IMG/VR virus record: IMGVR_UViG_3300024254_000008
Span: 4,191-68,190 of that record
Source: a virus
Lineage: Duplodnaviria; Caudoviricetes
Reading direction: 5' to 3' (one strand)
DNA: 64,000 nucleotides
This document shows positions 1 to 64,000 of this stretch, piece by piece. A program made the translations under genes and the position numbers. Below the pieces are notes generated by a model. That model searched no databases, had not been told where the DNA came from, and saw nothing but the letters and a program-made list of their open reading frames with translations. The first letter of the stretch is position 1. The number at the start of each line of letters is the position of its first letter.

Positions 1-66
1 TAGGTAGCTCAGTTGGGAGAGCATTTGCCACAAACTACCGGCTTTCGTCCCGTTCTCACGTTGCAT
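1..66 (+). ncRNA. 3' half of a probable first YrlA-like Y RNA, truncated by the window start
   Basis: D-arm TAGCTCAGTTGGGAGAGCA at 5-23 with no anticodon or T arm downstream; 3' tail CCCGTTCTCACG resembles CCTGTTCTCGCA of the next RNA. Confidence 0.5.
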
Positions 67-71
67 TTGTA

Positions 72-205
72 GTGCGTAGTGTAGAGCATGGGATACTTCG
101 ATTTGTAATCGGCGCACACAGGTTCGAATCCTGTCCGGTCCACCATCTGCGGGCCGGTAGCTTAGTGGTAAAGCAGCTTGTCTCCCGGTTCGCCTGTTCT
201 CGCAT
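72..205 (+). ncRNA. yrlA: YrlA-type Y RNA (circularly permuted tRNA mimic)
   Basis: T arm ACAGG-TTCGAAT-CCTGT (118-134), acceptor-like stem CCGGTCC/GGGCCGG closed by a loop (135-157), D arm GCTT-AGTGGTA-AAGC (160-174); termini pair (GTGCG/CGCAT, AGAGCA/TGTTCT, GGGA/TCCC); directly upstream of a Ro60 gene. Confidence 0.82.
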
Positions 206-208
206 TCG

Positions 209-246
209 GACGCCCCGCCATCTCCCCCGGCGGGGCGTTTCCTTTT
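209..246 (+). terminator. Intrinsic terminator-like hairpin between Y RNA and TROVE gene
   Basis: ACGCCCCGCC...GGCGGGGCGT stem followed by TTCCTTTT. Confidence 0.7.
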
Positions 247-281
247 AGTAGGAACCTCTTTTTGGACGAAGGAGACAGACC

Positions 282-1682
282 ATGGTCAAGCTCAACATCA
301 AGCCGAAGAACCAGACCGCCCGCGCTGCCGCGTTGCGTCTCAATTCCCACGAGACGCATGGCGGCGCGCCCGCTGCGCACATCGGCGCGCTGGCGCAGCT
401 TCGACGTAGCGTCATGTCGTGCCTGCTGTGGGAGGATGAGCATTACGAATCGGGCGAGAAGATCGCCGACCGCATCGCTCGTCATGCCGCCGAGGTGACG
501 CCGTCTGAGTTGGCGGCAGTCGCCGCAGACGCACGCCATATCGCCAAGCTGCGCCATGTCCCGTTGTGGCTGCTCGTGACGCTCCTCAAGACGGCCAAGG
601 GCCAGAGGTCCCTGATCGTCGATGCGATTGACGACGTGATCCAGCGTGCCGACGAGCCGGGCGAGTTGCTCGCCATGTACTGGAAGACGAACGGCAAGGA
701 TGCGCCGTTGTCGAACCCGCTCAAGCTGGGCCTCGCCAAGGCGCTTCTCAAGTTCGATGCGTACCAGTTGGCGAAGTATGCCAAGCAGGGCGACGTCCGT
801 CTGCGCGACGTGATGTTCCTGACGCACCCGGTTCCCGATTTGACGCGAGGACCGGCGGGTCCGGAATTGTTCCGTCAACTGGCCGAGGACGAACTCTCCC
901 CGACCGACGCCGGGACGTGGGAGGCTGAGCTTTCGGCCGGTGCGGACAAGCGCGAGACGTTCGAGCGCCTGATCCGCGAGGACAAGCTCGGCTATCTTGC
1001 GCTGTTGCGAAACCTGCGAAACATGAGCGCGGCGGGATGCGATCCGGCGCTCGTCAACGCGGCCATCGTCGCGCGGCGCGGCGCGGATCGTGTCTTCCCG
1101 TTCCGTTTCATCGCGGCGGCCCGACACGCGCCGGCTTTCGCGCCGGCCTTGAACGAGTCGATGCTCCAATCGGTCGCTAACCTGCCCAAGCTGCCGGGCA
1201 CGACGGCCGTGCTGGTCGACGTGTCTGGCTCGATGAGCCGCCCACTCGGCGGAAAGTCGGACCTGATCCGGATTGATGCAGCCTGTGCGTTGGCTGTGTT
1301 GGTGCCGGCCGAGACGGTGCGGGTGCTGTCGTTCTCGTCCGGGCTGGTCGAGTGCCAGAACCTCACCCCCGGTTTGCCGGGCATCGAAGAGATCAAGCGC
1401 TCGCAGCCGCACAGCAGCACGAAACTGTTCGAGGCGGTGCAGACGACCAACGAGCGGATCGAGTACGACCGCATCATCGTCATCAGTGACGAGCAGGCGA
1501 CGTACGGCTATTCGGCCGGCATCGAGACGGACTCGTTTCCGGCCCCGAGGCCCGGAGCGAAGGCGTACATGATCAATGTCGCATCGGCGCGCAACGGCGT
1601 CGGATACGGAAACTGGACCCACATCGACGGGTTCAGCGAGAATGTCATTCGGTACATTGCCGCGTGCGAGGCCGAAGGGTGA
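282..1682 (+). CDS. rsr: Ro60/Rsr TROVE-domain RNA-binding protein with C-terminal vWA domain
   Basis: LRRSVMSCLLWEDEHYE, ALLRNLRNM, PFRFIAA, vWA MIDAS DVSGSMS; RBS GAAGGAG. Confidence 0.95.
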   Translation: MVKLNIKPKNQTARAAALRLNSHETHGGAPAAHIGALAQLRRSVMSCLLWEDEHYESGEKIADRIARHAAEVTPSELAAVAADARHIAKLRHVPLWLLVTLLKTAKGQRSLIVDAIDDVIQRADEPGELLAMYWKTNGKDAPLSNPLKLGLAKALLKFDAYQLAKYAKQGDVRLRDVMFLTHPVPDLTRGPAGPELFRQLAEDELSPTDAGTWEAELSAGADKRETFERLIREDKLGYLALLRNLRNMSAAGCDPALVNAAIVARRGADRVFPFRFIAAARHAPAFAPALNESMLQSVANLPKLPGTTAVLVDVSGSMSRPLGGKSDLIRIDAACALAVLVPAETVRVLSFSSGLVECQNLTPGLPGIEEIKRSQPHSSTKLFEAVQTTNERIEYDRIIVISDEQATYGYSAGIETDSFPAPRPGAKAYMINVASARNGVGYGNWTHIDGFSENVIRYIAACEAEG

Positions 1683-1885
1683 TCCCGCAGGAAGACTTGA
1701 TTATCGAGATGTGGCCGCCCCGTTCTGTGGGCGGCCAGCAGGTCGGCATTGCGACAGGCGTCAAGGTCACACACACGCCGACGAACCTGATCGCCATCTG
1801 CGCCACGGAGCGGTCGCAGCATCGGAACAAGCAGATCGCCATCGATATGATTCTTGGCGGCCTCACAAGTCCACATTACCGCTAA
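1679..1885 (+). CDS. Stand-alone minimal GGQ (class I release factor domain 3 / peptidyl-tRNA hydrolase) protein, 68 aa
   Basis: EDLIIE...GGQQV..TGVKVTHTPTNLIAICATERSQHRNK aligns with RF1/RF2 [32 protein letters not shown]; GTG start overlaps the TROVE stop (GTGA). Confidence 0.85.
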   Translation: MIPQEDLIIEMWPPRSVGGQQVGIATGVKVTHTPTNLIAICATERSQHRNKQIAIDMILGGLTSPHYR

Positions 1886-1893
1886 AATAACAG

Positions 1894-1922
1894 TTGCGCC
1901 GGACGAAAGTCCGGCGTAGCCT
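1894..1922 (+). promoter_or_regulatory. Sigma70-like promoter with a palindromic spacer
   Basis: TTGCGC-N17-TAGCCT; GCCGGAC-GAAA-GTCCGGC hairpin spans the spacer. Confidence 0.45.
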
Positions 1923-1960
1923 TGTCTGGCTGAACATCAACCGTCCAAGGAGACAGTCAA

Positions 1961-2257
1961 ATGTGTGCCCCGATGAATGAGTCCGTTTTCGACCGTATCC
2001 GTGTTGAGATCGCCCGTGGCCGTCGTGCCGCTGGCCTCGATGCCCCGGCCGTCCGAGTTCCCGATCATGTCCGACCGATCACCGCCGATATCTCGACGCC
2101 GAACCTACTCCGCTCCGCGATCAAGGCCCCGCCGGTTCCCCGTTCCGTTCGTGCCGTCGACATTCGCACGCCGCTCGGCCGGATCACGTTCTATGTGCGC
2201 CAGCCGGTGCGTGAGCAGGACAACGCCGTGCGGCGAGTGCTCGCCCGCGCGGCGTAA
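1961..2257 (+). CDS. Hypothetical protein
   Basis: ATG with RBS AAGGAG; fills the gap before the tRNAs. Confidence 0.6.
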   Translation: MCAPMNESVFDRIRVEIARGRRAAGLDAPAVRVPDHVRPITADISTPNLLRSAIKAPPVPRSVRAVDIRTPLGRITFYVRQPVREQDNAVRRVLARAA

Positions 2258-2273
2258 GCCGCCGACTGTCTGT

Positions 2274-2351
2274 GTTGGGCGTGGTGGAATTGGTAGACAC
2301 GACTGATTGTGATTCGGTTTTCTGCGGGTTCAAGTCCCGTCGCTCACCCCA
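2274..2351 (+). tRNA. tRNA-His(GUG) with potential G-1:C73 pair
   Basis: Cloverleaf; anticodon loop TTGTGAT; T arm GCGGG-TTCAAGT-CCCGT; encoded CCA; U1.C72 mismatch. Confidence 0.88.
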
Positions 2352-2358
2352 GATTTCA

Positions 2359-2433
2359 TGCCGTGTAGCTCAATGGTAGAGCGGCACCCTGTTAAGGTGA
2401 TGGTTACAGGTTCGAGTCCTGTCTCGGCAGCCA
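2359..2433 (+). tRNA. tRNA-Asn(GUU)
   Basis: Cloverleaf; loop CTGTTAA; U1-A72, G73, encoded CCA. Confidence 0.92.
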
Positions 2434-2434
2434 C

Positions 2435-2510
2435 AGCCCGTTAGCCAAGCGGTTAAGGCATGAGATTTTGATTCTCACATTCCGAGGTTCGAATCCTCGA
2501 CGGGCTTCCA
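2435..2510 (+). tRNA. tRNA-Gln(UUG)
   Basis: AGCCCGT/ACGGGCT acceptor; loop TTTTGAT; T arm CGAGG-TTCGAAT-CCTCG; encoded CCA. Confidence 0.92.
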
Positions 2511-2528
2511 TTTCAAAGGAATCATTTC

Positions 2529-3140
2529 GTGAAAAACAGCCTCTACGTCCACGTCGTTCTCGACAGCAGCGGCTCGATGCTGCGCAATAAATCCACCACG
2601 CTCAAGGCGTGCAATGACTATATCACCGCGCTGGAAGATGGCACGGTCGTCACTGTCGACCGCTTTGCCTACAAGCCACATCGGCTGCGTGACGCCGTGC
2701 CCAAGGCCGAGGCGATCATCACGCCGGATGAATACCCCTGCGACGGCGGCACCGCCCTGTACGATGCCATCGGCCACGCTGTGGCGGCCATCGATGCCAA
2801 GGCCAAGGATTTTGACCGCATCGCGCTCGTCGTCCAGACGGACGGGGCGGAAACCAGTTCGAGCGAATTCAAGCTCGATGCGATCCGGCAAATCCTGCAA
2901 GATAAGCAGGAAGGCGAGGGCTGGCTGATCCTCTATCTCGGTGCCGGGCTGCCGGCTGCCCAGCAGTTCCTTGATCTGGGCGCGACGGCTGGTATGACAG
3001 CGAATTACACGGCCAGCAATTCGCATGATGCGTTTGCCGGCGCGACGCGTGCGACGCAGGCATATGCGGTCAGTTCCAATCGGACGACGGGCCGTACGGC
3101 GGCGGCGTTCACGGCCGACGAGCGGAAGAAGATGGGATGA
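2529..3140 (+). CDS. vWA-domain protein
   Basis: VVLDSSGSM MIDAS, GGTALYDAIG, VVQTDGAETSS. Confidence 0.85.
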   Translation: MKNSLYVHVVLDSSGSMLRNKSTTLKACNDYITALEDGTVVTVDRFAYKPHRLRDAVPKAEAIITPDEYPCDGGTALYDAIGHAVAAIDAKAKDFDRIALVVQTDGAETSSSEFKLDAIRQILQDKQEGEGWLILYLGAGLPAAQQFLDLGATAGMTANYTASNSHDAFAGATRATQAYAVSSNRTTGRTAAAFTADERKKMG

Positions 3141-3961
3141 GCCTTCTCGGCCCCGACGACCGCTTTGCCCTGATCTGCGGCAACAACCGCGAGCATTATG
3201 CCGACGTGGGGAAGGTCGATGCTGTCATCACCGATCCGCCGTACGGGGCCGAGGTTCATTCACCTGTTCGAGCGGCTCGAAATGCTGAGGGATATCTGTC
3301 GGTATTCGACATGCCGTTCGAGCAACTCGATTCTCTCGATATAGGACAACTGGCCAGTTTTGCATCCATTCATTGCAATGGCTGGATGCTGACGTTTTGT
3401 CAGGCCGAGCAATTGGTGCAATGGCGAGACGAAGCAACGGTTTTCGGTGTTCGTTATGTCGTTCCCATGGTCTGGATCAAGCCAGACGCCAAGCCGAATT
3501 TTAGTGGAGCGGGACCGGGAGTCGGGCATGAGAACATCGCCACGTTCTGGTGTGGTGATGGTCCGCAGCATTGGAATGGCGGCGGCAAAGTCGGTGTGTT
3601 TCATCATACACGCGGTCGTCGCGAGGGAACGCGTCATCCAACCGAAAAGCCTGTTCCGCTCATGAAGGAACTGATTCGTCTGTTCACCGATCCGGGCGAT
3701 ATCGTCTTCGATCCATTCATGGGGGCGGGCTCAACGGGCGTCGCGGCACTGGAGCTTGGCCGGCGCTTCATTGGCATCGAGAAGAATCCGGAGTATTTTA
3801 CCGAGGCTGATCGACGTATCCGGGAAGCCGTGGTCCCCAACCTGATCTTCGCATCCAACGATAAGATGCCGACGTTGATGGGGGACACCGAGTTTCCGGG
3901 ACGTCATCACAACGAGCGTTTCCGCAAGGCCGCGAAGGAGAAGAGCGATGCCGACGAGTAG
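3137..3961 (+). CDS. DNA N6-adenine/N4-cytosine methyltransferase (beta class)
   Basis: DPPY catalytic motif N-terminal; HPTEKP and DPFMGAGSTG SAM-binding motif. Confidence 0.93.
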   Translation: MSLLGPDDRFALICGNNREHYADVGKVDAVITDPPYGAEVHSPVRAARNAEGYLSVFDMPFEQLDSLDIGQLASFASIHCNGWMLTFCQAEQLVQWRDEATVFGVRYVVPMVWIKPDAKPNFSGAGPGVGHENIATFWCGDGPQHWNGGGKVGVFHHTRGRREGTRHPTEKPVPLMKELIRLFTDPGDIVFDPFMGAGSTGVAALELGRRFIGIEKNPEYFTEADRRIREAVVPNLIFASNDKMPTLMGDTEFPGRHHNERFRKAAKEKSDADE

Positions 3962-4361
3962 GCAGATTCCTAGTTGGGACGTCACAGGATTTGTTGATAC
4001 TGATCGCACTCAATGGGTGTGGCAGGGAATGGATACAGGCAGCAGCCCGTCAAGATCGGTGTTTTCGCGAGTACCTGCTATCTCTGTTCAGAATCACGAG
4101 ACTGTCTCGCAGACCAGAGAGTCGGATATTGTCCACCAACATAATCTATCTGAATCCTCGATAGAGCTTCTGTTGGCACAACAACTGCACCGTATTTGAG
4201 AATTCGAGGCGGCGGCCTTCAATCTGCGTCGATCTGATCCGCCTGTGACCCGAAGGAGTCGTGGTCCCGAGCTATACACCGATTGCGAGCCGGAAGACCT
4301 TTAGGGGACCTTTCCGGTCCTGCTAGGTTACACGGTGAGCATTCTCAGGAAGGAAGCTTCC

Positions 4362-4601
4362 ATGAACCATGGTTCCAAGCACGCTTCGGCGTCGGACAAA
4401 AACGAGATCAAGAGCGATACGGCTGGGGCATCCAGTCCCCATGACGCCCATCGTCGGTCTGAGGCCGTCCAGTTCGCACTCGATCTTCATCGGGGCAAGG
4501 ATCGTCCGGCGGCAGATATCGTCGCCGAAGCGGCCGTGTTCGAGACGTATCTACGCGATGGTGCGCCAGTCCCGGCTCCCGAGGCCAAGTCGGCCGCGTA
4601 A
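4362..4601 (+). CDS. Hypothetical protein
   Basis: ATG after AGGAAGG; helical motif EAVQFALDLH...IVAEAAVFETYL. Confidence 0.6.
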   Translation: MNHGSKHASASDKNEIKSDTAGASSPHDAHRRSEAVQFALDLHRGKDRPAADIVAEAAVFETYLRDGAPVPAPEAKSAA

Positions 4602-4646
4602 ACTCATCACACTAGACAAAGGTCGGCCGTTGAGCATAATTCCTCA

Positions 4647-5165
4647 ATGGCCGATTCTACTCGTCTTTTTAGCGAAGAAAAAAGTTTAGCGAGTGCTAGA
4701 CGGCGACTGCTTGCAAATGTTGAGCTTGTTGATCCGCCAGCCGGTATAAAAGGGCAATGCCGGTTATGGCGAGGTTCGTGCAACGATAAGGGATACGGGC
4801 AGCTTCGCGTTCATCGAAAGACAAGACGCGCGGCTCGCGTTGCATATGAATTGTTCAAAGGGCCTATTCCCAAGAGATATGTTCTTGATCATTTATGTAG
4901 ACGTCGTCGTTGTATCAACGAGGATCATCTTGAGCCTGTAACTAATAGAGTGAATCTGCTTAGAGGCAATACGTTCGCCTCGCGCCATGCGATGAAAACA
5001 CATTGTGCCAATGGACATGCATTTTCTGTAGAAAACACGTATTTGTATTCGTGGCCCAAATGGAAAGGGCCCCGCTGTCCCGTACGCATGTGTAGACAGT
5101 GTGTTAAAAATCGAGCGTCGGCCAAGCGCAGAAAGCTCCGAGAGGAGCGGTTGATCTATGCCTGA
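4647..5165 (+). CDS. HNH homing endonuclease upstream of terL
   Basis: CRLWRG..KGYG..RVAYELFKGPIP..LDHLCRRRRCINEDHLEPVTNRVN; C-terminal KTHCANGH. Confidence 0.9.
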   Translation: MADSTRLFSEEKSLASARRRLLANVELVDPPAGIKGQCRLWRGSCNDKGYGQLRVHRKTRRAARVAYELFKGPIPKRYVLDHLCRRRRCINEDHLEPVTNRVNLLRGNTFASRHAMKTHCANGHAFSVENTYLYSWPKWKGPRCPVRMCRQCVKNRASAKRRKLREERLIYA

Positions 5166-7626
5166 CATTGTGGACACGCTTAGTCGTGCCACTGCTGCTG
5201 ACATTGCCTTTTTGGATTCTCAGCGGAAATGGCATGATCTAGCCCGACATAATCAGATATTGCCTCTTGATGGGTGGTCAACCACGCTTGCTCTTGCTGG
5301 AAGAGGATTTGGCAAGACCCGTGTCGGAGCCGAATGGTGTTTGCGACAGGCCGGGCTGTATCCCGGAATCATGATTCATGTTGTTGCACCCACATATTCC
5401 GATTTGCGTGGCGTTGTGTTTGAAGGCAATTCGGGGCTCGTCGCTGTTGTGCCAAAAGCCTGTGTCCGATCACTTACATATTCGCCTTACCCAGAAATGA
5501 TTTTGTGGAATGGTTCCATCATCCGAGGATTCTCGGCCGATACGCCGAATCGATTGCGCGGCCCGCAGGCATCGATGGTATGGGGCGACGAGTTGGCGGC
5601 GTGGTATCACGCTGAGGAGTGTCTGAACAATATCGACTTCTCGACTCGTATCGCCTACCGCCATGTCAACGGCCGGCTGATTCAGCCACAAAAGCTCTAC
5701 ACGACCACGCCGCGCCCGATGCAGCTTCTCGTCAAGATGATCGAGAAGAAATTGCCGAACGGCGATCCGGCAACCGTCTTGATCCGGGGCTCGACGCTCG
5801 ATAATCGCGCGAACCTCGCCGAGAACTTCTTTACCGATCTGCTGCAGTACGAAGGCACGCAGATCGGCCGGCAGGAAATCTATGGTGAGCTTCTCGATCT
5901 GGCCGAGTCGGCGATCATCAAGAAAAGCTGGCTCAATGTCTGGCCGAGTGACGTTCAGTTGCCGTGGTGGGAATTCATCATGGTGTCGATGGACACGGCG
6001 TTCACCGAGAAGACCTACGACCGCAAAACGTTCTCGTCCGATCCGACTGCCTGCACGACGTGGGGAGCCTTCCTGCATGAGCCTGTGAAGGGCAAGGGAG
6101 CCACGTGGAACTTGATCCTGATGGACTGTTGGGAGAAGTGGCTGGGCTTCCCGGACCTCATCACAGAGGCCCGCAAGATGATGCAGGAGACACGGTTCAA
6201 GCGCCGGACCAAGCCGATCTTCGAGCCGTTGGTTGGACCGGTGTTTGCACAGGATGAGATCAAGAAGGCCGACCTTCTGATCATCGAAGACAAGGGCTCT
6301 GGTATCTCGCTGCGGCAGATGCTTTCAAAGGAAGGGTTGGACTCGTTCCCCTACAATCCGGGTCGGGCTGACAAGCTGAGCCGTCTTCACTCGGTATCGC
6401 ACATTGCCCGGCATGGTCGCATCTGGGTGCCTGAGACGGCGGACCGGCGGACCCGGACCACCGATCTGAGCGGCAAGACGGTCATGAAGCCGACGACGTG
6501 GGCGGAGCCGCTGCTGTCGCAGCTATGCTCCTATTCCGGTCCGGGAACGACACCACATGACGACTGGGTAGATAGTTGCATCGTTAGTGCAACCATTATT
6601 CGCATGGGGGATGGTACTTCTCGCTGTGTTTCAGAAGTGCGAGCAGGGGAAATGGTAGATACGCCTATTGGTCCCCGCCGCGTGCTTCAAGCAGGAGTTA
6701 CCGGCATCAAGTCTATTTGGCGTCTTGAGTGGAATGGGGGACAATTGGAAGGAACGGGCAATCATCCGGTATGGGCAGATGATACATGGTGTAGGCTTGA
6801 CTCGTTGAGTCAAGGGTCTATCATGAGAACATGGCCTTTCCAAAAAAACCCGGCATTCGAGTCGAAACTGTCGTCTTCAATGGTTATCGATACAACAGAT
6901 ATCCTGACTCATCGAGTCCTACGCATCGGCGTTACTTTGGTCGCACTGGCCATCGTCTTCACCGCGATGTGTGGGAATATCATAAGGGGCCTATTCCAGA
7001 AGGCCATGACGTCCATCATCATGACGATGATACTAGCAACAACGATATATCCAATCTTCGTTGTCTGCCCGAGGAAAAACACATCGCGCGCCATCGGAAA
7101 GCCAATGTTGGAAGAGGGCGCCGGCCGGAACAACTTGAGCATTTGGCCCGAATTAACAGTAAAGCGGCTGCGTGGCATCGTAGTCCCGAAGGCCGTGAGT
7201 GGCATCGTCAGCACGTTACGGAGAGCCTTCGTAAAGAGGGGGCTGCAATCCCTTTTTCCAGACTCAAGAAGCACAGACGTAAATGTATCTGGTGCGATAA
7301 ATCATACTGGGCGAAGCTCGACCGCGCCAAGTTCTGTAGTTCGCGTTGTCAGAGTCAAGAATCTCGGCATCGACGCAAAGGTCTACAATCTTCGAGTTGA
7401 GGAGGCGGAGTGCTATTATGCTAATGGCATCTTGGTGCACAACTGCACGCAGGCGTGGCGGGTATTTGCCGACCGCTTCGTTGCAGACGGCGTGACCAAG
7501 CGGATTGGAGTTGACGACGCCATGATCCAAGTCATGCTGCCCGAGAACAATCCGGAATTCGAGTATAGCTACGATATCGAATCGGGCCGGGCGACGCCTC
7601 GTCATGTCGTTGCACCCTATGATTGA
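5158..7626 (+). CDS. terL: Terminase large subunit, intein-containing
   Basis: Walker A AGRGFGKT, Walker B WGDELAAW, RLRGPQ, nuclease SMDTAF and HDDWVDS/CTQA interrupted by an intein. Confidence 0.95.
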   Translation: MPDIVDTLSRATAADIAFLDSQRKWHDLARHNQILPLDGWSTTLALAGRGFGKTRVGAEWCLRQAGLYPGIMIHVVAPTYSDLRGVVFEGNSGLVAVVPKACVRSLTYSPYPEMILWNGSIIRGFSADTPNRLRGPQASMVWGDELAAWYHAEECLNNIDFSTRIAYRHVNGRLIQPQKLYTTTPRPMQLLVKMIEKKLPNGDPATVLIRGSTLDNRANLAENFFTDLLQYEGTQIGRQEIYGELLDLAESAIIKKSWLNVWPSDVQLPWWEFIMVSMDTAFTEKTYDRKTFSSDPTACTTWGAFLHEPVKGKGATWNLILMDCWEKWLGFPDLITEARKMMQETRFKRRTKPIFEPLVGPVFAQDEIKKADLLIIEDKGSGISLRQMLSKEGLDSFPYNPGRADKLSRLHSVSHIARHGRIWVPETADRRTRTTDLSGKTVMKPTTWAEPLLSQLCSYSGPGTTPHDDWVDSCIVSATIIRMGDGTSRCVSEVRAGEMVDTPIGPRRVLQAGVTGIKSIWRLEWNGGQLEGTGNHPVWADDTWCRLDSLSQGSIMRTWPFQKNPAFESKLSSSMVIDTTDILTHRVLRIGVTLVALAIVFTAMCGNIIRGLFQKAMTSIIMTMILATTIYPIFVVCPRKNTSRAIGKPMLEEGAGRNNLSIWPELTVKRLRGIVVPKAVSGIVSTLRRAFVKRGLQSLFPDSRSTDVNVSGAINHTGRSSTAPSSVVRVVRVKNLGIDAKVYNLRVEEAECYYANGILVHNCTQAWRVFADRFVADGVTKRIGVDDAMIQVMLPENNPEFEYSYDIESGRATPRHVVAPYD
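6831..7400 (+). CDS. HNH endonuclease nested in the intein in the -1 reading frame
   Basis: RLHRDVWEYHKGPIPEGHDVHHHDDDTSNNDISNLRCL...H; C-terminal CIWC...FCSSRC zinc motif. Confidence 0.9.
   Translation: MAFPKKPGIRVETVVFNGYRYNRYPDSSSPTHRRYFGRTGHRLHRDVWEYHKGPIPEGHDVHHHDDDTSNNDISNLRCLPEEKHIARHRKANVGRGRRPEQLEHLARINSKAAAWHRSPEGREWHRQHVTESLRKEGAAIPFSRLKKHRRKCIWCDKSYWAKLDRAKFCSSRCQSQESRHRRKGLQSSS
6843..6849 (+). other. Candidate -1 frameshift heptamer A_AAA_AAC
   Basis: Intein-frame codons CAA AAA AAC; a -1 shift enters the HNH frame. Confidence 0.45.
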
Positions 7627-8041
7627 CGTTGACGTTTCCGGTAAAACAAGGGACGATGTTCGGGTAGGCATTGCAGATGCTCAGGAGGGACCTTTCAAGG
7701 AGTTGCGCCGGACGACTCTAGCAACCAACTTCGCCTGCGGCCTGTTCCGTCAATCCCTGTCCCTCGCGCCGGTCCAGCGTAGCGTTAAGGGTAAGGTGGA
7801 GAATCCGGCAATTTATGGAGGAAAGTGCGTGGCGGTAATTCCCGATGACGATTTGCTGGAGATGCGCCGTATCCTTCGGGTCTGCGCCAACCAATTCAAG
7901 CGGTTTGAGCGCGCGGAGCGGGCCAAGGTGGCCAACAGTCCCCTGTCGCTGGTCGAGGCGCAGGAAGCACAGGCGGCGGCCGACCAGCACCATGCCTTCA
8001 TTGAGGCATGCGAGAAATATGCAGCGCCCGATGAACATTGA
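7619..8041 (+). CDS. Hypothetical protein
   Basis: ATG overlapping the terL 3' end. Confidence 0.6.
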   Translation: MIDVDVSGKTRDDVRVGIADAQEGPFKELRRTTLATNFACGLFRQSLSLAPVQRSVKGKVENPAIYGGKCVAVIPDDDLLEMRRILRVCANQFKRFERAERAKVANSPLSLVEAQEAQAAADQHHAFIEACEKYAAPDEH

Positions 8042-8106
8042 CGCCATATATAGCGTCCCCGTAGATTGCGCAGGCAAGGAAACGTCGCGCCAAATGGGGA
8101 CGTTGT

Positions 8107-8313
8107 ATGGGTACGGCGGAACTTCTCGATTTGGCCAAGGGATTTGGAGCCAGCGCGCCGATAGTGGCGTTGTTGCTTTATTTGTTGGTGTCGGAACGTA
8201 AGAAAAACGACAGACTGCAAGAGGACAACATAGAGATGATCAAGGAAACCGTCGCGCTGGGGGTGTCCTTGAAGTCTCTCCTCGAACGGGTTGTCGTCAA
8301 GATTGGAGCCTAG
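8107..8313 (+). CDS. Candidate holin or lysis membrane protein
   Basis: One hydrophobic segment plus a charged coiled tail, upstream of spanins. Confidence 0.5.
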   Translation: MGTAELLDLAKGFGASAPIVALLLYLLVSERKKNDRLQEDNIEMIKETVALGVSLKSLLERVVVKIGA

Positions 8314-8316
8314 CCT

Positions 8317-8502
8317 ATGCGGCCACTTCCTCGTGATCCATTGCGCGAGCAGGCGCGGGAGTTGATTCGCAGCAGTCAGGATTTGGTGTCTCGGATTATC
8401 CAGACACTCGATGCTGTTGAGCCGATTCTTGATGCAGCGAAACCCGAGGACAAACCTGAGCTTCGTTCGTTGCCACGACGTAACGAAAGTCAGCCGTACT
8501 GA
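8317..8502 (+). CDS. Hypothetical protein
   Basis: Short ORF in the lysis cluster. Confidence 0.5.
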   Translation: MRPLPRDPLREQARELIRSSQDLVSRIIQTLDAVEPILDAAKPEDKPELRSLPRRNESQPY

Positions 8503-8511
8503 GAGGTATCC

Positions 8512-8643
8512 ATGTCCTTTACCGTCGTTCTCCTGATTGGTGTCGCTATCGGCATCGTTGTGAAGACTCTGATCCCTATTATGCCGCTGGATGACCCCAT
8601 TCGCAGGGGATGGGCATGGCTCTGGTCCAAGGTGGCGGGGTAA
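8512..8643 (+). CDS. Small membrane protein, 43 aa (holin/antiholin candidate)
   Basis: RBS GAGG; MSFTVVLLIGVAIGIVVKTLIPIMPLDDPIRRGWAWLWSKVAG; absent from the ORF track. Confidence 0.6.
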   Translation: MSFTVVLLIGVAIGIVVKTLIPIMPLDDPIRRGWAWLWSKVAG

Positions 8644-9033
8644 GTGCTGGGCCTAAGTTCTATACCGTGGCTGATCACTGTTCTCGCTCTTGTGGCCGGC
8701 GGTGGTGGCACGTTGTGGTATCGTAGCCAGTATGAAGGCTGTGTGGCGGACCGTGCCGCCGAGCGGACAGCGGCTGAGCAAGCCAAGAACGTTGCCTTGA
8801 CCAAGGCACAGGAGACGTCGGACGCGATCATTTCCCAGCAAGCGGTGGCGTTGGCGGCGACTGCCCAAAAGGTTAACACCATCACCGAAAGGATCATTCA
8901 TGTTCCGGTCACGACGGTTTGCGCTGCTTCTCCTGCCATGCGGGCTGCTACTGTCGGCGTGCGGGACACGATTGGACCGGCCAGTGGTGGTCAAGCTCCA
9001 GCCGGGCGCGGCGCTTCTGTCTCCGTGCGTTGA
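8644..9033 (+). CDS. i-spanin (Rz-like)
   Basis: N-terminal TM helix then Ala-rich coiled coil; overlapped by a lipoprotein gene. Confidence 0.8.
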   Translation: MLGLSSIPWLITVLALVAGGGGTLWYRSQYEGCVADRAAERTAAEQAKNVALTKAQETSDAIISQQAVALAATAQKVNTITERIIHVPVTTVCAASPAMRAATVGVRDTIGPASGGQAPAGRGASVSVR

Positions 9034-9166
9034 TCCGGCGTTGGTGCCCAATCCCGACACGGCAACGGACACCGATATCGCCCTTGAGCGGGTGAAGGTC
9101 GCGGAAGCCTACGTCAATTGCCGGCAGAAGCAGGCCGATCTTGCCAAGTGGGTGCTGGCGCAATGA
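8900..9166 (+). CDS. o-spanin (Rz1-like) lipoprotein
   Basis: Signal peptide with lipobox LLSAC, Pro-rich; +1 frame overlap with the i-spanin; RBS GAAAGGA. Confidence 0.85.
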   Translation: MFRSRRFALLLLPCGLLLSACGTRLDRPVVVKLQPGAALLSPCVDPALVPNPDTATDTDIALERVKVAEAYVNCRQKQADLAKWVLAQ

Positions 9167-9438
9167 GTGATTCAATGCCACAGCCTATTCCTCTCAAAAA
9201 AGTCAAGACTCACGCGGCTCCGCATCCTCCTTTGGTCAAGATGCTTGAGGGAATGCTGGAGTCCGCCAAGAAAGTCGAACTGCAGGCAGTTGCTTGTGCC
9301 TGTGTCTATGCCAGTGATCTTGAACCGGGCGGAGGCGTTAGTTCGGGATGGCAATGCGCCCCATTCACTCGATACGCCATGGCCTTTGCCATGAGCGAGT
9401 TGAACCATGAAGTTCCTCGCATGTTCCACGAGGACTAG
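9163..9438 (+). CDS. Hypothetical protein
   Basis: ATGA overlap with the o-spanin stop. Confidence 0.6.
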   Translation: MSDSMPQPIPLKKVKTHAAPHPPLVKMLEGMLESAKKVELQAVACACVYASDLEPGGGVSSGWQCAPFTRYAMAFAMSELNHEVPRMFHED

Positions 9439-9482
9439 CCAAAAAGCTCAAAATAAGCGTATCTTCCCCGGCAATTGGCTCT

Positions 9483-9734
9483 TTGGGGTGTCCATTGCCC
9501 GACGAAAACCCGTTCCGTCAGTTCTACGAGCAAGGTGGCTACGTCGGCAACGGCGCGGCCGGCAAACGCTTGAAGATGGCGCTGTGGGGCTCGCAGTATA
9601 TGGCAGACGGCGGGAAAGTGATGCCGCCGTTCAATCTGGCCTATGGATCGCAGTATTTCAGCCGTGGTGGCGGCGTTGACGATCTGGTGAAAGCGATGAT
9701 CGAGCTTCACCGGGCTTGCGGGGGACGCGTGTGA
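9483..9734 (+). CDS. Small protein with three [FYM]xxGGxV motifs
   Basis: YEQGGYV, MADGGKV, FSRGGGV; stop overlaps the portal start. Confidence 0.6.
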   Translation: MGCPLPDENPFRQFYEQGGYVGNGAAGKRLKMALWGSQYMADGGKVMPPFNLAYGSQYFSRGGGVDDLVKAMIELHRACGGRV

Positions 9735-12340
9735 CCGACACTTCAATGGCGTATGATCCCTTCGGTCAGCCCAATCGCGGCGGTCCGTCGACCTTGACCG
9801 ACGTCCAGCCGATGGGCTCTCAGGTCATTCTCAACGATGACGGCACGGCCGAGGTTCACGGCCCCGATCACAAGCCGGGGCCGGAAGCGGCCGGACATTT
9901 CGACAATCTGGCGAATTTCATGGAGGACGCGCGGCTCAATTCGCTGTGCAGCGACATGCTGGACGCCATCGAGCAGGACAAGGAAAGCCGGGCGGAGCGC
10001 GACCGGCAATACGAGGAAGGGCTCAACCGGACCGGCATGGGGAGCAACGTCGTTGGCGGAGCGAATTTCCTCGGCGCTTCGCGGGCGGTTCATCCGATGC
10101 TGTTGGAAGCGGCCATCGATTTTGGTGGCGGCGTGATGAACGAGATGTTGCCACCGGACGGCCCGGTCAAGGCTGCGATCATCGGCGACGAGACGGATGC
10201 CAAGATGGAGCGCGCCAAGCGGGTGGCACGCTACATGAACTGGCAGCTAACCGAGCAAATGACGTCGGCGTATCACGAGTTCGAGGTTGGCTTCACGCAG
10301 TGCCCGCTGGGTGGCGCGTTTTACACCAAGGGGTATGCGGAAAATGGCATCCCGAATTCGGCCTTCATCGCCATCGACGACGTTTATCGCCCTTGGAACG
10401 ACGGAGATTTTTACAGCCAGCCCCGCATCACCCATCGCCAGAAGGTCGACCGCTGGACTTACCGAACCAACGTACGGTCCGGCATATGGCTCGATGTGGT
10501 CGACACCAGTGGCGTCGGCTCCGACGTGCCCGAGCAATCGATGGCCGAACAGGCCAATGACCGTATCATCGGTCGGTCGCTTCCTACGGAAAATATCGAC
10601 GGCATTCGCGAAGTGTACGAGACGTCATGCGTGATTCCTCTCAATGAGGATGACGACGAGCTTGAGCCCTATCTCGTCACCATCGACGTCGAGGCGCGCA
10701 AGATCGTCTCGATCTATCGAAATTGGCGGGAAAACGACCTCAAGAAGCAACGCCTGATCTTCCTGATCGAGTGGCCGTTCTGGCCGTGGCGTGGTGGCTA
10801 TCCGGTCGGCATGACTCACATGATCGGATCGCTCAGCGGCGCGACCACGGGAACGATGCGGGCGCTTCTCGATGCTGGCATGCTCAACACGACCCAGACG
10901 GGTGTGCGCCTCAAGGGCGGTTCGACGGCCGGCGGCCAGACGGTCAAGCCACAGGTCACCGAGATCACTGAGATTCAGGGCTCGCTGGCACAGGACGATA
11001 TTCGCAAGACGTTCATGCCGTTGGAGTTCAATGAGCCCAGTCCCGTGCTGTTCCAGTTGTTGGGCTTCCTTGTCGACGCAGGTCGGGGTGTCGTTCGGAC
11101 GACATTCGACGAATACGACAAGATCAACGGCCAGACACCGGTCGGTACGGCCCAGATGTTCATCGAGCAGGGGCTCAAGAACTTTGGCAGCGTCCATGCT
11201 CGACTTCACCGGTCGATGAAGCTGTTCCTGAAGTGGCTTTATGACCTGAACCGCGACACGCTGACCGACCAGACCATCGTCGACCAGTTGGGCGAATTGA
11301 CTGTCACGGCGGCTGACTTCCAAGGCCCGATGACGGTCATCCCGGTATCCGATCCGCGCATCTTCTCGGATTTGCAGCGCAAGGCGATGGCGCAGACGAT
11401 TGCCCAACGCGCCCAATTGAACCCGTTGGTCTACAACGCGCGGGCGGCAGAAGCTCACTTCCTGCGCCAGTATGGCGTGGCTGATCCCGATCAGTTTCTC
11501 GTTCCCAACCCTGTGCCCAAGCAGTTGAACGCGGTCGCCGAAAACGTGACGGCGTCGGGTTCGGGCGTGGTCAAGGCGTATCCCGGTCAGGATCACGAGG
11601 CCCATATCAAGCTGCACATGGATTATCTGCGCGACAAGCAGTTCGGCTTCAACCCGGCGATTGCGCCTGTCTTCATTCCCAAGATGATCGCCCATCTGGC
11701 CGAGCATATTGGACTTTGGTATTCTGACGCGATGCTGGAAGCGGCGACAGCGGCGTTGCGTGCTCAAACAGGCAATCCGGACATCACGCTCGATTCGTTC
11801 ATGATGGAAGGCGTTCAGGTCCCGTTGGATCGTCTCATGGCCCAGCTTGACGAGGATGTGCTGAAACACGCGCAGGAGCAGATGAAGGAGGTTCCCGATA
11901 TCATCTACGAGGCGCGTGATCTTCTGAAAGAGCTTGCGCCGCCGACTCCGATGGACCCGAGCGCTGTTGCGGCCGACGACGTCAATCGTCAGCGGATGGC
12001 CGACAAGATGCAGCATCAGGGGAAGGTCATCGAGCTTGCTGAGCGCAAGCAGGCGCGCGAGGCAGCCGATGCCTTGAAGGCGCAAGAGCAGGAAACCAAC
12101 GCTGCATTGAAGGCCCAGCAAGAGAAACGGCAGGCCGGCGAAAGTGCGGTGCGTCTGGCGCTCGATGCCAAGAAAGCGGCGCAAGGCGAGATTCAGGCCG
12201 AGCAGGATCGTCAGTCGCGCGAAGCGATCACCGATGCCAACAATGAGACGAAGCTCGAAATTGCCGAGGGCAAGGACGAGACAGCGATTGAAGTGGCCGA
12301 CATGCGGCCCGCGCCCAGTTCAGCGACAGGAGGTGAGTGA
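9731..12340 (+). CDS. Portal protein
   Basis: FLGASRAVHPMLLEAA, CPLGGAF..KGY, EFNEPSPVLFQLLG, LHRSMK; long C-terminal coiled coil; position after terL. Confidence 0.88.
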   Translation: MTDTSMAYDPFGQPNRGGPSTLTDVQPMGSQVILNDDGTAEVHGPDHKPGPEAAGHFDNLANFMEDARLNSLCSDMLDAIEQDKESRAERDRQYEEGLNRTGMGSNVVGGANFLGASRAVHPMLLEAAIDFGGGVMNEMLPPDGPVKAAIIGDETDAKMERAKRVARYMNWQLTEQMTSAYHEFEVGFTQCPLGGAFYTKGYAENGIPNSAFIAIDDVYRPWNDGDFYSQPRITHRQKVDRWTYRTNVRSGIWLDVVDTSGVGSDVPEQSMAEQANDRIIGRSLPTENIDGIREVYETSCVIPLNEDDDELEPYLVTIDVEARKIVSIYRNWRENDLKKQRLIFLIEWPFWPWRGGYPVGMTHMIGSLSGATTGTMRALLDAGMLNTTQTGVRLKGGSTAGGQTVKPQVTEITEIQGSLAQDDIRKTFMPLEFNEPSPVLFQLLGFLVDAGRGVVRTTFDEYDKINGQTPVGTAQMFIEQGLKNFGSVHARLHRSMKLFLKWLYDLNRDTLTDQTIVDQLGELTVTAADFQGPMTVIPVSDPRIFSDLQRKAMAQTIAQRAQLNPLVYNARAAEAHFLRQYGVADPDQFLVPNPVPKQLNAVAENVTASGSGVVKAYPGQDHEAHIKLHMDYLRDKQFGFNPAIAPVFIPKMIAHLAEHIGLWYSDAMLEAATAALRAQTGNPDITLDSFMMEGVQVPLDRLMAQLDEDVLKHAQEQMKEVPDIIYEARDLLKELAPPTPMDPSAVAADDVNRQRMADKMQHQGKVIELAERKQAREAADALKAQEQETNAALKAQQEKRQAGESAVRLALDAKKAAQGEIQAEQDRQSREAITDANNETKLEIAEGKDETAIEVADMRPAPSSATGGE

Positions 12341-12555
12341 TGGCCCGTAATCCCGGAACCCGTCTCGGTCGTCCGCCGAAGATGAATCTTCCGCAGCCGG
12401 TCCGGTTGCCGAGCGGAGAGCGACAGGGCGCGACACCGAGCGGGGGACTCGACACGGCGTTTCCCGCCAAGGCGTTCCCGAAGGGCCGGATGGCGTTTCA
12501 TCACGACGATCCTTCGTTCAGTCGAGGCGGATCGGCCCCGTCAAAGAGGCGTTGA
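12340..12555 (+). CDS. Hypothetical protein
   Basis: TGATG coupling to the portal. Confidence 0.55.
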   Translation: MARNPGTRLGRPPKMNLPQPVRLPSGERQGATPSGGLDTAFPAKAFPKGRMAFHHDDPSFSRGGSAPSKRR

Positions 12556-12596
12556 CGAGCCTAGATGTAGTGTGACTATATTGATGGAGAAGCTAA

Positions 12597-12731
12597 ATGC
12601 CGCTTAAAAAGGGTAGCAGCGACAAGGTCGTGAGTCAGAACATCAAGACCGAAATCGCGGCAGGACGGCCGAAACCCCAAGCCGTCGCCATCGCACTCAG
12701 CAAGGCTGGCAAGTCAAACAAAGGGAAATGA
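12597..12731 (+). CDS. Small basic phage protein, 44 aa
   Basis: [39 protein letters not shown]; RBS GGAG; absent from the ORF track. Confidence 0.75.
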
Positions 12732-12733
12732 CC

Positions 12734-12859
12734 ATGGCCAAGACGCCCCTTCCTCCGGGTCCGACTCCGCTCAAGAAGAACTTGGCGGCCGGCATGTCGC
12801 TGCCCGAGGCAACTGCCAAGGCGACGGAGAAGTCGCCCATGCCGGTCAAGCCGCGCTAA
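12734..12859 (+). CDS. Small hypothetical protein, 41 aa
   Basis: Tightly coupled ORF MAKTPLPPGPTPLKKNLAAG... Confidence 0.55.
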   Translation: MAKTPLPPGPTPLKKNLAAGMSLPEATAKATEKSPMPVKPR

Positions 12860-12862
12860 ATC

Positions 12863-13069
12863 GTGGAGCTTGCCTTTCGGCTGTTGGATGAGCTTCGGAA
12901 CGAGGTTCATAACAGCGTCGTCAATCCGCCGGAAGGCAAGCAGACCGAATTCCACTTTGGCCGCATCAGTGGCGGCCTGTTCTATCTGAGTATCCTTGAA
13001 GAGCGCCTGAAAAACGCTTTGGAGGAGCAGTCCAGTCAGCAGCAGCAACGTGAGAGGGAATTTCAGTAA
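12863..13069 (+). CDS. Hypothetical head-module protein
   Basis: Coupled to the next gene by TAATG. Confidence 0.65.
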   Translation: MELAFRLLDELRNEVHNSVVNPPEGKQTEFHFGRISGGLFYLSILEERLKNALEEQSSQQQQREREFQ

Positions 13070-13578
13070 TGCCTCGTGACGGCGAGAAACAGGCATCACG
13101 TATCGTAGCCCCGGAAGCATCCCCGGTCGCTCCAGTGATCAAGGCTACCGGCCGCAAGTACAGCGACGAGCTTCAGTTCGCTTTTCCGGATGTGATCCCA
13201 CCCTATGTGCCGCTCGGCACGCGCATCCTCGTCCAGCTTCGGACGCCCGGAAGCGTTAAGATACTGGGCAACGGCACGAAGTTCTATCTGCCGGACGAAA
13301 CGGTCGACTATGAGAAAATGGTCGTCCAGACCGCCTTGGTCCGTTCACTCGGCCCTGCTGCCTTCAAGAATCGGGCGACCATGCAGAATTGGCCGGAAGG
13401 CGACTGGTGCGTTCCCGGCGAGTTCGTTCGCATTCCCCGCTACGGTGGCGACCGGATCGCCGTCGCGCTCAATGACGAATACAAGCGCGAAGTGATCTTC
13501 ATGACGATGGAAGACAAGGACGTCATTGGCCTCATTCCGGTCGGCTACGATCCGCTCAGCGTCAAGCAGGTGGTGTGA
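13069..13578 (+). CDS. GroES-like co-chaperonin
   Basis: PLGTRILVQ..G..FYLP..TALVRSLGPAAF..WC.PGEFVRIPRYGG..MEDKDVIG. Confidence 0.75.
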   Translation: MPRDGEKQASRIVAPEASPVAPVIKATGRKYSDELQFAFPDVIPPYVPLGTRILVQLRTPGSVKILGNGTKFYLPDETVDYEKMVVQTALVRSLGPAAFKNRATMQNWPEGDWCVPGEFVRIPRYGGDRIAVALNDEYKREVIFMTMEDKDVIGLIPVGYDPLSVKQVV

Positions 13579-14756
13579 CCATGGCGAAAGCTCCAACGGT
13601 AGTGAACGGTATCGATATCGACAGCGACGCCCCTCCGGGCGGCGACGTGGCGCTGGTCGGCGATGCAAGTGGCGACGGCCATATCATCATCGATGGCGAG
13701 GAAGATGATGATGACAATTGGGACCAACCGGGTGGTCCCAAGAAGCCGGTAGCCCGCAAGCAGGGTGGCGAGACGGAAGCAGACGGCGAGTTCGACGAGG
13801 AAGATTCCCGGCTCGCCTACAGCGACACCGATGAGCTTCCGAACGCCGAGACAGAGAACCAACGGCGTGGCCGCCGCGCCCAGCGTAATGCCCGCCGTCG
13901 CGAGCAGCGGACGGCAGCCGAGGCTCAGATCGGCGCGCTACAGGCAACGCTGGAAGAGCAGGGCAAGATCATCCGGAGCCTCGTGACCGGACAGTCCAGC
14001 CTCGCGGTCAATACTGTCGCCGGCCAGATTTCCCAACTTGAAGGGGCTATCCGGATCGCCGACGAAGAGATGGCGACTGCCATCAAGAACGCCGATGGCG
14101 ATACCTTTGCGAAGGCGCAAGGCATCCGTGATGGCATCGTTGGCAGACTCGCCGGTCTGCGCGCTCAGAAGGAGCGTATGGACGCTCTTGCGGCCGATCA
14201 GGGCGACGCGGGCAATCAACAGCAACAACAGCGTCAGCCGGCGCGTCCGCAAGTCGATCCGCGTGTGGTTCAAGTCGTCGAATCCTATTTCGACCGCTTC
14301 TGTGATCGCTTCCCGTGGTTCGATCCGGAAAGCTCCGATCCGGACAGCAACATCGTTCGAGCGGTCGATGCTCACTTGGTGGCGCAGGGCCATCAGCGGC
14401 ACACGCCTGTTTTCTGGCAGGAGATGGAGCGGACCTTGGCGAACCGCTACAATCTCAAGCCGTCGCGCGAGAACGAACAGGTTCAAGAGCAGGACGATCT
14501 ACTACCGCCGCGCCGACAGGAACAACGAGGACCGGCCATGAATCGTGGGGGACAACGGCCGCCGACTACGGGCGGTCGCGGCGGAACGAATGGTCGTTCT
14601 GGCTTCCATCTGAACGAGACGCAGACCAGCATGCTGCGAGACGAGGGTCTGATTGGCGACAACCTTTCCAAGGAAGATATCGCCAAGCGCGACCGGATCA
14701 TCAACAAGTGGCGCGCCGGCACCGATTCGCTGCGTCGTCAGGGAGCGGGCCGATGA
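13575..14756 (+). CDS. Capsid scaffolding-like protein
   Basis: Acidic N-terminus, coiled coil, position before the capsid genes. Confidence 0.65.
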   Translation: MTMAKAPTVVNGIDIDSDAPPGGDVALVGDASGDGHIIIDGEEDDDDNWDQPGGPKKPVARKQGGETEADGEFDEEDSRLAYSDTDELPNAETENQRRGRRAQRNARRREQRTAAEAQIGALQATLEEQGKIIRSLVTGQSSLAVNTVAGQISQLEGAIRIADEEMATAIKNADGDTFAKAQGIRDGIVGRLAGLRAQKERMDALAADQGDAGNQQQQQRQPARPQVDPRVVQVVESYFDRFCDRFPWFDPESSDPDSNIVRAVDAHLVAQGHQRHTPVFWQEMERTLANRYNLKPSRENEQVQEQDDLLPPRRQEQRGPAMNRGGQRPPTTGGRGGTNGRSGFHLNETQTSMLRDEGLIGDNLSKEDIAKRDRIINKWRAGTDSLRRQGAGR

Positions 14757-15448
14757 GCAACGGGAACAAGATCAAGCCGGGCATTCCGATGGGCATGACC
14801 GGCGGCATGGGTACCGATGCGGGCGCTCCGACCGCCGAGGAAATCGCCGAGGCCGAAGCCCGACGTCGGGAAGCCCTTGCCGATCCCCGACCGGTCGACG
14901 AGCGTTTGGCCGAGCGGTACGATACCATCGATTCGGCGCGTGGCGGTCAGGTCTATGACAACGACGATTGGGAGCGGGCGGCTGGCCGCACCGATCCGGA
15001 ACGTCGTGAGCGCATGCGCGCCATCTTCCGCGATTCAGTGTTGCCCAATCTTCCGTCCAAGGAAGGGCTTCACCGTTGCTGGGTGTCGACCACCCACAAC
15101 AACGACACTCCACAGCGCCGGCTCCGTCTGGGTTACTGGTTCTACAAGCTCGAAGATGCTCGCAACGAAGGCTGGCATGCCGACGAATTCGTGATCACCG
15201 ACGCGGCGAGCCCGTACAAGGGCTTCATCATGTGGCGCGAGATGATCGCCATGGAAATCCGGTATGAGGACTACTGCATGATCATGCGGGAGCTTCATCA
15301 CGATCAGCCGATGGATCAGGCCCGCTCGATCTACGAGACACTCGATGCGGCCGGCGAACGCATCCGGGATATGGGCGGCCGAACGACCATGGCCCCCGGC
15401 ATGGAAACGCTTCGCCAGTTCACGAAGCCCCCGAGGCAGTTCCAGTAG
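14753..15448 (+). CDS. Head-module hypothetical protein
   Basis: ATGA overlap; LPNLP..GLHRCWVST..RRLRLGY..IMWREMIAMEI. Confidence 0.7.
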   Translation: MSNGNKIKPGIPMGMTGGMGTDAGAPTAEEIAEAEARRREALADPRPVDERLAERYDTIDSARGGQVYDNDDWERAAGRTDPERRERMRAIFRDSVLPNLPSKEGLHRCWVSTTHNNDTPQRRLRLGYWFYKLEDARNEGWHADEFVITDAASPYKGFIMWREMIAMEIRYEDYCMIMRELHHDQPMDQARSIYETLDAAGERIRDMGGRTTMAPGMETLRQFTKPPRQFQ

Positions 15449-15938
15449 CGCGTCGATCCTCGTTCCAATCTCGGACGACGTCTTCCAAGTAGTAGAGCCG
15501 CTTCAACGGCCTGTTCTTGGAAAAGGGCGGATTGATCACCAACGCCTTGGCCAGCGTGGGTCGAGACGGGTTATCTATTGGATATTGTCCGGCCGGGGCA
15601 AAGATTTTCGATGGATCAGGTTGATAGGCTTCCAATGCCCGCGCCCGAAGCTCCGGATTTGTGTGGCCGAACATCAGATTATAGATGATCCCCTGCCATG
15701 TACGTTGCGCAGCTTTGAGCTTATCCTCATGGTTGCGCACTTCAAGGAACACGGAAAGAGGAAGCGAAGCCTTTTGGCCGTTGCAGCGCTTGCAGCAACG
15801 GACCTTATTGGTGCGGCCGTCTCGTAGCTCCGGAAAGAGTGTGAGGGCACACTTCGGGATAACGTGGTCTGCAGTCACATCTTGCGGATTGGTGATGGCC
15901 GTGCCGCAATAGTGGCAGACGGATCGAAAGACCGTCAT
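15420..15938 (-). CDS. HNH endonuclease (CxxC...DHVIP...CCxxCN type)
   Basis: CHYCG..TADHVIPK..NKVRCCKRCNGQK. Confidence 0.85.
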   Translation of the reverse strand: MTVFRSVCHYCGTAITNPQDVTADHVIPKCALTLFPELRDGRTNKVRCCKRCNGQKASLPLSVFLEVRNHEDKLKAAQRTWQGIIYNLMFGHTNPELRARALEAYQPDPSKIFAPAGQYPIDNPSRPTLAKALVINPPFSKNRPLKRLYYLEDVVRDWNEDRRATGTASGAS

Positions 15939-15960
15939 TGGAGTCCCCGGATGAAAGGGT

Positions 15961-16037
15961 TGGGGCCGGGGGTAGGATTTGAACCTACGATTTCGAGTTT
16001 ATGAGGCTCGCGAGGACGACCACTCCTCCACCCCGGC
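15961..16037 (-). tRNA. tRNA with CAU anticodon (Met/Ile2-like, atypical)
   Basis: Reverse complement GCCGGGG..GAGG/CCTC D stem, loop CTCATAA, GTAGG-TTCAAAT-CCTAC, C73, encoded CCA. Confidence 0.85.
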
Positions 16038-16044
16038 TGACGAC

Positions 16045-16073
16045 TTTCTAGCTAAATTAGCGGAAATACGCAA
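16045..16073 (-). promoter_or_regulatory. Promoter for the tRNA(CAU)-HNH unit
   Basis: Minus strand TTGCGT-N17-TAGAAA, 7 nt before tRNA G1; spacer holds the dispersed 15-bp motif. Confidence 0.55.
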
Positions 16074-16100
16074 GTACAAAAAAAACATGTGTCTCCCCTA

Positions 16101-16129
16101 TTGACGGCCCCCTAAATCTGGGATTTGAT
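16101..16129 (+). promoter_or_regulatory. Capsid operon promoter
   Basis: TTGACG-N17-TTTGAT. Confidence 0.5.
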
Positions 16130-16338
16130 GCGGACGCTCATCGCTCGCCGCGTTGAGTCCGCCGTTGCGGTAAGATCGTTGCGCCGAAAGCTGGGGACGC
16201 TTAGCCGGACGTGTAGTGTGAACCGAAACGGTCAGGACCCTTCGGCGAGTCCTAGTGTAGGCAGTCCCCGTGGCGACGGGTCGATAGCCACCTTCGCGAG
16301 CAGAACACCCACAATACCTAAGCCTTTGGAGGCTCGGC
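16130..16338 (+). ncRNA. Structured leader RNA upstream of the capsid genes
   Basis: Stems GCGGA/TCCGC, GGGGAC/GTCCCC, ACCG-AAA-CGGT, AGGAC/GTCCT with CTTCGG, GTGGC/GCCAC; AGCCT-TTGG-AGGCT hairpin covers the SD. Confidence 0.5.
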
Positions 16339-16902
16339 ATGACTGCCACTTCGGCTCCGTTTGGACTTCGTTGCGTCTACCATCCTTCGGGTGAGCCCCG
16401 GATCGAGACTCTCACGAACGGCATTGCGTCCGGATACGCGACGGGCCTCTATACCGGTACTCCGGTCAAGCTGACCACGGACGGCACGCTGGTCGCGACG
16501 GCCACGGGCGCGGACAGCACCATCGGCATCTTCGTCGGCTGCTTTTTCATCTCGGGCGGGCGACCGTTCCAGCAAGCCTACTGGCCCGCTGCGCAGACCT
16601 ACGATGCGAATACGCTCATGTGGGCGCAGTATGAGGCGCTCGATCCCAACGCGATCTATGAGGGGCAGGCGGATGGCGCCGTCGCTCAGACCGCCAACGG
16701 CGAGGCCATCAACCTCGTCACCGCGTCGACCGGCTCGATCTACACCCAGCAGTCGGCCCAGTTCCTCAACCACACGACGACGGGGGCCGCGCCCGGCACC
16801 TTCATCGTCCAGAACATCGCACCGTATCCGGACAACGCGTGGGGCGATGCCTTCACCATCGTCCGGGTCCGCATCGGCACGTATCAGGCCCCCATCGCCT
16901 AA
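16339..16902 (+). CDS. Capsid decoration / minor head protein
   Basis: MTATSAPFGLR.. beta-rich, immediately upstream of the MCP. Confidence 0.7.
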   Translation: MTATSAPFGLRCVYHPSGEPRIETLTNGIASGYATGLYTGTPVKLTTDGTLVATATGADSTIGIFVGCFFISGGRPFQQAYWPAAQTYDANTLMWAQYEALDPNAIYEGQADGAVAQTANGEAINLVTASTGSIYTQQSAQFLNHTTTGAAPGTFIVQNIAPYPDNAWGDAFTIVRVRIGTYQAPIA

Positions 16903-16939
16903 CGGGCGACTCTAGGCGACACAACAGGGAGATAGTTTA

Positions 16940-17851
16940 ATGCCGACGCCCATGAATTCAGCCCAGTTTCGTATCCTCGTGGAGCCGATTCTGAGCGAGC
17001 ACTTCGACGGTGTGTATGACCTCCGGAAGGAATACCGGGAGTTCATGCTGGTCAAGCCGGGCATCCAGCGCGCCTACCAGATGGAACCGGTCATGTACGG
17101 GCTGGGCACGGCCCCGCTCATGGGCGAGGGCGGTCCTGTCACCTACAAGTCGGGCGGCGTCGTCTTCAACAAGACGTACGTCTTCCAGCAATACGGCATC
17201 GCCTTCGGCCTGACCAAGGTGCTGGTCGAGGACGGCGATCACATTGCCATCGGCCGCATCTACAGTCAGCAGATGGGCCAAGGCATGGCCGAAACCGAGG
17301 AGACGGAAGCGGCCAACGTCCTGAACCGCGCCTTCAACGGCGCCTATCTGGGTGGCGACGGCCAGCCGCTTTGCTCGGCTTCGCACCCCATCATCGGCGG
17401 CAATGCTTCCAACCTGCTGGCGACGGCGGCGGCACTGTCCGAAACGAGCGTCGAGTCGATGCTGACGCAAATCCGCAAGGCCATCGACAACGACCGCAAG
17501 TACGTCCGCATCGTGCCGCGCAAGCTGCTGGTGTCGCCGGATAACGAGTGGCAGGCGGAACGCATCACCAAGTCGGCGCTGAGCCCTGGCTCGGCCAACA
17601 ACGCGATCAACGCCGTCATGTCGACCAAGGCGTTGCCGGACGGCTACGAGGTGATCACGCGCCTGACGTCGGCGACGGCATGGTTCATCAAGACCGATGA
17701 GCAGATGGGCCTGCAGTTCATCACGCGCCGCATGGCGCAGAAGAGCATGGAAGGCGACTTCGCCACCGACACCATGCGCTACAAGTGTACGTCTCGTTGG
17801 GTGACTGGCTGGACGAACTGGAGAACTGTATGGGGGACTGCGGGGGCCTGA
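16940..17851 (+). CDS. Major capsid protein (HK97 fold, Mu gpT-like)
   Basis: LVEPILSEHFDGVY, YGIAFGLTKVLVED, ANVLNRAFN, GGDGQPLCSASHP, PRKLLVSP, TMRYKCTSRW. Confidence 0.9.
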   Translation: MPTPMNSAQFRILVEPILSEHFDGVYDLRKEYREFMLVKPGIQRAYQMEPVMYGLGTAPLMGEGGPVTYKSGGVVFNKTYVFQQYGIAFGLTKVLVEDGDHIAIGRIYSQQMGQGMAETEETEAANVLNRAFNGAYLGGDGQPLCSASHPIIGGNASNLLATAAALSETSVESMLTQIRKAIDNDRKYVRIVPRKLLVSPDNEWQAERITKSALSPGSANNAINAVMSTKALPDGYEVITRLTSATAWFIKTDEQMGLQFITRRMAQKSMEGDFATDTMRYKCTSRWVTGWTNWRTVWGTAGA

Positions 17852-17862
17852 CCTCCGATACC

Positions 17863-18390
17863 CTAATTAGGTCGAGGTATATGAGCCCAATTCTTTCCAT
17901 TGCGAATGTTGACGATGGTCGACTTGCCGACGCCGTATCGAGTGGCAGCGGCACGGTGCGACTCGCGATGAAGGATGATGTCTCTGACTTGTTCCTCGGT
18001 CAAAATGGCGGCACAATGGTTGTGCCCGTGCCGGGTCATTCCGTCACGGCTTCGATCCATGGCGTTGTCGAAATGAGTGCCTTTGTCGAGATGATCGATG
18101 TTGATGCACGCGATATTGCGGCATATGACATGGCGGATGATCTTTCCTTTTGGAATTCGGCCTTTGTGCCAAATCCATACAAGGCGGGGCACAAGAGCTT
18201 TACGTCCTTTTCCGTCGATGACGAGAATGGGACGACCTTTTTCGGTTTTCGTGCCGGTCCATTCGATGCAGCCTGTCGCGGTTGGCGGACTGCTGAAATA
18301 GGCTATTCTGGCGAGCAGCGTGTTGCCGCTCGGCCAATTGTTTCGGAGGCGAGTGAATTCTTCTCGGGGTAAGAAATCGAATGAAGACAT
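17863..18390 (-). CDS. HNH homing endonuclease inserted after the MCP
   Basis: GCIEWTG..PRLVWIWHKGRIP..IRHVICRNIACINIDHLDKGTHFDNAMDR; C-terminal HTH. Confidence 0.9.
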   Translation of the reverse strand: MSSFDFLPREEFTRLRNNWPSGNTLLARIAYFSSPPTATGCIEWTGTKTEKGRPILVIDGKGRKALVPRLVWIWHKGRIPKGKIIRHVICRNIACINIDHLDKGTHFDNAMDRSRDGMTRHGHNHCAAILTEEQVRDIILHRESHRAAATRYGVGKSTIVNIRNGKNWAHIPRPN

Positions 18391-18468
18391 TCGATTAAAC
18401 TACCATAGATTAGGACCGCTTGCAATCTAATCGAGAGGCATACCGAGGGTGTAACACTCGGGGCCTTT

Positions 18469-18513
18469 GGGGGTGGTGGTTTCAGTTTCCTTGCGTCACC
18501 ACCCCCAGATTTT
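18469..18513 (+). terminator. Terminator-like hairpin after the MCP/HNH
   Basis: GGGGGTGGTG/CACCACCCCC 10-bp stem followed by AGATTTT. Confidence 0.5.
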
Positions 18514-18538
18514 CGATCGTCTTTGAAGGAGTCTAGCG

Positions 18539-19258
18539 ATGGCCAGTCCGGAAGTTTCTCGTTGGCCCGGCGGCGTCAACGACGCCACGGAAGTCGGAGC
18601 TTATGCGGGGTTCGCCGGTCTGCGGCCATTCCGGTATTTCTATTACAGCGACGATTTCATCGGTTATACCGCGACCGATTGGGTGTTGACGGAGACGGAC
18701 GCCGGCTCGACCGAAGTCGTGACCACAGGGGCCGAAGGCGTTCTGGCCATCACCAATGTCTCGGCCGGCGCGACCGATGAAGCATCGATCCAGTGGGCCG
18801 GTGGATCGGGTGCGGTGAGCCCACAGTTCGTGTGGGACTCGACAAAGGACTTCATCCTTCAGTGCCGCTTCAAGGTGTCAGTGGCAGCGACGACCGGCGC
18901 ATTGGTCGGGTTGGCGGCCACGGATACCACGCCGGTTGCCTCGTTGCCGGCCAACGGCATCTTCTTCAACAAGACGAGCGCTTCGGCGGCTCTCTTGGCC
19001 AATATTCGCAAGGCCGGCGTTTCCACTACCATTGCGCTCGGAAACGTCGCCGATGATACGTTCGTCGATTGCGTGCTCTACTTCAGTTCGACCAAGAACA
19101 CGTGGGCGGCTTATCTGGAGAACGCGTTGGTCGGTACGATCAGCACCGACGCCGTGACGCCGACCGTGGCTTTGGCTCCTACCATCGGCGTCCTGAACGG
19201 CGCGGCGGCGGCGCTTGTCCTCTCGGTCGACAAGTTCTTTGCCGCTAAGCAGCGCTAA
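18539..19258 (+). CDS. Virion structural protein
   Basis: RBS AAGGAG; FYYSDDFIGYTATDW; beta-rich. Confidence 0.7.
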   Translation: MASPEVSRWPGGVNDATEVGAYAGFAGLRPFRYFYYSDDFIGYTATDWVLTETDAGSTEVVTTGAEGVLAITNVSAGATDEASIQWAGGSGAVSPQFVWDSTKDFILQCRFKVSVAATTGALVGLAATDTTPVASLPANGIFFNKTSASAALLANIRKAGVSTTIALGNVADDTFVDCVLYFSSTKNTWAAYLENALVGTISTDAVTPTVALAPTIGVLNGAAAALVLSVDKFFAAKQR

Positions 19259-19278
19259 GTCGCGCAAGGAGTTCCTGA

Positions 19279-19605
19279 ATGCGTCCGTACGCTGTTACGA
19301 TCTCTGGGTCGGTTACGGGCGCTCCGCTGCCGCTTGATTACATGATCGCTCCGTTTCAGATATCGATCTCGGTCGGCAACGTTACGGGCACGATTGCGGC
19401 AACGCTCCAGTACACTTACGACGACGTGTTCGATCCGGCATATGTCGCCGGCTCAGGTAACTGGTTCACGAGTTCGTTGATGTCCGGTATCACGGCGGCG
19501 GGCGATATGGTTATCAATGCCGCTCCTGTTCGGGCTGTCCGTTTCGTCAATGTCGGCACGGGCTCTTTCATCGGCCGGGTCATTCAGGCCGGCACGGGGA
19601 TGTAA
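19279..19605 (+). CDS. Virion structural protein
   Basis: RBS AAGGAG; beta-rich. Confidence 0.65.
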   Translation: MRPYAVTISGSVTGAPLPLDYMIAPFQISISVGNVTGTIAATLQYTYDDVFDPAYVAGSGNWFTSSLMSGITAAGDMVINAAPVRAVRFVNVGTGSFIGRVIQAGTGM

Positions 19606-20552
19606 TGACGCTCGCGACACCCATCATCCTTGGGCCATGGGGCACTCCGGTCCGGGATGCTGGGACTGGCGGTAATGCGACTCCGACTGTGTACATGACG
19701 AGTGGTAATGCTACGCCATGCGTGCTCGTGGCTAGCGGACCGGGATTGGCCATCACCTTGCCAACAATCACGACGGACGCCGCGACGACAGCGTGGGTGA
19801 ATGCCGTCATTGCCAATGGCGGCTCAGTCAGCACTCTCCAGCAGTTCCGCGTCAATATGCTGATCACGCAATTGAAGGCGGCCGGCGCGTGGACGGCAAT
19901 GGACGATGCGTGGCTGCTTGTTTCCGAGAGCGCGATTCAGGCGTTGACGTCGCTCAAGCAACTTCGTCTCGCGGTGGCGACCAATAGTCCTGTGTTCACA
20001 GCAGGACAAGGATATGCTTTCGATGGTGCGACGAATTTCATCAACACAGGGTTTATTCCGATCACGCACGCCGTGAGCATGACGGCCTCGAATAATCGAG
20101 CCTCGGTGTATGAGGGCACCAATGTTTCTGCCACTACGGCGGCGGCCGGCGTTACCCAAGCCACTTCAAGAGTGATTGTTATCATTCCTCAAGCGACTTC
20201 TCCCGCATTCGCGTTGCTGAGCGCGAATGTCACTGGAGGGACGTTTGCATTGCCGGTTGCCGATAGTCGAGGATTGATTTCGGTGAGCCGCAACGGTCCT
20301 GACGCGACGACCGTGGCGGCGTATAAAAACGGCGTTGCTCTTGTTCGCACTGCCGATCCGACTGGATTCGGCGCTACATTGCCGACCAATGCAATATACA
20401 TTGGCGGTAGAAATGCTGCGGGCGTGCTGCAAGTTCCTCGTGCTGCTACAGAGAGATGGGTATCTATTGGCGCATCTCTTACGGCAGCGCAGGAGATGGG
20501 AGAATTTTTGGCCGTTCAGACGTATATGAGTTCGTGGGGAGCCAACGCATGA
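19605..20552 (+). CDS. Tail-associated / receptor-binding-like protein
   Basis: AWVNAVIANGG..LITQLKAAGAW..FDGATNFINTGF; lectin-like beta content. Confidence 0.6.
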   Translation: MTLATPIILGPWGTPVRDAGTGGNATPTVYMTSGNATPCVLVASGPGLAITLPTITTDAATTAWVNAVIANGGSVSTLQQFRVNMLITQLKAAGAWTAMDDAWLLVSESAIQALTSLKQLRLAVATNSPVFTAGQGYAFDGATNFINTGFIPITHAVSMTASNNRASVYEGTNVSATTAAAGVTQATSRVIVIIPQATSPAFALLSANVTGGTFALPVADSRGLISVSRNGPDATTVAAYKNGVALVRTADPTGFGATLPTNAIYIGGRNAAGVLQVPRAATERWVSIGASLTAAQEMGEFLAVQTYMSSWGANA

Positions 20553-20782
20553 GTCGCGTTATTCTTCTCACAGCGAAACAGGCCGATCAGGTCCGAGGTG
20601 TCTCGGTGATGGACCCAAGTGCAGCGCTCGATCCTGTAGCCATTTCCGATGGTCGTTTCATCCTGCCTATTGAAGTGTTGGACGATCCGGCGCATGCGAA
20701 GCATCATGAATTCCTGAGCGGTCTTCCCAAGATCGAGATGTCCGCCATTGAGAAACTGCTGATTCGGGAGGAGCCTGAATGA
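20549..20782 (+). CDS. Small protein, possible fibre assembly chaperone
   Basis: ATGA coupling on both sides. Confidence 0.55.
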   Translation: MSRVILLTAKQADQVRGVSVMDPSAALDPVAISDGRFILPIEVLDDPAHAKHHEFLSGLPKIEMSAIEKLLIREEPE

Positions 20783-21852
20783 GCCTTTCTGGATCGAATA
20801 CCGGCGCGCTTCGCCCCTATACGGCCCGGCACATCCTTGAGTCGGCGCTTCGTCGTGCGGGAGTGCCCCCGGCCAAGTTCACGGACGAAATCGTTCAAGT
20901 GGCGTACGACGAGTTCAACGTGATGCTGGACGAAATGCTCAATCTCGGCATCCAGTTGTGGGGCCGCGACCGCATCATCCTGCCGCTCTACCAGAATCGG
21001 AACACGGTGCCGTGCCCGTTGGGCACCAGCGTCGTGCTGACCGTGAACCAGCGCTCGATGAGTCGGCCGACTGTGATCAATCCATTCAGCACCGAGGGGG
21101 GAACGGCAGCGTTCGCATTCGATGATGATTTTGACACCTCTTGCGAACAGACCGACGTCAACGGCGCTATTGGCGCGTTTTTCGCGACGCCCACGCAGAT
21201 CACGACGGTTGGCGTTCTGTTTGATTCGGCGGGTGCATTCGGCGTCTTCTACGAATATACCGTCGACGGCGGCTCCACTTGGATCACGGCGGACGCCGCT
21301 GATGTAACGATTGCCGCCGGGCAGCAGCAATGGGTTTGGCGGGATATCGAGGGGACGCCGCCCGCCGATGGATGGCGCATTCGAGTGGTGAGCGACGTGA
21401 TCCTGTCGGTCGCTGAGCTTTACTTCGGAAATCAGTCTTCCGAGATTCCCATGGGCGTCTGGTCGCTAGATGATTGGACTGCCATGACTGTTAAGAACAC
21501 GCCGGGCGCTCCATGGAATTACTATCAGCAGCGCGATCTGGACACGTCTGTTCTGTACATCTGGCCGATGCCGAATGATCAGTCCAAGTATTATCAGTTG
21601 ATCGCGTGGCGTCGTCGCTACCTCGATCAGGTGACGGATATGACCCAATCGCTCGATATCAGCCGGCGCTGGAACGAGATGGTGACGGCAACCATGGCCC
21701 GGCGTCTCTGTCGGATGTTGCCCGAGGCCGACATGAACCGGTATGCCATGCTGCAAGGGGAGGAAGGGGAAGCGTTCCGGCTGGCCGCAGGCGAAGAGCG
21801 CGATCCCGCTCCGATGCGCTATAACCCCGGCTTGCAAGTCTACCGGTTCTAG
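20779..21852 (+). CDS. Head-tail adaptor with inserted carbohydrate-binding-like domain
   Basis: ILESALRRAG..FNVMLDEMLNLGIQLW; central AFAFDDDFDTS..WRI..LSVAELYF insert. Confidence 0.65.
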   Translation: MSLSGSNTGALRPYTARHILESALRRAGVPPAKFTDEIVQVAYDEFNVMLDEMLNLGIQLWGRDRIILPLYQNRNTVPCPLGTSVVLTVNQRSMSRPTVINPFSTEGGTAAFAFDDDFDTSCEQTDVNGAIGAFFATPTQITTVGVLFDSAGAFGVFYEYTVDGGSTWITADAADVTIAAGQQQWVWRDIEGTPPADGWRIRVVSDVILSVAELYFGNQSSEIPMGVWSLDDWTAMTVKNTPGAPWNYYQQRDLDTSVLYIWPMPNDQSKYYQLIAWRRRYLDQVTDMTQSLDISRRWNEMVTATMARRLCRMLPEADMNRYAMLQGEEGEAFRLAAGEERDPAPMRYNPGLQVYRF

Positions 21853-21860
21853 GAGGAAAG

Positions 21861-22199
21861 ATGCCCCGCCGCCGTGCTGGAGTTCCCTATGCAAGCGGAC
21901 AGTCTTCACAGGCCGTCCGGTTTCTCGACACACGCAATGAGGCCAATCTGGGCATCTATACCTGCCAGCGCTGTCAGACCAAGCGCCGTTATTCCCAGAT
22001 GACCGAGGATGGGAACATCAAGGGTTTCATGGTGTGTCGGGCCGATATCTCTCCCGGCTGCTGGGATACATACGACCCGCTTCGTCTTCCTGCCCCGCCG
22101 CCGGACGATCTTCGGTTGCCGTTCGTTCGTCCGGATGTGAATATCGCCATTGAGCCGGATGGACTACCCCCGCTTGAGCCGCCGCCACAGGATGCCTGA
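21861..22199 (+). CDS. Small Zn-binding virion-module protein
   Basis: CQRC..GFMVC..CWD.YDP. Confidence 0.65.
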   Translation: MPRRRAGVPYASGQSSQAVRFLDTRNEANLGIYTCQRCQTKRRYSQMTEDGNIKGFMVCRADISPGCWDTYDPLRLPAPPPDDLRLPFVRPDVNIAIEPDGLPPLEPPPQDA

Positions 22200-22849
22200 T
22201 GCCCGCAGCCGCGATGACCTTCGATTCACTCGTTACCGACGTGAAGGACTATATTGAGAGGGGTAGCACCGCCGACGAAACCGTCCTGCGCCAAATTCCT
22301 CGTATCATCAACAACACAGAACGACTTCTGGCGGACCGGCTCAAGATCACCGGCTATCTGGCTCCCGTCACCAGCGCCATGCAGACCAGTGTTCCGGTGA
22401 TCGCCAAGCCGGCCAACTGGCGGTCGACGGTCAGCATCAATTATGGTACCGGCACCGATCAGAGTACGCGACGGACCCTTCGTGCTCGTGCTTACGAGTA
22501 TATTCGGGCCATCTATCCCAACGATTTGTCAGTCGGATATCCTGAGTTCTACTGTGATTACAATCTCGATAACTGGCTCGTTCAGCCGACTCCGGCCGAC
22601 AACTATCCATTCGAGGCGATGTGCTATCTGCTGCCGCCGCTGCTCGACACCAGCAATCAGGAAAATTACCTGACGCGCTACGCTCCGTTCCTGCTGCTGT
22701 ATTCCTGCCTGAAGGGGATGGAAGCCTTCCTGCGCAATGACCCCCGTATCGCGGTGTGGGAAGCCTTGGCGGAGCAGAATTTCGAAGCTATTAATGCCGA
22801 GGATTTGCGGCGCATGGTTGACCGCGCTCAGGTGCGCGACACCAATTAG
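22199..22849 (+). CDS. Head-tail connector / adaptor protein
   Basis: MTFDSLVTDVKDYIER..IPRIINNTE..QPTP..NYLTRYAPFLLLY. Confidence 0.65.
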   Translation: MPAAAMTFDSLVTDVKDYIERGSTADETVLRQIPRIINNTERLLADRLKITGYLAPVTSAMQTSVPVIAKPANWRSTVSINYGTGTDQSTRRTLRARAYEYIRAIYPNDLSVGYPEFYCDYNLDNWLVQPTPADNYPFEAMCYLLPPLLDTSNQENYLTRYAPFLLLYSCLKGMEAFLRNDPRIAVWEALAEQNFEAINAEDLRRMVDRAQVRDTN

Positions 22850-22857
22850 GGGGCGTC

Positions 22858-24882
22858 ATGAACAGCTATACGACAATCTTTGGCGGGGAGAACGTAAACC
22901 CCACCCAGCTTTCCTACATCGCCTATCGACCCTTGGCCGATTTGACGCTCGTCTGGCCGTTGGAAGCTCCGCCGGACGCGAACGTAGCGGCTGACAAGAT
23001 CGACGTGTTCATGACGGCCGGTGCGCTGTCCGTCATCATGCCGCCGGCCGACCAAATCAGCGTCGGGCAGGACGTCTTGATCCGCAATACGGGCGTCTTC
23101 ACGTTCTCGGTTCGCAACAATGACGGAATTGAGATCGGCTCTGTCGCATCCGGCGAAGCATGGTATTTCGTCGTCATCAGCAACAGCACGACGGCCGGTC
23201 AGTGGTACGCCATTGAGTTTGGAGTCGGAACGTCAGCGGCAACGGCCGCGTCGCTAGCTGGTGCGGGCCTTCGAGCCAACGTCAATGTCCTCGACCAGAA
23301 CCTACCAACGACGTCGGTTATAGCCGACCGCACTGTCACAGAAGCCGACCGGGCGACGGTTCTCCAGAACGATGATGGGACGGTCACATGGCTGTTTGAT
23401 CCTGCCGCCACGCTGGGCGATGGTTTCTTCGTCTATGTCATCAACGCAGGCGGCGGTTCGATTACGCTGACTCCGACCGGCAGCGGCAGTCCGACCATCG
23501 ATGGGCATCCGACCAAGGTCATCGCTCCAACTGAATCATTGATCGTGTTCAGTAATGGCACCGATCTTCGTACCTTGGGCTACGGTCGAAACATCATCGA
23601 CACGATTACCGGAACCAGCATCAATGTGGCGGGCTCGGGCGATCTGTTCCTGACGTCGACCGAGGTTGCGGCTCAAGTTCAGGATTACGTGGGCACGCTC
23701 ACGGGCGACCGTGCCGTTTTCTATGGCAACACCGTGGGGTACTGGTTCGTGTTCAACAACACGAGCGGTGCGCACACGCTGACGCTCAAGGTCGATACTC
23801 TCGATCCGGGGGCGCTGATCAAGCAGGGCAATTTCTCCATCATTCGTTCCAACGGAACGAACATGGAGATCGCCTTCACCGACACGTTCGGCACGGTGAC
23901 GGAAGTCGATACCGGCACCGGCCTGCAAGGTGGCCCGATCACGACCACGGGCACCATCTCCATGACCGATACGGGTGTCGCGGCTGATAGCTATGGCGAT
24001 GTCACCCAGACGCTACTGATGGTCGTCGATGCCCAAGGTCGCATTACGTCCCTGACGGCTATCAGCATCTCGATCCCGATCAGCCAAGTCCAACCGATGA
24101 CGAGCGCTCAATTGGCGGCGCGTGTCTCGGATGAGACGGGCACGGGTGCGCTGGTGTTTGCCGTGGCGCCGTCAATTGGCACGCCAGCGACGATTACATT
24201 GACCAACGCAACAGGATTGCCGGTCAGCACGGGCATCTCCGGACTTGGAACCGGCGTCGCAACGTTTCTTGCGACGCCAAACAGCGCCAATCTTGCGGCA
24301 GCCCTGACCGATGAGACGGGCACAGGATCGGCTGTTTTTGGCACGGCACCGACCCTGAGCAATCCGATTGTCGGCACGCAGGCGCAGGACGACAACAGCA
24401 CCAAGGGTGCCTCGACGGCGTACGTAGATCGTATCGGTGTTCAGCAAATCGTCTCTGCCTTTTTCCCCGGTTTCGTTACAACGGCTGGAACAGGAATTCC
24501 TGTAGACAACACGATCCCTCAGCAAACCGAGGGCGACGAAGTCATGACGCTCGCCATCACGCCTAAAAGCGCGACGAGTCGACTTGTCATCGATGCCACT
24601 GTTACGATGGCGCGTAATGGCGGTGACGCCACCGTGATGGCCCTTTTCCAAGACGCTACTGCAAATGCGCTTAGTGCTATTGTTGGTCTTATATCCAATG
24701 AAGCCGGTATCAGGACTATGCGTTGGATAATGACCAGCGGAACGACTAGCTCTACGACGTTCAAGATTCGTGTAGGCTCCAATACACCGGCCCCGTTGCT
24801 TTTCAACGGAGTACAAGGTGTTGGTGCCGTGATGGGCGGCGTGTCCGCTTCCAGTATCACCATCACCGAATACGGCGTCTGA
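22858..24882 (+). CDS. Tail fibre / tail hub protein
   Basis: Gly/Thr-rich; two copies of SA(Q/N)LAA..DETGTG..VF. Confidence 0.7.
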   Translation: MNSYTTIFGGENVNPTQLSYIAYRPLADLTLVWPLEAPPDANVAADKIDVFMTAGALSVIMPPADQISVGQDVLIRNTGVFTFSVRNNDGIEIGSVASGEAWYFVVISNSTTAGQWYAIEFGVGTSAATAASLAGAGLRANVNVLDQNLPTTSVIADRTVTEADRATVLQNDDGTVTWLFDPAATLGDGFFVYVINAGGGSITLTPTGSGSPTIDGHPTKVIAPTESLIVFSNGTDLRTLGYGRNIIDTITGTSINVAGSGDLFLTSTEVAAQVQDYVGTLTGDRAVFYGNTVGYWFVFNNTSGAHTLTLKVDTLDPGALIKQGNFSIIRSNGTNMEIAFTDTFGTVTEVDTGTGLQGGPITTTGTISMTDTGVAADSYGDVTQTLLMVVDAQGRITSLTAISISIPISQVQPMTSAQLAARVSDETGTGALVFAVAPSIGTPATITLTNATGLPVSTGISGLGTGVATFLATPNSANLAAALTDETGTGSAVFGTAPTLSNPIVGTQAQDDNSTKGASTAYVDRIGVQQIVSAFFPGFVTTAGTGIPVDNTIPQQTEGDEVMTLAITPKSATSRLVIDATVTMARNGGDATVMALFQDATANALSAIVGLISNEAGIRTMRWIMTSGTTSSTTFKIRVGSNTPAPLLFNGVQGVGAVMGGVSASSITITEYGV

Positions 24883-26465
24883 TGGCCAAGCTGCCCGATC
24901 TGACCAAGGCGCCGACTTATGAGCCGATCAAGCTGATCAGCGAGCCGGGCATTCAGCGCGATGGCACGCGCCTGTCACAGTCGCAATATCTCGACGGCAC
25001 ATGGACGCGTTTCTATCAGGGCTTGCCGCGCAAGATGCTGGGTTATCGCGAGCAGGTTCGCACGCTTAACGGTATCGTTCGTGCGCTCGACGTCCAGAGC
25101 TACGACGGCTTCAGCTACGTTCACGCGGGGCAGCAGGACGTTTTGCAGCGCTATACGATCAATATCGACAACGGTTTCTCTTCGACTCTGGTCGACAGGA
25201 CGCCTGTTGGCTTCGCGGGCAATCCTGCAAACAATTGGCAATTTTCGATCATGTACGACACCGCGAACGATGCGAATCTGCTGTTCGCGCACGCGGCTCC
25301 GAATATCGAGGATATTTCCAGCACGACGATTCGGCCGATATATTACGGCGAGGTTCGCGACGTCGCCCGTCTGCTGGAGCTTACGCCGACAGCGCCGGGC
25401 GACATTGCACAGATGAGCGGCGGCGTCGTAGCGATTTGGCCGTATCTGGTTCGCTATGGGCAGGACGGTTTCGTCGGCTGGGGCGTTCCCGGCCAGCCGT
25501 TGACCACGTCCGGCACGGGCTCGGGGACCGCTCGTCCGTCCGGCACCAAGATTGTACGCGGCTTGCCGCTGCGCGGCACATCCGGTCCGGCATGCCTTCT
25601 GTGGTCGCTCGATGCGCTTGTTCGCATGCAGTTCGTCGGGGGCACGGCGGTCTTCCTGTTCGATTCCATTTCGACGACTAGCGCGATTCTGTCGTCCAAC
25701 AGTGTCATCGAGCATCTGGGCATTTACTACTGGGCGACGGTCAGTGGCTTTGCCATGTTCAACGGCGTGATGCGCGAATTGCCCAATGAGGATAATGCTC
25801 AGTTTTTTCTCGACAATCTTAATTTCCGCTATCGACAAAAAGTCTTTGCGATGAAGATTCCCCGCTGGAATGAAATCTGGTGGTGCTTCCCGAAGGGCGA
25901 TTCGACGGAATGCAACCATGCGATCATTTACAAGATCGACAAGGGGTTCTGGTACGACACACCACTGCCGGCCACGATGCGGAGCGCCGGCATCTACGAG
26001 CAGATTTACCACTACCCGATCATGGCCTCGACGACGCTCAATGACGACACGATGGGCTATTCGACATGGCAGCATGAGTTCGGGCTGGATGAAGTCAGTG
26101 GACCGTCCGCGACGGCTCTGGCCATCCGGGCCAATATCACGACCAATGAAAAGACCCTGATCGTCAGTCCTCAGGGAGCCGGCGTTGATCGCAATATGTC
26201 GTTCAGCGAGTTGGAGCCGGACTTCAACCAGATCGGCGATCTGAACGTTACTATCCTGTCGCGCCAGAATGCGCGGGCGATTCCGCGCTCGACCGTAACC
26301 AAGGTCATTCCGGCAATCCCGACCCCACAGGAAGAGATGACGGAGTTCAAGCACAGCGGCCGGCTCAACGCATTCAAGATCGAATCGAATCAGTTGGGCG
26401 GTTATTTCGAGTGGGGCACGCCGCTCGTCCATACAGTGCCGGGCGACGGCCGGCGCAAAGACTGA
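24882..26465 (+). CDS. Tail nozzle / stabilisation protein (P22 gp10-like)
   Basis: PGIQRDGT..YLDGTWTRF; beta-propeller-like; position before the ejection genes. Confidence 0.7.
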   Translation: MAKLPDLTKAPTYEPIKLISEPGIQRDGTRLSQSQYLDGTWTRFYQGLPRKMLGYREQVRTLNGIVRALDVQSYDGFSYVHAGQQDVLQRYTINIDNGFSSTLVDRTPVGFAGNPANNWQFSIMYDTANDANLLFAHAAPNIEDISSTTIRPIYYGEVRDVARLLELTPTAPGDIAQMSGGVVAIWPYLVRYGQDGFVGWGVPGQPLTTSGTGSGTARPSGTKIVRGLPLRGTSGPACLLWSLDALVRMQFVGGTAVFLFDSISTTSAILSSNSVIEHLGIYYWATVSGFAMFNGVMRELPNEDNAQFFLDNLNFRYRQKVFAMKIPRWNEIWWCFPKGDSTECNHAIIYKIDKGFWYDTPLPATMRSAGIYEQIYHYPIMASTTLNDDTMGYSTWQHEFGLDEVSGPSATALAIRANITTNEKTLIVSPQGAGVDRNMSFSELEPDFNQIGDLNVTILSRQNARAIPRSTVTKVIPAIPTPQEEMTEFKHSGRLNAFKIESNQLGGYFEWGTPLVHTVPGDGRRKD

Positions 26466-26689
26466 TGGCTCTCAGCCAGATTCCGAATCCTTACAGCACA
26501 CCATGGGACCTGTGGATTTCGACATTGGTCGGCTTCAATCCGTCGCTGATCTCCAACATCTCGCCGGATGAGCCGTGGCGGGAAGTGGCCGACCGGCTGA
26601 CCCAATATGAACCGGCTGCTCCGAGCCCGGATTTCTTCGAGACGTGGCAGGACTGGGCGGCTGCTTTGAAGCAGGCGTATCCGGATTAG
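26465..26689 (+). CDS. Small tail-module protein
   Basis: TGATG coupling; W-rich (FFETWQDWAAAL). Confidence 0.65.
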   Translation: MALSQIPNPYSTPWDLWISTLVGFNPSLISNISPDEPWREVADRLTQYEPAAPSPDFFETWQDWAAALKQAYPD

Positions 26690-26771
26690 CCTTAGAAAAT
26701 ATTGTCCAAAAAGACTTACCGATTTTGTCTGAAACTTGAGTCTGAGATTCTAGATGAAGTTGAGCTAAACA

Positions 26772-26806
26772 TTCCCGGTATCCCGTCTGGGACGGGATAC
26801 CGGGAA
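26772..26806. repeat. Perfect 16-bp inverted repeat with a 3-nt loop
   Basis: TTCCCGGTATCCCGTC-TGG-GACGGGATACCGGGAA. Confidence 0.95.
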
Positions 26807-26837
26807 ACTAGGCAGACGTCAACTCTAGTTGAGCGAT

Positions 26838-26867
26838 TACTTGGAGCTACTTGGGGCTACTTGGGGC
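26838..26867 (+). repeat. Three tandem 10-bp repeats
   Basis: TACTTGGAGC TACTTGGGGC TACTTGGGGC. Confidence 0.9.
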
Positions 26868-26979
26868 TTCATGGGCGAAATTCACCTGTCGAGGCACCAT
26901 CGCCCGAGCCTCGTATTTGCCCGTAGGACGACGATCTGGCCGTCGATGCCCCCGGCATACCGGCTCCCGCAAGAATCGA

Positions 26980-27007
26980 TTGTACGGGGCCTCCAAGGGC
27001 GTATAGT
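26980..27007 (+). promoter_or_regulatory. Promoter for the ejection-protein operon
   Basis: TTGTAC-N16-TATAGT. Confidence 0.55.
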
Positions 27008-27084
27008 GGGCACATACCGATCTGGTAGGCACTGGCGGCGACAGATGCCTTGCGCGGGAACACTGAAACAGTGCGAGTATCGCC

Positions 27085-28662
27085 ATGCCGCCCTATGACG
27101 AGTACAGTTCTCTTTGGGAAGGGAATTCGCCCAACGCGGCGCACGCTTACGAGCGCATGAAGGCCGCCAGGCAAGCCCCGGACAATTCATGGCTTGAGCG
27201 GCTGTTCAGCCGCCGCCAGTCCCCGGCCATCACGTCCCAGCCGCTTCCGCCCATGAACCCCACGGACGAGGGCCGATTCCCGCCATCCCCGTTCGCGCCG
27301 CCCCCCGCGTCACCGAAGGCCGTCAGCAAGCTCAGCAGCGCGTCCGATATTGCCAAGCGCATTTCGGGGATGATCAGCACGGTCAATGAACCGCCGCCTG
27401 TCTCGAACGCCGATTTCGGTCTGCCGCCTTCGGAATACCGACAGCCCCAGTCGGATGATCCGCTGGCTCGCGCGATGAGCCAGATTCCCAATGCCGAGGA
27501 ACCGCCACCGCCTCGTGTTCCGATCAATATGCGCGATGAGCCGTCGCCCGCGTCGCCTGTCATGGCGGCCATCATGAACCTGCCGGCGGCGGCGCGGGAC
27601 GTCGTTCTTGATGCCATCGGACGCACAGGCCAATCAGGTAACAGTCCGTTCGGCAACAACCGGTTCGGCGGTACGACGCACGGCGGCAACACGTTCGGTG
27701 GAAACCGATTTGGCGGCAATCGATTCGGAGCCAGCGCCGGTCCCGGCGAGACGGGCGGCTATCCCATGATCGAGTCCCCATCCCATGATGCCAACAGCAT
27801 CTTTCCCCCGACCAGTGACGTGAGCCGTGGCTACATGGTGCGCGAAGACGAGTCGATGCGTGAGATGCAGCGGCTCCTGAAGATGGCGCAGATGTTCGAG
27901 CGCCAAGGAACGAGCGAAACGGGTGGTACGCCTGTCTATGCACCGCCGGCCTCTCCGGCGTCTCGTCTGTTCGGCGGCAATCGATTCGGTGGGAACACGT
28001 TTGGCGGAAACCGGTTCGGAGCGAGCGCCAAGGCTCCGTTGCCGTACGATCTGCCTTACGCCCACGGTGGCTCCATTCCCGGTTACGCCGAAGGTGGATT
28101 CGAGGACAATCTTCCGCATATGATGGGACTGCTCAAGCAGGTTGTCGAAAACCATCCTCAAGTGGCCATGCCACCGCCGTCTATTCCGTCATTCGCTCCC
28201 CCGGCTGGAGGTGACGGCGGTGGTGGAGGAAGCGGCGGCTTCGGCGGCCTTGTCAGCACCGCTATGTCGTTCCTTCCCATGTTTTTGGGCGAGGGTGGCA
28301 ATGTTCCCGGTTTCATGCGGGGCGGCTATCCGGAGCTTTACAACGCCCCGGTGCGCCATTTCGATTCGGGTGGGGCGAGCTACGTTGGCGGCGGTGGAGA
28401 CAGCGACGGCCGTGCCGACAACGTGAGCGCCCGCCTGTCGCCCAAGGAATACGTCATGGACGCCGAGACAATGTCCATGTTGGGCGACGGCAACCCCGAT
28501 CACGGGGCCATGAAGATGGATCAGTTCCGGGCCAATGTGCGCAAGCACAAGGGCAAGGCTCTGGCGAAGGGCAAGTTCTCGCCCAACGCCAAGAATCCGA
28601 TGGAATATCTGGCCAGTAATCCAATGGGAGACGGGATGCGCCGTCTCGGGACGAAGTCATGA
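27085..28662 (+). CDS. Internal virion / ejection protein, low complexity, with GGNRF repeats
   Basis: Pro/Ser-rich; FGGNRF repeats; C-terminal DGRADNVSARLSPKEYVM domain. Confidence 0.75.
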   Translation: MPPYDEYSSLWEGNSPNAAHAYERMKAARQAPDNSWLERLFSRRQSPAITSQPLPPMNPTDEGRFPPSPFAPPPASPKAVSKLSSASDIAKRISGMISTVNEPPPVSNADFGLPPSEYRQPQSDDPLARAMSQIPNAEEPPPPRVPINMRDEPSPASPVMAAIMNLPAAARDVVLDAIGRTGQSGNSPFGNNRFGGTTHGGNTFGGNRFGGNRFGASAGPGETGGYPMIESPSHDANSIFPPTSDVSRGYMVREDESMREMQRLLKMAQMFERQGTSETGGTPVYAPPASPASRLFGGNRFGGNTFGGNRFGASAKAPLPYDLPYAHGGSIPGYAEGGFEDNLPHMMGLLKQVVENHPQVAMPPPSIPSFAPPAGGDGGGGGSGGFGGLVSTAMSFLPMFLGEGGNVPGFMRGGYPELYNAPVRHFDSGGASYVGGGGDSDGRADNVSARLSPKEYVMDAETMSMLGDGNPDHGAMKMDQFRANVRKHKGKALAKGKFSPNAKNPMEYLASNPMGDGMRRLGTKS

Positions 28663-30590
28663 CCAACCCGTTTCAAGGCCGCGCTTTGGGAGCCCGCTCG
28701 ACGGCCCCGCAGTTCCCGCAGGTTCGCACTCTTCGTCGCAAGAAGGGAGGCAAGATTCCCGGCTACTTCCTTGGCGGCTTGTTTGGCGGATCGCCGGCCT
28801 CGCAGTCGACGGAGTCGCATAGCCAGACCAACTTCGGCGTGACTGATCCGACTTACAACACGTTGATGGATCAGACGCTCCAGAAGGGCATCGATCTCTC
28901 CAACAAGCCGTATCAGCCCTACACGGGGCAAGGCGTCGTCCCGCTATCTGCGGACCAGACGGCGGCGTTTGGCAACGTACGGGCTAATCAGGGCAACTAC
29001 CAGCCGTTTTTCAATCAGGCGGCTGGTTCGGTCGGCCGACTGGGCAATCTCGATCCAGCATCGGCAGGTTTGCCGTACGTCGGGCAGGCTGCCGGCATGA
29101 CGACGGGCTCGCAGGCCGCCTCGCCGTTCGTCCAGCAGGCGAGCCAGAATTTCCCCGGACAGGTCGGCAATTACATGAGCCCGTACACCAGCGCGGTGAC
29201 GGATCGCATTGCCCAGCTTGGCAATCAGAATCTCATGGAAAACGTGCTGCCGGCGGTGAACGACACCTTCACGGGCGGCGATGCCGCGCAGTTCGGGCGT
29301 GAGCGCCATGCCGATATCACCGGTCGCGCCATTCGCGATAACCAGAACACGATTCTGGGTCAGCAGGCCAACGCGCTGGAGCAGGGCTACTCGACGGCCG
29401 GTAACCTGTTCAATCAGGACGCCAATCGGCAGGCGGGACTTGCCGGAACGACCGGGCAGCTTGCGCAAGGCGATATCGCTCAGCGCGCGGGACTGGGCTC
29501 CACGGCGGCCAATATCACCAATCAGGGCATCACGGGCGGGGCGGCGGCGGCGCAGGCGGCGACCGGGCTTGGTCAGGCCAATCAGCAGGCCGGCTTGACC
29601 GATGCCAACGCTTTGTCGGCTTCCGGTGCGCAGCAGCAAACGCAGGCGCAGAACGAGGAGACGTGGAAGTACAATCAGTTTCAGGAAGCCCGTAATGACC
29701 CCTATGCCAAGGCTCAGTTCGGACAGGGCATCTCGCAGGGCTGGACGTTGCCAACCCAGACCAGCACGAACAGTAATAGCACGTCGACCTCGACGTCTGC
29801 TCAAGGTTCGCCGTTCGGGCAGATCGTCGGTGGTATTGGCGGCCTGCTGGGAGCGGCCGGTGGCATTCCGGGGTTGAGTCAGTTGGGCTCGTTGTTCGGT
29901 GGTGGCGGCATGGGAGCCGCCGGAACGCCCGGTTCGCGGTATTATGGCCCAGTGAATAATGGCACCTACGCTGCCGGTGGCATGGTCCCGTCTATCACGG
30001 CGATGCGCAAGTCGTTCGCTCCGCCACAGCCAGCACAGGGTGCGCTCCCGCAGGGACTTCCCCAACGTGGAGCGATGCCCACAGGTATGCCCGGAATGCC
30101 GCCCATGCCGACGCTGACTCCACAACGGCCGATGGGGCAGCCCAACGGCCAGCCCGGATCGCCGTTCGCCGATGGTGGTTACGTTGGCGACTATGCCGAT
30201 GGCGGCCCGATTCGCAAGAAGGCTCCGTCGCAGCGTCCAACACTTGAGCAGCAACTCGATGAGTTCTCGCGCAGGATCAACGCGACCGCGCCGACTTATC
30301 GTGGCCATGAATCCCCTAACCCATTTAATCCTGATCCGAATTCGGTGCGGCAGTATGCGGAGGGAGGAGCGTTTGATTCCGACGTGAGTCGGATTTACGA
30401 CGAGAACGGCCCCACTTATTTGGGCGGTCCCGATCTGCCGGAAGATCAGATCAATTATGAGCCGTTCAGTGGGTATGGAGAGAAAGTTCCCCAAATTCGT
30501 CGCCGCAATATGGACCGGGAATTCAGGGATCATACACAGCGGCTCCTGAATTTCATTTTGAAGATGAACGCCTCTCGGATGGGTGAGTAA
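28659..30590 (+). CDS. DNA pilot / ejection protein
   Basis: Gln/Gly/Ala-rich; YMSPYTSAV; several [FY]AxGG motifs. Confidence 0.75.
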   Translation: MTNPFQGRALGARSTAPQFPQVRTLRRKKGGKIPGYFLGGLFGGSPASQSTESHSQTNFGVTDPTYNTLMDQTLQKGIDLSNKPYQPYTGQGVVPLSADQTAAFGNVRANQGNYQPFFNQAAGSVGRLGNLDPASAGLPYVGQAAGMTTGSQAASPFVQQASQNFPGQVGNYMSPYTSAVTDRIAQLGNQNLMENVLPAVNDTFTGGDAAQFGRERHADITGRAIRDNQNTILGQQANALEQGYSTAGNLFNQDANRQAGLAGTTGQLAQGDIAQRAGLGSTAANITNQGITGGAAAAQAATGLGQANQQAGLTDANALSASGAQQQTQAQNEETWKYNQFQEARNDPYAKAQFGQGISQGWTLPTQTSTNSNSTSTSTSAQGSPFGQIVGGIGGLLGAAGGIPGLSQLGSLFGGGGMGAAGTPGSRYYGPVNNGTYAAGGMVPSITAMRKSFAPPQPAQGALPQGLPQRGAMPTGMPGMPPMPTLTPQRPMGQPNGQPGSPFADGGYVGDYADGGPIRKKAPSQRPTLEQQLDEFSRRINATAPTYRGHESPNPFNPDPNSVRQYAEGGAFDSDVSRIYDENGPTYLGGPDLPEDQINYEPFSGYGEKVPQIRRRNMDREFRDHTQRLLNFILKMNASRMGE

Positions 30591-32151
30591 CGTGGCCTAT
30601 CCCGACGACGATCTGTCCGAGGCCGCTGCCGCCCCGTCGCCGTTCACGGCGCAGTCGGTTTATCCGGCTGATTCGGGCGCGACCAATCCAGCATTGGCCA
30701 AGGAGTTCCTTGATCGCCACCGCGCCGACATGACTCAGCGCGTGCCGGAAATCGACAACTCGCTGAGCAAGATGCAGTTGAACGTCGACAGTATGACCAA
30801 GATGCTGGACGACACGGTCGCGTCGATCAAGGCAGCAAGGTCTGGACGGAGCAATTTGCCGCTGATGGCGATGGGCGCTGGCATGATGACCAGCACCGGC
30901 AATTTCGGCACCCAATTGGGCCACGGTCTGGCGGCCATGGTGCCGACCATCCAGAAGCAGCGCGAAACGGACGAGGCGTCCGATCTCAGCCTTGCGCAAC
31001 TCGGCATGAGAAAGGCCATCCTCCAGCAGGCCCCGCTGGAAGCGAAGCTCGCCTACATGAAGGCGATGCAGACTGGCGATCAGTCGGCCGTGCGGGCCAT
31101 TGAGCAGGCGTTGATCCGGGCGCAAGCGACGTCGGGCAATGCGGCGGACAGGGTGTCCCAGCAGCAACAAAAGCTCGTTCAGACGACGGTCAAGAACGCT
31201 CTGGACGAGGCGCGCAAGCAAGTCGATTCAATGGGCAAGGAACAGTACGCCACGGCCGAAGAGCGCGAGGCGGAAATCCAGCGGCGGTTTGCGATCAATC
31301 TCAAGCTGGCCAAGGAAACCGGTGTCGCCATTCCGGATGACGTCATGAAGCGGGTCACGGATTTGACGGGCGTTCCCGGCAACACCGCCATGAAGACGCG
31401 GGCCTCGTATTTCGATGCTCCGACCAATCCGGAAGCGATTGCGAAGACGGTTGAAGCCGGGCTGCCCCCACCGCCGAGCGGTTACATCTATGAGGCGATT
31501 GGTCCCAAGGATCGTCCAAAGGAACTAGCGGAGCAGACCAAGAACTATCGCAAGGAATCCAAGGACTGGGACACGCAGAGCAAGACAGCGTCGGATACGA
31601 TGGCTCAACTCGACACGGCCGAGACACTGCTCGACAAGAATCCCAAATTGACCGGACCAATCATGGTCGGGCCTGTCGGCTTGCCGAACAATTGGCAGTA
31701 TAATCAATCGCCGGATGCTCGTTCATTGAAGTCTATTTTCACCGGAATTCAATTACACAACGTTCCGCAGGGGCAGGGCGCGGTGTCGGACATGGAGCGT
31801 CGCCTGTTCGAGAACGCGTCACCCAGCATGGATAATGACGTCGAGACAAACAAGCGGTTGATCGGTATCCAGCGGGAAATCTTCAAGCGGGACAAGGATC
31901 GGCGCGAGTTTTTCAGCGAATATTGGAACCACTACAAGACGGTGGACGGCATGGTCCCAGCGTGGGATCGCTACATCACGTCGCCGGCTGGATCGGCCAT
32001 TGGCCGCGATGGCGCCGGCAATCCGGTGCCCAATCCGAATCGCCTATCGTGGCGTGAATACTTCAAGAAGGAACGCGGTGTCGCTGGTCCTGAAGTGCCG
32101 CAGAGCCGTGCCAAGGGCGGCGCGATCAAGCTCGGAAGCGAGTACGACTGA
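30583..32151 (+). CDS. DNA ejection protein
   Basis: Helical; QGAVSDMERRLFE. Confidence 0.7.
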   Translation: MSNVAYPDDDLSEAAAAPSPFTAQSVYPADSGATNPALAKEFLDRHRADMTQRVPEIDNSLSKMQLNVDSMTKMLDDTVASIKAARSGRSNLPLMAMGAGMMTSTGNFGTQLGHGLAAMVPTIQKQRETDEASDLSLAQLGMRKAILQQAPLEAKLAYMKAMQTGDQSAVRAIEQALIRAQATSGNAADRVSQQQQKLVQTTVKNALDEARKQVDSMGKEQYATAEEREAEIQRRFAINLKLAKETGVAIPDDVMKRVTDLTGVPGNTAMKTRASYFDAPTNPEAIAKTVEAGLPPPPSGYIYEAIGPKDRPKELAEQTKNYRKESKDWDTQSKTASDTMAQLDTAETLLDKNPKLTGPIMVGPVGLPNNWQYNQSPDARSLKSIFTGIQLHNVPQGQGAVSDMERRLFENASPSMDNDVETNKRLIGIQREIFKRDKDRREFFSEYWNHYKTVDGMVPAWDRYITSPAGSAIGRDGAGNPVPNPNRLSWREYFKKERGVAGPEVPQSRAKGGAIKLGSEYD

Positions 32152-34346
32152 TGGCTGATATCGAGAAGTTCGGTCGCACCTTTTCGTTCGATGACAACGT
32201 CCCGGACGACGTGCGGGACACACGCATCCGAAACTGGATGCAGAAGAACGCGCCCGATGAGCTAAAAGAAAAAACGACACCAGTGTCGCCGTCTGCGGCG
32301 CCCGCTCAACAGGTTGGGACGCCCATTGTACAATCGGAGACAAATACCGACAAATCCAAGGGCAACTTCAATCCCCGGCTGGCCATGCTGTCGACCCTGT
32401 TGCTGGGTCCACTGGGTCCGGCCGGTCTGGCCATTCCCGGCGTGCGCGAACGCATGGGCGACGTGAATGCTTATCGCACAGTCGCACAAGGTGCGATTCC
32501 GTTCGCCGACGAGATTACGGCCGGCGCGCGCTCACTGGCTGGAACGCCATACGATACGGCGCTGGCTGAAGAGCGGCAAGGCGTGAAGGACTATGGTCAG
32601 AAGCACGGCGAGACGGAGAAAGGTTTGCTCGAAGTGGCGGGCGCGCTGGGTACCCTTCCGCTGGGCATGGGTGCGGCGGGGCTAGCGGCCAAGGCTGTGC
32701 CGGGTGGTGCCAAGCTCGCCGCCCTGATTGCCAAGCATCCGTTCCTTGCCTCCATCGGCGTGGGCGGAACGTCTGGTGCAGTGTCCGGCTTCGGTGCGGG
32801 CGAAGGCGGCCTCGAAAACCGTCTTGCCGACGCAGGCTATGGAGCGGCGCTGGGCAGCGTCTTGGGACCGGCGGCGTACGGCGCGACGAGGGCCGTCAAG
32901 AAGGCCGGCGACTGGCTTAAGACGGACAATCGTGTCGCGGAGTATCTGCGTACCGTCATGGAACGGGAAAAGAAGCTCGACCGAACGAGCCCGACGTTCG
33001 ATGCCGACGCCGTGGGCAAGCTCCGCACCGAACTGGCCGATCAGACCGCGTTGAAGACCGAACCGGTCGTCGGCGATTTGTTGCCCGGCGCGACGGAGCA
33101 GTCTCTCCAGAAACCCGGCAACGGGTCGTCGGAATTGGCCGAGGCGCTCTACAAGCGCCAGTACAACAAAGACCTCCCGGAAGCTGTGGCCCGCGAACAG
33201 AGCCAGTTCGGTCGTCTTCATGATGCGATGGATAGCTCGTTCGGCCCCGACACGTTCAAGGGAACCGACGAGGCGCTCCTTGCCGCCCGGCGTGCCAATG
33301 CCCAGCAAGGCTTCACGCCGGCCTATGCCCGCAACGTCCGGACGCCCGAGATCGATGATGCGTTGGACCGGCTCAACACGCTGAGTCCGAATATCCTCTC
33401 GACGGCGCAACGCTGGGCGACGGCTGAACGCCGACCCATTGGCCGGCTCAATCCGGACGGTATCCCCATCGACTACAACACGCAGTATCTTCACGATATC
33501 AAGCGCTCCATGGATGAGGTACTGGGCGAACAGGGACGCATGAATCCCCGCTTCAACGACATGCCCTATAAGAACGCCAAGTCCGACTTGAACAAGGCGT
33601 TGATGGAGGCTAATCCGGATTACAAGTCGGCGATGCTCAAGTACGGCGAGGATTCCGGCCTGATCGACGCCTTGAAGAAGGGGCGCGAGGAAGTATTCGT
33701 GCCGGGCAGTGTCGACAAGACGGGCGGCATGGATGCTGCCGGCATCAAGGATTATCTCGCCGATCCGAATATCCCACAAGCCCAGAAAGACCTGTTTATG
33801 ACGGCCGCCGCTCGAACGGTGCGCGAGAAGTTCCTTGGCTCCGACGCCAAGAAGTTCACGCACAACTGGGCCAGTTTCATCGAGAACCCCAAGAATGAGG
33901 AGAACCTCAACGCGCTGGTCAACGGTCGCCAACTTGGCAGTTGGGACCTGTTTCGCTCACGTTTGAAGCAGGAGAACGTCAACTATCAGAACGCTACTCG
34001 TGCGACCGGCAATAGCCGCACGTCGGCGCGCGAAGCGATGAAAAAGGAAGCCGAGGGCATTGCGCCGGATTTCATGTCGGCGCTTGGTCTTCTGATCAAT
34101 CCGAAAGCCCCGAGCGGCTGGCGAGGCGTTTTGTCGACGGCAACTCACGCTGTTGATCCGTCCGCTGCCATGCTCAACAAGACGGCGTCTCTTCTCGCCA
34201 AGAAAGGCCCGGCGGCCAACAAGTCGCTGGATGATATCGAGCGTCTATTGAAGGAGACGGCGGATCGTGATGCCCGCTTCAAGCGCATCGGGGCCTATGC
34301 ACCGGGTGCAGTTCCCTTCGCGCTGCCATATCGGGGGCAGGACTGA
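32151..34346 (+). CDS. DNA ejection / internal virion protein
   Basis: Hydrophobic Gly/Ala stretches then a long helical region. Confidence 0.7.
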   Translation: MADIEKFGRTFSFDDNVPDDVRDTRIRNWMQKNAPDELKEKTTPVSPSAAPAQQVGTPIVQSETNTDKSKGNFNPRLAMLSTLLLGPLGPAGLAIPGVRERMGDVNAYRTVAQGAIPFADEITAGARSLAGTPYDTALAEERQGVKDYGQKHGETEKGLLEVAGALGTLPLGMGAAGLAAKAVPGGAKLAALIAKHPFLASIGVGGTSGAVSGFGAGEGGLENRLADAGYGAALGSVLGPAAYGATRAVKKAGDWLKTDNRVAEYLRTVMEREKKLDRTSPTFDADAVGKLRTELADQTALKTEPVVGDLLPGATEQSLQKPGNGSSELAEALYKRQYNKDLPEAVAREQSQFGRLHDAMDSSFGPDTFKGTDEALLAARRANAQQGFTPAYARNVRTPEIDDALDRLNTLSPNILSTAQRWATAERRPIGRLNPDGIPIDYNTQYLHDIKRSMDEVLGEQGRMNPRFNDMPYKNAKSDLNKALMEANPDYKSAMLKYGEDSGLIDALKKGREEVFVPGSVDKTGGMDAAGIKDYLADPNIPQAQKDLFMTAAARTVREKFLGSDAKKFTHNWASFIENPKNEENLNALVNGRQLGSWDLFRSRLKQENVNYQNATRATGNSRTSAREAMKKEAEGIAPDFMSALGLLINPKAPSGWRGVLSTATHAVDPSAAMLNKTASLLAKKGPAANKSLDDIERLLKETADRDARFKRIGAYAPGAVPFALPYRGQD

Positions 34347-35158
34347 TGCCGATTTACGATTCGCCTTTCGGCTCGTTGCCGACGAACCTGCCGCAACCCA
34401 AGGGGCTCCCTGCGCCGATGCAGGTTCAAGCTCATCCGCAGACGCCCATGATGCCCGATCTGGGCGCGATGATGCAGCCGCGTCAGGAGCAGCAGCAGAC
34501 GGCACGTCCGCCGAGTGATATTGAAACCGTCATGGGCAGTCTGGCTGGCCTATGGAAGCAATCACGCGAGGATACGGACAAGCAGAAAGCCAAGAGTCTG
34601 CTTGAGCAACTTCTTGAGTTGAAGAACCAGCGGACCCCGATGAATTCGGATGGGACGTTCAAACCGGCAACGAACGCCGAAGAAAAGCTGCCACGTGACT
34701 TCGCATCGGCCGACGTCGATGCCTACACACGACGAGCCGCCAGCTTCGAATCGGGCGATAATCCCTATGCCGTGAACAAGGGTAGCGGAGCGACGGGCAC
34801 GTATCAATTCCTGCCCTCGACATGGCGCTGGATTGCTAAGGAAGCCCCGGAACTCGGATTGACTGAGACAGGTATCACCGATGCGGTGCAACAAGCCAAG
34901 GCGATGCGCTATTACACCAACAAGAGCCAGCGCATCCTTGAGCCTATTTTAGGCCGCAAGCCGACCGGCGGTGAGCTTTACCTGCTTCACCTGTTGGGCC
35001 ATTCTGGCGGCCCGGCGGTGTTGAGCGACCTTGATGCGCCGATCACGAAGACGATCAGCGAAGGTGCCTACAAAGGCAATCCCTTCCTGAGGCAATACAC
35101 GACGGGCCGCGACTTGATCGCCGGTTTGAACAGCACGTTTGGGGGCGGGGGCAAATAA
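34346..35158 (+). CDS. Virion protein with lytic transglycosylase (SLT-like) domain
   Basis: FESGDNPYAVN..SGATGTYQFLPSTW..ELYLLHLLG. Confidence 0.85.
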   Translation: MPIYDSPFGSLPTNLPQPKGLPAPMQVQAHPQTPMMPDLGAMMQPRQEQQQTARPPSDIETVMGSLAGLWKQSREDTDKQKAKSLLEQLLELKNQRTPMNSDGTFKPATNAEEKLPRDFASADVDAYTRRAASFESGDNPYAVNKGSGATGTYQFLPSTWRWIAKEAPELGLTETGITDAVQQAKAMRYYTNKSQRILEPILGRKPTGGELYLLHLLGHSGGPAVLSDLDAPITKTISEGAYKGNPFLRQYTTGRDLIAGLNSTFGGGGK

Positions 35159-37320
35159 TGACGGTCAACTATGTGACCCTCGTAGCGCAGGGCGGCACAC
35201 CTGTCCGACTTGCCGATCAGACGGGTGCGCCTTACCCGACGACTGGTGCCGGCGCGCTGGTGTTCAATCAGAGCCCGACGATCACGGGTGCGAATCTCAT
35301 CAACCCCTTCATCACGGGCGCACACAGCGACGTCGTTTACACGGCCGGCTTGTTCGTCAATGCCTCGACCTTTCATATTCCCACACCTGTCATGCTGCTG
35401 GCGACGTCGGGCTATTCCGTCGTCGGTGTCGGCGGCGCAATGTACAAGCGTACCAACAGCTTGCCGCCGTTCGGCGCGGGCTTTCAGGATGCCGATGGTC
35501 AGTTCTGGGTGATTGTCTCGGAGCGCGGCCTGCTCATCACACAGTTCGGAGCGCTCCCTGATTCCAATCTCTCGTTCACTGGCGATATTCCTGTCGGCCC
35601 GACATATACTTCTGTGCCTGTCACGGGCACGAATAACTCGCCGGCCATCAATAATGCGCTTCTGTATGCAGCCAGCCTGCCGAGCGGCGGGACCGTTCAA
35701 GTTCCAGCAACCGGTGTGTTCGGAACCAGTGAATCCATCCAGATGCAGACGAACACGACGCTTACCTCATTGGGAGGTTGGCTTGTTCGGTTGAGCAATG
35801 TTCTCGCGCCGGGAAATACGCCGGCCTTTGTCCGACTCGATGATTCCGAAGGACCTATCACTGTCCGGGGTCTTTACATTGATGCCAACGCAGCCGGACA
35901 GATTGTCATTGGTGGCTCTCAGCACACTATCCGAATTCACAATTGCCAGAACTACGAGCTAAGCTGGAATTGGCTCCTCAATGGCACGGGCTATGGCATC
36001 TCGCATGACGTCAGCATCGCGAATGGCCTTATCGCCTATAACCACATCTACAACACGGCTGCGGATGGAGTCGACGTTCATAATACGGACGATGCCGGTA
36101 ACAGCCTGACCATCATCGGGAACACCATTATCGGATTTGGCCGCACCGGTAATCCGAAGGGAGGAATTCACGGACGCGGCGACGGCCTGCAGATCATCGG
36201 TAACATCATCAAGACGTGTTTCGGCGTCATCGCCGGCATCGGCGGCATCGTCGTTGGAAACGGCGAGACGGTCTATGGCCAGAAGATCATCGGGAATTAT
36301 GTCGAAATGGGGCCGCTCCCGGCATCCGGTTTCACCGGCAAAGGAATTGTCACCAACAATCCGGGATCGATCGTACAAGGCAACACTGTAATCGGTGATA
36401 CCGGCATCGCGACCGGTTTTATCGCCAATGGTGCGACCAATGTTTTCACTGGGAACGTGGTGACGCCAAAGGACAGCGACTTGGTATCCGTCACGACCTA
36501 TGGATTCAATCTTGGCGTGACTGCTGTGAATGGCGTCTTTGCTGACAACGTCGCAGTGGCTTGCGGCCTCAGCGGATTCTTCGATCAAGGCACAGGTAAT
36601 CGATATAGCGCTAATTTCGCCCAAGACTGCATCCATTATGCCTTCGATATGTCGAATTCGACGGGCGCATTGCTCGATCACCTGAACACCCAGAGCAACT
36701 GCACGCTTGGATTATTGCGTCGCGGCACAGGGACTCTATTCGATCAGGCGACCGATATCAGTTCTACCCCGACGTTCGCCAATGTGACGCTGCCGAGCTT
36801 TCCTGTGGCGGGGACAGACGCGGCGAACCGGGCATGGGTCGAATCTTTCGTTACCGGCAATTTCACGCCCTACAACAATGCTGCTCCCATTGTCGCTCCA
36901 AACGTGACAACCGAGTCTGTGCTTGTGACAATCCCGATTTTGGGCAACTCGATGGGACTGAATGGCTCATTCGAGATCATGACGCTCTGGGATTTCATCG
37001 CGACGGCGAACCTTCAGTTTCGTGTCCGATTCGGCCAGTTCCCGGTTGGGACCAATGTGGCATTCTTGGGAGTCACGCTCACCACGTTCACCAATCGGTC
37101 GGCACGCTTCATCACGAACATCGGCAATGCGGGCGCGGCGAATGCCCAGATCGGCTGGGCGGCCAACAATGGCTCGTATGGCTTCTCGGGCACGGATTGC
37201 CAAAGTGGGGCGATCAACACGCTCATCGACCAGAACATCTATATCACCGTCACCAAGACGACGGCGGTCGACAGTTGCACGCTCCGTCGTGCAACTGTCC
37301 TGTTTACGCCGGGGACGTGA
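35158..37320 (+). CDS. Tail spike / polysaccharide depolymerase (parallel beta-helix)
   Basis: NNSPAINNAL..GGTVQVP pectate-lyase-like cap; repeated I.GN.I beta-helix rungs. Confidence 0.85.
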   Translation: MTVNYVTLVAQGGTPVRLADQTGAPYPTTGAGALVFNQSPTITGANLINPFITGAHSDVVYTAGLFVNASTFHIPTPVMLLATSGYSVVGVGGAMYKRTNSLPPFGAGFQDADGQFWVIVSERGLLITQFGALPDSNLSFTGDIPVGPTYTSVPVTGTNNSPAINNALLYAASLPSGGTVQVPATGVFGTSESIQMQTNTTLTSLGGWLVRLSNVLAPGNTPAFVRLDDSEGPITVRGLYIDANAAGQIVIGGSQHTIRIHNCQNYELSWNWLLNGTGYGISHDVSIANGLIAYNHIYNTAADGVDVHNTDDAGNSLTIIGNTIIGFGRTGNPKGGIHGRGDGLQIIGNIIKTCFGVIAGIGGIVVGNGETVYGQKIIGNYVEMGPLPASGFTGKGIVTNNPGSIVQGNTVIGDTGIATGFIANGATNVFTGNVVTPKDSDLVSVTTYGFNLGVTAVNGVFADNVAVACGLSGFFDQGTGNRYSANFAQDCIHYAFDMSNSTGALLDHLNTQSNCTLGLLRRGTGTLFDQATDISSTPTFANVTLPSFPVAGTDAANRAWVESFVTGNFTPYNNAAPIVAPNVTTESVLVTIPILGNSMGLNGSFEIMTLWDFIATANLQFRVRFGQFPVGTNVAFLGVTLTTFTNRSARFITNIGNAGAANAQIGWAANNGSYGFSGTDCQSGAINTLIDQNIYITVTKTTAVDSCTLRRATVLFTPGT

Positions 37321-37321
37321 T

Positions 37322-37858
37322 CTACTTCTGGCGACGCTGAAAGCCACGCCCCTGCTCAGGCCAGCTACGGCCCCATTCCAGAAGCCCGTTTTCCGGCTTC
37401 TGGAGGCTGGAGAAAGGCGGAAGCTCGCCGGGTGCCAGATAGATGGCCGCCGTGGCGTACCGAACGCCGGGATCGGTGCCGAACGTCACCGGGATGTTCG
37501 TGCGGCAGTAGTGTCGGGGATGGCCTTCCAGCCGATCGCAGTCTTCAAGACCGGCGTCGCTCACCTTGTAGAGATGGCCGATGATCTGGCCGAGATAGGC
37601 GTGATACGCTCCGGTCAGTCCGCGCGGAAGCTGCCAGACGTAAGGGAAGCCCTCGTTCAGCAGGAACTTGCCGACCGTCTTGGCAACGCCGATATCCTTG
37701 CCGGCATGCTTCTCGATCAGCAGGAACTTGCCGACCGTCTTGGCAACGCCGATATCCTTGCCGGCATGCTTCTCGATCAAGAGATGGTTGCCATGGCCCG
37801 GCTTGAGGGTGCCGTACGTGAAGAGGTAGTGCGGATGGGTGTCCAGAAGGTCGGTCAT
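37322..37858 (-). CDS. Gamma-glutamylcyclotransferase (AIG2-like) #1 with internal 20-aa duplication
   Basis: LFTYGTLKPG..NH..GHLYKV..CDRLEGHP..Y. Confidence 0.88.
   Translation of the reverse strand: MTDLLDTHPHYLFTYGTLKPGHGNHLLIEKHAGKDIGVAKTVGKFLLIEKHAGKDIGVAKTVGKFLLNEGFPYVWQLPRGLTGAYHAYLGQIIGHLYKVSDAGLEDCDRLEGHPRHYCRTNIPVTFGTDPGVRYATAAIYLAPGELPPFSSLQKPENGLLEWGRSWPEQGRGFQRRQK
37657..37779. repeat. Perfect 60-bp tandem duplication (in frame)
   Basis: LLIEKHAGKDIGVAKTVGKF encoded twice with identical DNA. Confidence 0.95.
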
Positions 37859-38334
37859 TGTTCTCTCCAGATAAGATTGTGTCGAATTCGACTAATTGTA
37901 GCCTCTGATACGTTCAGGCGTTCGGCCCATCGCCATCCCGGCAGTGGGCTGTGGCGAACCTTACGAGCAACAAGGAAGTTGAGCTTGCAGCCTCGCCCTA
38001 GATCGAGTCGATCCCTGCTGTTTTGCTTGTGTGTTCCCTCGTAAAGATGCTTAGGCTCTACACACCTTGACACACTGCATGTATGCAAGGCTAACAATCC
38101 CCGTTTGATGCGTCTCCCAAGTTTTTGTTCAAGAACATAACGAGACACAAGAAAACAACGTCCGAGTCGCCACATTCTTGGATAGCCAAAATTGTTCACT
38201 CCGTGAGTCCAGAGCAGACATCCTCTCGGATCGCGCATTGTCTTAGCGACAATGACGTCATCTATGGTGTATCGAGCGCTCCTGAAGAACTTCGGCATAG
38301 GGACATGATAATCTATATTACCGGAAATATACAA
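37855..38334 (-). CDS. HNH homing endonuclease
   Basis: GCLLWT..GYPRM..ALHTCSVSRCVEPKHLYEGTHKQNSRD. Confidence 0.88.
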   Translation of the reverse strand: MYISGNIDYHVPMPKFFRSARYTIDDVIVAKTMRDPRGCLLWTHGVNNFGYPRMWRLGRCFLVSRYVLEQKLGRRIKRGLLALHTCSVSRCVEPKHLYEGTHKQNSRDRLDLGRGCKLNFLVARKVRHSPLPGWRWAERLNVSEATISRIRHNLIWREQ

Positions 38335-38369
38335 CTGGATTTTTCTGACGGAGCCGCTATTTTATCTAT

Positions 38370-39119
38370 ATGCAGTACCTCACAGCAACAGACCTCCGCA
38401 AGATCGCCCCCGCGACACAGAAGATGCCGCAGAGCGATGAGAACCTCGTCTCGACCAAAGCGTTCCTGCGGCGAATCGACAAGCTGGGATTTCAGCCGAT
38501 CTTCGCCGCGCAAGGCACCCCGCACACCGACGCCGACGAGCCGCTCAAGAGTCGGCATCTGACTGTCGCGTCCAACGACGACGGCTTCGCCATCGCCATC
38601 TTGAACAGCCATTCGATTTGGCGCAGGGCGTGGATAGGGGTTGGCTTCTGCCTGACCAATCGGCTGTTCATGATCGGAGCAGCGGTGCCATTGCCTCGGT
38701 GGCGCGGCTTTGACGAGCCGCTGGAGACAGCGCTCTCCTACAAGGAGTCGCTGACTGAGGCCAAGCGCGTGCTGGAAGGCTGGCAACTAGAAGATCATCA
38801 ATGCCGATGGCTCGCCAAGCAATTCGCGACGTCGGCATGGCTCAAGGGACACAAGCAGCCCCTTCCCAAGGCGTTGTCCGACCCGAGCATTGCCTCCGGG
38901 AGCGCTTACGGGTTCCTGCATCTCATGTTGAAGGTATCGCGCGAAGGCGGCCTTCCTCCCGCACCGACCGACCGAGTCGTGCCCGGCCGCAAGCTCAAGC
39001 CGATCATCGCTCCAGACGCCCTGATGCACGCCGCCAGCCAGACGTTCCAAGTCGGCCTGCGGGGCCTGATCAAGTACAAGCTCGGCACTTACGCTTTTCC
39101 GGCGTTTAACAGCCGGTGA
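38370..39119 (+). CDS. DUF932-like protein
   Basis: LGFQPIFAAQ..SRHL..IAILNSHS. Confidence 0.55.
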   Translation: MQYLTATDLRKIAPATQKMPQSDENLVSTKAFLRRIDKLGFQPIFAAQGTPHTDADEPLKSRHLTVASNDDGFAIAILNSHSIWRRAWIGVGFCLTNRLFMIGAAVPLPRWRGFDEPLETALSYKESLTEAKRVLEGWQLEDHQCRWLAKQFATSAWLKGHKQPLPKALSDPSIASGSAYGFLHLMLKVSREGGLPPAPTDRVVPGRKLKPIIAPDALMHAASQTFQVGLRGLIKYKLGTYAFPAFNSR

Positions 39120-39478
39120 AGAAGCCGCGCTCATCCATCATCCGCGTCTTCGCCGATGAAGACGCTCTATGGGATTATGTCTCCCCGCGCCTGCGCGGAT
39201 GGTGGACGAAGCTCGAAGCGGTCACGCCGGACGGCCTGACCGATTGGCTGGGACTGTGGGACAGCCGGACGTGGTGGTGCGAGGCAAAGATCGGCAAGCC
39301 GGGCCTCGACGCCTTGCGGCCTTCGCAACGCCGGTTTGCCTATGCCTGCATCGACAACCACATCGAGCATTGGACGTGCTTCGGCTACAAAGGCGAAGCG
39401 CGATTTTTCAGGGACCTCGATTTTGACACTGAACGGGTTCCCCCCTTTCATCGCGAAGCACGTCCCCGAAGCCGCTGA
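39116..39478 (+). CDS. VRR-NUC / PD-(D/E)xK nuclease (resolvase-like)
   Basis: GLTDWLG..WCEAK..LRPSQRRF. Confidence 0.75.
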   Translation: MKKPRSSIIRVFADEDALWDYVSPRLRGWWTKLEAVTPDGLTDWLGLWDSRTWWCEAKIGKPGLDALRPSQRRFAYACIDNHIEHWTCFGYKGEARFFRDLDFDTERVPPFHREARPRSR

Positions 39479-39719
39479 GCGAAGGGGCAAGCGCCTTGAG
39501 CGCGTCCCACATTAAAGCGTTCTTAGCCTGACGCTTCCGTGTCACCTCTTCAATTCGCTGGAGCGCTTCCTGCTCATCAATCGTCCCCAGATGGCTCGGC
39601 GTCTCGGAACCGCCTTCTCGGGCTTTGGCTAATCCTACAAGCACATCGTCAAAAGTCGGGTTGAGTCCCCTGTCCTGCATCGCTTGAAGCTGATGATAGA
39701 ACCACGCGCTGATTGCCAT
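39408..39719 (-). CDS. Hypothetical protein
   Basis: RBS GAGG; follows the helicase. Confidence 0.55.
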   Translation of the reverse strand: MAISAWFYHQLQAMQDRGLNPTFDDVLVGLAKAREGGSETPSHLGTIDEQEALQRIEEVTRKRQAKNALMWDALKALAPSLSGFGDVLRDERGEPVQCQNRGP

Positions 39720-39733
39720 TGCCTGCTCCTCGG

Positions 39734-41536
39734 TTAGAAATCCTCGTTGTAGCCTTCCGGCGTGTACCGGCTCTCTTCTTGTGGAAGATAAGTCGGTCCT
39801 GTCGCCGTAGCACCGCCCGACAGGAAATCCGGATTGTTCATCACCATCTGCACAAGGTCCGCTGTCTCGGCATGGGCCTTAAGGATCATTGTATCGATGC
39901 TGTTGGGCACCGCCAACGTCCCGAACAGCGTCGAATGCCGTTGGCCAAGACGATAGATGCGGCCCTCACTCTGCCAGCGCTTCTCGCGCGAGAACGAATA
40001 GGAATAGTAGAACGCCTTGCTGGCGATCTGCAGCCCGTCGACACCGGTCGAGCCGGTGCCCTCGTTCAGTACCACGTAGTCCAGTTCGCCGGCCCGGAAC
40101 GCCCGGATCACCCGTTCCCGCTCAATTTGGGGGGTGTCCCCTTCGTACACCCCCACCCGGCCGAGCCCGGACGTGGCGATAACGACATCGTCAATATCGG
40201 CTTTGAATCTCGTCCAGATGAGCGCCTGCCCGTCGTTCTGTTCGAGGAGATTCGTCAGTACCTCTGGACGGTTGTTCGGCAACAGACGAGGGACCGCCTC
40301 ACGCATCTCGTCTTCCGTCTCGACTTCCTCGTAATACCGACCGCACAGCACTTGCTGCATGCGCAGTAGCCGGACGAGCGCATAGACGGGATTCTGGATG
40401 CGGGCAGCGCGAAGGTCTTCGATAAGCTGGTCCCGCAAAGCAACATAAACGTGAACCTGCTCGGGGGTAAGCTCAACTTCAAAGCGCTCGTATCTCTTTG
40501 GAGGTAGTCCCAAGACGGTATCCGGGATCATGAACGACACGGGCGCGATCTTGCGGATCAGTTCTTCCTGATTGCGGTAGCCGACGACCTGTCGGACACG
40601 CGGATCGACATTGCGACCCCGGATTTCCCGGACATTGCAATAGCGGTCCCGGAACGAGAACCAGTTGCTCAGGCCGATGATCGCCGGATCGAGGAACTGG
40701 TACTGGGTGAAGAAATCCTCCAGCCCCTTGGTGATCGGCGTGCCGGTCAGGATCATCCGCATTGTGGCGTACTGAGCAAGGTCGACCATTTCCTTGGTGC
40801 AGCGCGCCTTGTAGTTCTTGATGCGGCTCGACTCATCGTTCAGCAGGGCGATGCGGCCAGACCGCAGGAACGCCATGAGCGCTGTCCGGGCCTTGGAGTG
40901 CTTCCGTCCGAACGCTTCGATATTGAACGCCATGATGCGCAGCGTACGGCCCTCTCCGCGCCTCGCCTCGGCCACTGCGGCGGGAATGCGGGTATCCCCC
41001 TTCCAGACGTGACAAACGCGCCGTACGGCGTCCGTAAGGTGCTCTGGAACAGCCTGATTGATCCACTGTGCCTTGACCGCGTTGATGGCGACGATGGCAA
41101 TGCCGTCGATCTCATTTCGCATGAACTTGTCGGCGAGAATATCGAGCGCCATCTTGGTCTTTCCGACGCCCAGCGCACAGGGGGCCAAGGCGACGTTGGG
41201 TAGATGTCGGGCGTGGGTGAAGGTCTTTAGCTGGTAGTCCCTCGGCGGGACCTTGAACGGCCAGTTGCGCTCATATTCGCCGGGTTCCCGTTCACGGAGT
41301 CGTGATAGGTATCGGAAAGTGCGCGCCTCGACGAGCCGGTTTCCCGGATCGTGCCATATGGCATCGCCGAATCGCTCGTGCAGGAAGAGCAGGTTCGCGC
41401 TATTTGTGCGTAATCCCACATTAGGATCGTCAGGCGGGGGCGGCTCCGGGGCGTCAAAATAAACATCGTTGATCCTCAGCCGGTCGATACCGGAAATCGT
41501 GATGACGTTCGGTGTGACAGAGATGAAGGCTGGCAA
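39734..41536 (-). CDS. SNF2-family helicase
   Basis: GVGKTK, DESSRIKN, ILTGTP, QSEGRIYRLGQ. Confidence 0.92.
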   Translation of the reverse strand: MPAFISVTPNVITISGIDRLRINDVYFDAPEPPPPDDPNVGLRTNSANLLFLHERFGDAIWHDPGNRLVEARTFRYLSRLREREPGEYERNWPFKVPPRDYQLKTFTHARHLPNVALAPCALGVGKTKMALDILADKFMRNEIDGIAIVAINAVKAQWINQAVPEHLTDAVRRVCHVWKGDTRIPAAVAEARRGEGRTLRIMAFNIEAFGRKHSKARTALMAFLRSGRIALLNDESSRIKNYKARCTKEMVDLAQYATMRMILTGTPITKGLEDFFTQYQFLDPAIIGLSNWFSFRDRYCNVREIRGRNVDPRVRQVVGYRNQEELIRKIAPVSFMIPDTVLGLPPKRYERFEVELTPEQVHVYVALRDQLIEDLRAARIQNPVYALVRLLRMQQVLCGRYYEEVETEDEMREAVPRLLPNNRPEVLTNLLEQNDGQALIWTRFKADIDDVVIATSGLGRVGVYEGDTPQIERERVIRAFRAGELDYVVLNEGTGSTGVDGLQIASKAFYYSYSFSREKRWQSEGRIYRLGQRHSTLFGTLAVPNSIDTMILKAHAETADLVQMVMNNPDFLSGGATATGPTYLPQEESRYTPEGYNEDF

Positions 41537-41539
41537 GGA

Positions 41540-41779
41540 TCAAATCCATCGGGCCGGTGCAAGAGGAATTCGTTTCGTCCAAGGGCGAGGCGCATGATAC
41601 GCGTTGCTGCGCAAGACGAAAAAGGTAAATCGCCTAAGCGGTGCATTCTTCATCGTATCGAAGCAAACAAATTTGCGAAGCGATTTCTCGCGACGAATTC
41701 GATCCAGCAACGCATATCGTGTCAGTACTGATACTTTCACGTCGTGGCGGCATTGGCACCACCACTTCGCGTAGAACAT
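41540..41779 (-). CDS. Hypothetical protein
   Basis: Short basic ORF between the DGQHR gene and the helicase. Confidence 0.4.
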   Translation of the reverse strand: MFYAKWWCQCRHDVKVSVLTRYALLDRIRREKSLRKFVCFDTMKNAPLRRFTFFVLRSNAYHAPRPWTKRIPLAPARWI

Positions 41780-41832
41780 CCAGCACGTGACGGGACCACC
41801 GGCCTGTGGACGGTCCCGGATTGAATCGATGG

Positions 41833-42834
41833 TCACGCCATCATCCGCATTGTCTTGCCTGCTCCCGTGCTGGCTTGCCACGCCGGCTGCGGCAATTTGA
41901 TGATACCCGTCTTTGTGCTGGCCAGCCGGCGCGTGAAGATAGCCTTGATCCGGGTCAGGCCGGGGCTGCGGTCGCGATCATTGAGCAAGCGACCCTGCAG
42001 CCAGTCGAGATAGCTGCTATTGGCGCTCAGTGCTGTGAGACACTGCTTGAACTCCTCACGAGTGAGGACGACGGAGCGGGCGGCGCCCTTGTCGCGGACC
42101 CGGTCGAGAACGACGCGCCGGTACAGCCACATGCACAGGGCAAGATTGAGATTGCCCCACAGCCGGAAGTATTCCGGATCACGGCCCCACGCATGGAGCG
42201 TCAATTCCAGAAAGCCGATCAGCTTGCCCGCGCTGTCGGCATCCATGGATGCCGCGATTTGCGAGATACCGCCATGTCGGGCGGTGCTATTGTGCGGCGT
42301 TTCCAGCGCCGACGTCGACCAGCACCGCAGGACGGATGCCAGACTGATGATGGGACCAGCATGGTCCTTCCGGCGGATGTTGTCGTACCCGATGAAGGGG
42401 CACGTATCCATGAGATGCTTGAGGTTGGGCAGCGACGGAGTCAGGCCGCGCAGCAGATCGTCTGGCCGCATGCGAACGAGGGCGGTGTTCAGCATGACGA
42501 AATCATCGGCCATGTCGGCCATTGTGTCGTAATGGACGATGCGAACATCGGCGATAACTTCCGAGATGCCGGCGATCCGGAACGCTTCCCGGCGATGCTG
42601 ACCATCGACCAGATAGTCGGAATTGTCCTTCGTCAGGCGGCCGATAGTCACGACGCCCGTGATCGTTTGGGACATCTTCATTTCCTCGGCAATGGCCATG
42701 ACCTTGGCATTGACGCGAACAGGGCGCTGGAACGGGGGCACCTGCCACTTGTTCACGTCGTCGACCGTGAGCAGCAGGGTGTCCATCGTCGACCGATGGG
42801 TCTTGGGGGCCAGCTTGGCCATTGCTGTAGCCAT
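41833..42834 (-). CDS. DGQHR-domain (ParB/Srx-like) protein
   Basis: PPFQRP..YLVDGQHRREAF. Confidence 0.8.
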   Translation of the reverse strand: MATAMAKLAPKTHRSTMDTLLLTVDDVNKWQVPPFQRPVRVNAKVMAIAEEMKMSQTITGVVTIGRLTKDNSDYLVDGQHRREAFRIAGISEVIADVRIVHYDTMADMADDFVMLNTALVRMRPDDLLRGLTPSLPNLKHLMDTCPFIGYDNIRRKDHAGPIISLASVLRCWSTSALETPHNSTARHGGISQIAASMDADSAGKLIGFLELTLHAWGRDPEYFRLWGNLNLALCMWLYRRVVLDRVRDKGAARSVVLTREEFKQCLTALSANSSYLDWLQGRLLNDRDRSPGLTRIKAIFTRRLASTKTGIIKLPQPAWQASTGAGKTMRMMA

Positions 42835-42874
42835 ATTGACAGTCCTTCCGGTTGAAGTAGCCTACACTCTGCCC

Positions 42875-42920
42875 ATTTCCGCTAATATAGTAAAGCACTA
42901 ATTTAGTCACGGTTTCGTGA
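42875..42920. promoter_or_regulatory. Composite site: 15-bp motif plus TCACG-N4-CGTGA palindrome
   Basis: ATTTCCGCTAATATA (42875-42889); TCACGGTTTCGTGA (42907-42920). Confidence 0.65.
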
Positions 42921-42925
42921 TCGCC

Positions 42926-44875
42926 TCAATCTCGCACGGCAGCCCAATTTCCGCCAGTTTTAATTTCCGCCACGACAGGGATGGACAGAGGCATGGCCGA
43001 CTCCATGATCTCCTTGATCCGGCCGGTTAGAACCGCCCCGGCCGCTCCGCGAGGGATGGACACGTCGGCTTCGTCATGTACGACGACGAGGGGGATGATG
43101 CCCTCGCGACGCATCAAGACCTGAGCGCGCTTCATCTGGTCGCCAGCGCTGCCCTGAATCTTGGAATTGCACGCCTTATGCGTCCGTGCGTACTCGTCGC
43201 CATACTTCTGGAAACGAACATGTCGGCCGCCCAAGGTCCGCATCCGTCCGGTGCGCTCAGCTTCAGTCTTCAGTTCGGTCTGAAGTCCCTTGATGAACGG
43301 GAAGCGCTCGAAATGGCGACGAAGTAGTTCTTTGCCTTCGGGACCAGCCACTTCCAGCATATCGCCATTCCGGAGCTTCACCCATTCAGTCGGCAGCCCA
43401 AGACGCTTGCATGTTTCGGCTCCTCCTTGCCCGTACCAGATGCCGAGTCCCATTGTTTTAGCGGCACCGCGTTTTATTCCCATGTTGGTGGCAACTTCTT
43501 GATGCATGTCGAACATCGGATTGGCCCGATATTGATCGGCCATCTCCTTGGCACCTTGGATGCCGTGCCGTTCGGCGATGTGGACACCCAGACGTGGCTC
43601 CTGAGCAGAATAGTCCAGCTTGCCCCAGTCCTCGCCTTCCTCGGCCTCGAAACAGTCCCGCATGGCGTGACCAATCTCAGGATCGCGGTTCGGGATGTTG
43701 GTCAGGTTCGGATTGGTCGACGACCACCGCCCCGATGTCGCTCCACGCATGCCCTCAGAGCCGTCATCCGTGCCGCTACGACGCAACGGATTGAAGTCGG
43801 CATGGATACGCCCATTGACCGAAGATTCGATCAGATAGCCCCGAAAGAACGTGCTGACGGCCTTGTCATAGCGCCGGGCAGCGTTGATCAGATCAGCCAC
43901 AGGCGACTTGAGGCTCTCGATATTCTCTTTGCGAAGCTGATCCCGCCCTTGAGTCGTCTTGGGCAAAACCAGACCCGGATTCTCCATTTTGAGCGCCCGC
44001 GCCAGCGCCACATTATCGGTCGCTGTGACATGAACGCCCGTTGCCTCAAAAACTGCCAGCAACGCTGCATCCCGTTTCCTCTCAAATTCGCGCATATAGC
44101 GCTCGGCCTTGTCGACGTTGACCCGGACGCCCTGTCGCTTCATATCGAAGCCGACCAGATAGCATTCCCGCTCAAGCGCATGGATGCCCGTCAGGTTTTC
44201 CGCTTCGAGCAGCGGCAGCAGTTGGTGGAACAGATCGCGGGTCAACACGGCATCGTCCGTGCCATAGGCTTCGGCTAGCCAGCCCGGCACAAGGTCCATG
44301 TGAGCCATGGGATCAGTCAGTCCGCCAGCCGCACAAGCTGCCTTGAACGCAGCGGAGCTTTTGCCTCGTCCGAGATACTCACGTCCCAACGCGTCGAGCG
44401 AATAGCTGTTCTTGAATTCGTCGAGGATGGCTGCGATGCCCTGCACATCGACCGGCGGATTGACCAGGTTGACGCCCTCGCGTGCCATCCAGCCCAGATC
44501 GTACATGCAGTTGGCGTAGACGAACGTGAGGTCGGGCTTACGCGCCTGTGCGCTCAACCATCCATACACACGTTGTGGATCGATATTTCCATCGCTATGC
44601 CGCGTCGGCAGATAGAAGCTGCCGCCATCCCAACTGATCGCGACACCGCAGCCGAACCCTACGCCTTGGTGCGCCCAGCTTGAGCCGTTGCCGGCACTGA
44701 GTCCGGGGTCCTTGTTTTCGGTGTCGAGGGCCACATAACCGGAAAGCTCGGGCAACTCGTCATGTGGTCGCCAATCGACCGGCCGCGTAAAGACAGGCCG
44801 GGAGATTTGACCGTTCCGTCGTCCGGATACACGGCGTAGAACAGGTCCAGATAGGACTTCATCGAACAGCCCCAC
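42926..44875 (-). CDS. polA: DNA polymerase family A with 3'-5' exonuclease domain
   Basis: ExoI DTE; GRWSSTNPNLTNIP, DYSAQEPRL, AKTMGLGIWYG, IQGSAGD, VHDE. Confidence 0.96.
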   Translation of the reverse strand: MGLFDEVLSGPVLRRVSGRRNGQISRPVFTRPVDWRPHDELPELSGYVALDTENKDPGLSAGNGSSWAHQGVGFGCGVAISWDGGSFYLPTRHSDGNIDPQRVYGWLSAQARKPDLTFVYANCMYDLGWMAREGVNLVNPPVDVQGIAAILDEFKNSYSLDALGREYLGRGKSSAAFKAACAAGGLTDPMAHMDLVPGWLAEAYGTDDAVLTRDLFHQLLPLLEAENLTGIHALERECYLVGFDMKRQGVRVNVDKAERYMREFERKRDAALLAVFEATGVHVTATDNVALARALKMENPGLVLPKTTQGRDQLRKENIESLKSPVADLINAARRYDKAVSTFFRGYLIESSVNGRIHADFNPLRRSGTDDGSEGMRGATSGRWSSTNPNLTNIPNRDPEIGHAMRDCFEAEEGEDWGKLDYSAQEPRLGVHIAERHGIQGAKEMADQYRANPMFDMHQEVATNMGIKRGAAKTMGLGIWYGQGGAETCKRLGLPTEWVKLRNGDMLEVAGPEGKELLRRHFERFPFIKGLQTELKTEAERTGRMRTLGGRHVRFQKYGDEYARTHKACNSKIQGSAGDQMKRAQVLMRREGIIPLVVVHDEADVSIPRGAAGAVLTGRIKEIMESAMPLSIPVVAEIKTGGNWAAVRD

Positions 44876-44877
44876 GG

Positions 44878-45072
44878 TTATTTGCTCTCAGAATCAAGAC
44901 TCTTGAGAAAATCAGACCCGGCTTCGTATGCTTCCTTGAGCGCTTCCTCAATATCATCCGCATAATGATGAAACACGCAATCGGGCGCAATCAAGTTTCC
45001 CCTCTTGTACGAATTATGACACGAGCAAGGTCCAGTGATCCGTGCGGCTGTAGATTTGAAATCCGGCATCAT
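44878..45072 (-). CDS. Hypothetical protein
   Basis: Coupled short ORF. Confidence 0.5.
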   Translation of the reverse strand: MMPDFKSTAARITGPCSCHNSYKRGNLIAPDCVFHHYADDIEEALKEAYEAGSDFLKSLDSESK

Positions 45073-45437
45073 ATTTTGCCTTGCGTCAGGTTGAGCGCGG
45101 CGGCGATAATTTCGGCGTCTCGCTGCGAATCACAGAAGCAGATAGATGTATCACCACGAACGTACCAGTAGGGTCCAGACGGCAATGGTGCATCCCCAAG
45201 CTCGGCGGCTATAAATTTCTCCTCGCCCAAGGTGAAGCCCTTCTGCTGAGCAATCCAGTCCGTAACGACGAATTCGTGGATTACATCGCCAGAGAACCCG
45301 GCAATAGCATCGACCGCGCCCTCACCATCAATCGAATTGATCTGCGACTTGGGCAGCCAGTGAAGCTCGCCATCCAGATCGATCTGGATCGCTCGTGCTG
45401 TGACACGCATGCCGACCGCTCGGATCGTCACTGGCAT
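45069..45437 (-). CDS. Hypothetical protein
   Basis: TAATG coupling; HWLPKSQI..TDWIAQQKG. Confidence 0.65.
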   Translation of the reverse strand: MPVTIRAVGMRVTARAIQIDLDGELHWLPKSQINSIDGEGAVDAIAGFSGDVIHEFVVTDWIAQQKGFTLGEEKFIAAELGDAPLPSGPYWYVRGDTSICFCDSQRDAEIIAAALNLTQGKI

Positions 45438-45670
45438 TATGGCCCCCAATGTGCGCAACCACCACCCGCCGTGACGTGGTAGCAGCGAGGACCGGCCGGG
45501 GCCGTGGGCTGGCCGTAGGTGTAGACGATAGGCGGATTGTAGCGGTCCATCATCCACCGTCCCCATGCCCCTGTATTGGCTTGGTTCTGCTGCATCAGGT
45601 AAGGGTCGTAAGGTGACGGAGCGCACGCACCGGCTAGCAATCCGACAGCCATGAACAGAACCGTACGCAT
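45437..45670 (-). CDS. Small lipoprotein
   Basis: MRTVLFMAVGLLAGAC signal with lipobox LAGAC. Confidence 0.6.
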   Translation of the reverse strand: MRTVLFMAVGLLAGACAPSPYDPYLMQQNQANTGAWGRWMMDRYNPPIVYTYGQPTAPAGPRCYHVTAGGGCAHWGP

Positions 45671-45703
45671 CGAAGCCTCCCTAGAACATCCGATCCACAA
45701 TTT

Positions 45704-45826
45704 AATGCAGCCGCCAGTCACGATGGCATTCTTGCCGGCCATTTTACGAACCGACTCATCGGTTATCGTCTCCAGCCACGCGTCCAATTTCTTGCGAAGC
45801 ACCGCTTTGATCGTCTTGGCTTTCAT
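45704..45826 (-). pseudogene. N-terminal remnant of a phage nucleotidyltransferase-like gene
   Basis: MKAKTIKAVLRKKLDAWLETITDESVRKMAGKNAIVTGGCI, then loss of similarity and in-frame run into the lipoprotein. Confidence 0.45.
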
Positions 45827-45830
45827 CTGA

Positions 45831-46799
45831 TCACCCATTCATCCCGGAAAACACGCCATGATAGCCGTTACCGTGCCAGATCGCACGCTCGCCAGACAGA
45901 TCAATCGTCTCGGCGAATTCCAGCGCGGCGAGCATCTGATCGACGCCCCATGTGCGACGCGGCACATCGAGATCGATTTCCTCTTTTATTTCAAGCTTCT
46001 CGTCCATGTGCGTGATCTTGCCGTTGCCTAACGTCAGTCGCTTCACGCCATACGACTTGACGCGCTCAACCGTCTCCTTGAGGTTGTCCGGCACCGGGAC
46101 GCCGCCCTGCAACGGCAGATTCTCGATGAAGGAATAGGCCGCGTCCGGAGCTTCCTCGATCAGACGGGTCGACGTCAGGGTGAGCCCTTCCCATTCAGCA
46201 CGGAATGTGTTGGTGCCGTTCTTCAACTCGGGCGGCTCGGATTGGGACAAGATGAACTTGGCGGCCCATGGCGGAATGGTGAAATCGACAGGATAGGTGT
46301 CTGCGGTAAACATCGCCGCGAACGGCCCGAAGGCGAAGGCAAAATTACGCCGGAAATGAACGCCCATCTGCCAGATATGACCGTCACGACCCGCAGTGAA
46401 TTTGAACAAGTCCCTGAGCTTGTCGTTGAATTCCGCGCCGGGAAGATAGGCCGGCCCAGATTGAATGAACGACATGCCGGCCGGGAAGCTGTTGTCCCCC
46501 AGACACCGGAGCGTCACCCGGCTGCGGCCGGCACGCACCACTAGACCACTATCGTCCGCCGTCTTAGCCAGCGTTGCACTCTCGCGCTCCATGGCACGCA
46601 TCAGCGCATCATAGCGGACACAAAAATGCGGCGGCACTTCATCGATAAATGCGTCAACCGACATTTCGCCACACACGCCGCGCAGCACGCTGCCCAGCAC
46701 GTCTTGAGCCATCACCAGATTCACATACGCATGCTGCGGGACGATCTTGCCGTCGCCTACGGCTGGAGCGACGGCTTTCAGGGCGGCGAGGAGGTTCAT
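45831..46799 (-). CDS. Sliding clamp (DnaN-like) protein
   Basis: 322 aa; LKAVAPAV.. N-terminus, SRVTLRCL..FP; replication context. Confidence 0.5.
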   Translation of the reverse strand: MNLLAALKAVAPAVGDGKIVPQHAYVNLVMAQDVLGSVLRGVCGEMSVDAFIDEVPPHFCVRYDALMRAMERESATLAKTADDSGLVVRAGRSRVTLRCLGDNSFPAGMSFIQSGPAYLPGAEFNDKLRDLFKFTAGRDGHIWQMGVHFRRNFAFAFGPFAAMFTADTYPVDFTIPPWAAKFILSQSEPPELKNGTNTFRAEWEGLTLTSTRLIEEAPDAAYSFIENLPLQGGVPVPDNLKETVERVKSYGVKRLTLGNGKITHMDEKLEIKEEIDLDVPRRTWGVDQMLAALEFAETIDLSGERAIWHGNGYHGVFSGMNG

Positions 46800-47038
46800 G
46801 CCGTTTCCCAATCCACGGCGAGCAGATCAGTCTGGGAGCAGAGCCACGGGACGAACATGCCGTCAGCCGTCTTCATGGCGACGAATGGAGCGCGACCGGC
46901 GTCCTTGGCCAAATCGCATCGCCATTCAGGCCCCGTGACAAGCACCAACCACATTCCCTTGCCGTTCCATCCTGATCGACGTACGGCATCGCCGTTGTGC
47001 ATTTGCTTTACAGCCCAGCCAATGTCTTGGAGGTTCAT
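46796..47038 (-). CDS. DUF2829 family protein (Tad2-like anti-defence sponge)
   Basis: IGWAVKQM..G.AVRRSGWNGKGMW..AMKTADG..VPWL.SQTDLLA.DW. Confidence 0.85.
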   Translation of the reverse strand: MNLQDIGWAVKQMHNGDAVRRSGWNGKGMWLVLVTGPEWRCDLAKDAGRAPFVAMKTADGMFVPWLCSQTDLLAVDWETA

Positions 47039-47202
47039 TTCGCCTTCTCCATCTTGAGGTATTTGCGGAGCGCCGCGTGGACGATGGCCGTCATCGAGAC
47101 GCCCGTGTCGTGGTTCTCCTTGGACAGCGCCTCGTACACGTCGGGATCGATCCGCATGTTGAACGCCGCCTTGTAGATGGGCCTACTCGTCTTGACGCTC
47201 AT
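47035..47202 (-). CDS. Arc/ribbon-helix-helix DNA-binding protein
   Basis: AFNMRIDPDVYEAL..GVSMTAIVHAALRKYL. Confidence 0.8.
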   Translation of the reverse strand: MSVKTSRPIYKAAFNMRIDPDVYEALSKENHDTGVSMTAIVHAALRKYLKMEKAK

Positions 47203-47375
47203 CACCGGTACTCCCGTCCTGTGTGAACAATTTTGACGATGCGCCACATCGGATAATCCACAGCATCGTGACCCAGAGAATTTTGGCAGATTTGGACGCC
47301 CAGATCATTGTACTTATTGAGCAGACCACGCACGATTTCATCCGGATCGCGCAAATGGACTTCGACCATTTCCAT
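47202..47375 (-). CDS. Hypothetical protein, 57 aa
   Basis: MEMVEVHLRDPDEIVRG..; coupled stop/start. Confidence 0.45.
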   Translation of the reverse strand: MEMVEVHLRDPDEIVRGLLNKYNDLGVQICQNSLGHDAVDYPMWRIVKIVHTGREYR

Positions 47376-47378
47376 GGC

Positions 47379-47480
47379 TCACATCCCCGCCACTGGCGAC
47401 ATGGCCTCAGCCAGCATCCAAATGCCGGCCAAGCATGCGGCCATGAGAGAGAACAGGAACATCAATCCACGCACGGTCAT
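47379..47480 (-). CDS. Small membrane peptide, 33 aa
   Basis: MTVRGLMFLFSLMAACLAGIWMLAEAMSPVAGM. Confidence 0.45.
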   Translation of the reverse strand: MTVRGLMFLFSLMAACLAGIWMLAEAMSPVAGM

Positions 47481-48043
47481 GGCGTAAGCTCCGACACGAC
47501 AGACTCATGCCCCTTGCCGGCGTCGTCTTTCTCGAAAGTCTTTTTGAACGCAATATTGCCTTGAGCATGGAAGATCACAATGCCTTCAGGCTTCATGAAG
47601 CCGGGCGCAGCGAAAGAACCGCCTTTCATCAAAGTGAGCATTGAATTGCGAACATCCAATAGTTCGAACGCCGCGTATCGTCCGATAGTTGGCACCACGT
47701 GGCAGCAAGATGGCCGTATTGCGTCGTCTGCCCAACGAGAGACATTGAACAGGCTGAATCTCTTCTCACCTTTCGGCAGGCCGTAGCCACGCTGGATACC
47801 AGAACCCCACCATTCGCCGAAATGTCGGCCCGGACCGAGCTTGGCCAGATCGTGACGATTGTCGAATGCCCACTTAGCAAAGCCGAAATTATCGTCGTGA
47901 AAACCGATCCATCGAGAGCGTGATCCCACGAACATCGCTCCACCTTCGTCAAAGGCGATGCACGCGTTAGTGCCATCGATCTTTTCAGTGACAATCACCT
48001 CGCGCGACAATCGCGAGATTTTTGGAAATGGAACAAAATCCAT
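47477..48043 (-). CDS. ATP-dependent RNA ligase (Rnl2-like adenylation domain)
   Basis: FPKISRL..TEKIDGTNA..FGEWWG..F.LFN..PEGIV..FK; RBS GGAGAG. Confidence 0.85.
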   Translation of the reverse strand: MDFVPFPKISRLSREVIVTEKIDGTNACIAFDEGGAMFVGSRSRWIGFHDDNFGFAKWAFDNRHDLAKLGPGRHFGEWWGSGIQRGYGLPKGEKRFSLFNVSRWADDAIRPSCCHVVPTIGRYAAFELLDVRNSMLTLMKGGSFAAPGFMKPEGIVIFHAQGNIAFKKTFEKDDAGKGHESVVSELTP

Positions 48044-48136
48044 ATGTCTCTCCCAACAACCGTCAAAATATCGGACGAGTGGCGTGGATGTGCGCCACAC
48101 CTTATGGTCGCTCGCCCCAATCGGCCAGCACATCGC

Positions 48137-49024
48137 CTAGAACGGTATGTCATCTCCATCATCGCGGCGCGGCGGCGGCTCATAGCCCGCACGATCCGGC
48201 GCAGACGTCGTCGCCGATCCTTCGTCGGTCACGTCGCGGACCGGAGCAGCCATCCGCATCACGCCATCTTCGACCGCCTTGCGCACTTCCTGAGCGCGTT
48301 CCCAGCATCGCCGGCCGTTCTTCTGGGCGAGCGTCAGGCCGACCGGCTCGATCTTCCAGCCGGGATAGGTCTTGTCGCCCTCGCCCTCGGTCACGGTCGT
48401 CAGCTTGTAGAGGACGGCATAGATCGGAGCGGTGAAGGGACCGTTCGGCCCCTCGAATTCGACGGCATCGATCAGACCGTTCCAGCGCCGGGACTTCTTG
48501 GCCTGCGTCGAAGCGAGCGGCAGGACGACGGGTCGCACGCTGCCGTTGTTGTAGAGCAGGCAGTAATAGGTCGGCACCATGTTGATATCGTTGCCCTCGG
48601 TCGTGATGCGAGGAAATCCCTCGCCATCGTCGCGACCGCGCTTCTGGCTCGCCTGATACTTGCTGTGGTCGGTGAACCACTGCTTGACCAGCTTGCCGCG
48701 CGACCGCTTCTCGCCGCCGCGCTCGATCTTCACTTCCCATTCGGTGACGTGATCCTCGTATTTGCACGGGATCACGAACGCCTCCTGCATCGGACGGAGC
48801 GTCAGGTTGTCGATGATGTCGCCGACCCGCGCCGAGTCGATGAAGCCGGCGTGGCCGCGCTTCACGTAACCGGACGTGCCCTGAACGATGCTCAGGTACG
48901 GCACGATCATCTGGCGCATGTCGAACGTCTCGGTGCCGGTGCGGGCACCTTCGACCATCAACGCCATGTCCTCGACGCTAAGCGGCGAAGTGTTCCCTGC
49001 AGTCGTCAGTTCGTTATCGGGCAT
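48137..49024 (-). CDS. Single-stranded DNA-binding-like protein
   Basis: PYLSIVQGTS..VLPLASTQAKKSRRWN; acidic DDIPF tail. Confidence 0.65.
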   Translation of the reverse strand: MPDNELTTAGNTSPLSVEDMALMVEGARTGTETFDMRQMIVPYLSIVQGTSGYVKRGHAGFIDSARVGDIIDNLTLRPMQEAFVIPCKYEDHVTEWEVKIERGGEKRSRGKLVKQWFTDHSKYQASQKRGRDDGEGFPRITTEGNDINMVPTYYCLLYNNGSVRPVVLPLASTQAKKSRRWNGLIDAVEFEGPNGPFTAPIYAVLYKLTTVTEGEGDKTYPGWKIEPVGLTLAQKNGRRCWERAQEVRKAVEDGVMRMAAPVRDVTDEGSATTSAPDRAGYEPPPRRDDGDDIPF

Positions 49025-49321
49025 TTATGTCTCCTGTGTTTTTGCCTTTTCGGCTAGACGATCCAGCCGTTCGATTTCTTTGATAAGCAACGAGGCTGCA
49101 CGGATTAAATCCCGACGAGGACTCTTTGGCTTCCACCAAATCCAATCCCATGGCCACAATGATTGTGCCCACAGACTGTTGCCGTCGAAACTGGACAGCG
49201 CATAAGCCGCTGCCGCGCGTGGCATCTGCCATTGATCATGAAGATCATCATGATCAGACGTCCAGCCTTCTTCTTCAACGTGGCGCTGACATTCCGCAGC
49301 AACATCATCCAGTGCGCTCAT
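49025..49321 (-). CDS. Conserved-looking phage hypothetical protein
   Basis: EEGWTSDHDD..RAAAAYA..WPW..WWKPK..RRDLIRAASLLIKEIERLDR. Confidence 0.75.
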   Translation of the reverse strand: MSALDDVAAECQRHVEEEGWTSDHDDLHDQWQMPRAAAAYALSSFDGNSLWAQSLWPWDWIWWKPKSPRRDLIRAASLLIKEIERLDRLAEKAKTQET

Positions 49322-49893
49322 CACTCGCTCCGTTCTTCCGCCACAGCCGGCCGCCGCACCGGCTGACTCGCCAGCTTCACACGGCGGATCACGACACAAC
49401 CAAGCTCCTCGGCCGGCGTCGGCAACGCCGCCTTGACCCTTGCCCGGACAATAGCCTGCAAGGTACTGTGATGGACCGTCTCCGTAATCGACACGCTGGC
49501 CCGGTTATCTCCTCGCAGACGCTCGAATGCTTCCAGCGCGGCATCTCTCTCACCGGACCCGTAGTTCGCTTCTACGATGGCTCGCAGGGAATCCTCGTGG
49601 CCAAGCTCGATGATCAGCCGCTTGGCCGTCTCGTAGCGTTCCAGCGCGTTCGGCACGTCGGCGAACGGTGACGGAAACGAGCCCTTGATGCTGACGTCCC
49701 GCCGGGCCTTCGGGCAGCCCGGCACGCCAAGCTCGCTCACACCGTCTTCGGTGAACGCCGCCGGAAGCTCAACCTGTTCAAGTCGCGCTACTTCGTCGGT
49801 CGCCGCCTTCAACTGGAGTTCCAGTTCCTCGACGCGGAGCATCGCGTCGGTCAAGGCGATGACCCCACGGGCGGATCGGGACATGATCGGCAT
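49321..49893 (-). CDS. Phage hypothetical protein (coiled-coil N-terminus)
   Basis: EQVELPAAF..ETVHHSTLQAIVR; usual SSB neighbour. Confidence 0.7.
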   Translation of the reverse strand: MPIMSRSARGVIALTDAMLRVEELELQLKAATDEVARLEQVELPAAFTEDGVSELGVPGCPKARRDVSIKGSFPSPFADVPNALERYETAKRLIIELGHEDSLRAIVEANYGSGERDAALEAFERLRGDNRASVSITETVHHSTLQAIVRARVKAALPTPAEELGCVVIRRVKLASQPVRRPAVAEERSE

Positions 49894-50132
49894 CAGGCGT
49901 TAGCCAGCAATGCCTTGACGGCCGGGCTCTCGGCGATCTTCGCCGCTCGCGCCTTGTCGATAGCCGGCTTTTGCTTGAGCCGGTCGAGCGCCCGCGTATC
50001 GTTGAACCGCACGATGTGCCGCGCCGTCGTGATGAGTTTGTTCACCCGAGTCCGGTCGAACTGGCTCGTGTAATAGCCCTTGTGTCGGCTGGACTGACGC
50101 TGGTTCGCCTTGTTCATTGCGCCCGCAGGCAT
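49893..50132 (-). CDS. Small basic protein
   Basis: RBS; coupled stop/start. Confidence 0.55.
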   Translation of the reverse strand: MPAGAMNKANQRQSSRHKGYYTSQFDRTRVNKLITTARHIVRFNDTRALDRLKQKPAIDKARAAKIAESPAVKALLANA

Positions 50133-50150
50133 GGCAATTCCCCTTTGATG

Positions 50151-50195
50151 AGCAGAGGAGCGGGACCGCTTGTTAGGCGGTCCCGCTCCTCTGCT
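50151..50195. terminator. 19-bp perfect hairpin (terminator or RNase III site)
   Basis: AGCAGAGGAGCGGGACCGC-TTGTTAG-GCGGTCCCGCTCCTCTGCT. Confidence 0.6.
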
Positions 50196-50196
50196 G

Positions 50197-50778
50197 TTAC
50201 TGGTCTTCCGACTCGATGGGCTGCGGCTCGCCGTTGACCGGATCGTCGTCGTTGAGACGGTTGCCGGTGTCGGCCGACATGATGACCGTGCAAGTGTAGG
50301 TCGTCACGTTATCGAGATCGACCGTCTTGCCGACCCGAACTTCGCGCACCTCGTGAAGGACGATATCCTGCCCTTCGGGCAGTGAGCCCGTGGCCCGGAC
50401 CCCACCGGCATTCAGCAGGACCACGCGGTGCGGCATGACGGTCAACCAGCCATAGCCGTAGCCACCGACCGATCCGGTCGGTGCCGCCGGATAGCCTTCG
50501 GCGGACAGTTGTCCGGCATGCTGCTCGACCATGAAGCACCACCGGGCGGCGGCGGCCGGATAGCCACGCAGGAACTTAGACGCCCGCTGCGCCGTCATGT
50601 AGGACATGACAAGGCGCTGACCCAAGGTCATCGCATCAACGCCGGCCTCACCGGCACGGGAGATCGAAGCGCGGGCCGCGCCGCGCAGCACGTCGGCGAC
50701 GGCCGCTCGGGCACCCAAGATCATGGAGTCCACCGGACGGCCCAACTGGATCGGGAAGGAGATGTGACGGAAAGTCAT
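50197..50778 (-). CDS. Hypothetical protein
   Basis: RBS AGAGG. Confidence 0.6.
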   Translation of the reverse strand: MTFRHISFPIQLGRPVDSMILGARAAVADVLRGAARASISRAGEAGVDAMTLGQRLVMSYMTAQRASKFLRGYPAAAARWCFMVEQHAGQLSAEGYPAAPTGSVGGYGYGWLTVMPHRVVLLNAGGVRATGSLPEGQDIVLHEVREVRVGKTVDLDNVTTYTCTVIMSADTGNRLNDDDPVNGEPQPIESEDQ

Positions 50779-51046
50779 TGGCTTGTTCCTCTGATTAAGG
50801 GCGTTTGGTTTTCAAGCGACGCGCCCGTGTCCGCCGCTGATTGGAAGATGGCACGATCCGGAAACGCTTGCAACGGCAAAATAGCGTTTCCGGTAAAATA
50901 GTTTAATCCGGATGCGGCGACCGACGACGCGATGGTCGGGGAGCCACCGCTTCCCGCGCTTCCTGCATCACATCGCGCAACACATCGGCTACCGGCAGCG
51001 ATGGTCGTCTCGTCCGTGGCGGCTGGTCTCGGTGACGATCTTCGCT

Positions 51047-51295
51047 TCAACCGGCCTCGACATTGAACACCTCCACGATACGCATCTCGGATTTATGGCC
51101 CTTGTCGACGAACAGGTCAGCGAACGCCTGAGCTTCGCACCATGTCGACCACTGGAGCGCCTTGTCTCCCTTGGTCGTGCGGACCTTGCGCCACACGACC
51201 TGATCGCCCTTGGTCGTGCGGACCTTGCGCCACACGACCTGATCGCCCTTGGCCACCGAATAGACCGGGACGAGTCGCTCGATCATGAACGACAT
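51047..51295 (-). CDS. Hypothetical protein with 13-aa internal duplication
   Basis: KGDQVVWRKVRTT twice. Confidence 0.6.
   Translation of the reverse strand: MSFMIERLVPVYSVAKGDQVVWRKVRTTKGDQVVWRKVRTTKGDKALQWSTWCEAQAFADLFVDKGHKSEMRIVEVFNVEAG
51168..51252. repeat. Perfect 39-bp tandem duplication (in frame)
   Basis: CCCTTGGTCGTGCGGACCTTGCGCCACACGACCTGATCG twice plus CCCTTGG. Confidence 0.95.
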
Positions 51296-51297
51296 GA

Positions 51298-51645
51298 TCA
51301 GCCCTCCGGGAACGGCTTCGGCGTGACGAAGGCGGCCAGCACCTCATGCTCCTCGGCCACGGCCAGCCCGGCTGCCGCCATTTTCGCCGCAGCCTTGCGC
51401 AGCGTCTCATAGACGTCGTGCATCATCTCGATACGACGACACAGGTTGTCCCGCTCCCCGTCGTGTTCCTCGGTGCCATAGATCAGCGCCACGACGGTTT
51501 CGCCAACGCCCTCGATGCGACGGCCATAGTTGGCCTCGTCGTCGGTCGCACCGTGCAGCACCTTGCCTGCACGCATCATGTCCAAGTCCATCATGCTGGC
51601 GCTGGGGAAGGGACTGTCGTCCCGCGTATCGATAATGTCGACCAT
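51298..51645 (-). CDS. Hypothetical protein
   Basis: RBS AAGGAG. Confidence 0.6.
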   Translation of the reverse strand: MVDIIDTRDDSPFPSASMMDLDMMRAGKVLHGATDDEANYGRRIEGVGETVVALIYGTEEHDGERDNLCRRIEMMHDVYETLRKAAAKMAAAGLAVAEEHEVLAAFVTPKPFPEG

Positions 51646-51700
51646 GATTGGCTCCTTCGTTGGATCGATTTGAAGAAGATCGTCTATTTTGGCGGAAATG

Positions 51701-53008
51701 TCAATCGGCGACTTCAGACGCCGGCATTTGCGCCGGAACATCGATATGTCCATTGTAATAGTGCAGCGCTTCGGCGAAAAGCTGACCGCGATGCTCGCGG
51801 AGCCAATCTAGATCGATGCGCCCGACATGGACCGGCCAGAAGCGCCGGCCGCCCGTATCATCGTTGTGCCAATCGCGGTTGTTCGTCGTTCCGGCAAAGA
51901 CGGCAGTCCGTTTGTGATCCGCCGCCAGCCGGCCGAACGGCACGCGAAAGTGATCGATGCGCGTGCTCAGCACCGCCTTGATCTTGGCCGATCCGTGCTT
52001 GCTGGAAATGATCGAATGAAGCTCCTGAATCTCGAAGACCAGCGCGCCGTGAAGCTCCTGCAGGAAGTCTTTGGCATCGACGCCAGACGATGCCGCGCGA
52101 TACCAGCTACCGCCCAGCACCTCCAGCGCGCTCGACTTCATCTTGCCCTGTCCGCCGATCAGCACGGGCATCGTGTCGACCTTGGAGCCTGCCTCCATGA
52201 TGCGAGCGACCATCGAGATCATCCAGCACCGACCGGCTTCCCGATTGAACCGTGTGTTCATCGCGCCGAACCCGCGATGAAACAAGGAAGTAAGACGCTG
52301 CTCACCATCCCATTGCTGTTGTAGCAGCCAATCGCGCGGCTCATTGCGTACATCGAAATGGGCCACATGCTGGATGAGCCGCTGAACCTGCATTTCGGTC
52401 ATCTTGATCAGGCGCTTGTCGCTTTCGTGGAGCCACGTCGTGATGCTGTCGGCCAATGAGTCATCGAGCGCCATGGCGGGCTGCATCGAGCCGTCATGCG
52501 TGCCGTTCCAATCGGCATAGCAACGCTTGTGGAAATCGTCGTACCAGATGCGGCCACCTCGTTGCGTGCGGAGCAGGCCGATGGCGATGAGCCGAGCGCT
52601 GTCCGTCTCGACCATTTGCTGAGGCGACATGCCGGCCGGCGTATCGACCTGAACGACATGTGTCCGTTCACGTCGACCGCGTGCAGCCCGTTGCGCTCCG
52701 ATCCGTACCACATTGGTCGCCGATTCAATCGCCTGCTGCTGGCGGATATGATTGCGCGCCCCGGAGACGTACATGTTGAAGTTGATGCCGCGCACTTCCG
52801 GAGCCCGCCAGCCTTCCAGCCCCCGTACATGCTCGCGAAGCTGCTGCAACACCACGCCTGCGCTCAACGGGTCATGAACGTGCAGGTCCAGCAACACGCG
52901 GTGCTCTTCGGCCGACAGGACAGCGGTCGGCTCGCGTGAGCCACCGGTCGCGGCCTCGAACAATCGATTCAGGATCGACGTTACCTGTTCGGCGGATGGC
53001 GCGGGCAT
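51701..53008 (-). CDS. VapE-like SF3 helicase, lacking the C-terminal winged-helix region
   Basis: MVARIMEAGSK.D.MPVLIGGQGKMKSS, FEIQEL, D.FRVPFGR, FAGTTN..DDTGGRRFWPV, QLFAEAL then a stop about 20 aa later. Confidence 0.9.
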   Translation of the reverse strand: MPAPSAEQVTSILNRLFEAATGGSREPTAVLSAEEHRVLLDLHVHDPLSAGVVLQQLREHVRGLEGWRAPEVRGINFNMYVSGARNHIRQQQAIESATNVVRIGAQRAARGRRERTHVVQVDTPAGMSPQQMVETDSARLIAIGLLRTQRGGRIWYDDFHKRCYADWNGTHDGSMQPAMALDDSLADSITTWLHESDKRLIKMTEMQVQRLIQHVAHFDVRNEPRDWLLQQQWDGEQRLTSLFHRGFGAMNTRFNREAGRCWMISMVARIMEAGSKVDTMPVLIGGQGKMKSSALEVLGGSWYRAASSGVDAKDFLQELHGALVFEIQELHSIISSKHGSAKIKAVLSTRIDHFRVPFGRLAADHKRTAVFAGTTNNRDWHNDDTGGRRFWPVHVGRIDLDWLREHRGQLFAEALHYYNGHIDVPAQMPASEVAD

Positions 53009-53104
53009 TCAGAGACGCCACGCCCAGTGCAGCACGCCGGGAATGCACAAGGCGATGATCGCCAACATGAGCACCGGCAGCATATAAGCGATTCTGCGTT
53101 TCAT
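53009..53104 (-). CDS. Small membrane peptide, 31 aa
   Basis: MKRRIAYMLPVLMLAIIALCIPGVLHWAWRL. Confidence 0.5.
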   Translation of the reverse strand: MKRRIAYMLPVLMLAIIALCIPGVLHWAWRL

Positions 53105-53859
53105 TGGTCTTCGGCCTCGGGTCCATCGTATTGTTGTGACGGGGCGGCCCGTAGCTGACGACGTCGGAGGGGCTGTCCCGCTCCTTGCGGCTCAACTCTG
53201 TTGCCGACAAACGTAGATGCCTGCATTCCAACTGTATTGATGTTGTAAACGGCTCCTTGCTGCGCAGGCGCATTCGCAATGATCGTGTGGCCGGACGGCA
53301 GTGCGTTGTTCAACTGACTCCTCAACTCAACGTCTTGCACAGGATGAGACTGACTCTGCAATGCCACGGCCTGTCCATAGACGCTGGCTGATCTGTTGGA
53401 CGCGTTATTCAGGACGTCCGCAGCAAGATGCCCAAGGTTCTCTGAAACTCGCGCCTCGAAAAAATTCCCGTTCCGGCCGCAGATTGGATGCATCCTGTTC
53501 CCTTGGGGCTCGATCCGTTCGCTGACACACGTCACGTTGAGCGGCTCGATTTCACCCGTAACCAGCGACGGGCTACCGCTTGATGGACGCGCGCAAAGCC
53601 ACGTCTCTTGTCCGCCCATCATAGGACGAGCAACGTGGCGACAATCGCGGCAGATGGGAGGAGCGGCGAGACAATTCGGACGTGGAAAATCGGATTGATG
53701 AATTCGGGGGGCAGACGACTCCGGAGCAGGAGGAAGGCACGGCGTCCCATCCAGATCAATCACGGCTCCGTTCACATTGTGGAATCGACTGACGCCGCAT
53801 CGCGTGCAACATATCGGAAGATCAAGGCTGAACGCATGGGCCTGATAACTAATCGGCAT
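53101..53859 (-). CDS. Cys-rich hypothetical protein
   Basis: CTRC and CRDC motifs; coupled to primase. Confidence 0.6.
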   Translation of the reverse strand: MPISYQAHAFSLDLPICCTRCGVSRFHNVNGAVIDLDGTPCLPPAPESSAPRIHQSDFPRPNCLAAPPICRDCRHVARPMMGGQETWLCARPSSGSPSLVTGEIEPLNVTCVSERIEPQGNRMHPICGRNGNFFEARVSENLGHLAADVLNNASNRSASVYGQAVALQSQSHPVQDVELRSQLNNALPSGHTIIANAPAQQGAVYNINTVGMQASTFVGNRVEPQGAGQPLRRRQLRAAPSQQYDGPEAEDQ

Positions 53860-54829
53860 GAGCCATCTCCCGGTCCGGCAGTGCGGCGAGCGCGCGGCGG
53901 AAGCTGCCACCGTGTTCCCATTTCACCGCCAAGGCAAACGCATCGCCCCATGCACTGCATTGCGAACTCACCCGCATCGGTGACGCTCCGACATTACCGT
54001 CCGCATCCGATTGCGAGAAGCTCACCCAGCGCTTGCCGTCCGGCAGGATGACGGTCGCTCCCTGACCATGCTGGAGCGGCGACTTCCAGCGCATCCCCTC
54101 CCGGCGATAGCCGTACGCGGCCAGCCGCTCGGCAATCGGATGCGCCTCGTTATACGCCTCGATTTTGGCCATGATCTCGGGCGGCATGGCGTTAACCCGG
54201 CGACGAGCAGCCACCTCGGCCTCGTCCTGAGCCACCCGCTCGGCCATCGTCGTAGCCATGGTCAGCAACATGCCGGTGTCGATGGGCGTACCGGCGATTT
54301 CCTGAGCCTTCCAATAGACCGCCTCGGCCGGATGACGCGGCAAGTAGAACAGGCTAGCCGCCCCGAACTTGGACGGATCGCTCACCCCGTGGCATCGTAG
54401 CTGGGCGGCAGCGGCGGCGGACAGGAACGGGTCGACCATCTGGTCGTATGGCAGGGGCGCGGCAAGGGGCAAAAGAACGCGATAGCGGGGGTCCTGTGCT
54501 GTGTGGCTATGAGTAGTCCACATCATCGCCCGAACCCGTCTGGCGGTCAGATATTCGGCCATAGCATCGAAGCTGATAGGGACTTCACCCGTCGTCGGAC
54601 TGGACTCGATATCCAACGCGATCATGGACCGCGCGATCAGGTTGGCGTTGCCCCGCACGCCGTTGAATGTTGCACAGGCCAAAGCCGGACCGTCTTTGGT
54701 CCCCGTCTCGTGACGCGAGAGCCGCTCAATCAATCGTTGCCACGTCGTCTCGACGCGGATGCCGACGTTATCACGGCTATCGCGAAAGAACGTGCAGGCA
54801 ATTGAAGCGCTAGGGGTAGTGTTCGGCAT
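53849..54829 (-). CDS. Archaeo-eukaryotic-type primase (prim-pol) domain protein
   Basis: IALDIE, WTTHSH..PRYRVLLPL, DPS....LFYLP. Confidence 0.8.
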   Translation of the reverse strand: MPNTTPSASIACTFFRDSRDNVGIRVETTWQRLIERLSRHETGTKDGPALACATFNGVRGNANLIARSMIALDIESSPTTGEVPISFDAMAEYLTARRVRAMMWTTHSHTAQDPRYRVLLPLAAPLPYDQMVDPFLSAAAAAQLRCHGVSDPSKFGAASLFYLPRHPAEAVYWKAQEIAGTPIDTGMLLTMATTMAERVAQDEAEVAARRRVNAMPPEIMAKIEAYNEAHPIAERLAAYGYRREGMRWKSPLQHGQGATVILPDGKRWVSFSQSDADGNVGASPMRVSSQCSAWGDAFALAVKWEHGGSFRRALAALPDREMAHAD

Positions 54830-55050
54830 GCCTCGACGCTCGCAAAATATGGGGTTGCGATCCGTGGTCCGGCTGCTAGTATTGCGTTTGCCCCGCTACA
54901 CCGCGCCGTCGCCACAGGTCGACCACGGTAATTGTTCGTTCCTCAAACTGCAAGGGCCGTATCATCCGATGCGGCCCTTGCTCGTTGTCGATCAATCGAT
55001 GATGCCGATCATGATCAGCGCGAAGACCACGGCGATGATGAGCGCCAGCA

Positions 55051-55308
55051 TCACGGAGCCTCGATGATCAGTTGGTAGGCGCTCTCGATGGCGGCTTCCA
55101 TGGTCGTGCCGTGGCCCATCATGACGGGGAAGTCGTGCCATCCCTGCTGACGGGGGAACGACCACCACGCCACGAATTCATGGGCGACGGGCGGATGAGA
55201 CGACATGAAATTGGCGCGAATCTGGAGCCGTAGCGTTTCTGGAGCGTATCCATGTGCCCGCGCCTTGGCACATACGGATTCGTGCAAGTGTTGAATGTCC
55301 ATGATCAT
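55051..55308 (-). CDS. Hypothetical protein
   Basis: RBS AAGGAGG. Confidence 0.6.
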   Translation of the reverse strand: MIMDIQHLHESVCAKARAHGYAPETLRLQIRANFMSSHPPVAHEFVAWWSFPRQQGWHDFPVMMGHGTTMEAAIESAYQLIIEAP

Positions 55309-55544
55309 CCTCCTTTGCGATCAATTCCTAGTCGATCCATCAAGCGGATCAATCGCTTGCCCCGCACAGCGTTGATATCGACGTGCCCCGGCTCGGGAGT
55401 GAAGCCCTTGGCTTTCGACTGGCGCGCATCGCGGCGGACCTTGCGCGCGAACGCGACCAAGGCGGTAACGATGAGGGAGAATTCGCGCTCGTCCACAGTC
55501 AGGACTCGTTGGCCATTGCTGGCGACGAACAGGGAGTCGGGCAT
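55305..55544 (-). CDS. Hypothetical protein
   Basis: RBS GGGGAG; coupled. Confidence 0.55.
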   Translation of the reverse strand: MPDSLFVASNGQRVLTVDEREFSLIVTALVAFARKVRRDARQSKAKGFTPEPGHVDINAVRGKRLIRLMDRLGIDRKGG

Positions 55545-55545
55545 A

Positions 55546-55755
55546 TCACTCCCCTTCCGGCGTGATATCCGACACCCGCACGCGATAGACGCGACCATCA
55601 GTTAGCGTCATATCGAAGAAACGCATTTCCATGACGCGTACATCATCCGGCTGGATTTCAGTAAGTCGCGCAACGTCGTCTCGGATTGCTGATGCCCGGC
55701 AGAGTCGCCGCGCAATGATCTCGGCCATCGTATAGCCGGCAGTCGTCGTAGCCAT
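55546..55755 (-). CDS. Hypothetical protein
   Basis: RBS GAGGAGGG. Confidence 0.6.
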   Translation of the reverse strand: MATTTAGYTMAEIIARRLCRASAIRDDVARLTEIQPDDVRVMEMRFFDMTLTDGRVYRVRVSDITPEGE

Positions 55756-55758
55756 GGT

Positions 55759-56259
55759 CTAGCCCTCCTCGCTCAAGTCGTCTGTTTCAATATCGCCAAG
55801 CTGGAACGCGCTGGCTCGCTCCAGCGTCCACTCGACGGTGCCTGATTCGTCCGGCATCACGACAGGGCAACGCCGGATTGCCTCGATAGGATGTTGCAGG
55901 AAGTATACCCATGCCATGGCCTGCTCGCCGTCATCCTCCACCATCACTTCCACACGACGATAGTAATCAGGATGGCCCTCCAATCGGTCCAACATGTTCA
56001 TCGTCTCGGGGTCGACCACGTATAGCTCGCCCTTCACCTTGCCGATAACATCGGCAACGCATGCCTCATGGTCGGCCGACAATGACGCCGGATCAATCAG
56101 GTACGGAAACGCCGCGCCGCTCAACATGAGATAGGGGTCTACTGTGACAGCTTCGCCCAAGGGCAACGCGTCACGCTCAGCTAAAAAGGGATAGTGATTG
56201 TGGAAGCCCTTTTTCAGACTACCATAGACGAACACGAGGGGATTGGTGGGGGAAGTCAT
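55759..56259 (-). CDS. Gamma-glutamylcyclotransferase (AIG2-like) #2
   Basis: VFVYGSLKKG..NH..GELYVV..LDRLEGHPDYYRR. Confidence 0.92.
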   Translation of the reverse strand: MTSPTNPLVFVYGSLKKGFHNHYPFLAERDALPLGEAVTVDPYLMLSGAAFPYLIDPASLSADHEACVADVIGKVKGELYVVDPETMNMLDRLEGHPDYYRRVEVMVEDDGEQAMAWVYFLQHPIEAIRRCPVVMPDESGTVEWTLERASAFQLGDIETDDLSEEG

Positions 56260-56304
56260 TGCGTGCTCCTATGGCCTGTCGGATTGCAGGCCGTTGATGG
56301 TTGA

Positions 56305-56928
56305 TTATTCTAGCGGGATTGTCAATGGTCTAACTAATCTTGCACCTCTATCGCCGCGCCAATGGCGCATGCGCAAGGTATCGAGTCGAATGCCGTACGC
56401 TTCGGCGGCTGCCATAAGTGTCATCTTGCCTTTGGGAGTTTTAACCCTGACCGTGTTTTGCTTGTTCGCAGCCTGTTGGTCGTTCGTTTCCCATCGGCAG
56501 TTTCGCGGCGTGTAATTTCCATCATTGTTCTTTCGACCAATCGAAAGGCCGGTTTGCCACGTTGGCAGCATATCGTCGCGAAAGTTAGAGAACTTGAGCC
56601 AGCGCCGACAAACTTTGATGCCGCGCGCTCCATAGTTTTTGTAACTCGGATTATTTGGATTGAAGCAAAAAGCACGCATTCGCAGCCATGCTGTATAGAC
56701 AGGATGCTGAGCGCCGTTGTGTCCAACCTTGCTCCCCATGCCGTGTGTCGTGTTTCGTGCGCTCGTAACTTCGGACACTAAACAGCCGCAACTCTTGCTG
56801 TTGCCTTGCAGCAGATGCCCGACCCAAACGGCTTTTTGAGCCCCACAATCACAACAGCAGAGCCATTGCTTGCCGCCATTCGTTGGGCGAAGAGTCGTCC
56901 AACGATGAAAGGTCTGTCCCGCAATCAT
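56305..56928 (-). CDS. HNH-like homing endonuclease
   Basis: WLCCCDCG..SKSCGC..YGARGIKVC.RW..SIGRKNNDGNYTPRNCRW. Confidence 0.85.
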   Translation of the reverse strand: MIAGQTFHRWTTLRPTNGGKQWLCCCDCGAQKAVWVGHLLQGNSKSCGCLVSEVTSARNTTHGMGSKVGHNGAQHPVYTAWLRMRAFCFNPNNPSYKNYGARGIKVCRRWLKFSNFRDDMLPTWQTGLSIGRKNNDGNYTPRNCRWETNDQQAANKQNTVRVKTPKGKMTLMAAAEAYGIRLDTLRMRHWRGDRGARLVRPLTIPLE

Positions 56929-56935
56929 TATTGCC

Positions 56936-58045
56936 TCATGCTGTCGCGGTCCGAATCATATTACCCCAGCCAAACCGCCTTGCACAGATCGGTCCTACCG
57001 ATGACATAACAGACACGGGGTCTGTAAGCAACCGTCTGCAACATGCACAGTGGCCAGTATCTTGCCCATGAGTGCGCGCGGCGGCCTGCGGATCGGATGC
57101 ACAGCCCCGGAATGCAGCAATATCGTTCGCGGTCAAAATCGCGTTTGGCGATTTGTGGAACAGATCGTTCCGGTCAATGTATCCCTTGTATGCTCCCTCA
57201 CGATAGCACAGGATCATGCCCGCGCCGCCGTTCCTGAACATCCGGCCGCTCAATTTGAACGTGACGGCCCCCAAGACCAGCCGCACCTTGCGCAGACCGC
57301 TCGCAGCAGCAGCGTCCATCGCGCGGCGAACGTTGGTTGCCTCGATAAGGAAGATATTGCATCCGGCATCCGCTGCTGATGCGAACGGTGCCGTTTCCAT
57401 CATGCGCTCGGTGCGGATGACGTCGACCATCGATGAAAGCGTCACTTGCGCGCCGTTGCGCACGTCCGACTCGGTGACGGGAACGCCATCGGGAGTCGCG
57501 CCCACGATAGGAGCGGCCGGCCGGACATGGCCATTTGGCTCCCGTATTGCAGTAACGCCTTGCCCATTCGTCATGACGACGGCCCCGTTTTCGGCCCCAC
57601 CAGACACGACGGCCGGTGCAGGCTGTGTCCGTACGTTGCGTTGCACGGAGGCCAATTGGCGGGGCGTTAAGCCGCCATAGCGGCGGCATCCGTTGATGAG
57701 GGATTGGCCAAAGTCGCCCGACGCAGGAGACAGCAGCCAAGCCGCCTCGGCCGGGTAGCGAGTCGCGAAGTCATGCCAGTTGCGGTCCGCGCGGGGCTGA
57801 CGCGACGTGTGACCGGCCGGAGTCGCGCTCAAGTCGCCGCGTTCGTTGGTCGCCAGAGTGGGCGCTGAAATGATCATGCGGGGCACATGGGGATAGCGTG
57901 GATCACGCGGCGCATAGCGTGCGCGCCGCATACCGTTGCAACCAAAGCATGCGCCTACATAAAACGATCCATCACGGCGCGTGCCGTGATACTCACCGGT
58001 CCCATTGCAACGCTGGCAGGTTGAAGTAGCGATTTCTGCTGGCAT
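56936..58045 (-). CDS. Zinc-finger protein with DUF6011-like C-terminus
   Basis: CQRCNGTG..CFGCNG; GHCACCRRLLTDPVS...VGPICA. Confidence 0.75.
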   Translation of the reverse strand: MPAEIATSTCQRCNGTGEYHGTRRDGSFYVGACFGCNGMRRARYAPRDPRYPHVPRMIISAPTLATNERGDLSATPAGHTSRQPRADRNWHDFATRYPAEAAWLLSPASGDFGQSLINGCRRYGGLTPRQLASVQRNVRTQPAPAVVSGGAENGAVVMTNGQGVTAIREPNGHVRPAAPIVGATPDGVPVTESDVRNGAQVTLSSMVDVIRTERMMETAPFASAADAGCNIFLIEATNVRRAMDAAAASGLRKVRLVLGAVTFKLSGRMFRNGGAGMILCYREGAYKGYIDRNDLFHKSPNAILTANDIAAFRGCASDPQAAARTHGQDTGHCACCRRLLTDPVSVMSSVGPICARRFGWGNMIRTATA

Positions 58046-58091
58046 GATTGCCTCCAATGCGGGGCGGAATGGCCCCGTCGCTGTTGTCGGT

Positions 58092-58126
58092 TATTTTGGC
58101 GGAATTATCCAGTCACGGTTTCGTGA
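58092..58126. promoter_or_regulatory. Composite site: 15-bp motif plus TCACG-N4-CGTGA
   Basis: TATTTTGGCGGAATT; AGTCACGGTTTCGTGA identical to 42905-42920. Confidence 0.65.
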
Positions 58127-58131
58127 GTCGA

Positions 58132-58296
58132 TCAATCAATTTGTTCTGACGCATGAAGCAAGCGCCGAATCTCGGTGTACAGATATTCCATGACACGCGG
58201 ATCGTCGTATATCCCATCGTTCACTTCCATGATGCGAATCATTCGAGCCACAATGAGCGGCGTTGCCTTTTCCGGCATAATGATATGCTTTTCCAT
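58132..58296 (-). CDS. Hypothetical protein, 54 aa
   Basis: RBS GGGAGAG. Confidence 0.5.
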   Translation of the reverse strand: MEKHIIMPEKATPLIVARMIRIMEVNDGIYDDPRVMEYLYTEIRRLLHASEQID

Positions 58297-58297
58297 G

Positions 58298-59278
58298 TCA
58301 CTCTCCCTTCGGCGCACGACGCCAGACGTTGTTCTTATCCTTGATCCAAGTCTGGCCGTTCTTTCCGGTGAACGTCGTTCCGGGCGGGTAGGGGCCGTTT
58401 GACGGTCCGGCCGGATCGCCCATGTTGAGCGCGTCGCGAATTTCATCCGGCCGCATGTCCTCGTATCGCTTTGCGCTCGCCGTCTTGTTGTGGCGCTTAC
58501 CGCTCAACATGCGGCCCGTGACCAGCGACTTGTGCGGACCCTGATAGGACGATGCCGTACCGTTGCCTTCGGGGATGAAATCGTCCCTCATGCTGGCCGT
58601 GCCGTTGCCGTTGATGCGGTCCGGAAACGTCGCTTTGTACCAGTCGTCAAAGTCAAAGCGCTTATCGCTGTATGTCGTCGTCGACCAACGCCTCACCTTT
58701 TGGTTCTTCCGGGCGAAGTCCCGCGCATGACGCAAGCGACGCGTATCCATCTGCCAGTCCGTGTAGCCCTGCAGGCAGATGCCATAGTAGCGTTCGGATG
58801 GCGCCTCCGGCTCGTTGTTCCGCTTGATGTAGGTAAAGCATCGCACTGCCTCGCCGTTCAATTCGACAGTGACCAGATAGCGTTCATAGGACCGGCCGAG
58901 TCCCTCGTACCGGTCAAGCGTCGCAATGTCGGCGGCAGTCAGACGATACACGCCAATCGGGACGGTCGCCGCGTCATCCTCAACGATGCCCAAGTGATAG
59001 GCGAACACAAGACGGGCGCTGCGCAAGGTGCCAGCCCCGACAGGATCGGCCATCGGGCAACGGCCCGCCATCTGCTCAAGGGCCAGATTCGATCCGTACG
59101 CCGCATAAGGATAGCGCGCGGCGATATGGTCAGGCGTCTTGTGCGACACGCGCACCCAGCGCAGCGGGATAGCGATAGTCACGGCGTCAGGTGTGGGAAG
59201 GGGCAAGCGTGGACCGATGAAATCGTCCGATGGTCCGCTCGTCTGTTCGTCAATCTGTGGCGTCTTTTCGTTGGCCAT
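58298..59278 (-). CDS. Gamma-glutamylcyclotransferase-like #3 with C-terminal extension
   Basis: YAAYGSNL..QMAGRCP..GVYRLT..LDRYEG..YER. Confidence 0.88.
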   Translation of the reverse strand: MANEKTPQIDEQTSGPSDDFIGPRLPLPTPDAVTIAIPLRWVRVSHKTPDHIAARYPYAAYGSNLALEQMAGRCPMADPVGAGTLRSARLVFAYHLGIVEDDAATVPIGVYRLTAADIATLDRYEGLGRSYERYLVTVELNGEAVRCFTYIKRNNEPEAPSERYYGICLQGYTDWQMDTRRLRHARDFARKNQKVRRWSTTTYSDKRFDFDDWYKATFPDRINGNGTASMRDDFIPEGNGTASSYQGPHKSLVTGRMLSGKRHNKTASAKRYEDMRPDEIRDALNMGDPAGPSNGPYPPGTTFTGKNGQTWIKDKNNVWRRAPKGE

Positions 59279-59318
59279 ATTCGGCTCCTGTTCTGGATTG
59301 ATGGGGGGAAGTGCGCGC

Positions 59319-60497
59319 CTAAGCGGCGCGCACCGCGTTCGGCTCGTCGGACGACTGGAACGTATCGCGACGGTCGTTGCACCATGCCAGCGTTTCGACA
59401 CTCAATCCGGCCGCGAAGTCATAGGCGATGAAATCGCGCGCCATGATGCGGGCCGGCTGTACGACGGGCGCGGGGGCTGGCGTTGGGATCACAACGGCTG
59501 GCATGGTGACGGTGGACGCGGCGAACACGCGCTCGCGTGCGATAGGCAACGCATGCGCGCCGGCCAGCAGATAGACCGGTCCCGCGTCGCTGCGCTGGGT
59601 AATCAAGCCAGCACCATGCCGGCGGAAACCCGTCATGATGCGGCGTAGCACGTTATCAGCAATGCCGTTGGCTTGCGCCCATTGAGCCGTGATCACGCCA
59701 TGTTGGCAGAGTTGATCCATGGCGCGGTCCGCATCACTGCCACGGCGCATCGTGGGAACGCGACCGCCGATGGTTTGGGGAACCAAGACGGGGCGGGGCG
59801 GGGCGACGGGAGGCGGAACGGGGACCGCTCCGAACGTGATGCCAACGGCACGGCGCGCCACTTCGTCGATCATCTCCTGCAGGAAGCGAACCCAGCCGAT
59901 CACCTTGCCCGGATTGCATGTCGCTGCAGCCTGCCGGAATTCGATACGCGCATCGTCGCCCTGCGCGCTGATCCACGCCACGTTCGTGGCGCTGTAGCGC
60001 CCGCTGATGGGGAAACCGTCTTGATTCCGGTCAATGTTCCCAGCCAACGATTGAAAGACTGCCGAACCGAGCGGCTGACAAAAGTTATTGTTGCGCCGGG
60101 ACGGCGGCAACATGGCGTTGATTTGGGGCTGGAGTTGAGCGTAGCGCAGGACGCTCAATTGCCGAACCCGCATCGGCAAATCCGAGACGTTCACATGCAC
60201 ATGAAAGCCACACGACCGATTGACGCCAAAGCGAGCGGTTTCCAGCGCGCCCACGGCGAGAGTGATTTCGTTATAGGATTCCTCGCGGCCGGGAAGGATG
60301 CGCGAAACCACTTCCACGCCACGGTCATACGGCTGTATCGATCCATCCGGCTTGGCCTGCCAAACCTCATACTCGCGACCGAAATGGCTGTTATTACGCA
60401 TCTCGATTCCCGTGGTGCGAACGGTGGCGTTCGCATGAGCGAGTGGTGACTGGCCGGCCGGGGCGACCATTTCAAGCTCAATGCCGAATTTACGCAT
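59319..60497 (-). CDS. Putative amidoligase (COOH-NH2 ligase, Amidoligase_2-like)
   Basis: FGIELE, DGSI, EVVSRIL, SCGFHVHV, RY...N, IEFRQ. Confidence 0.9.
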   Translation of the reverse strand: MRKFGIELEMVAPAGQSPLAHANATVRTTGIEMRNNSHFGREYEVWQAKPDGSIQPYDRGVEVVSRILPGREESYNEITLAVGALETARFGVNRSCGFHVHVNVSDLPMRVRQLSVLRYAQLQPQINAMLPPSRRNNNFCQPLGSAVFQSLAGNIDRNQDGFPISGRYSATNVAWISAQGDDARIEFRQAAATCNPGKVIGWVRFLQEMIDEVARRAVGITFGAVPVPPPVAPPRPVLVPQTIGGRVPTMRRGSDADRAMDQLCQHGVITAQWAQANGIADNVLRRIMTGFRRHGAGLITQRSDAGPVYLLAGAHALPIARERVFAASTVTMPAVVIPTPAPAPVVQPARIMARDFIAYDFAAGLSVETLAWCNDRRDTFQSSDEPNAVRAA

Positions 60498-60774
60498 GGT
60501 CAGACTCCCCTGTGGCAGTGAGAACAGAAACCAGCTTGTCTGCAACAAAGAGCCGAGTCGCTCCGTTCCCGAATCGAACTTGAATGGCTTCTACGCCGAG
60601 CGATTTCATCCGGCGCACTGCCGATATCTTGGCAACGAGCCAAAAGGCTTCTTGCGTTCCTGCGAACATGACGCGGTCATTGCATGTGAGATCGCGCGCC
60701 TTGACGTAGCGATGCGCGTACGTTGGCGATGGCTGCGCGGTGGCGTGATCTTTGGCGGGATTGGCGATGGGCAA
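60490..60774 (-). CDS. Hypothetical protein, first gene of the early block
   Basis: TTG start after AAAGGAG. Confidence 0.5.
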   Translation of the reverse strand: MPIANPAKDHATAQPSPTYAHRYVKARDLTCNDRVMFAGTQEAFWLVAKISAVRRMKSLGVEAIQVRFGNGATRLFVADKLVSVLTATGESDHA

Positions 60775-60845
60775 AGGGACGACTCCTTTGGACGCACGGA
60801 ATTGTGCAAGCCGTTTGTCCCATATCCGGCATCCTGCCACAACAT

Positions 60846-60887
60846 TAAATTGGCGGAAACAGACTGTGATATCTCACGAACGCGTGA
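60846..60887. promoter_or_regulatory. Composite site: 15-bp motif plus TCACG-N4-CGTGA
   Basis: TAAATTGGCGGAAAC (60846-60860); TCACGAACGCGTGA (60874-60887). Confidence 0.6.
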
Positions 60888-61182
60888 ACGGCGCATGCCG
60901 GGGATTGCGCCCGGCATGGATTATACGCAACGCGCGCCCGTGCTTTGTTCCGGCGCTGCGCTAGGGCGGTTTGGATTGGCGCAATTTTATTTCCGCTAAA
61001 ATAGAATCGTCGCTAGGGCCGGAAATCTGACCGTGGGATAGGGTCGGGCGTTTTCCGGTAGGTCCGTGCCAGACGATGACGAGTTTGCAAACGTTCTGGT
61101 TTTTATCCACCGAAAAGGGCGTCAAGTGTATAAGCGATCACAGTTGCGTTACCGCGCCGTTTTGCAGGCCAGCCGCCGGGAC

Positions 61183-61198
61183 TGTTTCACGTGAAACA
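61183..61198. promoter_or_regulatory. parS: parS site 1 (perfect chromosomal consensus)
   Basis: TGTTTCACGTGAAACA. Confidence 0.9.
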
Positions 61199-61242
61199 TC
61201 GCAGCGTGTATATTGGCGGAACACAACGTCACAGAGGATGAC

Positions 61243-61824
61243 ATGCCGGAACAGATTGACCGATTTGCCAACGATCCACGACGGCACTTGCCGAACGACC
61301 TTGAGTCGGTGCAGCGGCGACAGGCCGAGGCGATGGCGCGAGGCGAGCCGTATTACCCGACACCATGGGAATGTCAGGAGATGGGCAAGTGGTGGAACGT
61401 GCCGGAAGATGAGCAGGCCGAATTGATCGCGGCCGAGACGGCCGAGCATCCATGGCAAGAGATCATCGAGCCGAGACTGGCCGAGCGAGGATTATACCAT
61501 GGGCGACAAGACGAGACGCCTGCGCCGTGGGATGGATCACTCGCGGACAGTGCGAATTGGGGAAACATCGTCACCAATGTTCGCATTGGCGTGCTATGGC
61601 TCAAGCTGAATCCGGACAGTCTTGGGCGCGGCACGGCGAACACAAAAGCAATCAGCGCGGTTATGCGAAAGCTCGGCTGGGAGCTTAAAAGAACACGGGT
61701 TGAAGGCATGGCAAGCCGTCCAAACGTGTGGACTCATGTGGAAAGCATTGGGGACGAAATCCGGAATGTAGCAGATAATGTGCGAAATGATAGCCGCACG
61801 GATAATGATGATATTCCTTTTTAG
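61243..61824 (+). CDS. VapE C-terminal (winged-helix) fragment as a separate ORF
   Basis: KWWNVPEDEQ..HPWQEII..AISAVMRKLGWELKRTR..W; ends DDIPF; RBS GAGG. Confidence 0.7.
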   Translation: MPEQIDRFANDPRRHLPNDLESVQRRQAEAMARGEPYYPTPWECQEMGKWWNVPEDEQAELIAAETAEHPWQEIIEPRLAERGLYHGRQDETPAPWDGSLADSANWGNIVTNVRIGVLWLKLNPDSLGRGTANTKAISAVMRKLGWELKRTRVEGMASRPNVWTHVESIGDEIRNVADNVRNDSRTDNDDIPF

Positions 61825-61859
61825 GACGCTGAAATGACTCAATTCGGACATAATTGAGA

Positions 61860-62138
61860 AGGGACAGAATCATTGGGGACGGGATATAGGGACAAATTGG
61901 TGCCCGGTTTATATGGCTGTTCACTCTGTCCACAATGGTCCTAATGAATCTCCAACCTTAGACGCTATGCCACTACCAGCACCGTAATGTATATCCCCTT
62001 AACATGTAGGGATATGTGTGAGTGTGATTCACATGTATATACTGGAGCGACGATTCATTAGGGACATTATGGTCCATTAGGGACATGCAAGCGGGCGTGC
62101 GTTTTACGTGTCCATAATGGCTTGAAGGAGAAGGGACA
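61860..62138. other. Candidate replication origin
   Basis: AT-richer non-coding region; repeated AGGGACA; inverted repeat ATGGTCCTAATGAATC (61935-61950) / GATTCATTAGGGACAT (62052-62067); internal palindromes. Confidence 0.55.
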
Positions 62139-62140
62139 GG

Positions 62141-62776
62141 ATGCCAGCCGTTTATCCACCCATTGCACCGCGCGGACCGTCGAGCGATAGCCCCGCGAAC
62201 GGGGCGCCGTCGCCGAGCGACTCTTTCAACCCGCGCGTGCCGACTGTCTCACGTGAAACATCGGACGACGCTGGACAGGGCCAGCGCCTTGCCGCGCTCG
62301 AACGCGATCCGTCGACGTTCGTTGACGCGCATCATCCGATCCGCGATGCCGTTGCCATCGCCCTACTCAAGCCGGCGGGCGAATTGATCAAGCGTCATGC
62401 CGCGCGCCAACGGATGATGAAAGAGGCAATCAAGGGGCCGCTGGATAGCGATGATCCAACGGAGCGGCCAATGACACTGGCCAATGACGACGGGCTGCCA
62501 GCCATTCTCGCCATGGCCGAGACACAGGTAGCAATGGCGTTGCTCGGCGATGCCAAGGCATTCAATGCCGTCGCTGATCGCGTCGAAGGCAAGGCGGGCC
62601 TACGCAAGGCTGATCTTGATGCCGAGACGGAAGCACAGCGCCAGCGCGTGCGTGGTACGATTGAAGAGCTTGTCCGTGAGATGGGTGAGCGGCGCAATGC
62701 GCAACGGCGCGCCATCGATGCCGACGTTGTGGACGTCGATGTTGTTTCACGTGAAACACTCGGCCGTGAAACGTGA
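62141..62776 (+). CDS. Terminase small subunit-like protein
   Basis: AETQVAMALLGDAKAFNAVADRVEGK helix pair; RBS AAGGAG. Confidence 0.6.
   Translation: MPAVYPPIAPRGPSSDSPANGAPSPSDSFNPRVPTVSRETSDDAGQGQRLAALERDPSTFVDAHHPIRDAVAIALLKPAGELIKRHAARQRMMKEAIKGPLDSDDPTERPMTLANDDGLPAILAMAETQVAMALLGDAKAFNAVADRVEGKAGLRKADLDAETEAQRQRVRGTIEELVREMGERRNAQRRAIDADVVDVDVVSRETLGRET
62245..62260. promoter_or_regulatory. parS: parS site 2 (one mismatch), inside the terS-like gene
   Basis: TGTCTCACGTGAAACA (encodes VSRET). Confidence 0.8.
62743..62758. promoter_or_regulatory. parS: parS site 3 (perfect), inside the terS-like gene
   Basis: TGTTTCACGTGAAACA (encodes VSRET). Confidence 0.9.
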
Positions 62777-63520
62777 CGCCTTGCGCGGCATACCAGTAAT
62801 GGTATGGGTTATGTGACGGTGCGGTATCCCGATACTAACTCATTGTTAAATCACGTTAATATAATTTCCATAATGACGGTTATACGATGATGCGTGCGCG
62901 TGCATGTTGACGCTGTCCACATCGCGCCTTGTCACTGCCTAGATGAGCCTATCCTGCCAGTGTCTAGATGAGCATGGGGGTAGAGCCTTTTGGCGGAATT
63001 TTTTTGTGGGTCCCATATTGGGTCCCCCGCACCTGCGGGCTTGCACCCTGTGTAGACTCGCCGGTCATCTATCCTTGATCTGCTCCAGCGAATCGCTTAG
63101 GGTCCCCTCTATGGCGGCGGCACGGGAGCGAACGTGCGCTTAATGTGATGGTCGAGAGGGTTACTATCGGAGTCCTTGTCCGTTCGTGTGGGTGTTGCCT
63201 GAAACTTGTCCTGCCCCCGCATGCACGACGGAACAGCCCGGCACACTGTCTCGGTTACAGGCAAGGGAAGGTTGGGCGGCGATCACGGCCGAAGGCCCAC
63301 AGTGCCGGGGTAGCGTCCGGTCCGCCATTGATATTGATCTGCGAATTGTTTAGGGTCCCCTTTGGCGGATGGGTATGCACCCAAGCAGACAACAGCCGAG
63401 ATCGTCAAGAGCGGGTAGCCGGGTTTCCTTCACGTGCTGCGGTCCGCGACGCCCAAGGAGGAAATGGCGCACCTCTCCGCCGCACTTGCTATTCTGTCGG
63501 AATCGACGTAGCTTTCCGGC
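62777..63520. other. Long non-coding region, candidate pac / genome-end region
   Basis: No credible ORF; repeated GGGTCCC; T-tract; directly after the terS-like gene. Confidence 0.4.
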
Positions 63521-63721
63521 ATGCCCAACATCTCCAACAAGTACACCGTCGATGTCGACCTGACGCGAAACGACGACGATCTGTGCGACGGCCTGCCGTG
63601 GGACGTCCTCGTGAGGTTTGCCCATATCAAGTGGCTGCTGCAGTACGAGCGGCGCGTCAAAAAGCTGGAAGAGCTCAACGCCTTGATCGCGCGGACGGGG
63701 CTCATCAAGCCGTTTCACTGA
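63521..63721 (+). CDS. Hypothetical protein
   Basis: ATG; coupled to the next ORF by TGATG. Confidence 0.55.
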   Translation: MPNISNKYTVDVDLTRNDDDLCDGLPWDVLVRFAHIKWLLQYERRVKKLEELNALIARTGLIKPFH

Positions 63722-64000
63722 TGACCCGCCACGGCATCGTCATCCCGATCCCCGACCTGACACCGCCGCTGGATTGCCGGGGCGGTCCGGCGTTCTGCGC
63801 TGTGTGCAACGCCGAGATGATCGAGATCGAGGAACTGGCGCTCGGGCTGTCAGCCGGTCATGAACGGCGCATGGCGCATCAGTGCGGTGAGAGCCGGTTT
63901 GTCAGTGCCGACGACTTGAATGCGATCTGGCTGCGCCGGACCTATCAGCGGGCGCAGTTCCGGACCGATGCGATCCGCATGATCAAGCTGCGGGCCAATG
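63721..64000 (+). CDS. Hypothetical Zn-binding protein, truncated by the window end
   Basis: MTRHGIV..CAVCN..HQCG..; open to position 64000. Confidence 0.5.
   Translation, partial: MTRHGIVIPIPDLTPPLDCRGGPAFCAVCNAEMIEIEELALGLSAGHERRMAHQCGESRFVSADDLNAIWLRRTYQRAQFRTDAIRMIKLRAN

Follow-up and report, generated by a model that had tools for sequence, protein, structure and literature searches.

An HNH_3 endonuclease gene overprinted in the -1 frame of a phage terminase intein, with an apparent start of its own

An endonuclease encoded out of frame inside an intein is already known, from Brucella phage Tb (2012/2015) and from Gosselin et al. 2025, which justifies the doubt about novelty that accompanied the original prediction for the locus described here. 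In the Brucella phages Tb and Pr (Perisivirus; NC_019446, gp07 'intein present' and gp08; PMC4422536), an intein in terL contains a complete HNH gene nested on the same strand and out of frame, and the terL frame stays open, as it does in our locus. Gosselin et al. 2025 likewise described an in-frame endonuclease slot without recognisable structure, whose alternate frame yields a His-Me-finger nuclease fold, and proposed that the arrangement originates from a free-standing endonuclease gene invading the intein; start codons, ribosomes and frameshifting did not come up in a text search of this preprint. Hidden, overprinted HNH genes under an open host frame also occur as ShiLan-type insertions in mycobacteriophage DNA methylase genes (Arsenault et al. 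2025, PMC11855218), for which leaderless initiation of HNH translation was proposed, as we do below. In fractured genes, as described by Dassa et al. 2009 (PMC2677866), splicing function and endonuclease are again separate translation products of one locus. For the nuclease itself, the best structural match, though a weak one, is I-HmuI of Bacillus phage SPO1 (PDB 1u3e), an intron-encoded HNH nicking homing endonuclease.

The DNA analysed here, called the window, is a stretch of 64,000 nt of the Caudoviricetes record IMGVR_UViG_3300024254_000008. In its terL gene, an undivided intein with an open frame has its endonuclease slot filled by a complete endonuclease ORF that lies on the same strand but out of frame (Table 1). 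Profile searches placed Terminase_6N at residues 45-260, Terminase_6C at residues 368-474 and Hint/Intein_splicing at residues 473-762 of the terL ORF. The insertion point lies just after the conserved HDD..VD motif of the terL nuclease domain, and the corresponding sequence in relatives that lack the intein is HDDLVD|C or HDDLVD|S. Blocks A, B, F and G, as read from the letters in the original prediction, are all present: the block A nucleophile is a Cys (6577-6579), block B is followed further downstream by the block F/G sequence ...VYNLRVEEAECYYANGILVHN and then by Cys+1, and the terminal His-Asn is kept. Among 38 aligned relatives, C1, T60 and H63 of block B, and N289 are invariant, and the +1 residue was C, S or T in all loci compared. 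A GAGGAG Shine-Dalgarno site precedes terL.

Table 1. Features of the terL locus (positions in the window)
Feature	Position	Strand	Basis or remark
terL precursor ORF, 822 aa (N-extein + intein + C-extein)	5158..7626	+	Terminase_6N, Terminase_6C and Hint/Intein_splicing matches
N-extein, 473 aa, last residues ...HDDWVDS	5158..6576	+	
Class-1 intein within terL	6577..7443	+	Cys1 at 6577, Cys+1 at 7444
Intein N-terminal splicing half, residues 1-88	6577..6840	+	block A Cys1; block B TGNH 6754-6765
Sigma-70-like motif TTGACT-N16-TATCAT inside intein codons	6797..6824	+	-10 box ends 6 nt before HNH ATG
HNH_3 endonuclease gene, 189 aa, own ATG, -1 frame (+2 offset) relative to terL	6831..7400	+	Pfam HNH_3, phrog_15471
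A_AAA_AAC heptamer in register with terL frame	6843..6849	+	from HNH Pro-Lys-Lys codons (CCA AAA AAA)
Intein-frame linker, residues 91-245, off-frame reading of HNH gene	6847..7311	+	no domain; predicted disorder
Intein C-terminal splicing half, blocks F and G, end ...YYANGILVHN|C	7324..7443	+	
C-extein, begins with Cys+1 (CTQAWRV...)	7444..7626	+	

It had been proposed that the middle of the intein lacks endonuclease motifs and reads like an off-frame translation, and that an intact HNH endonuclease lies in the -1 frame of the same DNA. Both proposals were borne out. Searches with domain and family profiles found no endonuclease domain in the middle of the intein frame, and the HNH ORF matched Pfam HNH_3 (PF13392) with E 1.2e-16 (60.5 bits, cut-off 24.8) and phrog_15471 with 5e-23. 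This ORF starts 255 nt past the intein start and its TGA stop lies 43 nt short of the intein end, within block F, and both frames are free of stops over the 570 nt that they share. The protein carries a C-terminal zinc ribbon (CxxC...C...C), and all invariant or near-invariant columns of a 27-sequence alignment (H44, H62, H63, N70, N71, N75, H84, H88, C152, C155, C169 and C173) are retained in it. A second HNH gene lies directly upstream of terL at 4647-5165; the idea that the nuclease within the intein is a recent copy of it was rejected, as their alignment is limited to the HNH core (E 0.002).

Structure prediction with AlphaFold separated the two readings of this DNA. In the intein frame, pLDDT exceeded 90 (up to 98) for residues 1-88 and 250-289, being 96-98 in the N-terminal half and 90-98 in the C-terminal half, and fell to 38-49 without secondary structure in the linker between them. 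The folded parts match the Ssp DnaB and Mtu RecA mini-inteins (Foldseek probability 1.00, target TM 0.7-0.88). In the HNH frame, the mean pLDDT was 91.6; Foldseek returned no PDB match to this model at E <= 0.001, and the best one, I-HmuI, is weak (probability 0.94, E 0.079, TM 0.27). Thus, the same DNA is predicted to give a confidently folded nuclease in one frame and a disordered linker between two Hint halves in the other.

The open overlap had also been read as a sign of dual selection, and this holds in part. Frame-specific substitutions were compared among homologues, and they follow the HNH frame: differences at HNH codon positions 1/2/3 were 0.036/0.034/0.120 in close pairs, i.e. about three times faster at the third position, and 0.29/0.22/0.53 in distant pairs, and amino-acid identity was 0.65 in the HNH frame versus 0.38 in the host frame. 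Even so, selection holds the terL frame open, with 0 stops in 71 of 71 distinct nested copies (about 1.9-2.6 are expected per locus) versus 1-12 stops in all eight free-standing relatives. For the window alone, the terL frame stayed open in 13-20% of synonymous reshuffles at fixed HNH amino-acid sequence, and its open overlap, taken alone, is only suggestive; due to the weakness of such single-locus statistics (P about 0.13-0.2), only the family-wide avoidance of stops was used. The substitution pattern indicates that the HNH gene is under long-term purifying selection, and that selection at the protein level acts on the HNH frame only, the terL frame being constrained merely to lack stops.

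Nesting in the -1 frame at the same terL site is kept in 78 of 81 related viral loci, which were taken from >570 matching viral contigs and, being related, overstate the number of independent events. Most carriers are uncultured environmental phages, others are phages of Clostridium, Acinetobacter, Tetrasphaera and Rhodobacteraceae, and unannotated copies nested in this way were found in the cultured phages Tetrasphaera TJE1, Clostridium phiCDHM19, Acinetobacter Highwayman and Rhodobacteraceae LS06-2018-MD07; at the DNA level, a blastn search of the region against cultured phages gave no match. Free-standing relatives of the HNH gene separate terL from portal in Pseudomonas PAE1 and FBPa53, in Sphaerotilus SN1, in Lactobacillus CL2 and in two further loci, L040 and L050. 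Salmonella PhiSTP1 has its copy between terL and portal genes that converge, and in Acinetobacter BP10 the copy precedes terS; the terL of L040, L050 and BP10 is intein-less. Among 67 loci compared, extein and HNH identities correlate (r = 0.87); at an extein identity of about 16%, HNH identity still reaches about 50%. Related inteins were seen in terL genes only 7-17% identical over the last 300 N-extein residues, and near-identical inteins in divergent terL genes, as expected of recent horizontal transfer, were not found among these 67 loci. Hence, with identities that co-vary and no such pair, ongoing homing is not demonstrated in this sample.

As an independent entry to the HNH frame, the original prediction named the ATG at 6831, which would uncouple nuclease dosage from terminase dosage, and the relatives agree with both points: this start is family-wide, being ATG in 66 of 69. 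A Shine-Dalgarno match of at least 4 nt precedes it in 56 of 69 relatives (81%) compared with a background of 24%, and no such site precedes the HNH ATG of the window. A sigma-70-like motif was present in 36 of 66 entry regions, against a background of 2.9% and 8.4 expected by synonymous resampling (about 4-fold enrichment). Moreover, of 12 members that lack a Shine-Dalgarno site, 8 have a TANNNT box whose end falls 5-8 nt upstream of the ATG, compared with 1 of 54 with such a site (p = 7e-7), and the geometry in the window, TTGACT-N16-TATCAT-N6-ATG, matches that of other members without one. This suggests that the HNH transcript of the window is leaderless. With considerable reserve, we would go further and propose that expression signals of the HNH gene family sit in the codons of the N-terminal splicing domain of the intein in two interchangeable designs. 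One would combine a promoter with a Shine-Dalgarno site in a leader of about 20-25 nt; the other, that of the window, would be leaderless, with a promoter whose -10 box ends 6 nt ahead of the ATG. The nuclease might then be made independently of terL, possibly at another time of infection, and perhaps be kept because of an association with the terminase and not as a purely selfish homing enzyme.

An overlap of this kind could in principle be produced by assembly or sequencing error, two compensating indels masking an ordinary in-frame fusion of intein and HNH. A Logan contig of 54.5 kb from a soil metagenome (word depth 17), which possibly comes from the same sample as the window and thus represents an independent assembly rather than independent data, shows 0 differences and 0 gaps over 6400-7650, and the same -1 arrangement with both frames open recurs in the 78 other loci and in cultured phages. 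Nothing was found in favour of such an artefact. Hence, its chance is negligible, and the layout is confirmed as real, with its features where Table 1 places them. The single sequencing run listed for this sequence was a DNA metagenome of soil, which may be its source; no RNA run was listed. The original prediction also had ribosomes in the terL frame slipping by -1 at A_AAA_AAC into the HNH frame. On such a mechanism, the nuclease would be made in constant proportion to terL translation and would carry the N-extein and the first, N-terminal half of the intein as a fusion. The site itself is there: terL reads CAA AAA AAC at 6841-6849, and the heptamer is canonical, in register, 12 nt after the ATG and downstream of the last stop of the -1 frame (TGA 6798-6800). 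Slippage would fit the lack of a Shine-Dalgarno site in the window, and in-register heptamers were found in 3 of 13 members without such a site compared with 4 of 56 with one, a trend that is not significant (Fisher p = 0.12). However, the entry route drawn from this site did not hold up. Of 69 distinct relatives, 7 have an X_XXY_YYZ heptamer in register at the entry, which is about the chance rate, since background density predicts about 6%; these heptamers vary in sequence and position. The relatives with the most similar, near-identical N-termini have the non-slippery codons CCG CGA AAA CCG, CCA GCA AAA CCC or CCC CGC ATC CCA there, together with strong Shine-Dalgarno sites. No stimulatory structure was predicted in the 88 nt downstream, which fold like their shuffles (MFE -16.2 kcal/mol compared with a shuffle mean of -15.4, z = -0.30). 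The absent Shine-Dalgarno site is better explained by the leaderless geometry, which seven other such members share, and the fusion product, having neither block F nor block G, would be unable to splice. We consider slippage very unlikely as the source of the nuclease, and the heptamer is probably an incidental by-product of the Pro-Lys-Lys codons.

Initiation at ATG 6831 would also be achieved by internal entry of ribosomes on the long late mRNA of terL with no dedicated promoter, the motif upstream being a by-product of the Leu-Asp...Ile-Met codons. The motif of the window arises in 43% of synonymous resamples of its codons and is by itself weak evidence, because the conserved Leu-Asp and Ile-Met residues of the intein predispose to it; its -35-like TTGAC derives from the generic intein motif GWxRLDxL, and promoter scans of the 1.3-kb region gave 2 matches versus 1.0 expected, which is not significant. 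By-product codons sit poorly with the family-wide enrichment of the motif beyond synonymous expectation and with the link between the exact 6-nt spacing from -10 box to ATG and the absence of a Shine-Dalgarno site; moreover, initiation without such a site is inefficient on a heavily translated mRNA in bacteria that use them, and other genes of this phage have them. We thus hold internal initiation to be rather unlikely compared with a leaderless transcript. As for the role of the nuclease, it may be no longer, or not only, selfish and be kept as a terminase-associated HNH, i.e. a cofactor of packaging or DNA processing like the HNH proteins of HK97-type packaging machines, an idea also raised for the Brucella phage by Tevdoradze et al. 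2015 (PMC4422536). Long-term purifying selection, the mostly vertical co-descent with the extein, and the free-standing relatives, which always adjoin the terL region, all agree with a cofactor. However, the gene occupies exactly the endonuclease slot of an intein, its predicted I-HmuI-like HNH_3 fold with a zinc ribbon is typical of homing nickases, the presence of related inteins in such dissimilar terL genes implies transfer, and this phage already has another HNH gene directly upstream of terL. A role as packaging cofactor is improbable on this balance, and a homing endonuclease remains our preferred reading.

Taken as a whole, the explanation that we regard as likely is that terL is interrupted by a class-1 intein functioning as a mini-intein, with a leaderless HNH gene that has its own start overprinted on it. 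Ribosomes in the terL frame would translate the structureless linker (about 155 codons) without interruption, after which the Hint halves would come together and splice the terminase; we infer splicing from the essential nature of terL and from the retention of every splicing residue. The slot that holds an in-frame endonuclease in canonical inteins is here occupied by a separate, overprinted gene in the -1 frame, from which an HNH_3 nuclease with a zinc ribbon, similar to I-HmuI (itself a member of HNH_3), would be translated from ATG 6831. The most likely route of expression is a leaderless mRNA starting from or next to A6831, independent of terL, because there is no Shine-Dalgarno site and 6 nt separate a promoter-like -10 box from the ATG. 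The product is most probably a homing endonuclease that would nick or cut intein-less terL at HDD..VD|C.

The locus is a natural example of overprinting, in which 570 nt encode a folded nuclease and, at the same time, a harmless linker without stops inside an essential gene, and its layout supports the view of intein evolution in which the splicing domain came first and the endonuclease invaded later. Moreover, a nuclease gene goes unseen under standard annotation in the terL of many phages, cultured phages of Clostridium, Acinetobacter and Tetrasphaera among them.

Among the known systems, the layout of Brucella phage Tb differs in several respects: its frame offset is +1 and that of the window is -1, its intein lies in the ATPase half of terL (residues about 181-506) and that of the window in the nuclease domain, and gp08 is a PF01844 HNH protein with a C-terminal HNH and N-terminal zinc ribbons, whereas the window encodes an HNH_3 protein that aligns with gp08 only in the HNH core (E 0.016). 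The frame relation described by Gosselin et al. 2025 ('frame 3', by their description) is the same as that of the window, but their nuclease is Endonuclease VII-like and ours is HNH_3/I-HmuI-like. The ShiLan-type element (PMC11855218) has no intein splicing domain, and its insert is believed to remain part of the host protein, as a loop. In fractured genes (PMC2677866), host gene and intein are physically split and splice in trans, whereas in the window the intein is in one piece and shares its DNA with the nuclease gene. I-HmuI comes from a group I intron and has no C-terminal zinc ribbon, whereas the HNH of the window lies in an intein and has one. What the present locus adds to these systems is the size and spread of the HNH_3 family, which reaches hundreds of phages, and its two apparent designs of expression.

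The source is a 68-kb IMG/VR virus record of soil origin. Hint/Intein_splicing matches interrupt its terL ORF, and the C-terminal end of the intein is ...VYNLRVEEAECYYANGILVHN, followed by Cys+1. The nested -1-frame ORF scores 60.5 bits with Pfam HNH_3 (cut-off 24.8), and the terL-frame codons at 6841-6849 read CAA AAA AAC; everything that the original prediction had read directly from the sequence (terL, the intein, the -1-frame HNH ORF and the heptamer) was correct. Directly 5' of terL, and overlapping its start by 8 nt, lies a second, unrelated HNH_3 gene whose alignment with the intein-borne nuclease is limited to the HNH core (E 0.002); it could be the phage's packaging-associated HNH, or else another free-standing homing gene.

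Features of the window and of two related loci carrying intein-less terL
Feature	Locus	Position	Strand	Properties
HNH_3 endonuclease gene	window	4647-5165	+	172 aa; Pfam 1.8e-10; phrog_826 5e-40
terL, large terminase	window	5158-7626	+	822 aa; Terminase_6N residues 45-260, Terminase_6C 368-474
Intein	window	6577-7443	+	289 aa; first residue Cys1; TGNH at residues 60-63
Promoter-like motif	window	6797-6824	+	TTGACT-N16-TATCAT, from a simple scan; ends 6 nt before HNH ATG
Nested HNH gene	window	6831-7400	+	189 aa; -1 frame; Pfam HNH_3; phrog_15471 'HNH endonuclease'
Intein-less terL and free-standing HNH homologue	L040	1366-3567		terL 532 aa; site HDDLVD|C or HDDLVD|S
Intein-less terL and free-standing HNH homologue	L050	1316-3567		terL 532 aa; site HDDLVD|C or HDDLVD|S

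Indels could have disguised an ordinary in-frame intein-HNH fusion, but a 54.5-kb Logan contig (word depth 17) spans 6400-7650 with 0 differences and 0 gaps, upholding the layout; since this contig may share the window's sample, it is an independent assembly yet not independent data. Comparison across relatives is the stronger evidence. Scanning viral contigs with an HNH-family profile yielded >570 matching stretches, and 81 loci were examined, drawn from this window, 80 loci retained from the profile scan and one found earlier. At 78 of the 81, the HNH ORF lies wholly inside an ORF of 700-1180 aa that is one frame off, while the third frame is open for just 2-152 codons. All nested loci have blocks A, B, F and G and the identical terL site, after the HDD..VD motif and before C, S or T. 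The same nesting is hidden, unannotated, in the cultured phages Tetrasphaera TJE1, Clostridium phiCDHM19, Acinetobacter Highwayman and Rhodobacteraceae LS06-2018-MD07; Clostridium phi CD119 matches as well, at search level only. In the four records (TJE1 terL, phiCDHM19 gp2, Highwayman terL, LS06-2018-MD07 terL) the sole annotation is 'terminase large subunit', and the complete -1-frame HNH_3 gene beneath it is not annotated. The LS06-2018-MD07 record has two separate such CDSs (1-488 and 1119-3167 of locus L092) with a small ORF between them, and this split, upstream of the intein-bearing part, may be a further terL interruption, e.g. an intron or split gene.

Both frames stay open through the overlap, which had been taken as dual selection. 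Substitutions between aligned pairs, however they are spread over the overlap, track the codon phase of the HNH gene: in close pairs, differences at HNH codon positions 1/2/3 are 0.036/0.034/0.120, and at 30-40% nucleotide divergence 0.29/0.22/0.53, where the HNH frame retains an amino-acid identity of 0.65 and the terL frame 0.38. Because HNH position 3 falls on position 2 of the terL frame, the polypeptide that the terL frame encodes over the overlap is not conserved as protein. Recurrent Thr/Ser-rich 'conserved' linker columns in the intein-frame alignment (e.g. STTxTxT) are the +1 reading of conserved HNH-motif His/Asp/Asn codons, so that this conservation is meaningless at the protein level. 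The part of the dual-selection claim that holds is that the terL frame is kept stop-free, and absence of stops is its only constraint here. For the window taken by itself, an open terL frame is only slightly improbable, occurring in 13-20% of synonymous reshuffles of the HNH gene, because the HNH protein has few stop-prone dipeptides to begin with. Across the family, stop avoidance is clear: 71 distinct nested copies contain 0 terL-frame stops, versus 1.9-2.6 expected per copy, and all eight free-standing relatives have 1-12 each in the same frame.

Predicted structures agree with the HNH frame as the selected one and with an unconserved terL-frame linker. In the AlphaFold model of the intein frame, residues 1-88 (pLDDT 96-98) and 250-289 (90-98) are folded and match the Ssp DnaB and Mtu RecA mini-inteins, and residues 91-245 (38-49) lack secondary structure. 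The HNH-frame model has a mean pLDDT of 91.6, its best PDB match, a weak one, being the homing nickase I-HmuI.

As for expression, the original prediction offered both a -1 frameshift at A_AAA_AAC and independent initiation at ATG 6831. Comparison of the entry regions argues with high confidence for the latter: 66 of 69 distinct relatives begin with ATG at a homologous position (MAF[PK].K...), and 56 of the 69 have a Shine-Dalgarno match of 4 nt or more, 4-20 nt upstream, versus 24% of background positions. The window has the heptamer and has no Shine-Dalgarno site before the HNH ATG. Nevertheless, we consider slippage very unlikely to make the nuclease, because in-register heptamers occur at chance rate (7/69 loci versus ~6% expected, varying in sequence and position), relatives with the closest N-termini (MAFPRKPGIRV, MAFPAKPGTRV, MAFPRIPGIRV) have non-slippery codons and strong Shine-Dalgarno sites, the predicted fold of the 88 nt downstream is no more stable than that of shuffled sequences (z = -0.30), and the product would be a fusion lacking both block F and block G, unable to splice. 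On the minus strand, 6847-6863 resembles a terminator, with a hairpin and then a T-run that is complementary to the A7 run at 6842-6848; with 1 such hairpin found versus 1.2 expected, it is probably incidental.

Initiation at the HNH start codon might use a leaderless mRNA from an internal promoter, for which we judge the chances evenly balanced. A sigma-70-like motif lies 1-34 nt upstream of the ATG in 36 of 66 distinct entry regions, though these loci are related to one another; it occurs in 2.9% of background windows, and synonymous resampling of intein codons gives an expectation of 8.4 loci. The -10 box ends either 21-34 nt upstream, with a Shine-Dalgarno site in the leader, or 6-8 nt upstream; with the 6-nt spacing in the window, transcription would be expected to begin at the A of the ATG. 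Of the members without a Shine-Dalgarno site, 8/12 have a TANNNT box that ends 5-8 nt before the ATG, versus 1/54 of those with one (p = 7e-7). Against this, the -35-like TTGAC derives from a generic intein Leu-Asp motif, and the window's own promoter motif appears in 43% of synonymous resamples; these points and the relatedness of the loci hold our estimate at even.

By default, the nuclease would home at the intein-less terL site, since it fills the intein endonuclease slot and belongs to an I-HmuI-like family; retention for a terminase-associated role seems improbable. Intein-less terL with an adjoining free-standing homologue occurs at L040, L050 and in Acinetobacter BP10, a relative of Highwayman with which it was compared. 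At L040 and L050 this homologue lies directly 3' of terL, before the portal gene, and its +1 frame has 3 stops; a free-standing copy also adjoins terL in the cultured phages PAE1, FBPa53, SN1, CL2 and PhiSTP1. Such arrangements fit a published model for the origin of these loci, the invasion of an intein by a free-standing endonuclease gene. HNH and extein identities correlate (r = 0.87), and some pairs combine ~50% HNH identity with ~16% extein identity, which points to old transfers and largely vertical descent among the sampled loci.

Thus, of the original interpretation, an overprinted, separately initiated nuclease stands and programmed frameshifting does not. The layout of an HNH gene out of frame in a terL intein is already known: in GenBank NC_019446 (Brucella phage Tb, 2012), terL carries the annotation 'intein present' and has an HNH CDS nested in it. 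That case (Tevdoradze et al. 2015) differs from ours in HNH family (PF01844), offset (+1) and terL site, and Arsenault et al. (2025) described HNH insertions that are out of frame but not part of an intein, and proposed leaderless initiation. Relative to these systems, the modest added interest lies in the breadth of the HNH_3 family, the free-standing copies as a natural control and two apparent expression designs.

Follow-up and report, generated by a model that had tools for sequence, protein, structure and literature searches.

A VapE-type helicase that appears in two pieces on opposite strands raises the question of whether an intact gene has been broken, by an inversion or by an assembly fault, or whether the phage truly encodes this enzyme as two subunits. 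The window analysed here (64,000 nucleotides of a caudoviricete genome) contains the two pieces in the ORFs 51701–53008(-) and 61243–61824(+), which sequence comparison identified as parts of one ancestral VapE gene. They are situated 9.6 kb apart and flank a divergent intergenic region. The relevant features are:

51701–53008, minus strand: VapE/Rep-type helicase N-half (motor subunit, 435 aa) with N-terminal region and P-loop ATPase core
53849–54829, minus strand: primase-like gene of the same replication module (PHROG DNA primase and helicase-primase N-terminal regions)
60841–61242, intergenic: divergent control region that separates the leftward replication operon from the rightward one headed by the C-half
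61243–61824, plus strand: VapE C-half (CTD subunit), 193 aa from ATG 61243 or 203 aa from TTG 61213

The N-half matches the Pfam family VapE-like_dom (PF05272) with 201 bits at a gathering score of 25, over profile positions 3 to about 195–201 of 217, and its PHROG matches are DNA helicase and primase families. Its ATPase motifs are intact, including the P-loop G285–S292, and the residues G285, Q287, G288, K291, S292, E326, E329, T375, N376, R388 and R389 are invariant in 16 split and fused relatives. Homology to the fused relatives ends at about Y418–G420 (codon 51749–51751); the terminal ...QLFAEALHYYNG is followed by 15 unrelated, non-conserved residues (51704–51748) and the stop codon at 51701–51703. 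The C-half by itself has no Pfam or PHROG match. However, its residues 53–203 are 64% identical to residues 444–594 of a fused 594-aa VapE (P0001), whose residues 1–421 are in turn 69% identical to the N-half. Because both ORFs thus map end to end on the same fused protein, and because fused VapEs match the plus-strand ORF only from residue 57–58 (GKWW) onwards in a whole-library phmmer search, the two are derived from one ancestral gene. These alignments confirm the first-pass annotation in its claims that a VapE helicase is split in two, the minus-strand ORF lacking the CTD and residues 58–203 of the plus-strand ORF providing it, and that the 61243 ORF aligns with VapE C-termini. The direct YYNG-KWWNVPE rejoining proposed there is correct in uniting two halves of one gene but not in its junction, as close fused relatives carry a variable linker of 24–40 aa exactly at the cut position. 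Judged from these alignments, the gene was cut in this linker, which joins the ATPase core to the C-terminal domain. The small ORF obtained by reciprocal joining of the leftover peptides is indeed in frame; it has no special meaning, since this follows automatically when both genes are cut at the same codon phase.

The location of ATPase and CTD on one polypeptide, a trait of SaPI Rep-type proteins, is not found in this phage, whose CTD is encoded separately, and the same separation holds for a clade of six N-halves. These are 420–435 aa long and 73–83% identical, keep every catalytic invariant, all stop 15–21 residues past the FAEA motif and form one clade (SH-aLRT 100) as sister to the fused P0001 (96). 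Elsewhere, nine stand-alone C-halves of 160–280 aa were found (54–78% identical), and nine of the ten stand-alone rows of the C-half tree, the window's included, fall into one clade (SH-aLRT 88); N-half and C-half relatives are known as separate protein sets, and none of the N-half contigs matches a C-half contig in length. The N-half is at most 69% identical to any fused protein, and its six closest relatives are all split. Fixation in a monophyletic clade of diverged relatives indicates, at the level of sequence comparison, that the split is old and stable and not a rare switch. We consider it probable that a self-loading helicase-initiator of the VapE/SaPI-Rep type has undergone fission into two subunits with separate genes, and that this state is fixed and evolutionarily conserved.

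One half might alternatively be a decaying relic, with another helicase in use or with only the N-half or only the C-half functional. The genome also encodes an SNF2-type helicase (39734–41536) and a DNA polymerase A, and a SaPI Rep deprived of its CTD still forms hexamers. The same deletion, however, abolishes ori binding, full ATPase/helicase activity and replication in vivo (PMC9371898), and in all relatives found, N-halves and C-halves alike are intact ORFs in spite of 17–46% amino-acid divergence, with no variation in the N-half catalytic motifs or the C-half core residues, which makes a relic quite improbable.

The first-pass annotation had also considered an amplification or assembly chimera of a genome with an intact VapE. 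The start of the IMG/VR contig indeed carries an artefact, its first 21 nt being an inverted copy of positions 62–82. Nevertheless, a 54,512-bp Logan contig from a soil run, the product of a second assembler, covers window positions 51223–62500 with 0 mismatches and 0 gaps at a uniform word depth of about 17x and crosses both junctions, although the sample concerned is possibly the source sample and would then not represent independent DNA. Moreover, a chimera would not produce two precisely reciprocal junctions, nor would it explain why at least 14 other diverged contigs, taken from other data sets, have N-halves that end in a stop codon or C-halves that bring their own start. An artefact of this kind is accordingly extremely unlikely.

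The same data bear on a present-day reversible switch that toggles between split and fused helicase and swaps the divergent promoters, another option raised earlier on the argument that both orientations are transcriptionally coherent. As already noted at first pass, an invertase is missing: a search that gave matches in control genomes found neither Resolvase (PF00239) nor Phage_integrase (PF00589) domains anywhere in the 68,190-bp record with E up to 0.1. Equally in line with the first reading, no inverted repeats link ~51750 with ~61390, where only GG or ATGG is shared. The contigs of the run contain only the window's orientation and no alternative joints; since Logan contigs drop rare variants, a minority inverted form could go unseen in them. 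Given also the clade-wide split, a switch of this type is highly improbable.

The most serious competing explanation is a single ancient inversion of the 9.6 kb between ~51750 and ~61390, with breaks in the VapE linker and in a small ORF by the divergent promoters, which was subsequently fixed. Such an event would at one stroke provide the CTD with promoter, ribosome-binding site, start codon and N-terminal extension, account for the short foreign tail of the N-half and leave two coherent operons. The boundaries of the block involve two further features:

51684–51698, minus strand: perfect copy of a 15-bp motif that abuts the N-half stop codon, with the TGA inside TTGACA, and heads the gene e cassette
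51298–51645, minus strand: gene e, 115 aa from ATG 51645, with AAGGAG at 51652–51657

The TTTCCGCCAAAATAG-like 15-bp motif occurs in three copies in the control region, at 60845–60859(-), 60990–61004(+) and 61208–61222(-), next to one TGTTTCACGTGAAACA palindrome (61183–61198). The copies at 51684–51698(-) and 60990–61004(+) are thus inverted near both ends of the block and could have promoted recombination, but they lie off the break points, which are within coding sequences.

Against a single inversion stands the comparison with G001, the sole long relative with a fused gene (69,976 bp; VapE 48% identical), which is collinear with this phage genome-wide over 44 shared ORFs. Relative to both arms, the replication module of G001 is oriented as in the window; the G001 gene immediately upstream of the fused VapE is 56% identical to the primase-like gene. 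Starting from a G001-like ancestor, one inversion would place the CTD by gene 50197 and the N-half by gene 62141, whereas the opposite is seen, so that this route requires a minimum of two nested inversions. In addition, the postulated small ORF has no homologue in G001. Gene e fills the slot where fused relatives carry the CTD-coding part of VapE; its homologue in G001 is found upstream of the primase-like gene, and the 15-bp motif directly precedes it there, elsewhere in the module. That rearrangements do happen here is evident from the DUF6011 gene, whose strand and side of the divergent region differ between this phage and G001. On balance, the 9.6-kb inversion that headed the first-pass annotation is unlikely, in view of the module orientation in G001, the split fixed in the clade and the lack of recombinase, repeats and alternative joints; G001 collinearity, the split clade, this same lack and the junction-spanning contig rather favour the naturally split two-subunit helicase that it had listed among its options. 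Because the module orientation is the same relative to both arms, the piece that moved relative to the outgroup G001 is, as far as gene order tells, the ~0.45-kb CTD-coding part and not the 9.6-kb block. It presumably reached its present site by relocation or by two nested inversions.

At this site the C-half comes first among the genes to the right of the divergent intergenic region, with a GAGGA ribosome-binding site at 61234–61238, 4 nt before ATG 61243. It can be subdivided as follows:

61243–61383, plus strand: clade-specific N-terminal extension of ~45 aa, consensus NDPRRHLPND..SV.ARQ.EA.ARGEPYYPTPWEC
61384–61446, plus strand: ancestral GKWWNVPEDEQAELIAAET segment, residues 58–78, with G58, K59, W61, V63 and P64 invariant
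61447–61749, plus strand: winged-helix-like domain in the AF2 model, residues 79–179, H-H-H-beta-beta
61807–61821, plus strand: C-terminal D-D-I-P-F tail, an SSB-tail-like acidic end, with D200, I201, P202 and F203 invariant in stand-alone C-halves

The extension is conserved in seven of the nine stand-alone relatives and missing from fused VapEs, and no other ORF of this phage or G001 resembles it significantly. Two or three stand-alone C-halves (P0126, P0130, P0131) are devoid of most of it, so that it may be dispensable. The GKWWNVPEDEQAELIAAET segment follows the linker in fused proteins and falls within the last part of the Pfam VapE domain. The AF2 model of the C-half, based on a 34-row alignment, reaches pLDDT values above 90 over about residues 80–170 and contains helices 122–129, 134–137 and 142–153 and strands 156–160 and 171–175. 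Its best structural matches are all winged-helix domains with only middling Z-scores of about 5, among them the SaPI1 Rep1 CTD (7PDS 347–470) with a likewise middling Z of 5.1 (rmsd 3.5, 81 aligned). The D-D-I-P-F tail is also present on nearly all fused relatives P0001–P0045. Separately, the same tail ends the Pam3 gp34-like ORF 48137–49024(-).

Prediction of the N-half/C-half complex gave an ipSAE of 0.84 compared to 0.00 for the best of three controls. Among solved complexes 58 of 80 attain the mark applied, against 2 of 110 among mismatched pairs. At least 73% of the contacts are shared between runs, and the partner pLDDT is no lower than 76. The modelling thus supports docking of the C-half on the motor subunit, although the score may be driven by likeness to the solved fused structure of SaPI Rep1 (7PDS). 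The interface uses the ancestral segment and the extension (C-half residues 17, 30–41 and 46–55 of the extension region), the contacts of lowest predicted error being those of C-half residues 54–63 with N-half residues 257–265 and 416–421. The GKWWNVPEDEQAELIAAET segment is accordingly predicted as the main docking element, and the extension is predicted to contact the motor subunit as well.

Covalent reconnection of the halves by a split intein was considered and rejected. The leftover tail (15 aa) and the extension (47–57 aa) add up to 62–72 residues, approximately half a HINT domain, and neither has a Pfam match; the first shared residue is the invariant Gly58 and not Cys, Ser or Thr. Intron-like RNA families were not found in 50000–64000 either. 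As no intein is present, rejoining of the halves would be non-covalent. An example of a split gene with halves on opposite strands is that of Synechocystis DnaE. Replication enzymes of phages are likewise encoded in two pieces where their genes are fractured or carry split inteins (PMC2677866).

The closest characterized counterparts are Rep1 of SaPI1 (7PDS) and PriRep5 of SaPI5 (PMC9371898), which share the PF05272 family with the helicase of this phage; Rep1 matches the profile at E 2.8e-50. In SaPI Reps the winged helix of the CTD recognises iterons just downstream of rep (PMC9371898). The domain logic is alike, an N-terminal tier and a P-loop ATPase being followed by a flexible winged-helix CTD, in this phage a predicted one, with iterons, here candidate ones, just downstream of the CTD-bearing gene. 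The natural cut corresponds to about Rep1 residue 326–330 and so precedes K346, where the CTD was deleted experimentally, by ~20 residues. In SaPI Reps and all fused relatives the CTD is covalently attached, whereas in this phage it is a separate polypeptide encoded 9.6 kb off by a promoter-proximal gene of the opposite strand and, unlike that of SaPI Reps, has acquired a new ~45-aa N-terminal extension and ends in the DDIPF tail. Tolerance of domain boundaries towards fission and fusion is also apparent from pri-rep, which is fused in SaPI5 and separate in SaPI1 (PMC9371898), and this phage resembles SaPI1 in keeping its primase-like gene (53849–54829) separate from the helicase. The SaPI splits, however, concern whole primase and helicase enzymes with genes side by side, while here the cut is within the Pfam VapE domain (~195/217) and the parts belong to divergent operons.

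Directly downstream of the C-half stop codon lies:

61825–62140, intergenic: candidate replication origin of low GC content (40–48%) with AGGGACA-type direct and inverted repeats

The 64 kb contain 14 exact copies of AGGGAC[AG], five of them within 280 bp at this place. G001 has an iteron-rich region at the corresponding place, upstream of gene x, with a different iteron sequence (TTGTCAC-type). For the conserved fission we propose the following scenario: the motor subunit (435 aa) stays in the leftward replication operon, and the CTD subunit (193–203 aa), consisting of the ~45-aa clade-specific extension, the predicted GKWWNVP docking segment and the predicted winged-helix domain ending in the acidic DDIPF tail, heads the rightward operon directly upstream of the iteron-rich low-GC candidate origin. 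We infer that the two polypeptides associate physically, reassembling non-covalently, and that the C-half winged helix binds the origin, so that the CTD would do in trans what its covalent counterpart does in SaPI Reps, providing origin recognition and full motor activity.

Whether the fission is also adaptive is a more speculative matter. It is possible, though on present data doubtful, that placing the origin-reading winged-helix/DDIPF-tail subunit under the rightward promoter, beside its own iterons, lets the phage control origin-specific initiation apart from the helicase motor. If so, the dissociable CTD would represent a titratable subunit for initiation and replisome recruitment, could let replication change from an origin-dependent to an origin-independent mode, and would form with the iterons a portable specificity cassette. 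Origin recognition and unwinding also reside on different polypeptides in lambda O with P/DnaB and in papillomavirus E2, which helps E1. The functional outcome, two polypeptides, is alike, but those are unrelated partners which never constituted one gene, whereas here they are halves of one ancestral self-loading helicase.

The VapE-like helicase of this phage is distributed over two ORFs which, judged by their sequences, are two pieces of one ancestral gene. They are listed together with a small ORF that adjoins the first one:

51701–53008, minus strand: N-half, 435 aa, VapE-like helicase
53012–53104, minus strand: hydrophobic ORF of 31 codons, MKRRIAYMLPVLMLAIIALCIPGVLHWAWRL
61213–61824, plus strand: C-half, 9.6 kb to the right of the N-half, beyond a divergent intergenic region

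The match of PF05272 to the N-half (201 bits) ends at profile position 195 of 217, the PHROG helicase and primase-helicase matches likewise end at residue ca. 420, and ...QLFAEALHYYNG is followed by 15 further, unrelated residues and a stop codon formed by a TGA inside a TTGACA hexamer. The TGA of the hydrophobic ORF directly abuts the ATG of the N-half (TGAATG), an arrangement suggestive of translational coupling. The likely start of the C-half is the ATG at 61243, located 4 nt past a GAGGA sequence; Pfam and PHROG searches gave no match for ORF 61213–61824. Its kinship with VapE is indicated by the fused 594-aa VapE P0001 of the large protein collection, whose residues 1–421 are 69% identical to the N-half and whose residues 444–594 are 64% identical to residues 53–203 of the C-half. 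In a phmmer search run without filters over 1.8 billion representatives, full-length VapEs (557–612 aa) matched the C-half solely from residue 57–58 (GKWW) on, the matched part corresponding to their positions from ca. 420–450 onward. Both results agree with the first-pass annotation, which had noted a VapE split across two ORFs.

An amplification or assembly chimera had been considered as one origin of this layout. One public run contains the sequence, a soil metagenome which is perhaps the source sample. Its 54,512-bp Logan contig covers positions 51223–62500 with 0 mismatches and 0 gaps at ca. 17x word depth, and no alternative joints were found in the Logan contigs of this run over the same interval. 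The split layout is no artefact, as an independently built contig crosses both junctions; moreover, a chimera would leave the split relatives described below without account.

Nearest to the N-half among its relatives are five proteins (P0003–P0007; 420–434 aa, 73–83% identity) which, as the N-half itself, end 15–21 residues beyond the FAEA motif with short, poorly conserved tails. Relatives of at most 69% identity are all fused (557–621 aa), except for P0012 (440 aa) and some N-terminally truncated fragments, and no fused protein is nearer to the VapE of the window than any split one. In the maximum-likelihood phylogeny of the N-half region, the six split proteins make up one clade (SH-aLRT 100) with the fused P0001 as sister (96), and truncated P0012, encoded on a 27.8-kb Logan contig, nests within a fused clade; it possibly represents a separate second fission or a broken gene. 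Stand-alone relatives of the C-half number nine (160–280 aa, 54–78% identical), seven of which have an N-terminal extension in common (consensus NDPRRHLPND..SV.ARQ.EA.ARGEPYYPTPWEC). In the C-half tree, 9 of the 10 stand-alone rows, the one of the window counted, fall into one clade with an SH-aLRT of 88, so that the stand-alone C-halves may share a single origin. The split of VapE is therewith old and shared with these relatives, and a naturally split two-subunit helicase is the sole reading of the first-pass annotation that found support.

Decay of one half was considered and rejected, since the two halves are found intact and conserved throughout the relatives; in the split forms, none of the catalytic invariants of the ATPase has been lost, nor have the core residues of the C-terminal domain (CTD). 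A split intein is contradicted by the tail and extension adding up to 62–72 residues, by the lack of a HINT match and by an invariant Gly at the +1 position, and RNA trans-splicing by the absence of Rfam matches in 50000–64000. What the analysis supports is the fission of a VapE/Rep-type initiator-helicase, conserved and free of inteins, whereby the putative origin-binding subunit has been re-sited beside the candidate origin.

The cut itself falls within a variable linker, which spans 24–40 residues between ...FAEAxxYY and GxWWxVP in close fused relatives and 7–12 residues in more distant ones. Consequently, the direct YYNG-KWWNVPE join and the GG microhomology, noted along with the postulated 9.6-kb inversion of about 51750–61390, carry no weight. 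The small reciprocal in-frame ORF arises automatically from cuts that share one codon phase in the two genes. The absence of an invertase and of boundary repeats, already remarked upon from the sequence, was borne out by a genome search, which revealed neither a Resolvase nor a Phage_integrase domain in the genome; the boundaries of 51750–61390 are likewise devoid of inverted repeats.

A comparison was offered by the sole long relative read, the 69,976-bp phage G001 (IMGVR_UViG_3300031170_000001), which has a fused VapE (P0031) of 48% identity. The search with the N-half alignment recovered just this genome from IMG/VR (locus L078), while single-sequence and C-half-alignment scans gave no close relative there. 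Among GenBank phages, no match was found for 51000–62000 by megablast or for the C-half by tblastn, and GTDB genome contigs contained relatives of at most 45% identity only. One metagenome scan with the related protein P0018 as query yielded two short contigs, P0018's own not among them. G001 and the window genome share 44 ORFs in the same order throughout, and with respect to either arm their replication modules are oriented alike. In G001 the module comprises the amidoligase, GGACT, a primase-like gene, VapE, homologues of genes 50197 and 49321 and the Pam3 gp34-like gene, followed by DNA polymerase A and SNF2. The leftward replication operon of the window is opened by the following genes:

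55759–56259, 58298–59401 and 59319–60548, minus strand: two GGACT/AIG2-like gamma-glutamyl cyclotransferases and an amidoligase_2

The amidoligase–GGACT pair is kept in G001. A single inversion of 51750–61390 starting from a G001-like order would have made gene 50197 the neighbour of the CTD piece and gene 62141 that of the N-half; the opposite is seen, and the postulated inversion is not supported. Instead, the CTD-coding piece heads the rightward operon of the window, in the slot occupied in G001 by a DUF6011 gene, the DUF6011 gene of the window lies within the leftward module, and gene e (51298–51645, minus strand) with its 15-bp upstream motif now takes the former slot of the CTD-coding part. 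No single rearrangement could be found that converts the G001-like order into that of the window. The cyclic permutation of the CTD piece, gene e and the DUF6011 gene among these slots implies a history of several steps, which, from the comparison with this one outgroup, would be either a relocation of a ca. 0.45-kb piece or two nested inversions.

Modelling of the C-half from just 10 sequences was of low quality (pLDDT 59), with meaningless Foldseek matches; it was repeated in AF2 with an alignment of 34 rows, whereupon residues ca. 80–170 reached a pLDDT above 90 and adopted a helix-helix-helix-strand-strand arrangement. This pattern is typical for a winged helix, and the best structural matches of the model are all winged-helix DNA-binding domains, albeit with middling Z-scores. 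Among them, the CTD of SaPI1 Rep1 (7PDS, residues 347–470) superimposes with a middling Z of 5.1 and an rmsd of 3.5 over 81 residues; Rep1 is also the only solved relative of the family by sequence (E 2.8e-50). In SaPI Rep the CTD winged helix, which is flexible relative to the ATPase, reads iterons sited just downstream of rep, and its removal preserves the hexamer and abolishes origin binding, full ATPase/helicase activity and in vivo replication (PMC9371898). The natural cut in the window lies ca. 20 residues before the CTD-deletion boundary of that study (PMC9371898).

A predicted complex between residues 200–435 of the N-half and the whole C-half reached an ipSAE of 0.84 compared with 0.00 for the best of three controls; of the solved complexes, 58 of 80 attained this mark, and of the mismatched pairs, 2 of 110. 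As the halves derive from one protein with a solved fused homologue, such likeness may account for the pass. At least 73% of the contacts are common to the runs, and the partner pLDDT is at least 76. The modelled interface is formed by residues 233–284, 378–392 and 416–424 of the N-half and, from the C-half, by residues 17–55 of the extension and 57–77 of the ancestral GKWWNVP...ET segment. The prediction supports a possible binding of the two halves to each other. An origin of the extension by partial duplication, proposed because MAFFT aligned it with the C-terminal 45 residues of the ATPase domain, was rejected: the extension profile gave E >1 in an hmmsearch of 784 ORFs/proteins, and hhalign returned 1% probability at another place than that of MAFFT.

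The C-half stop codon is directly followed by the candidate origin, which has a counterpart in G001:

61825–62140: candidate origin, 316-bp intergenic region
L078 1702–2060 (G001 25806–26160): G001 candidate origin, upstream of the 62141 homologue

The GC content of 61825–62140 is 40–48% compared with ca. 59% for the genome, and 5 of the 14 exact AGGGAC[AG] copies of the window are concentrated there, besides degenerate and inverted copies. The CTD gene thus now adjoins this iteron-like, low-GC region as the likely origin. The G001 counterpart is iteron-rich and located at the same place, however with a TTGTCAC-type repeat rather than AGGGACA. The 128-aa ORF preceding the G001 iterons (L078:2055–2438), of no assigned family, is unlike the C-half and lacks a Pfam match. 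A sigma-70 promoter scan of 60400–62200 found sites no more numerous than in shuffled sequence.

VapE/Rep-type self-loading helicases have been studied as one polypeptide, in which origin recognition and the motor are coupled through the flexible CTD (PMC9371898). Here, a natural lineage keeps the VapE motor and the CTD as separate proteins through substantial divergence, the CTD part having acquired a short extension for which contact with the motor is predicted. The lineage provides a ready system for analysing the role of the CTD in trans in hexamer loading, ATPase stimulation, origin choice and the recruitment of partners by the DDIPF tail. A gene-breaking apparent inversion in a metagenomic phage contig can accordingly be an old, selected fission and not a switch or artefact. 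Annotation calls for caution, as the C-half is invisible to Pfam and PHROG and the N-half would pass for a complete "VapE/DNA helicase", which would leave the genome seemingly devoid of an initiator domain.

The tail just mentioned is an SSB-tail-like D-[DE]-D-[IV]-P-F motif which terminates the C-half (61807–61821, plus strand), the Pam3 gp34-like protein (48137–48154, minus strand) and nearly all fused VapEs (P0001–P0045). Its sharing suggests a common docking partner, which might be DNA polymerase A (42926–44875) or host SSB-binding proteins. An analogous case is the T7 helicase, the acidic C-tails of which contact the T7 polymerase (PMC8472574).

Two further motifs recur around these genes:

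61183–61198, 62245–62260 and 62743–62758: palindrome TGTTTCACGTGAAACA, two perfect copies and one with a mismatch
51684–51698 (minus strand), 60990–61004, 50887–50901 and 42876–42890 (plus strand); L078 3516–3934 and 7332–7346: examples of the 15-bp motif TTTCCGCCAAAATAG

The palindrome, which equals the bacterial parS consensus, occurs three times (0.14 expected by chance); one copy precedes the C-half start by 45 nt, and two lie within ORF 62141–62776. Window-wide, the 15-bp motif is present in 14 copies with up to 3 mismatches, compared with ca. 1 expected, and most copies are located at gene starts; G001 is enriched in this motif too, and in both phages it heads gene e, the copy at 51684–51698 adjoining the N-half stop codon.

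The IMG/VR record comprises 68,190 bp, of which the window represents bases 4191–68190. Its final 126 nt (window 63875–64000) repeat record bases 17–142, and record bases 62–82 recur in inverted form as its first 21 nt. The terminal repeat indicates a circular or terminally redundant genome of ca. 68,048 bp, though classed as "linear", and the 54,512-bp and 13,448-bp Logan contigs sum to the circular genome size. The sole break of Logan contigs in 50500–62500 coincides with a 39-bp tandem duplication (92% identical) at 51160–51237, within the small ORF 51047–51295. Two 151-nt contigs of 2.3–2.7x depth with 9–10 differences, at 51466–51616 and 57729–57859, seem to originate from a rarer second strain of the phage in the same sample.

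What the first reader, a model, noticed from the sequence alone, without database searches (positions are those of the whole stretch)
61183..62758. Three chromosomal-type parS sites flanking the putative origin in a phage with no ParA/ParB: hijack of host segregation
Two perfect 16-bp TGTTTCACGTGAAACA palindromes and one single-mismatch copy cluster within 1.6 kb; two are embedded in the terS-like coding sequence (both encode VSRET), and I saw none elsewhere in the window. Chance occurrence is negligible. Known: this is the conserved bacterial parS bound by chromosomal ParB, which loads SMC and engages ParA or polar anchors. Inference: the phage persists as a non-integrated replicon segregated by host ParABS, positions its DNA at the pole, or titrates ParB to block host segregation. 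ParB spreading could also silence terS and packaging until the lytic switch.
Basis: partly seen in the sequence, partly recalled or inferred. Interest (0 to 1): 0.86.

Follow-up and report, generated by a model that had tools for sequence, protein, structure and literature searches.

The report
Host-type parS cluster on ParB-less phage
A complete 68-kb soil phage with no partition or lysogeny genes carries three copies of the bacterial chromosome's centromere site (parS). It most likely borrows the host's ParB protein, as Bacillus phage phi29 is known to do, so this is a real feature but not a new kind.

Summary
There are two perfect parS sites and one one-mismatch site at 61183, 62245 and 62743, and no other in the 68,190-bp record (0.02 expected by chance). 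The assembly closes on itself, and it has no ParB_N, HTH_ParB, ParA-type ATPase or tyrosine integrase.

Selection acts on the DNA, not on the peptide:
- Both coding sites spell VSRET with rare codons (chance about 1e-4 each).
- They lie in a 5-codon insertion and in the tail of a 211-aa gene.
- Only the nearest homologue (85% identical) also has VSRET at both places.
- Another close relative has an exact site in its portal tail.

More distant relatives have the gene but no parS, so the cluster is a recent gain in this lineage.

Exact parS occurs in at least 119 IMG/VR stretches, against 2 for a same-composition control palindrome. Of 14 near-complete records checked, 13 lack ParB.

The best reading is a docking cluster for host ParB, as on phi29 (five parS sites read by host Spo0J). 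What the phage gains is unknown: keeping or placing its DNA, soaking up ParB, or silencing.

"terS-like" gets support from gene order only. "Origin" is untested. The host is unknown, perhaps an alphaproteobacterium.

This scan has already reported orphan host-type parS on several other phages. I class it as a new member of a known kind.

The parts
61183..61198 (.). parS-1, a perfect 16-bp consensus palindrome. It is non-coding, about 45 bp upstream of the likely ATG (61244) of ORF203 and about 180 bp downstream of a rightward promoter-like motif at 60989.
   Evidence: a 22-nt unit including the flanks GAC...TCG is shared with parS-2
62245..62260 (.). parS-2, with one mismatch (T4>C). It lies inside ORF211, is read as VSRET, and sits in a 5-codon insertion relative to homologues, in a low-confidence (disordered) N-terminal linker.
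62743..62758 (.). parS-3, perfect. It lies inside the variable C-terminal tail of ORF211 and is read as VSRET. Its flank GCCGAG matches the GCCGAC flank of parS-2 in inverted orientation.
62766..62772 (-). An extra parS half-site (GTTTCAC) 8 bp beyond the end of parS-3. Seven of the eight half-sites in the window lie in 61184-63718.
62141..62776 (+). ORF211, an all-helical protein of an uncharacterised phage family with 39 metagenomic homologues. It is a candidate small-terminase-like or packaging-operon protein. In relatives G060 and G061 the gene lies about 1.5 kb upstream of TerL on the same strand. The DUF5681 similarity is weak.
   Evidence: no significant fold or family match
61213..61824 (+). 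ORF203, of unknown function, with no family match. It is the first rightward gene after the strand switch and lies directly downstream of parS-1.
61856..62142 (+). An iteron-like array in the 316-bp intergenic gap between ORF203 and ORF211. It holds five co-oriented AGGGACA copies (5 of the 8 in the window) and a 21-nt inverted repeat (61930-61950 / 62052-62072). It is a candidate regulatory or origin element; this is untested.
60846..61003 (.). Strand-switch region with two divergent copies of the phage's repeated promoter-like motif TTTCCGCYAAWWTAR. The cumulative GC skew has its minimum near here.

Best explanation
The three sites are working loading sites for the host's chromosomal ParB, gained recently by an otherwise lytic-type phage.

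Inferred mechanism: after the phage DNA enters and circularises, host ParB dimers bind the three sites, take up CTP and slide outwards as clamps. This builds a partition complex over the strand-switch region, the iteron-like array and the candidate terS gene. The phage DNA would then behave like a host origin region: it could engage ParA, SMC and pole-anchoring partners. The phage genome would so be kept, placed and passed on with the host chromosome when infection stalls in starved, dormant or differentiating cells, as phi29 does through Spo0J.

Shown here: the sites, their non-random nature, selection at the DNA level, the lack of any phage ParAB, and the recurrence in other ParB-less phages.
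Inferred: ParB binding itself, and what follows from it.
For: 1. Three sites lie within 1.6 kb against 0.02 expected, with no degenerate intermediates.
2. The match is to the 16-bp chromosomal consensus that the literature uses to find parS (PMC10197239, citing Livny 2007).
3. The genome is complete: a 120-bp terminal overlap closes the assembly. It has no ParB_N, HTH_ParB, AAA_31 or CbiA and no tyrosine integrase. Five PHROG batches found no lysogeny gene.
4. The constraint is on the DNA. Under this phage's codon usage VSRET would be spelled as parS with probability 1.3e-4. Both coding sites lie in indel-rich, low-pLDDT segments. Only the nearest homologue P0002 (85% identical) also has VSRET at both places, although the residues around them differ.
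5. The sites turn over within the lineage. Relative G052 (MCP 88% identical) has an exact site in the variable tail of its portal gene, where this phage has 7 mismatches.
6. In IMG/VR, at least 119 stretches hold exact parS against 2 for the same-composition control palindrome. Thirty-one of the 119 have 2 or more sites. Only 2 of 50 records have ParB_N, and 13 of the 14 records that are at least 90% complete lack it.
7. phi29 has five parS sites read by host Spo0J for trapping its genome in spores (PMC2731898).
Against: - No binding data exist and the host is unknown, so whether the host has ParABS is assumed, not shown.
- The cluster is absent from relatives G060 and G061, which carry the same gene, from L008-L010 and from Caulobacter phage RW. 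It is therefore dispensable for the wider lineage.
- A lytic-type phage has no obvious need for partition, and phi29's benefit depends on sporulation, which cannot be assumed here.
- The shared flanks show that the sites were copied from one another, so they are not three independent gains.
Confidence: 0.55

Rival explanations
1. ParB sponge or decoy. Replicating phage DNA, at hundreds of copies with three sites each, soaks up host ParB. This would dissolve the host partition complex and, in Alphaproteobacteria, displace the ParB-bound division inhibitor MipZ. Chromosome segregation and cell division would stop, to the phage's benefit. Host ParB binds as in the best explanation, but the gain is host takeover rather than phage inheritance.
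For: The phage looks strictly lytic, so titration fits its lifestyle better than partition does. Its structural module is collinear with Caulobacter phage RW (MCP 52%, portal 40%, TerL 42%). Portal relatives infect Roseobacter and Pelagibacter, which hints at an alphaproteobacterial host. In such hosts ParB is tied to division control through MipZ, and extra parS copies are known to disturb division; both points are from my own knowledge and were not tested here.
Against: The host is unproven. RW itself has no parS. A sponge would be expected to favour many dispersed sites, whereas here there are only three, clustered like a centromere. There is no expression or copy-number information.
Confidence: 0.2
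2. A true plasmid-type prophage. The phage lysogenises as a free replicon that relies wholly on host ParABS for stable inheritance. The iteron-like array would serve as its plasmid origin.
For: The layout resembles a plasmid ori/par region: three long intergenic gaps, five co-oriented AGGGACA repeats between parS-1 and parS-2, and a centromere-like cluster. The assembly is circular.
Against: No repressor, integrase, Rep-like initiator or partition ATPase was detected. The gene set is lytic-type: family-A DNA polymerase, primase-helicase, clamp-like factor, HNH nucleases and base- or peptide-modifying enzymes. No relative of ORF211 was found in 185,579 species genomes, so nothing indicates carriage in sequenced isolates. 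A circular assembly is equally expected from terminal redundancy.
Confidence: 0.1
3. The palindromes are read by a phage protein rather than by host ParB. For example, they could be pac or recognition sites of the candidate small terminase ORF211, whose gene holds two of them, or operators of a phage regulator.
For: pac sites of headful-packaging phages often lie inside terS (my own knowledge). In relatives ORF211 sits in the terminase operon. In IMG/VR loci with TerL homologues of this phage, parS lies upstream of TerL in about 15 of 18. HTVC027P has a one-mismatch site about 630 bp from its annotated terS.
Against: A 16-of-16 match to the bacterial consensus, repeated in many unrelated phages, is not explained by a phage-specific reader. 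Homologues of ORF211 with a well-conserved helical core have no parS-like site with up to 2-3 mismatches in or near their genes, so the protein family does not need this motif. No phage ORF has a ParB-type HTH. The annotated TerS proteins of RW and HTVC027P are unrelated to ORF211.
Confidence: 0.08
4. The sites have no function. A short palindromic unit was copied three times by recombination or repair and is drifting, or it was picked up from host DNA.
For: The shared flanks indicate copying. The sites lie only in permissive DNA: a leader, a disordered linker and a C-terminal tail. They are absent from most relatives.
Against: The nearest homologue keeps VSRET at both positions while the flanks differ. 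G052 gained a site independently. Phage contigs at large show at least 60-fold excess over the control palindrome. The flanks are phage coding sequence, not host DNA.
Confidence: 0.07

Closest known systems
Host-type parS sites of Bacillus phage phi29, read by host Spo0J (ParB) for trapping the phage genome in spores (Meijer et al. 2005, as summarised in PMC2731898)
   Same: A virulent-type phage without its own ParA or ParB carries several copies (five there, three here) of the host chromosome's parS. The phage exploits part of the host segregation machinery.
   Different: phi29 is a 19-kb protein-primed phage of a sporulating Firmicute, and it also carries Spo0A boxes that shut down its lytic cycle. 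This phage is a 68-kb circularly assembled soil phage whose structural genes resemble those of Caulobacter phages. Its host is unknown, and no sporulation link or matching repression sites have been found. Two of its sites are written into a coding sequence.
Chromosomal ParABS centromeres (ParB-CTP sliding clamps nucleated at origin-proximal parS clusters)
   Same: The same 16-bp consensus, and several sites clustered within a few kb beside a strand or skew switch.
   Different: The replicon encodes neither ParB nor ParA. The sites sit on a virus. Two of them are recent insertions in a protein-coding gene.
Plasmid-prophage partition modules (P1/P7/N15 and the parABS of mycobacteriophages, PMC7157519)
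   Same: Centromere-like repeats on a phage genome that could serve extrachromosomal inheritance.
   Different: Those phages encode their own ParA and ParB and use private parS sequences that avoid cross-talk with the chromosome. This phage encodes neither and copies the chromosomal site exactly.
Host cell-cycle regulator sites on alphaproteobacterial phages (CtrA boxes, 'lytic deferment', PMC9437464)
   Same: A lytic phage carries binding sites for a host chromosome or cell-cycle protein so as to time or defer its development.
   Different: The host factor differs (CtrA, a transcription factor, versus ParB, a partition clamp). I did not examine CtrA boxes here.

Membership tests
Chromosomal-type parS (ParB/Spo0J nucleation site) | 16-bp palindrome matching TGTTTCACGTGAAACA with 0-2 mismatches | tested here: met
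   Two sites match 16/16 and one matches 15/16
Chromosomal-type parS (ParB/Spo0J nucleation site) | Several sites clustered within a few kb, far above chance | tested here: met
   Three sites in 1,576 bp; 0.02 expected; 0 of 100 shuffles reach 3
Chromosomal-type parS (ParB/Spo0J nucleation site) | Specific binding and CTP-dependent loading of ParB | not testable with these tools
   Needs EMSA, BLI or ChIP with host ParB; the host is unknown
Self-contained ParABS partition module (chromosome, plasmid or plasmid-prophage) | Cognate ParB and ParA encoded on the same replicon | tested here: not met
   PF02195, PF17762, PF13614 and PF01656 are all absent at E<=1 from the closed 68-kb genome, with controls positive
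phi29-type exploitation of host ParB by a virulent phage | Lytic-type phage without lysogeny or partition genes that carries several host-consensus parS sites | tested here: met
   No integrase, no ParAB, own replication machinery, three sites
phi29-type exploitation of host ParB by a virulent phage | Host ParB-dependent segregation or entrapment of the phage genome | not testable with these tools
   Needs the phage-host pair
phi29-type exploitation of host ParB by a virulent phage | Sporulating host and matching repressor (Spo0A) sites | not tested
   Host unknown. Structural genes point towards Alphaproteobacteria, which would argue against this feature
pac site inside a small-terminase gene | The gene that holds the sites is a small terminase | tested here: inconclusive
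   No significant Pfam, PHROG, PDB or BFVD match. Sub-threshold DUF5681 signal in 25 of 35 members. Gene order upstream of TerL in G060 and G061
pac site inside a small-terminase gene | The recognition motif goes together with the protein family | tested here: not met
   Homologous genes in L008-L010, G060 and G061 have no parS-like site with up to 2-3 mismatches

The most novel reading that the evidence does not exclude
The cluster is a centromere decoy. As the phage replicates, its parS copies strip ParB, and with it the division regulator MipZ, from the chromosome of an alphaproteobacterial host. This freezes segregation and division. More broadly, copying the host centromere would be a widespread and so far unrecognised host-takeover or persistence device of ParB-less phages, given the at least 60-fold excess of exact parS over a control palindrome in IMG/VR.
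Probability: 0.15. Interest if true: 0.8.

Novelty: new member of a known kind. Interest (0 to 1): 0.55.

Why it matters
Mobile elements normally use private centromeres so as not to clash with the chromosome. A phage that copies the chromosomal site exactly is plugging into, or sabotaging, a core host process.

phi29 has been the only studied case, and its benefit is tied to sporulation. This phage, and the many ParB-less phage contigs that also carry exact parS, suggest the trick is much more common and also occurs where sporulation is unlikely.

That makes several questions testable: how 'lytic' phages persist in slow-growing soil bacteria, whether ParB can be titrated as a takeover strategy, and whether ParB spreading silences phage genes.

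For annotation, it also shows that a parS hit is not a safe marker of a chromosomal origin or a plasmid in metagenomic contigs.

Tried and rejected
The DNA of the nearest homologue P0002 could therefore not be fetched, and its two sites are inferred from the peptide only.
- Single-protein scans of IMG/VR with ORF211, ORF203 and the primase-helicase found nothing. The amidoligase gave only distant, unrelated loci. The A1 profile found nothing in viral or genome contigs.
- blastn and tblastn of the region and of ORF211 against cultured phages gave no match.
- Fold searches of the ORF211 model against PDB and BFVD gave nothing below E = 0.3. The profile against PDB sequences gave nothing.
- Host identification failed. 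The DNA polymerase is only about 35% identical to that of Pseudomonas and Bordetella phages. The methyltransferase scan of 185,579 genomes returned a scatter of hits at 45% identity or less across many phyla.
- Sequencing runs: one soil run is probably the source. A second soil study holds 151-nt pieces identical to the window, including parS-1, but too little to show variants at the sites.
- The sigma-70-like hit that overlaps parS-1 is no better than chance, with 1 found against 2.5 expected.
- The literature searches found no paper on orphan chromosomal parS in phages other than the phi29 work. Meijer 2005 (PMC1276709) is not held.
- I considered that RNA hairpins or restriction sites (CACGTG) might explain the palindromes. 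I dropped both because neither explains a 16-of-16 match to parS.

Full report
OBSERVATION
The pattern search finds exactly three matches with up to 2 mismatches in the window. Perfect copies lie at 61183-61198 and 62743-62758, and a one-mismatch copy (TGTCTCACGTGAAACA) lies at 62245-62260. Shuffles give 0.02 expected, and none of 100 reaches three. The window is bases 4191-68190 of a 68,190-bp IMG/VR virus record. The whole record holds only these three sites with up to 1 mismatch, and the 4.4 kb outside the window has none with up to 3 mismatches. There are no degenerate intermediates: the window has 2, 1, 0, 0 and 1 sites at 0 to 4 mismatches. Record bases 23-142 repeat at 68071-68190, so the assembly closes into a genome of about 68,048 bp. 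'Not in the window' therefore means 'not in the phage'.

WHAT THE PHAGE IS
- TerL lies at 5158-7626, the portal at 9716-12340, the MCP at 16940-17851, and further virion genes run to about 37.3 kb, all on the + strand.
- The - strand carries a helicase, a family-A DNA polymerase, a clamp-like factor, an RNA ligase and a primase-helicase (39.7-54.8 kb). Beyond them lie gamma-glutamyl cyclotransferase-like genes, an HNH nuclease, a DUF6011 protein and an amidoligase, up to 60.5 kb.
- ParB_N, HTH_ParB, AAA_31, CbiA and Phage_integrase are all absent at E<=1, with positive controls. No PHROG batch returned a lysogeny gene.
- The structural module is collinear with Caulobacter phage RW (MCP 52%, portal 40%, TerL 42%). 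The next-nearest portals belong to Roseobacter and Pelagibacter phages. This hints at an alphaproteobacterial host but does not show it. Other host tests failed.
- The source is a soil metagenome. A second soil study holds identical 151-nt pieces.

LOCAL ANATOMY
The cluster lies where transcription switches from leftward to rightward and where cumulative GC skew is lowest.
- parS-1 is non-coding, in the leader of ORF203 (61213/61244-61824, no family match).
- A 316-bp gap follows. It holds five co-oriented AGGGACA copies, 5 of the 8 in the window, and a 21-nt inverted repeat.
- ORF211 (62141-62776) then carries parS-2 and parS-3. An extra half-site lies 8 bp beyond the end of parS-3; seven of the eight GTTTCAC half-sites in the window lie in 61184-63718.
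- The sites share flanks. parS-1 and parS-2 match at 21 of 22 positions, and parS-2 and inverted parS-3 match at 20 of 22. They were therefore copied from one another.

IS THE DNA OR THE PEPTIDE SELECTED?
ORF211 has 39 metagenomic homologues at 40-85% identity. In the alignment, parS-2 is a five-residue insertion (VSRET) in a variable N-terminal linker, and parS-3 lies in the variable C-terminal tail. The AlphaFold model is all-helical (mean pLDDT 78), but confidence is only about 50-55 at both places. Only the nearest homologue P0002 (85% identical) also has VSRET at both positions, although the neighbouring residues and indels differ. All five codons end in A or T in a genome that prefers G or C at third positions. 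Under this phage's codon usage the peptide would be spelled as parS with probability 1.3e-4. The nucleotide motif is what is kept.

RELATIVES
- G060 and G061 (MCP 73%) carry the ORF211 family gene but no parS with up to 2 mismatches anywhere in 22 and 37 kb.
- The metagenome loci L008-L010 (48-67% identical) have none with up to 3 mismatches.
- Phage RW has none.
- G052 (MCP 88%) has an exact parS in the variable C-terminal tail of its portal gene, again read as VSRET. This phage reads QSREA at the homologous spot, with 7 mismatches.

The lineage thus gains sites at permissive places and loses them again. The cluster seen here is recent.

IS ORF211 A SMALL TERMINASE?
No Pfam, PHROG, PDB or BFVD match is significant. 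The annotated TerS proteins of RW and HTVC027P are unrelated to it. Twenty-five of 35 family members give a sub-threshold DUF5681 hit (best E = 0.005), and the Atlas search gave the same weak lead. In G060 and G061 the gene lies about 1.5 kb upstream of TerL on the same strand. In this phage about 10.6 kb of extra genes (Ro60-like, tRNAs, methyltransferase, HNH) lies in between. 'terS-like' is therefore plausible by position and unproven by sequence.

HOW GENERAL IS THIS?
The same letters read backwards, a palindrome of equal composition, occur in 2.
- Thirty-one of the 119 loci have two or more sites with up to 1 mismatch.
- Of 50 records checked, 2 have ParB_N. Of the 14 that are at least 90% complete, 13 lack it. 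Several are 15-18-kb records with inverted terminal repeats.
- About 30 of the loci hold TerL, portal or MCP homologues of this phage. In about 15 of the 18 with a TerL hit, parS lies upstream of TerL. It is often an exact island in flanks that cannot otherwise be aligned.
- L072, L033 and L084 have 5, 5 and 3 exact sites there.
- Pelagibacter phage HTVC027P has a one-mismatch site near its annotated terS.
- Earlier notes of this scan report the same thing on other phages. I treat those notes as leads only.

INTERPRETATION
phi29 is the published precedent: five parS sites, host Spo0J, and trapping of the phage genome in spores (PMC2731898). I cannot settle what this phage gains. The options are retention or placement of stalled genomes, titration of ParB (attractive if the host is an alphaproteobacterium, where ParB also positions MipZ; this is from my own knowledge), or silencing by spreading. 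A phage-encoded reader or pac site is unlikely, because homologues of ORF211 lack the motif. Neutral drift is unlikely given the conservation, the independent gain in G052 and the global excess.

VERDICT
The feature is real and non-random, and it is best read as a docking cluster for host ParB. It is a new member of the phi29 kind. The wider pattern across phages is more interesting than this single case.

Noticed in passing
record bases 1-142 and 68071-68190 (window 63881-64000): The record's ends overlap by 120 bp, and its first 22 bases are the reverse complement of record bases about 63-84, which looks like an assembly fold-back. IMG/VR calls the record 'linear', but the genome closes into about 68,048 bp.
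   Followed up: yes
G052 (IMGVR_UViG_3300018481_000105) 10707-10722; homologous to window about 12211: A close relative (MCP 88% identical) has an exact parS written as VSRET in the variable C-terminal tail of its portal gene. This phage reads QSREA there, with 7 mismatches.
   Followed up: yes
IMG/VR loci L072 (10535-11462), L033 (2657-3444), L084 (240-961): Distant relatives by TerL, portal and MCP carry 5, 5 and 3 exact parS sites within less than 1 kb, mostly non-coding and just upstream of the terminase gene. Across such loci parS lies upstream of TerL in about 15 of 18.
   Followed up: partly
IMG/VR records G012, G014, G040, G043 (15-16 kb, inverted terminal repeats): Small ITR-bearing records of phi29-like size, rated 100% complete and without ParB_N, hold exact parS; G012 and G014 have three sites each. 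I did not check their gene content.
   Followed up: no
window 61856-62142: Five co-oriented AGGGACA repeats (5 of 8 in the window) and a 21-nt inverted repeat fill the gap between ORF203 and ORF211. The array is iteron-like and its function is unknown.
   Followed up: partly
window 1875, 16053, 38314, 42875, 50886, 51685, 56306, 58092, 60846, 60989: A motif of about 15 bp, TTTCCGCYAAWWTAR, recurs at ten intergenic places or gene ends. It looks like a phage-specific promoter element. Two divergent copies flank the strand switch next to parS-1.
   Followed up: partly
window 2275-2510 and 15961-16037: There is a tRNA cluster (His, Asn, Gln) and a tRNA-Met. ARAGORN's tRNA-Asp call at 11573-11668, inside the portal gene on the opposite strand, is probably false.
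   Followed up: no
window 282-1682 and 1664-1885: A Ro60/TROVE plus vWA protein is followed by a 73-aa ORF that matches a PHROG described as RF-1-domain peptide chain release factor.
   Followed up: no
window 37322-37858, 55759-56259, 58298-59401, 59319-60548: Three gamma-glutamyl cyclotransferase-like genes and an amidoligase are present. This may be a peptide- or base-modification set.
   Followed up: no
window 5158-7626: TerL is 822 aa, and its PHROG matches are broken into pieces. In Caulobacter phage RW the homologous TerL is annotated in two parts around a methyltransferase gene. This suggests insertions in TerL in this lineage.
   Followed up: no
run X2, record 5 (154-nt contig): A second soil metagenome holds a short contig with two parS sites about 80 nt apart and unrelated sequence between them. 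It probably comes from another replicon.
   Followed up: no
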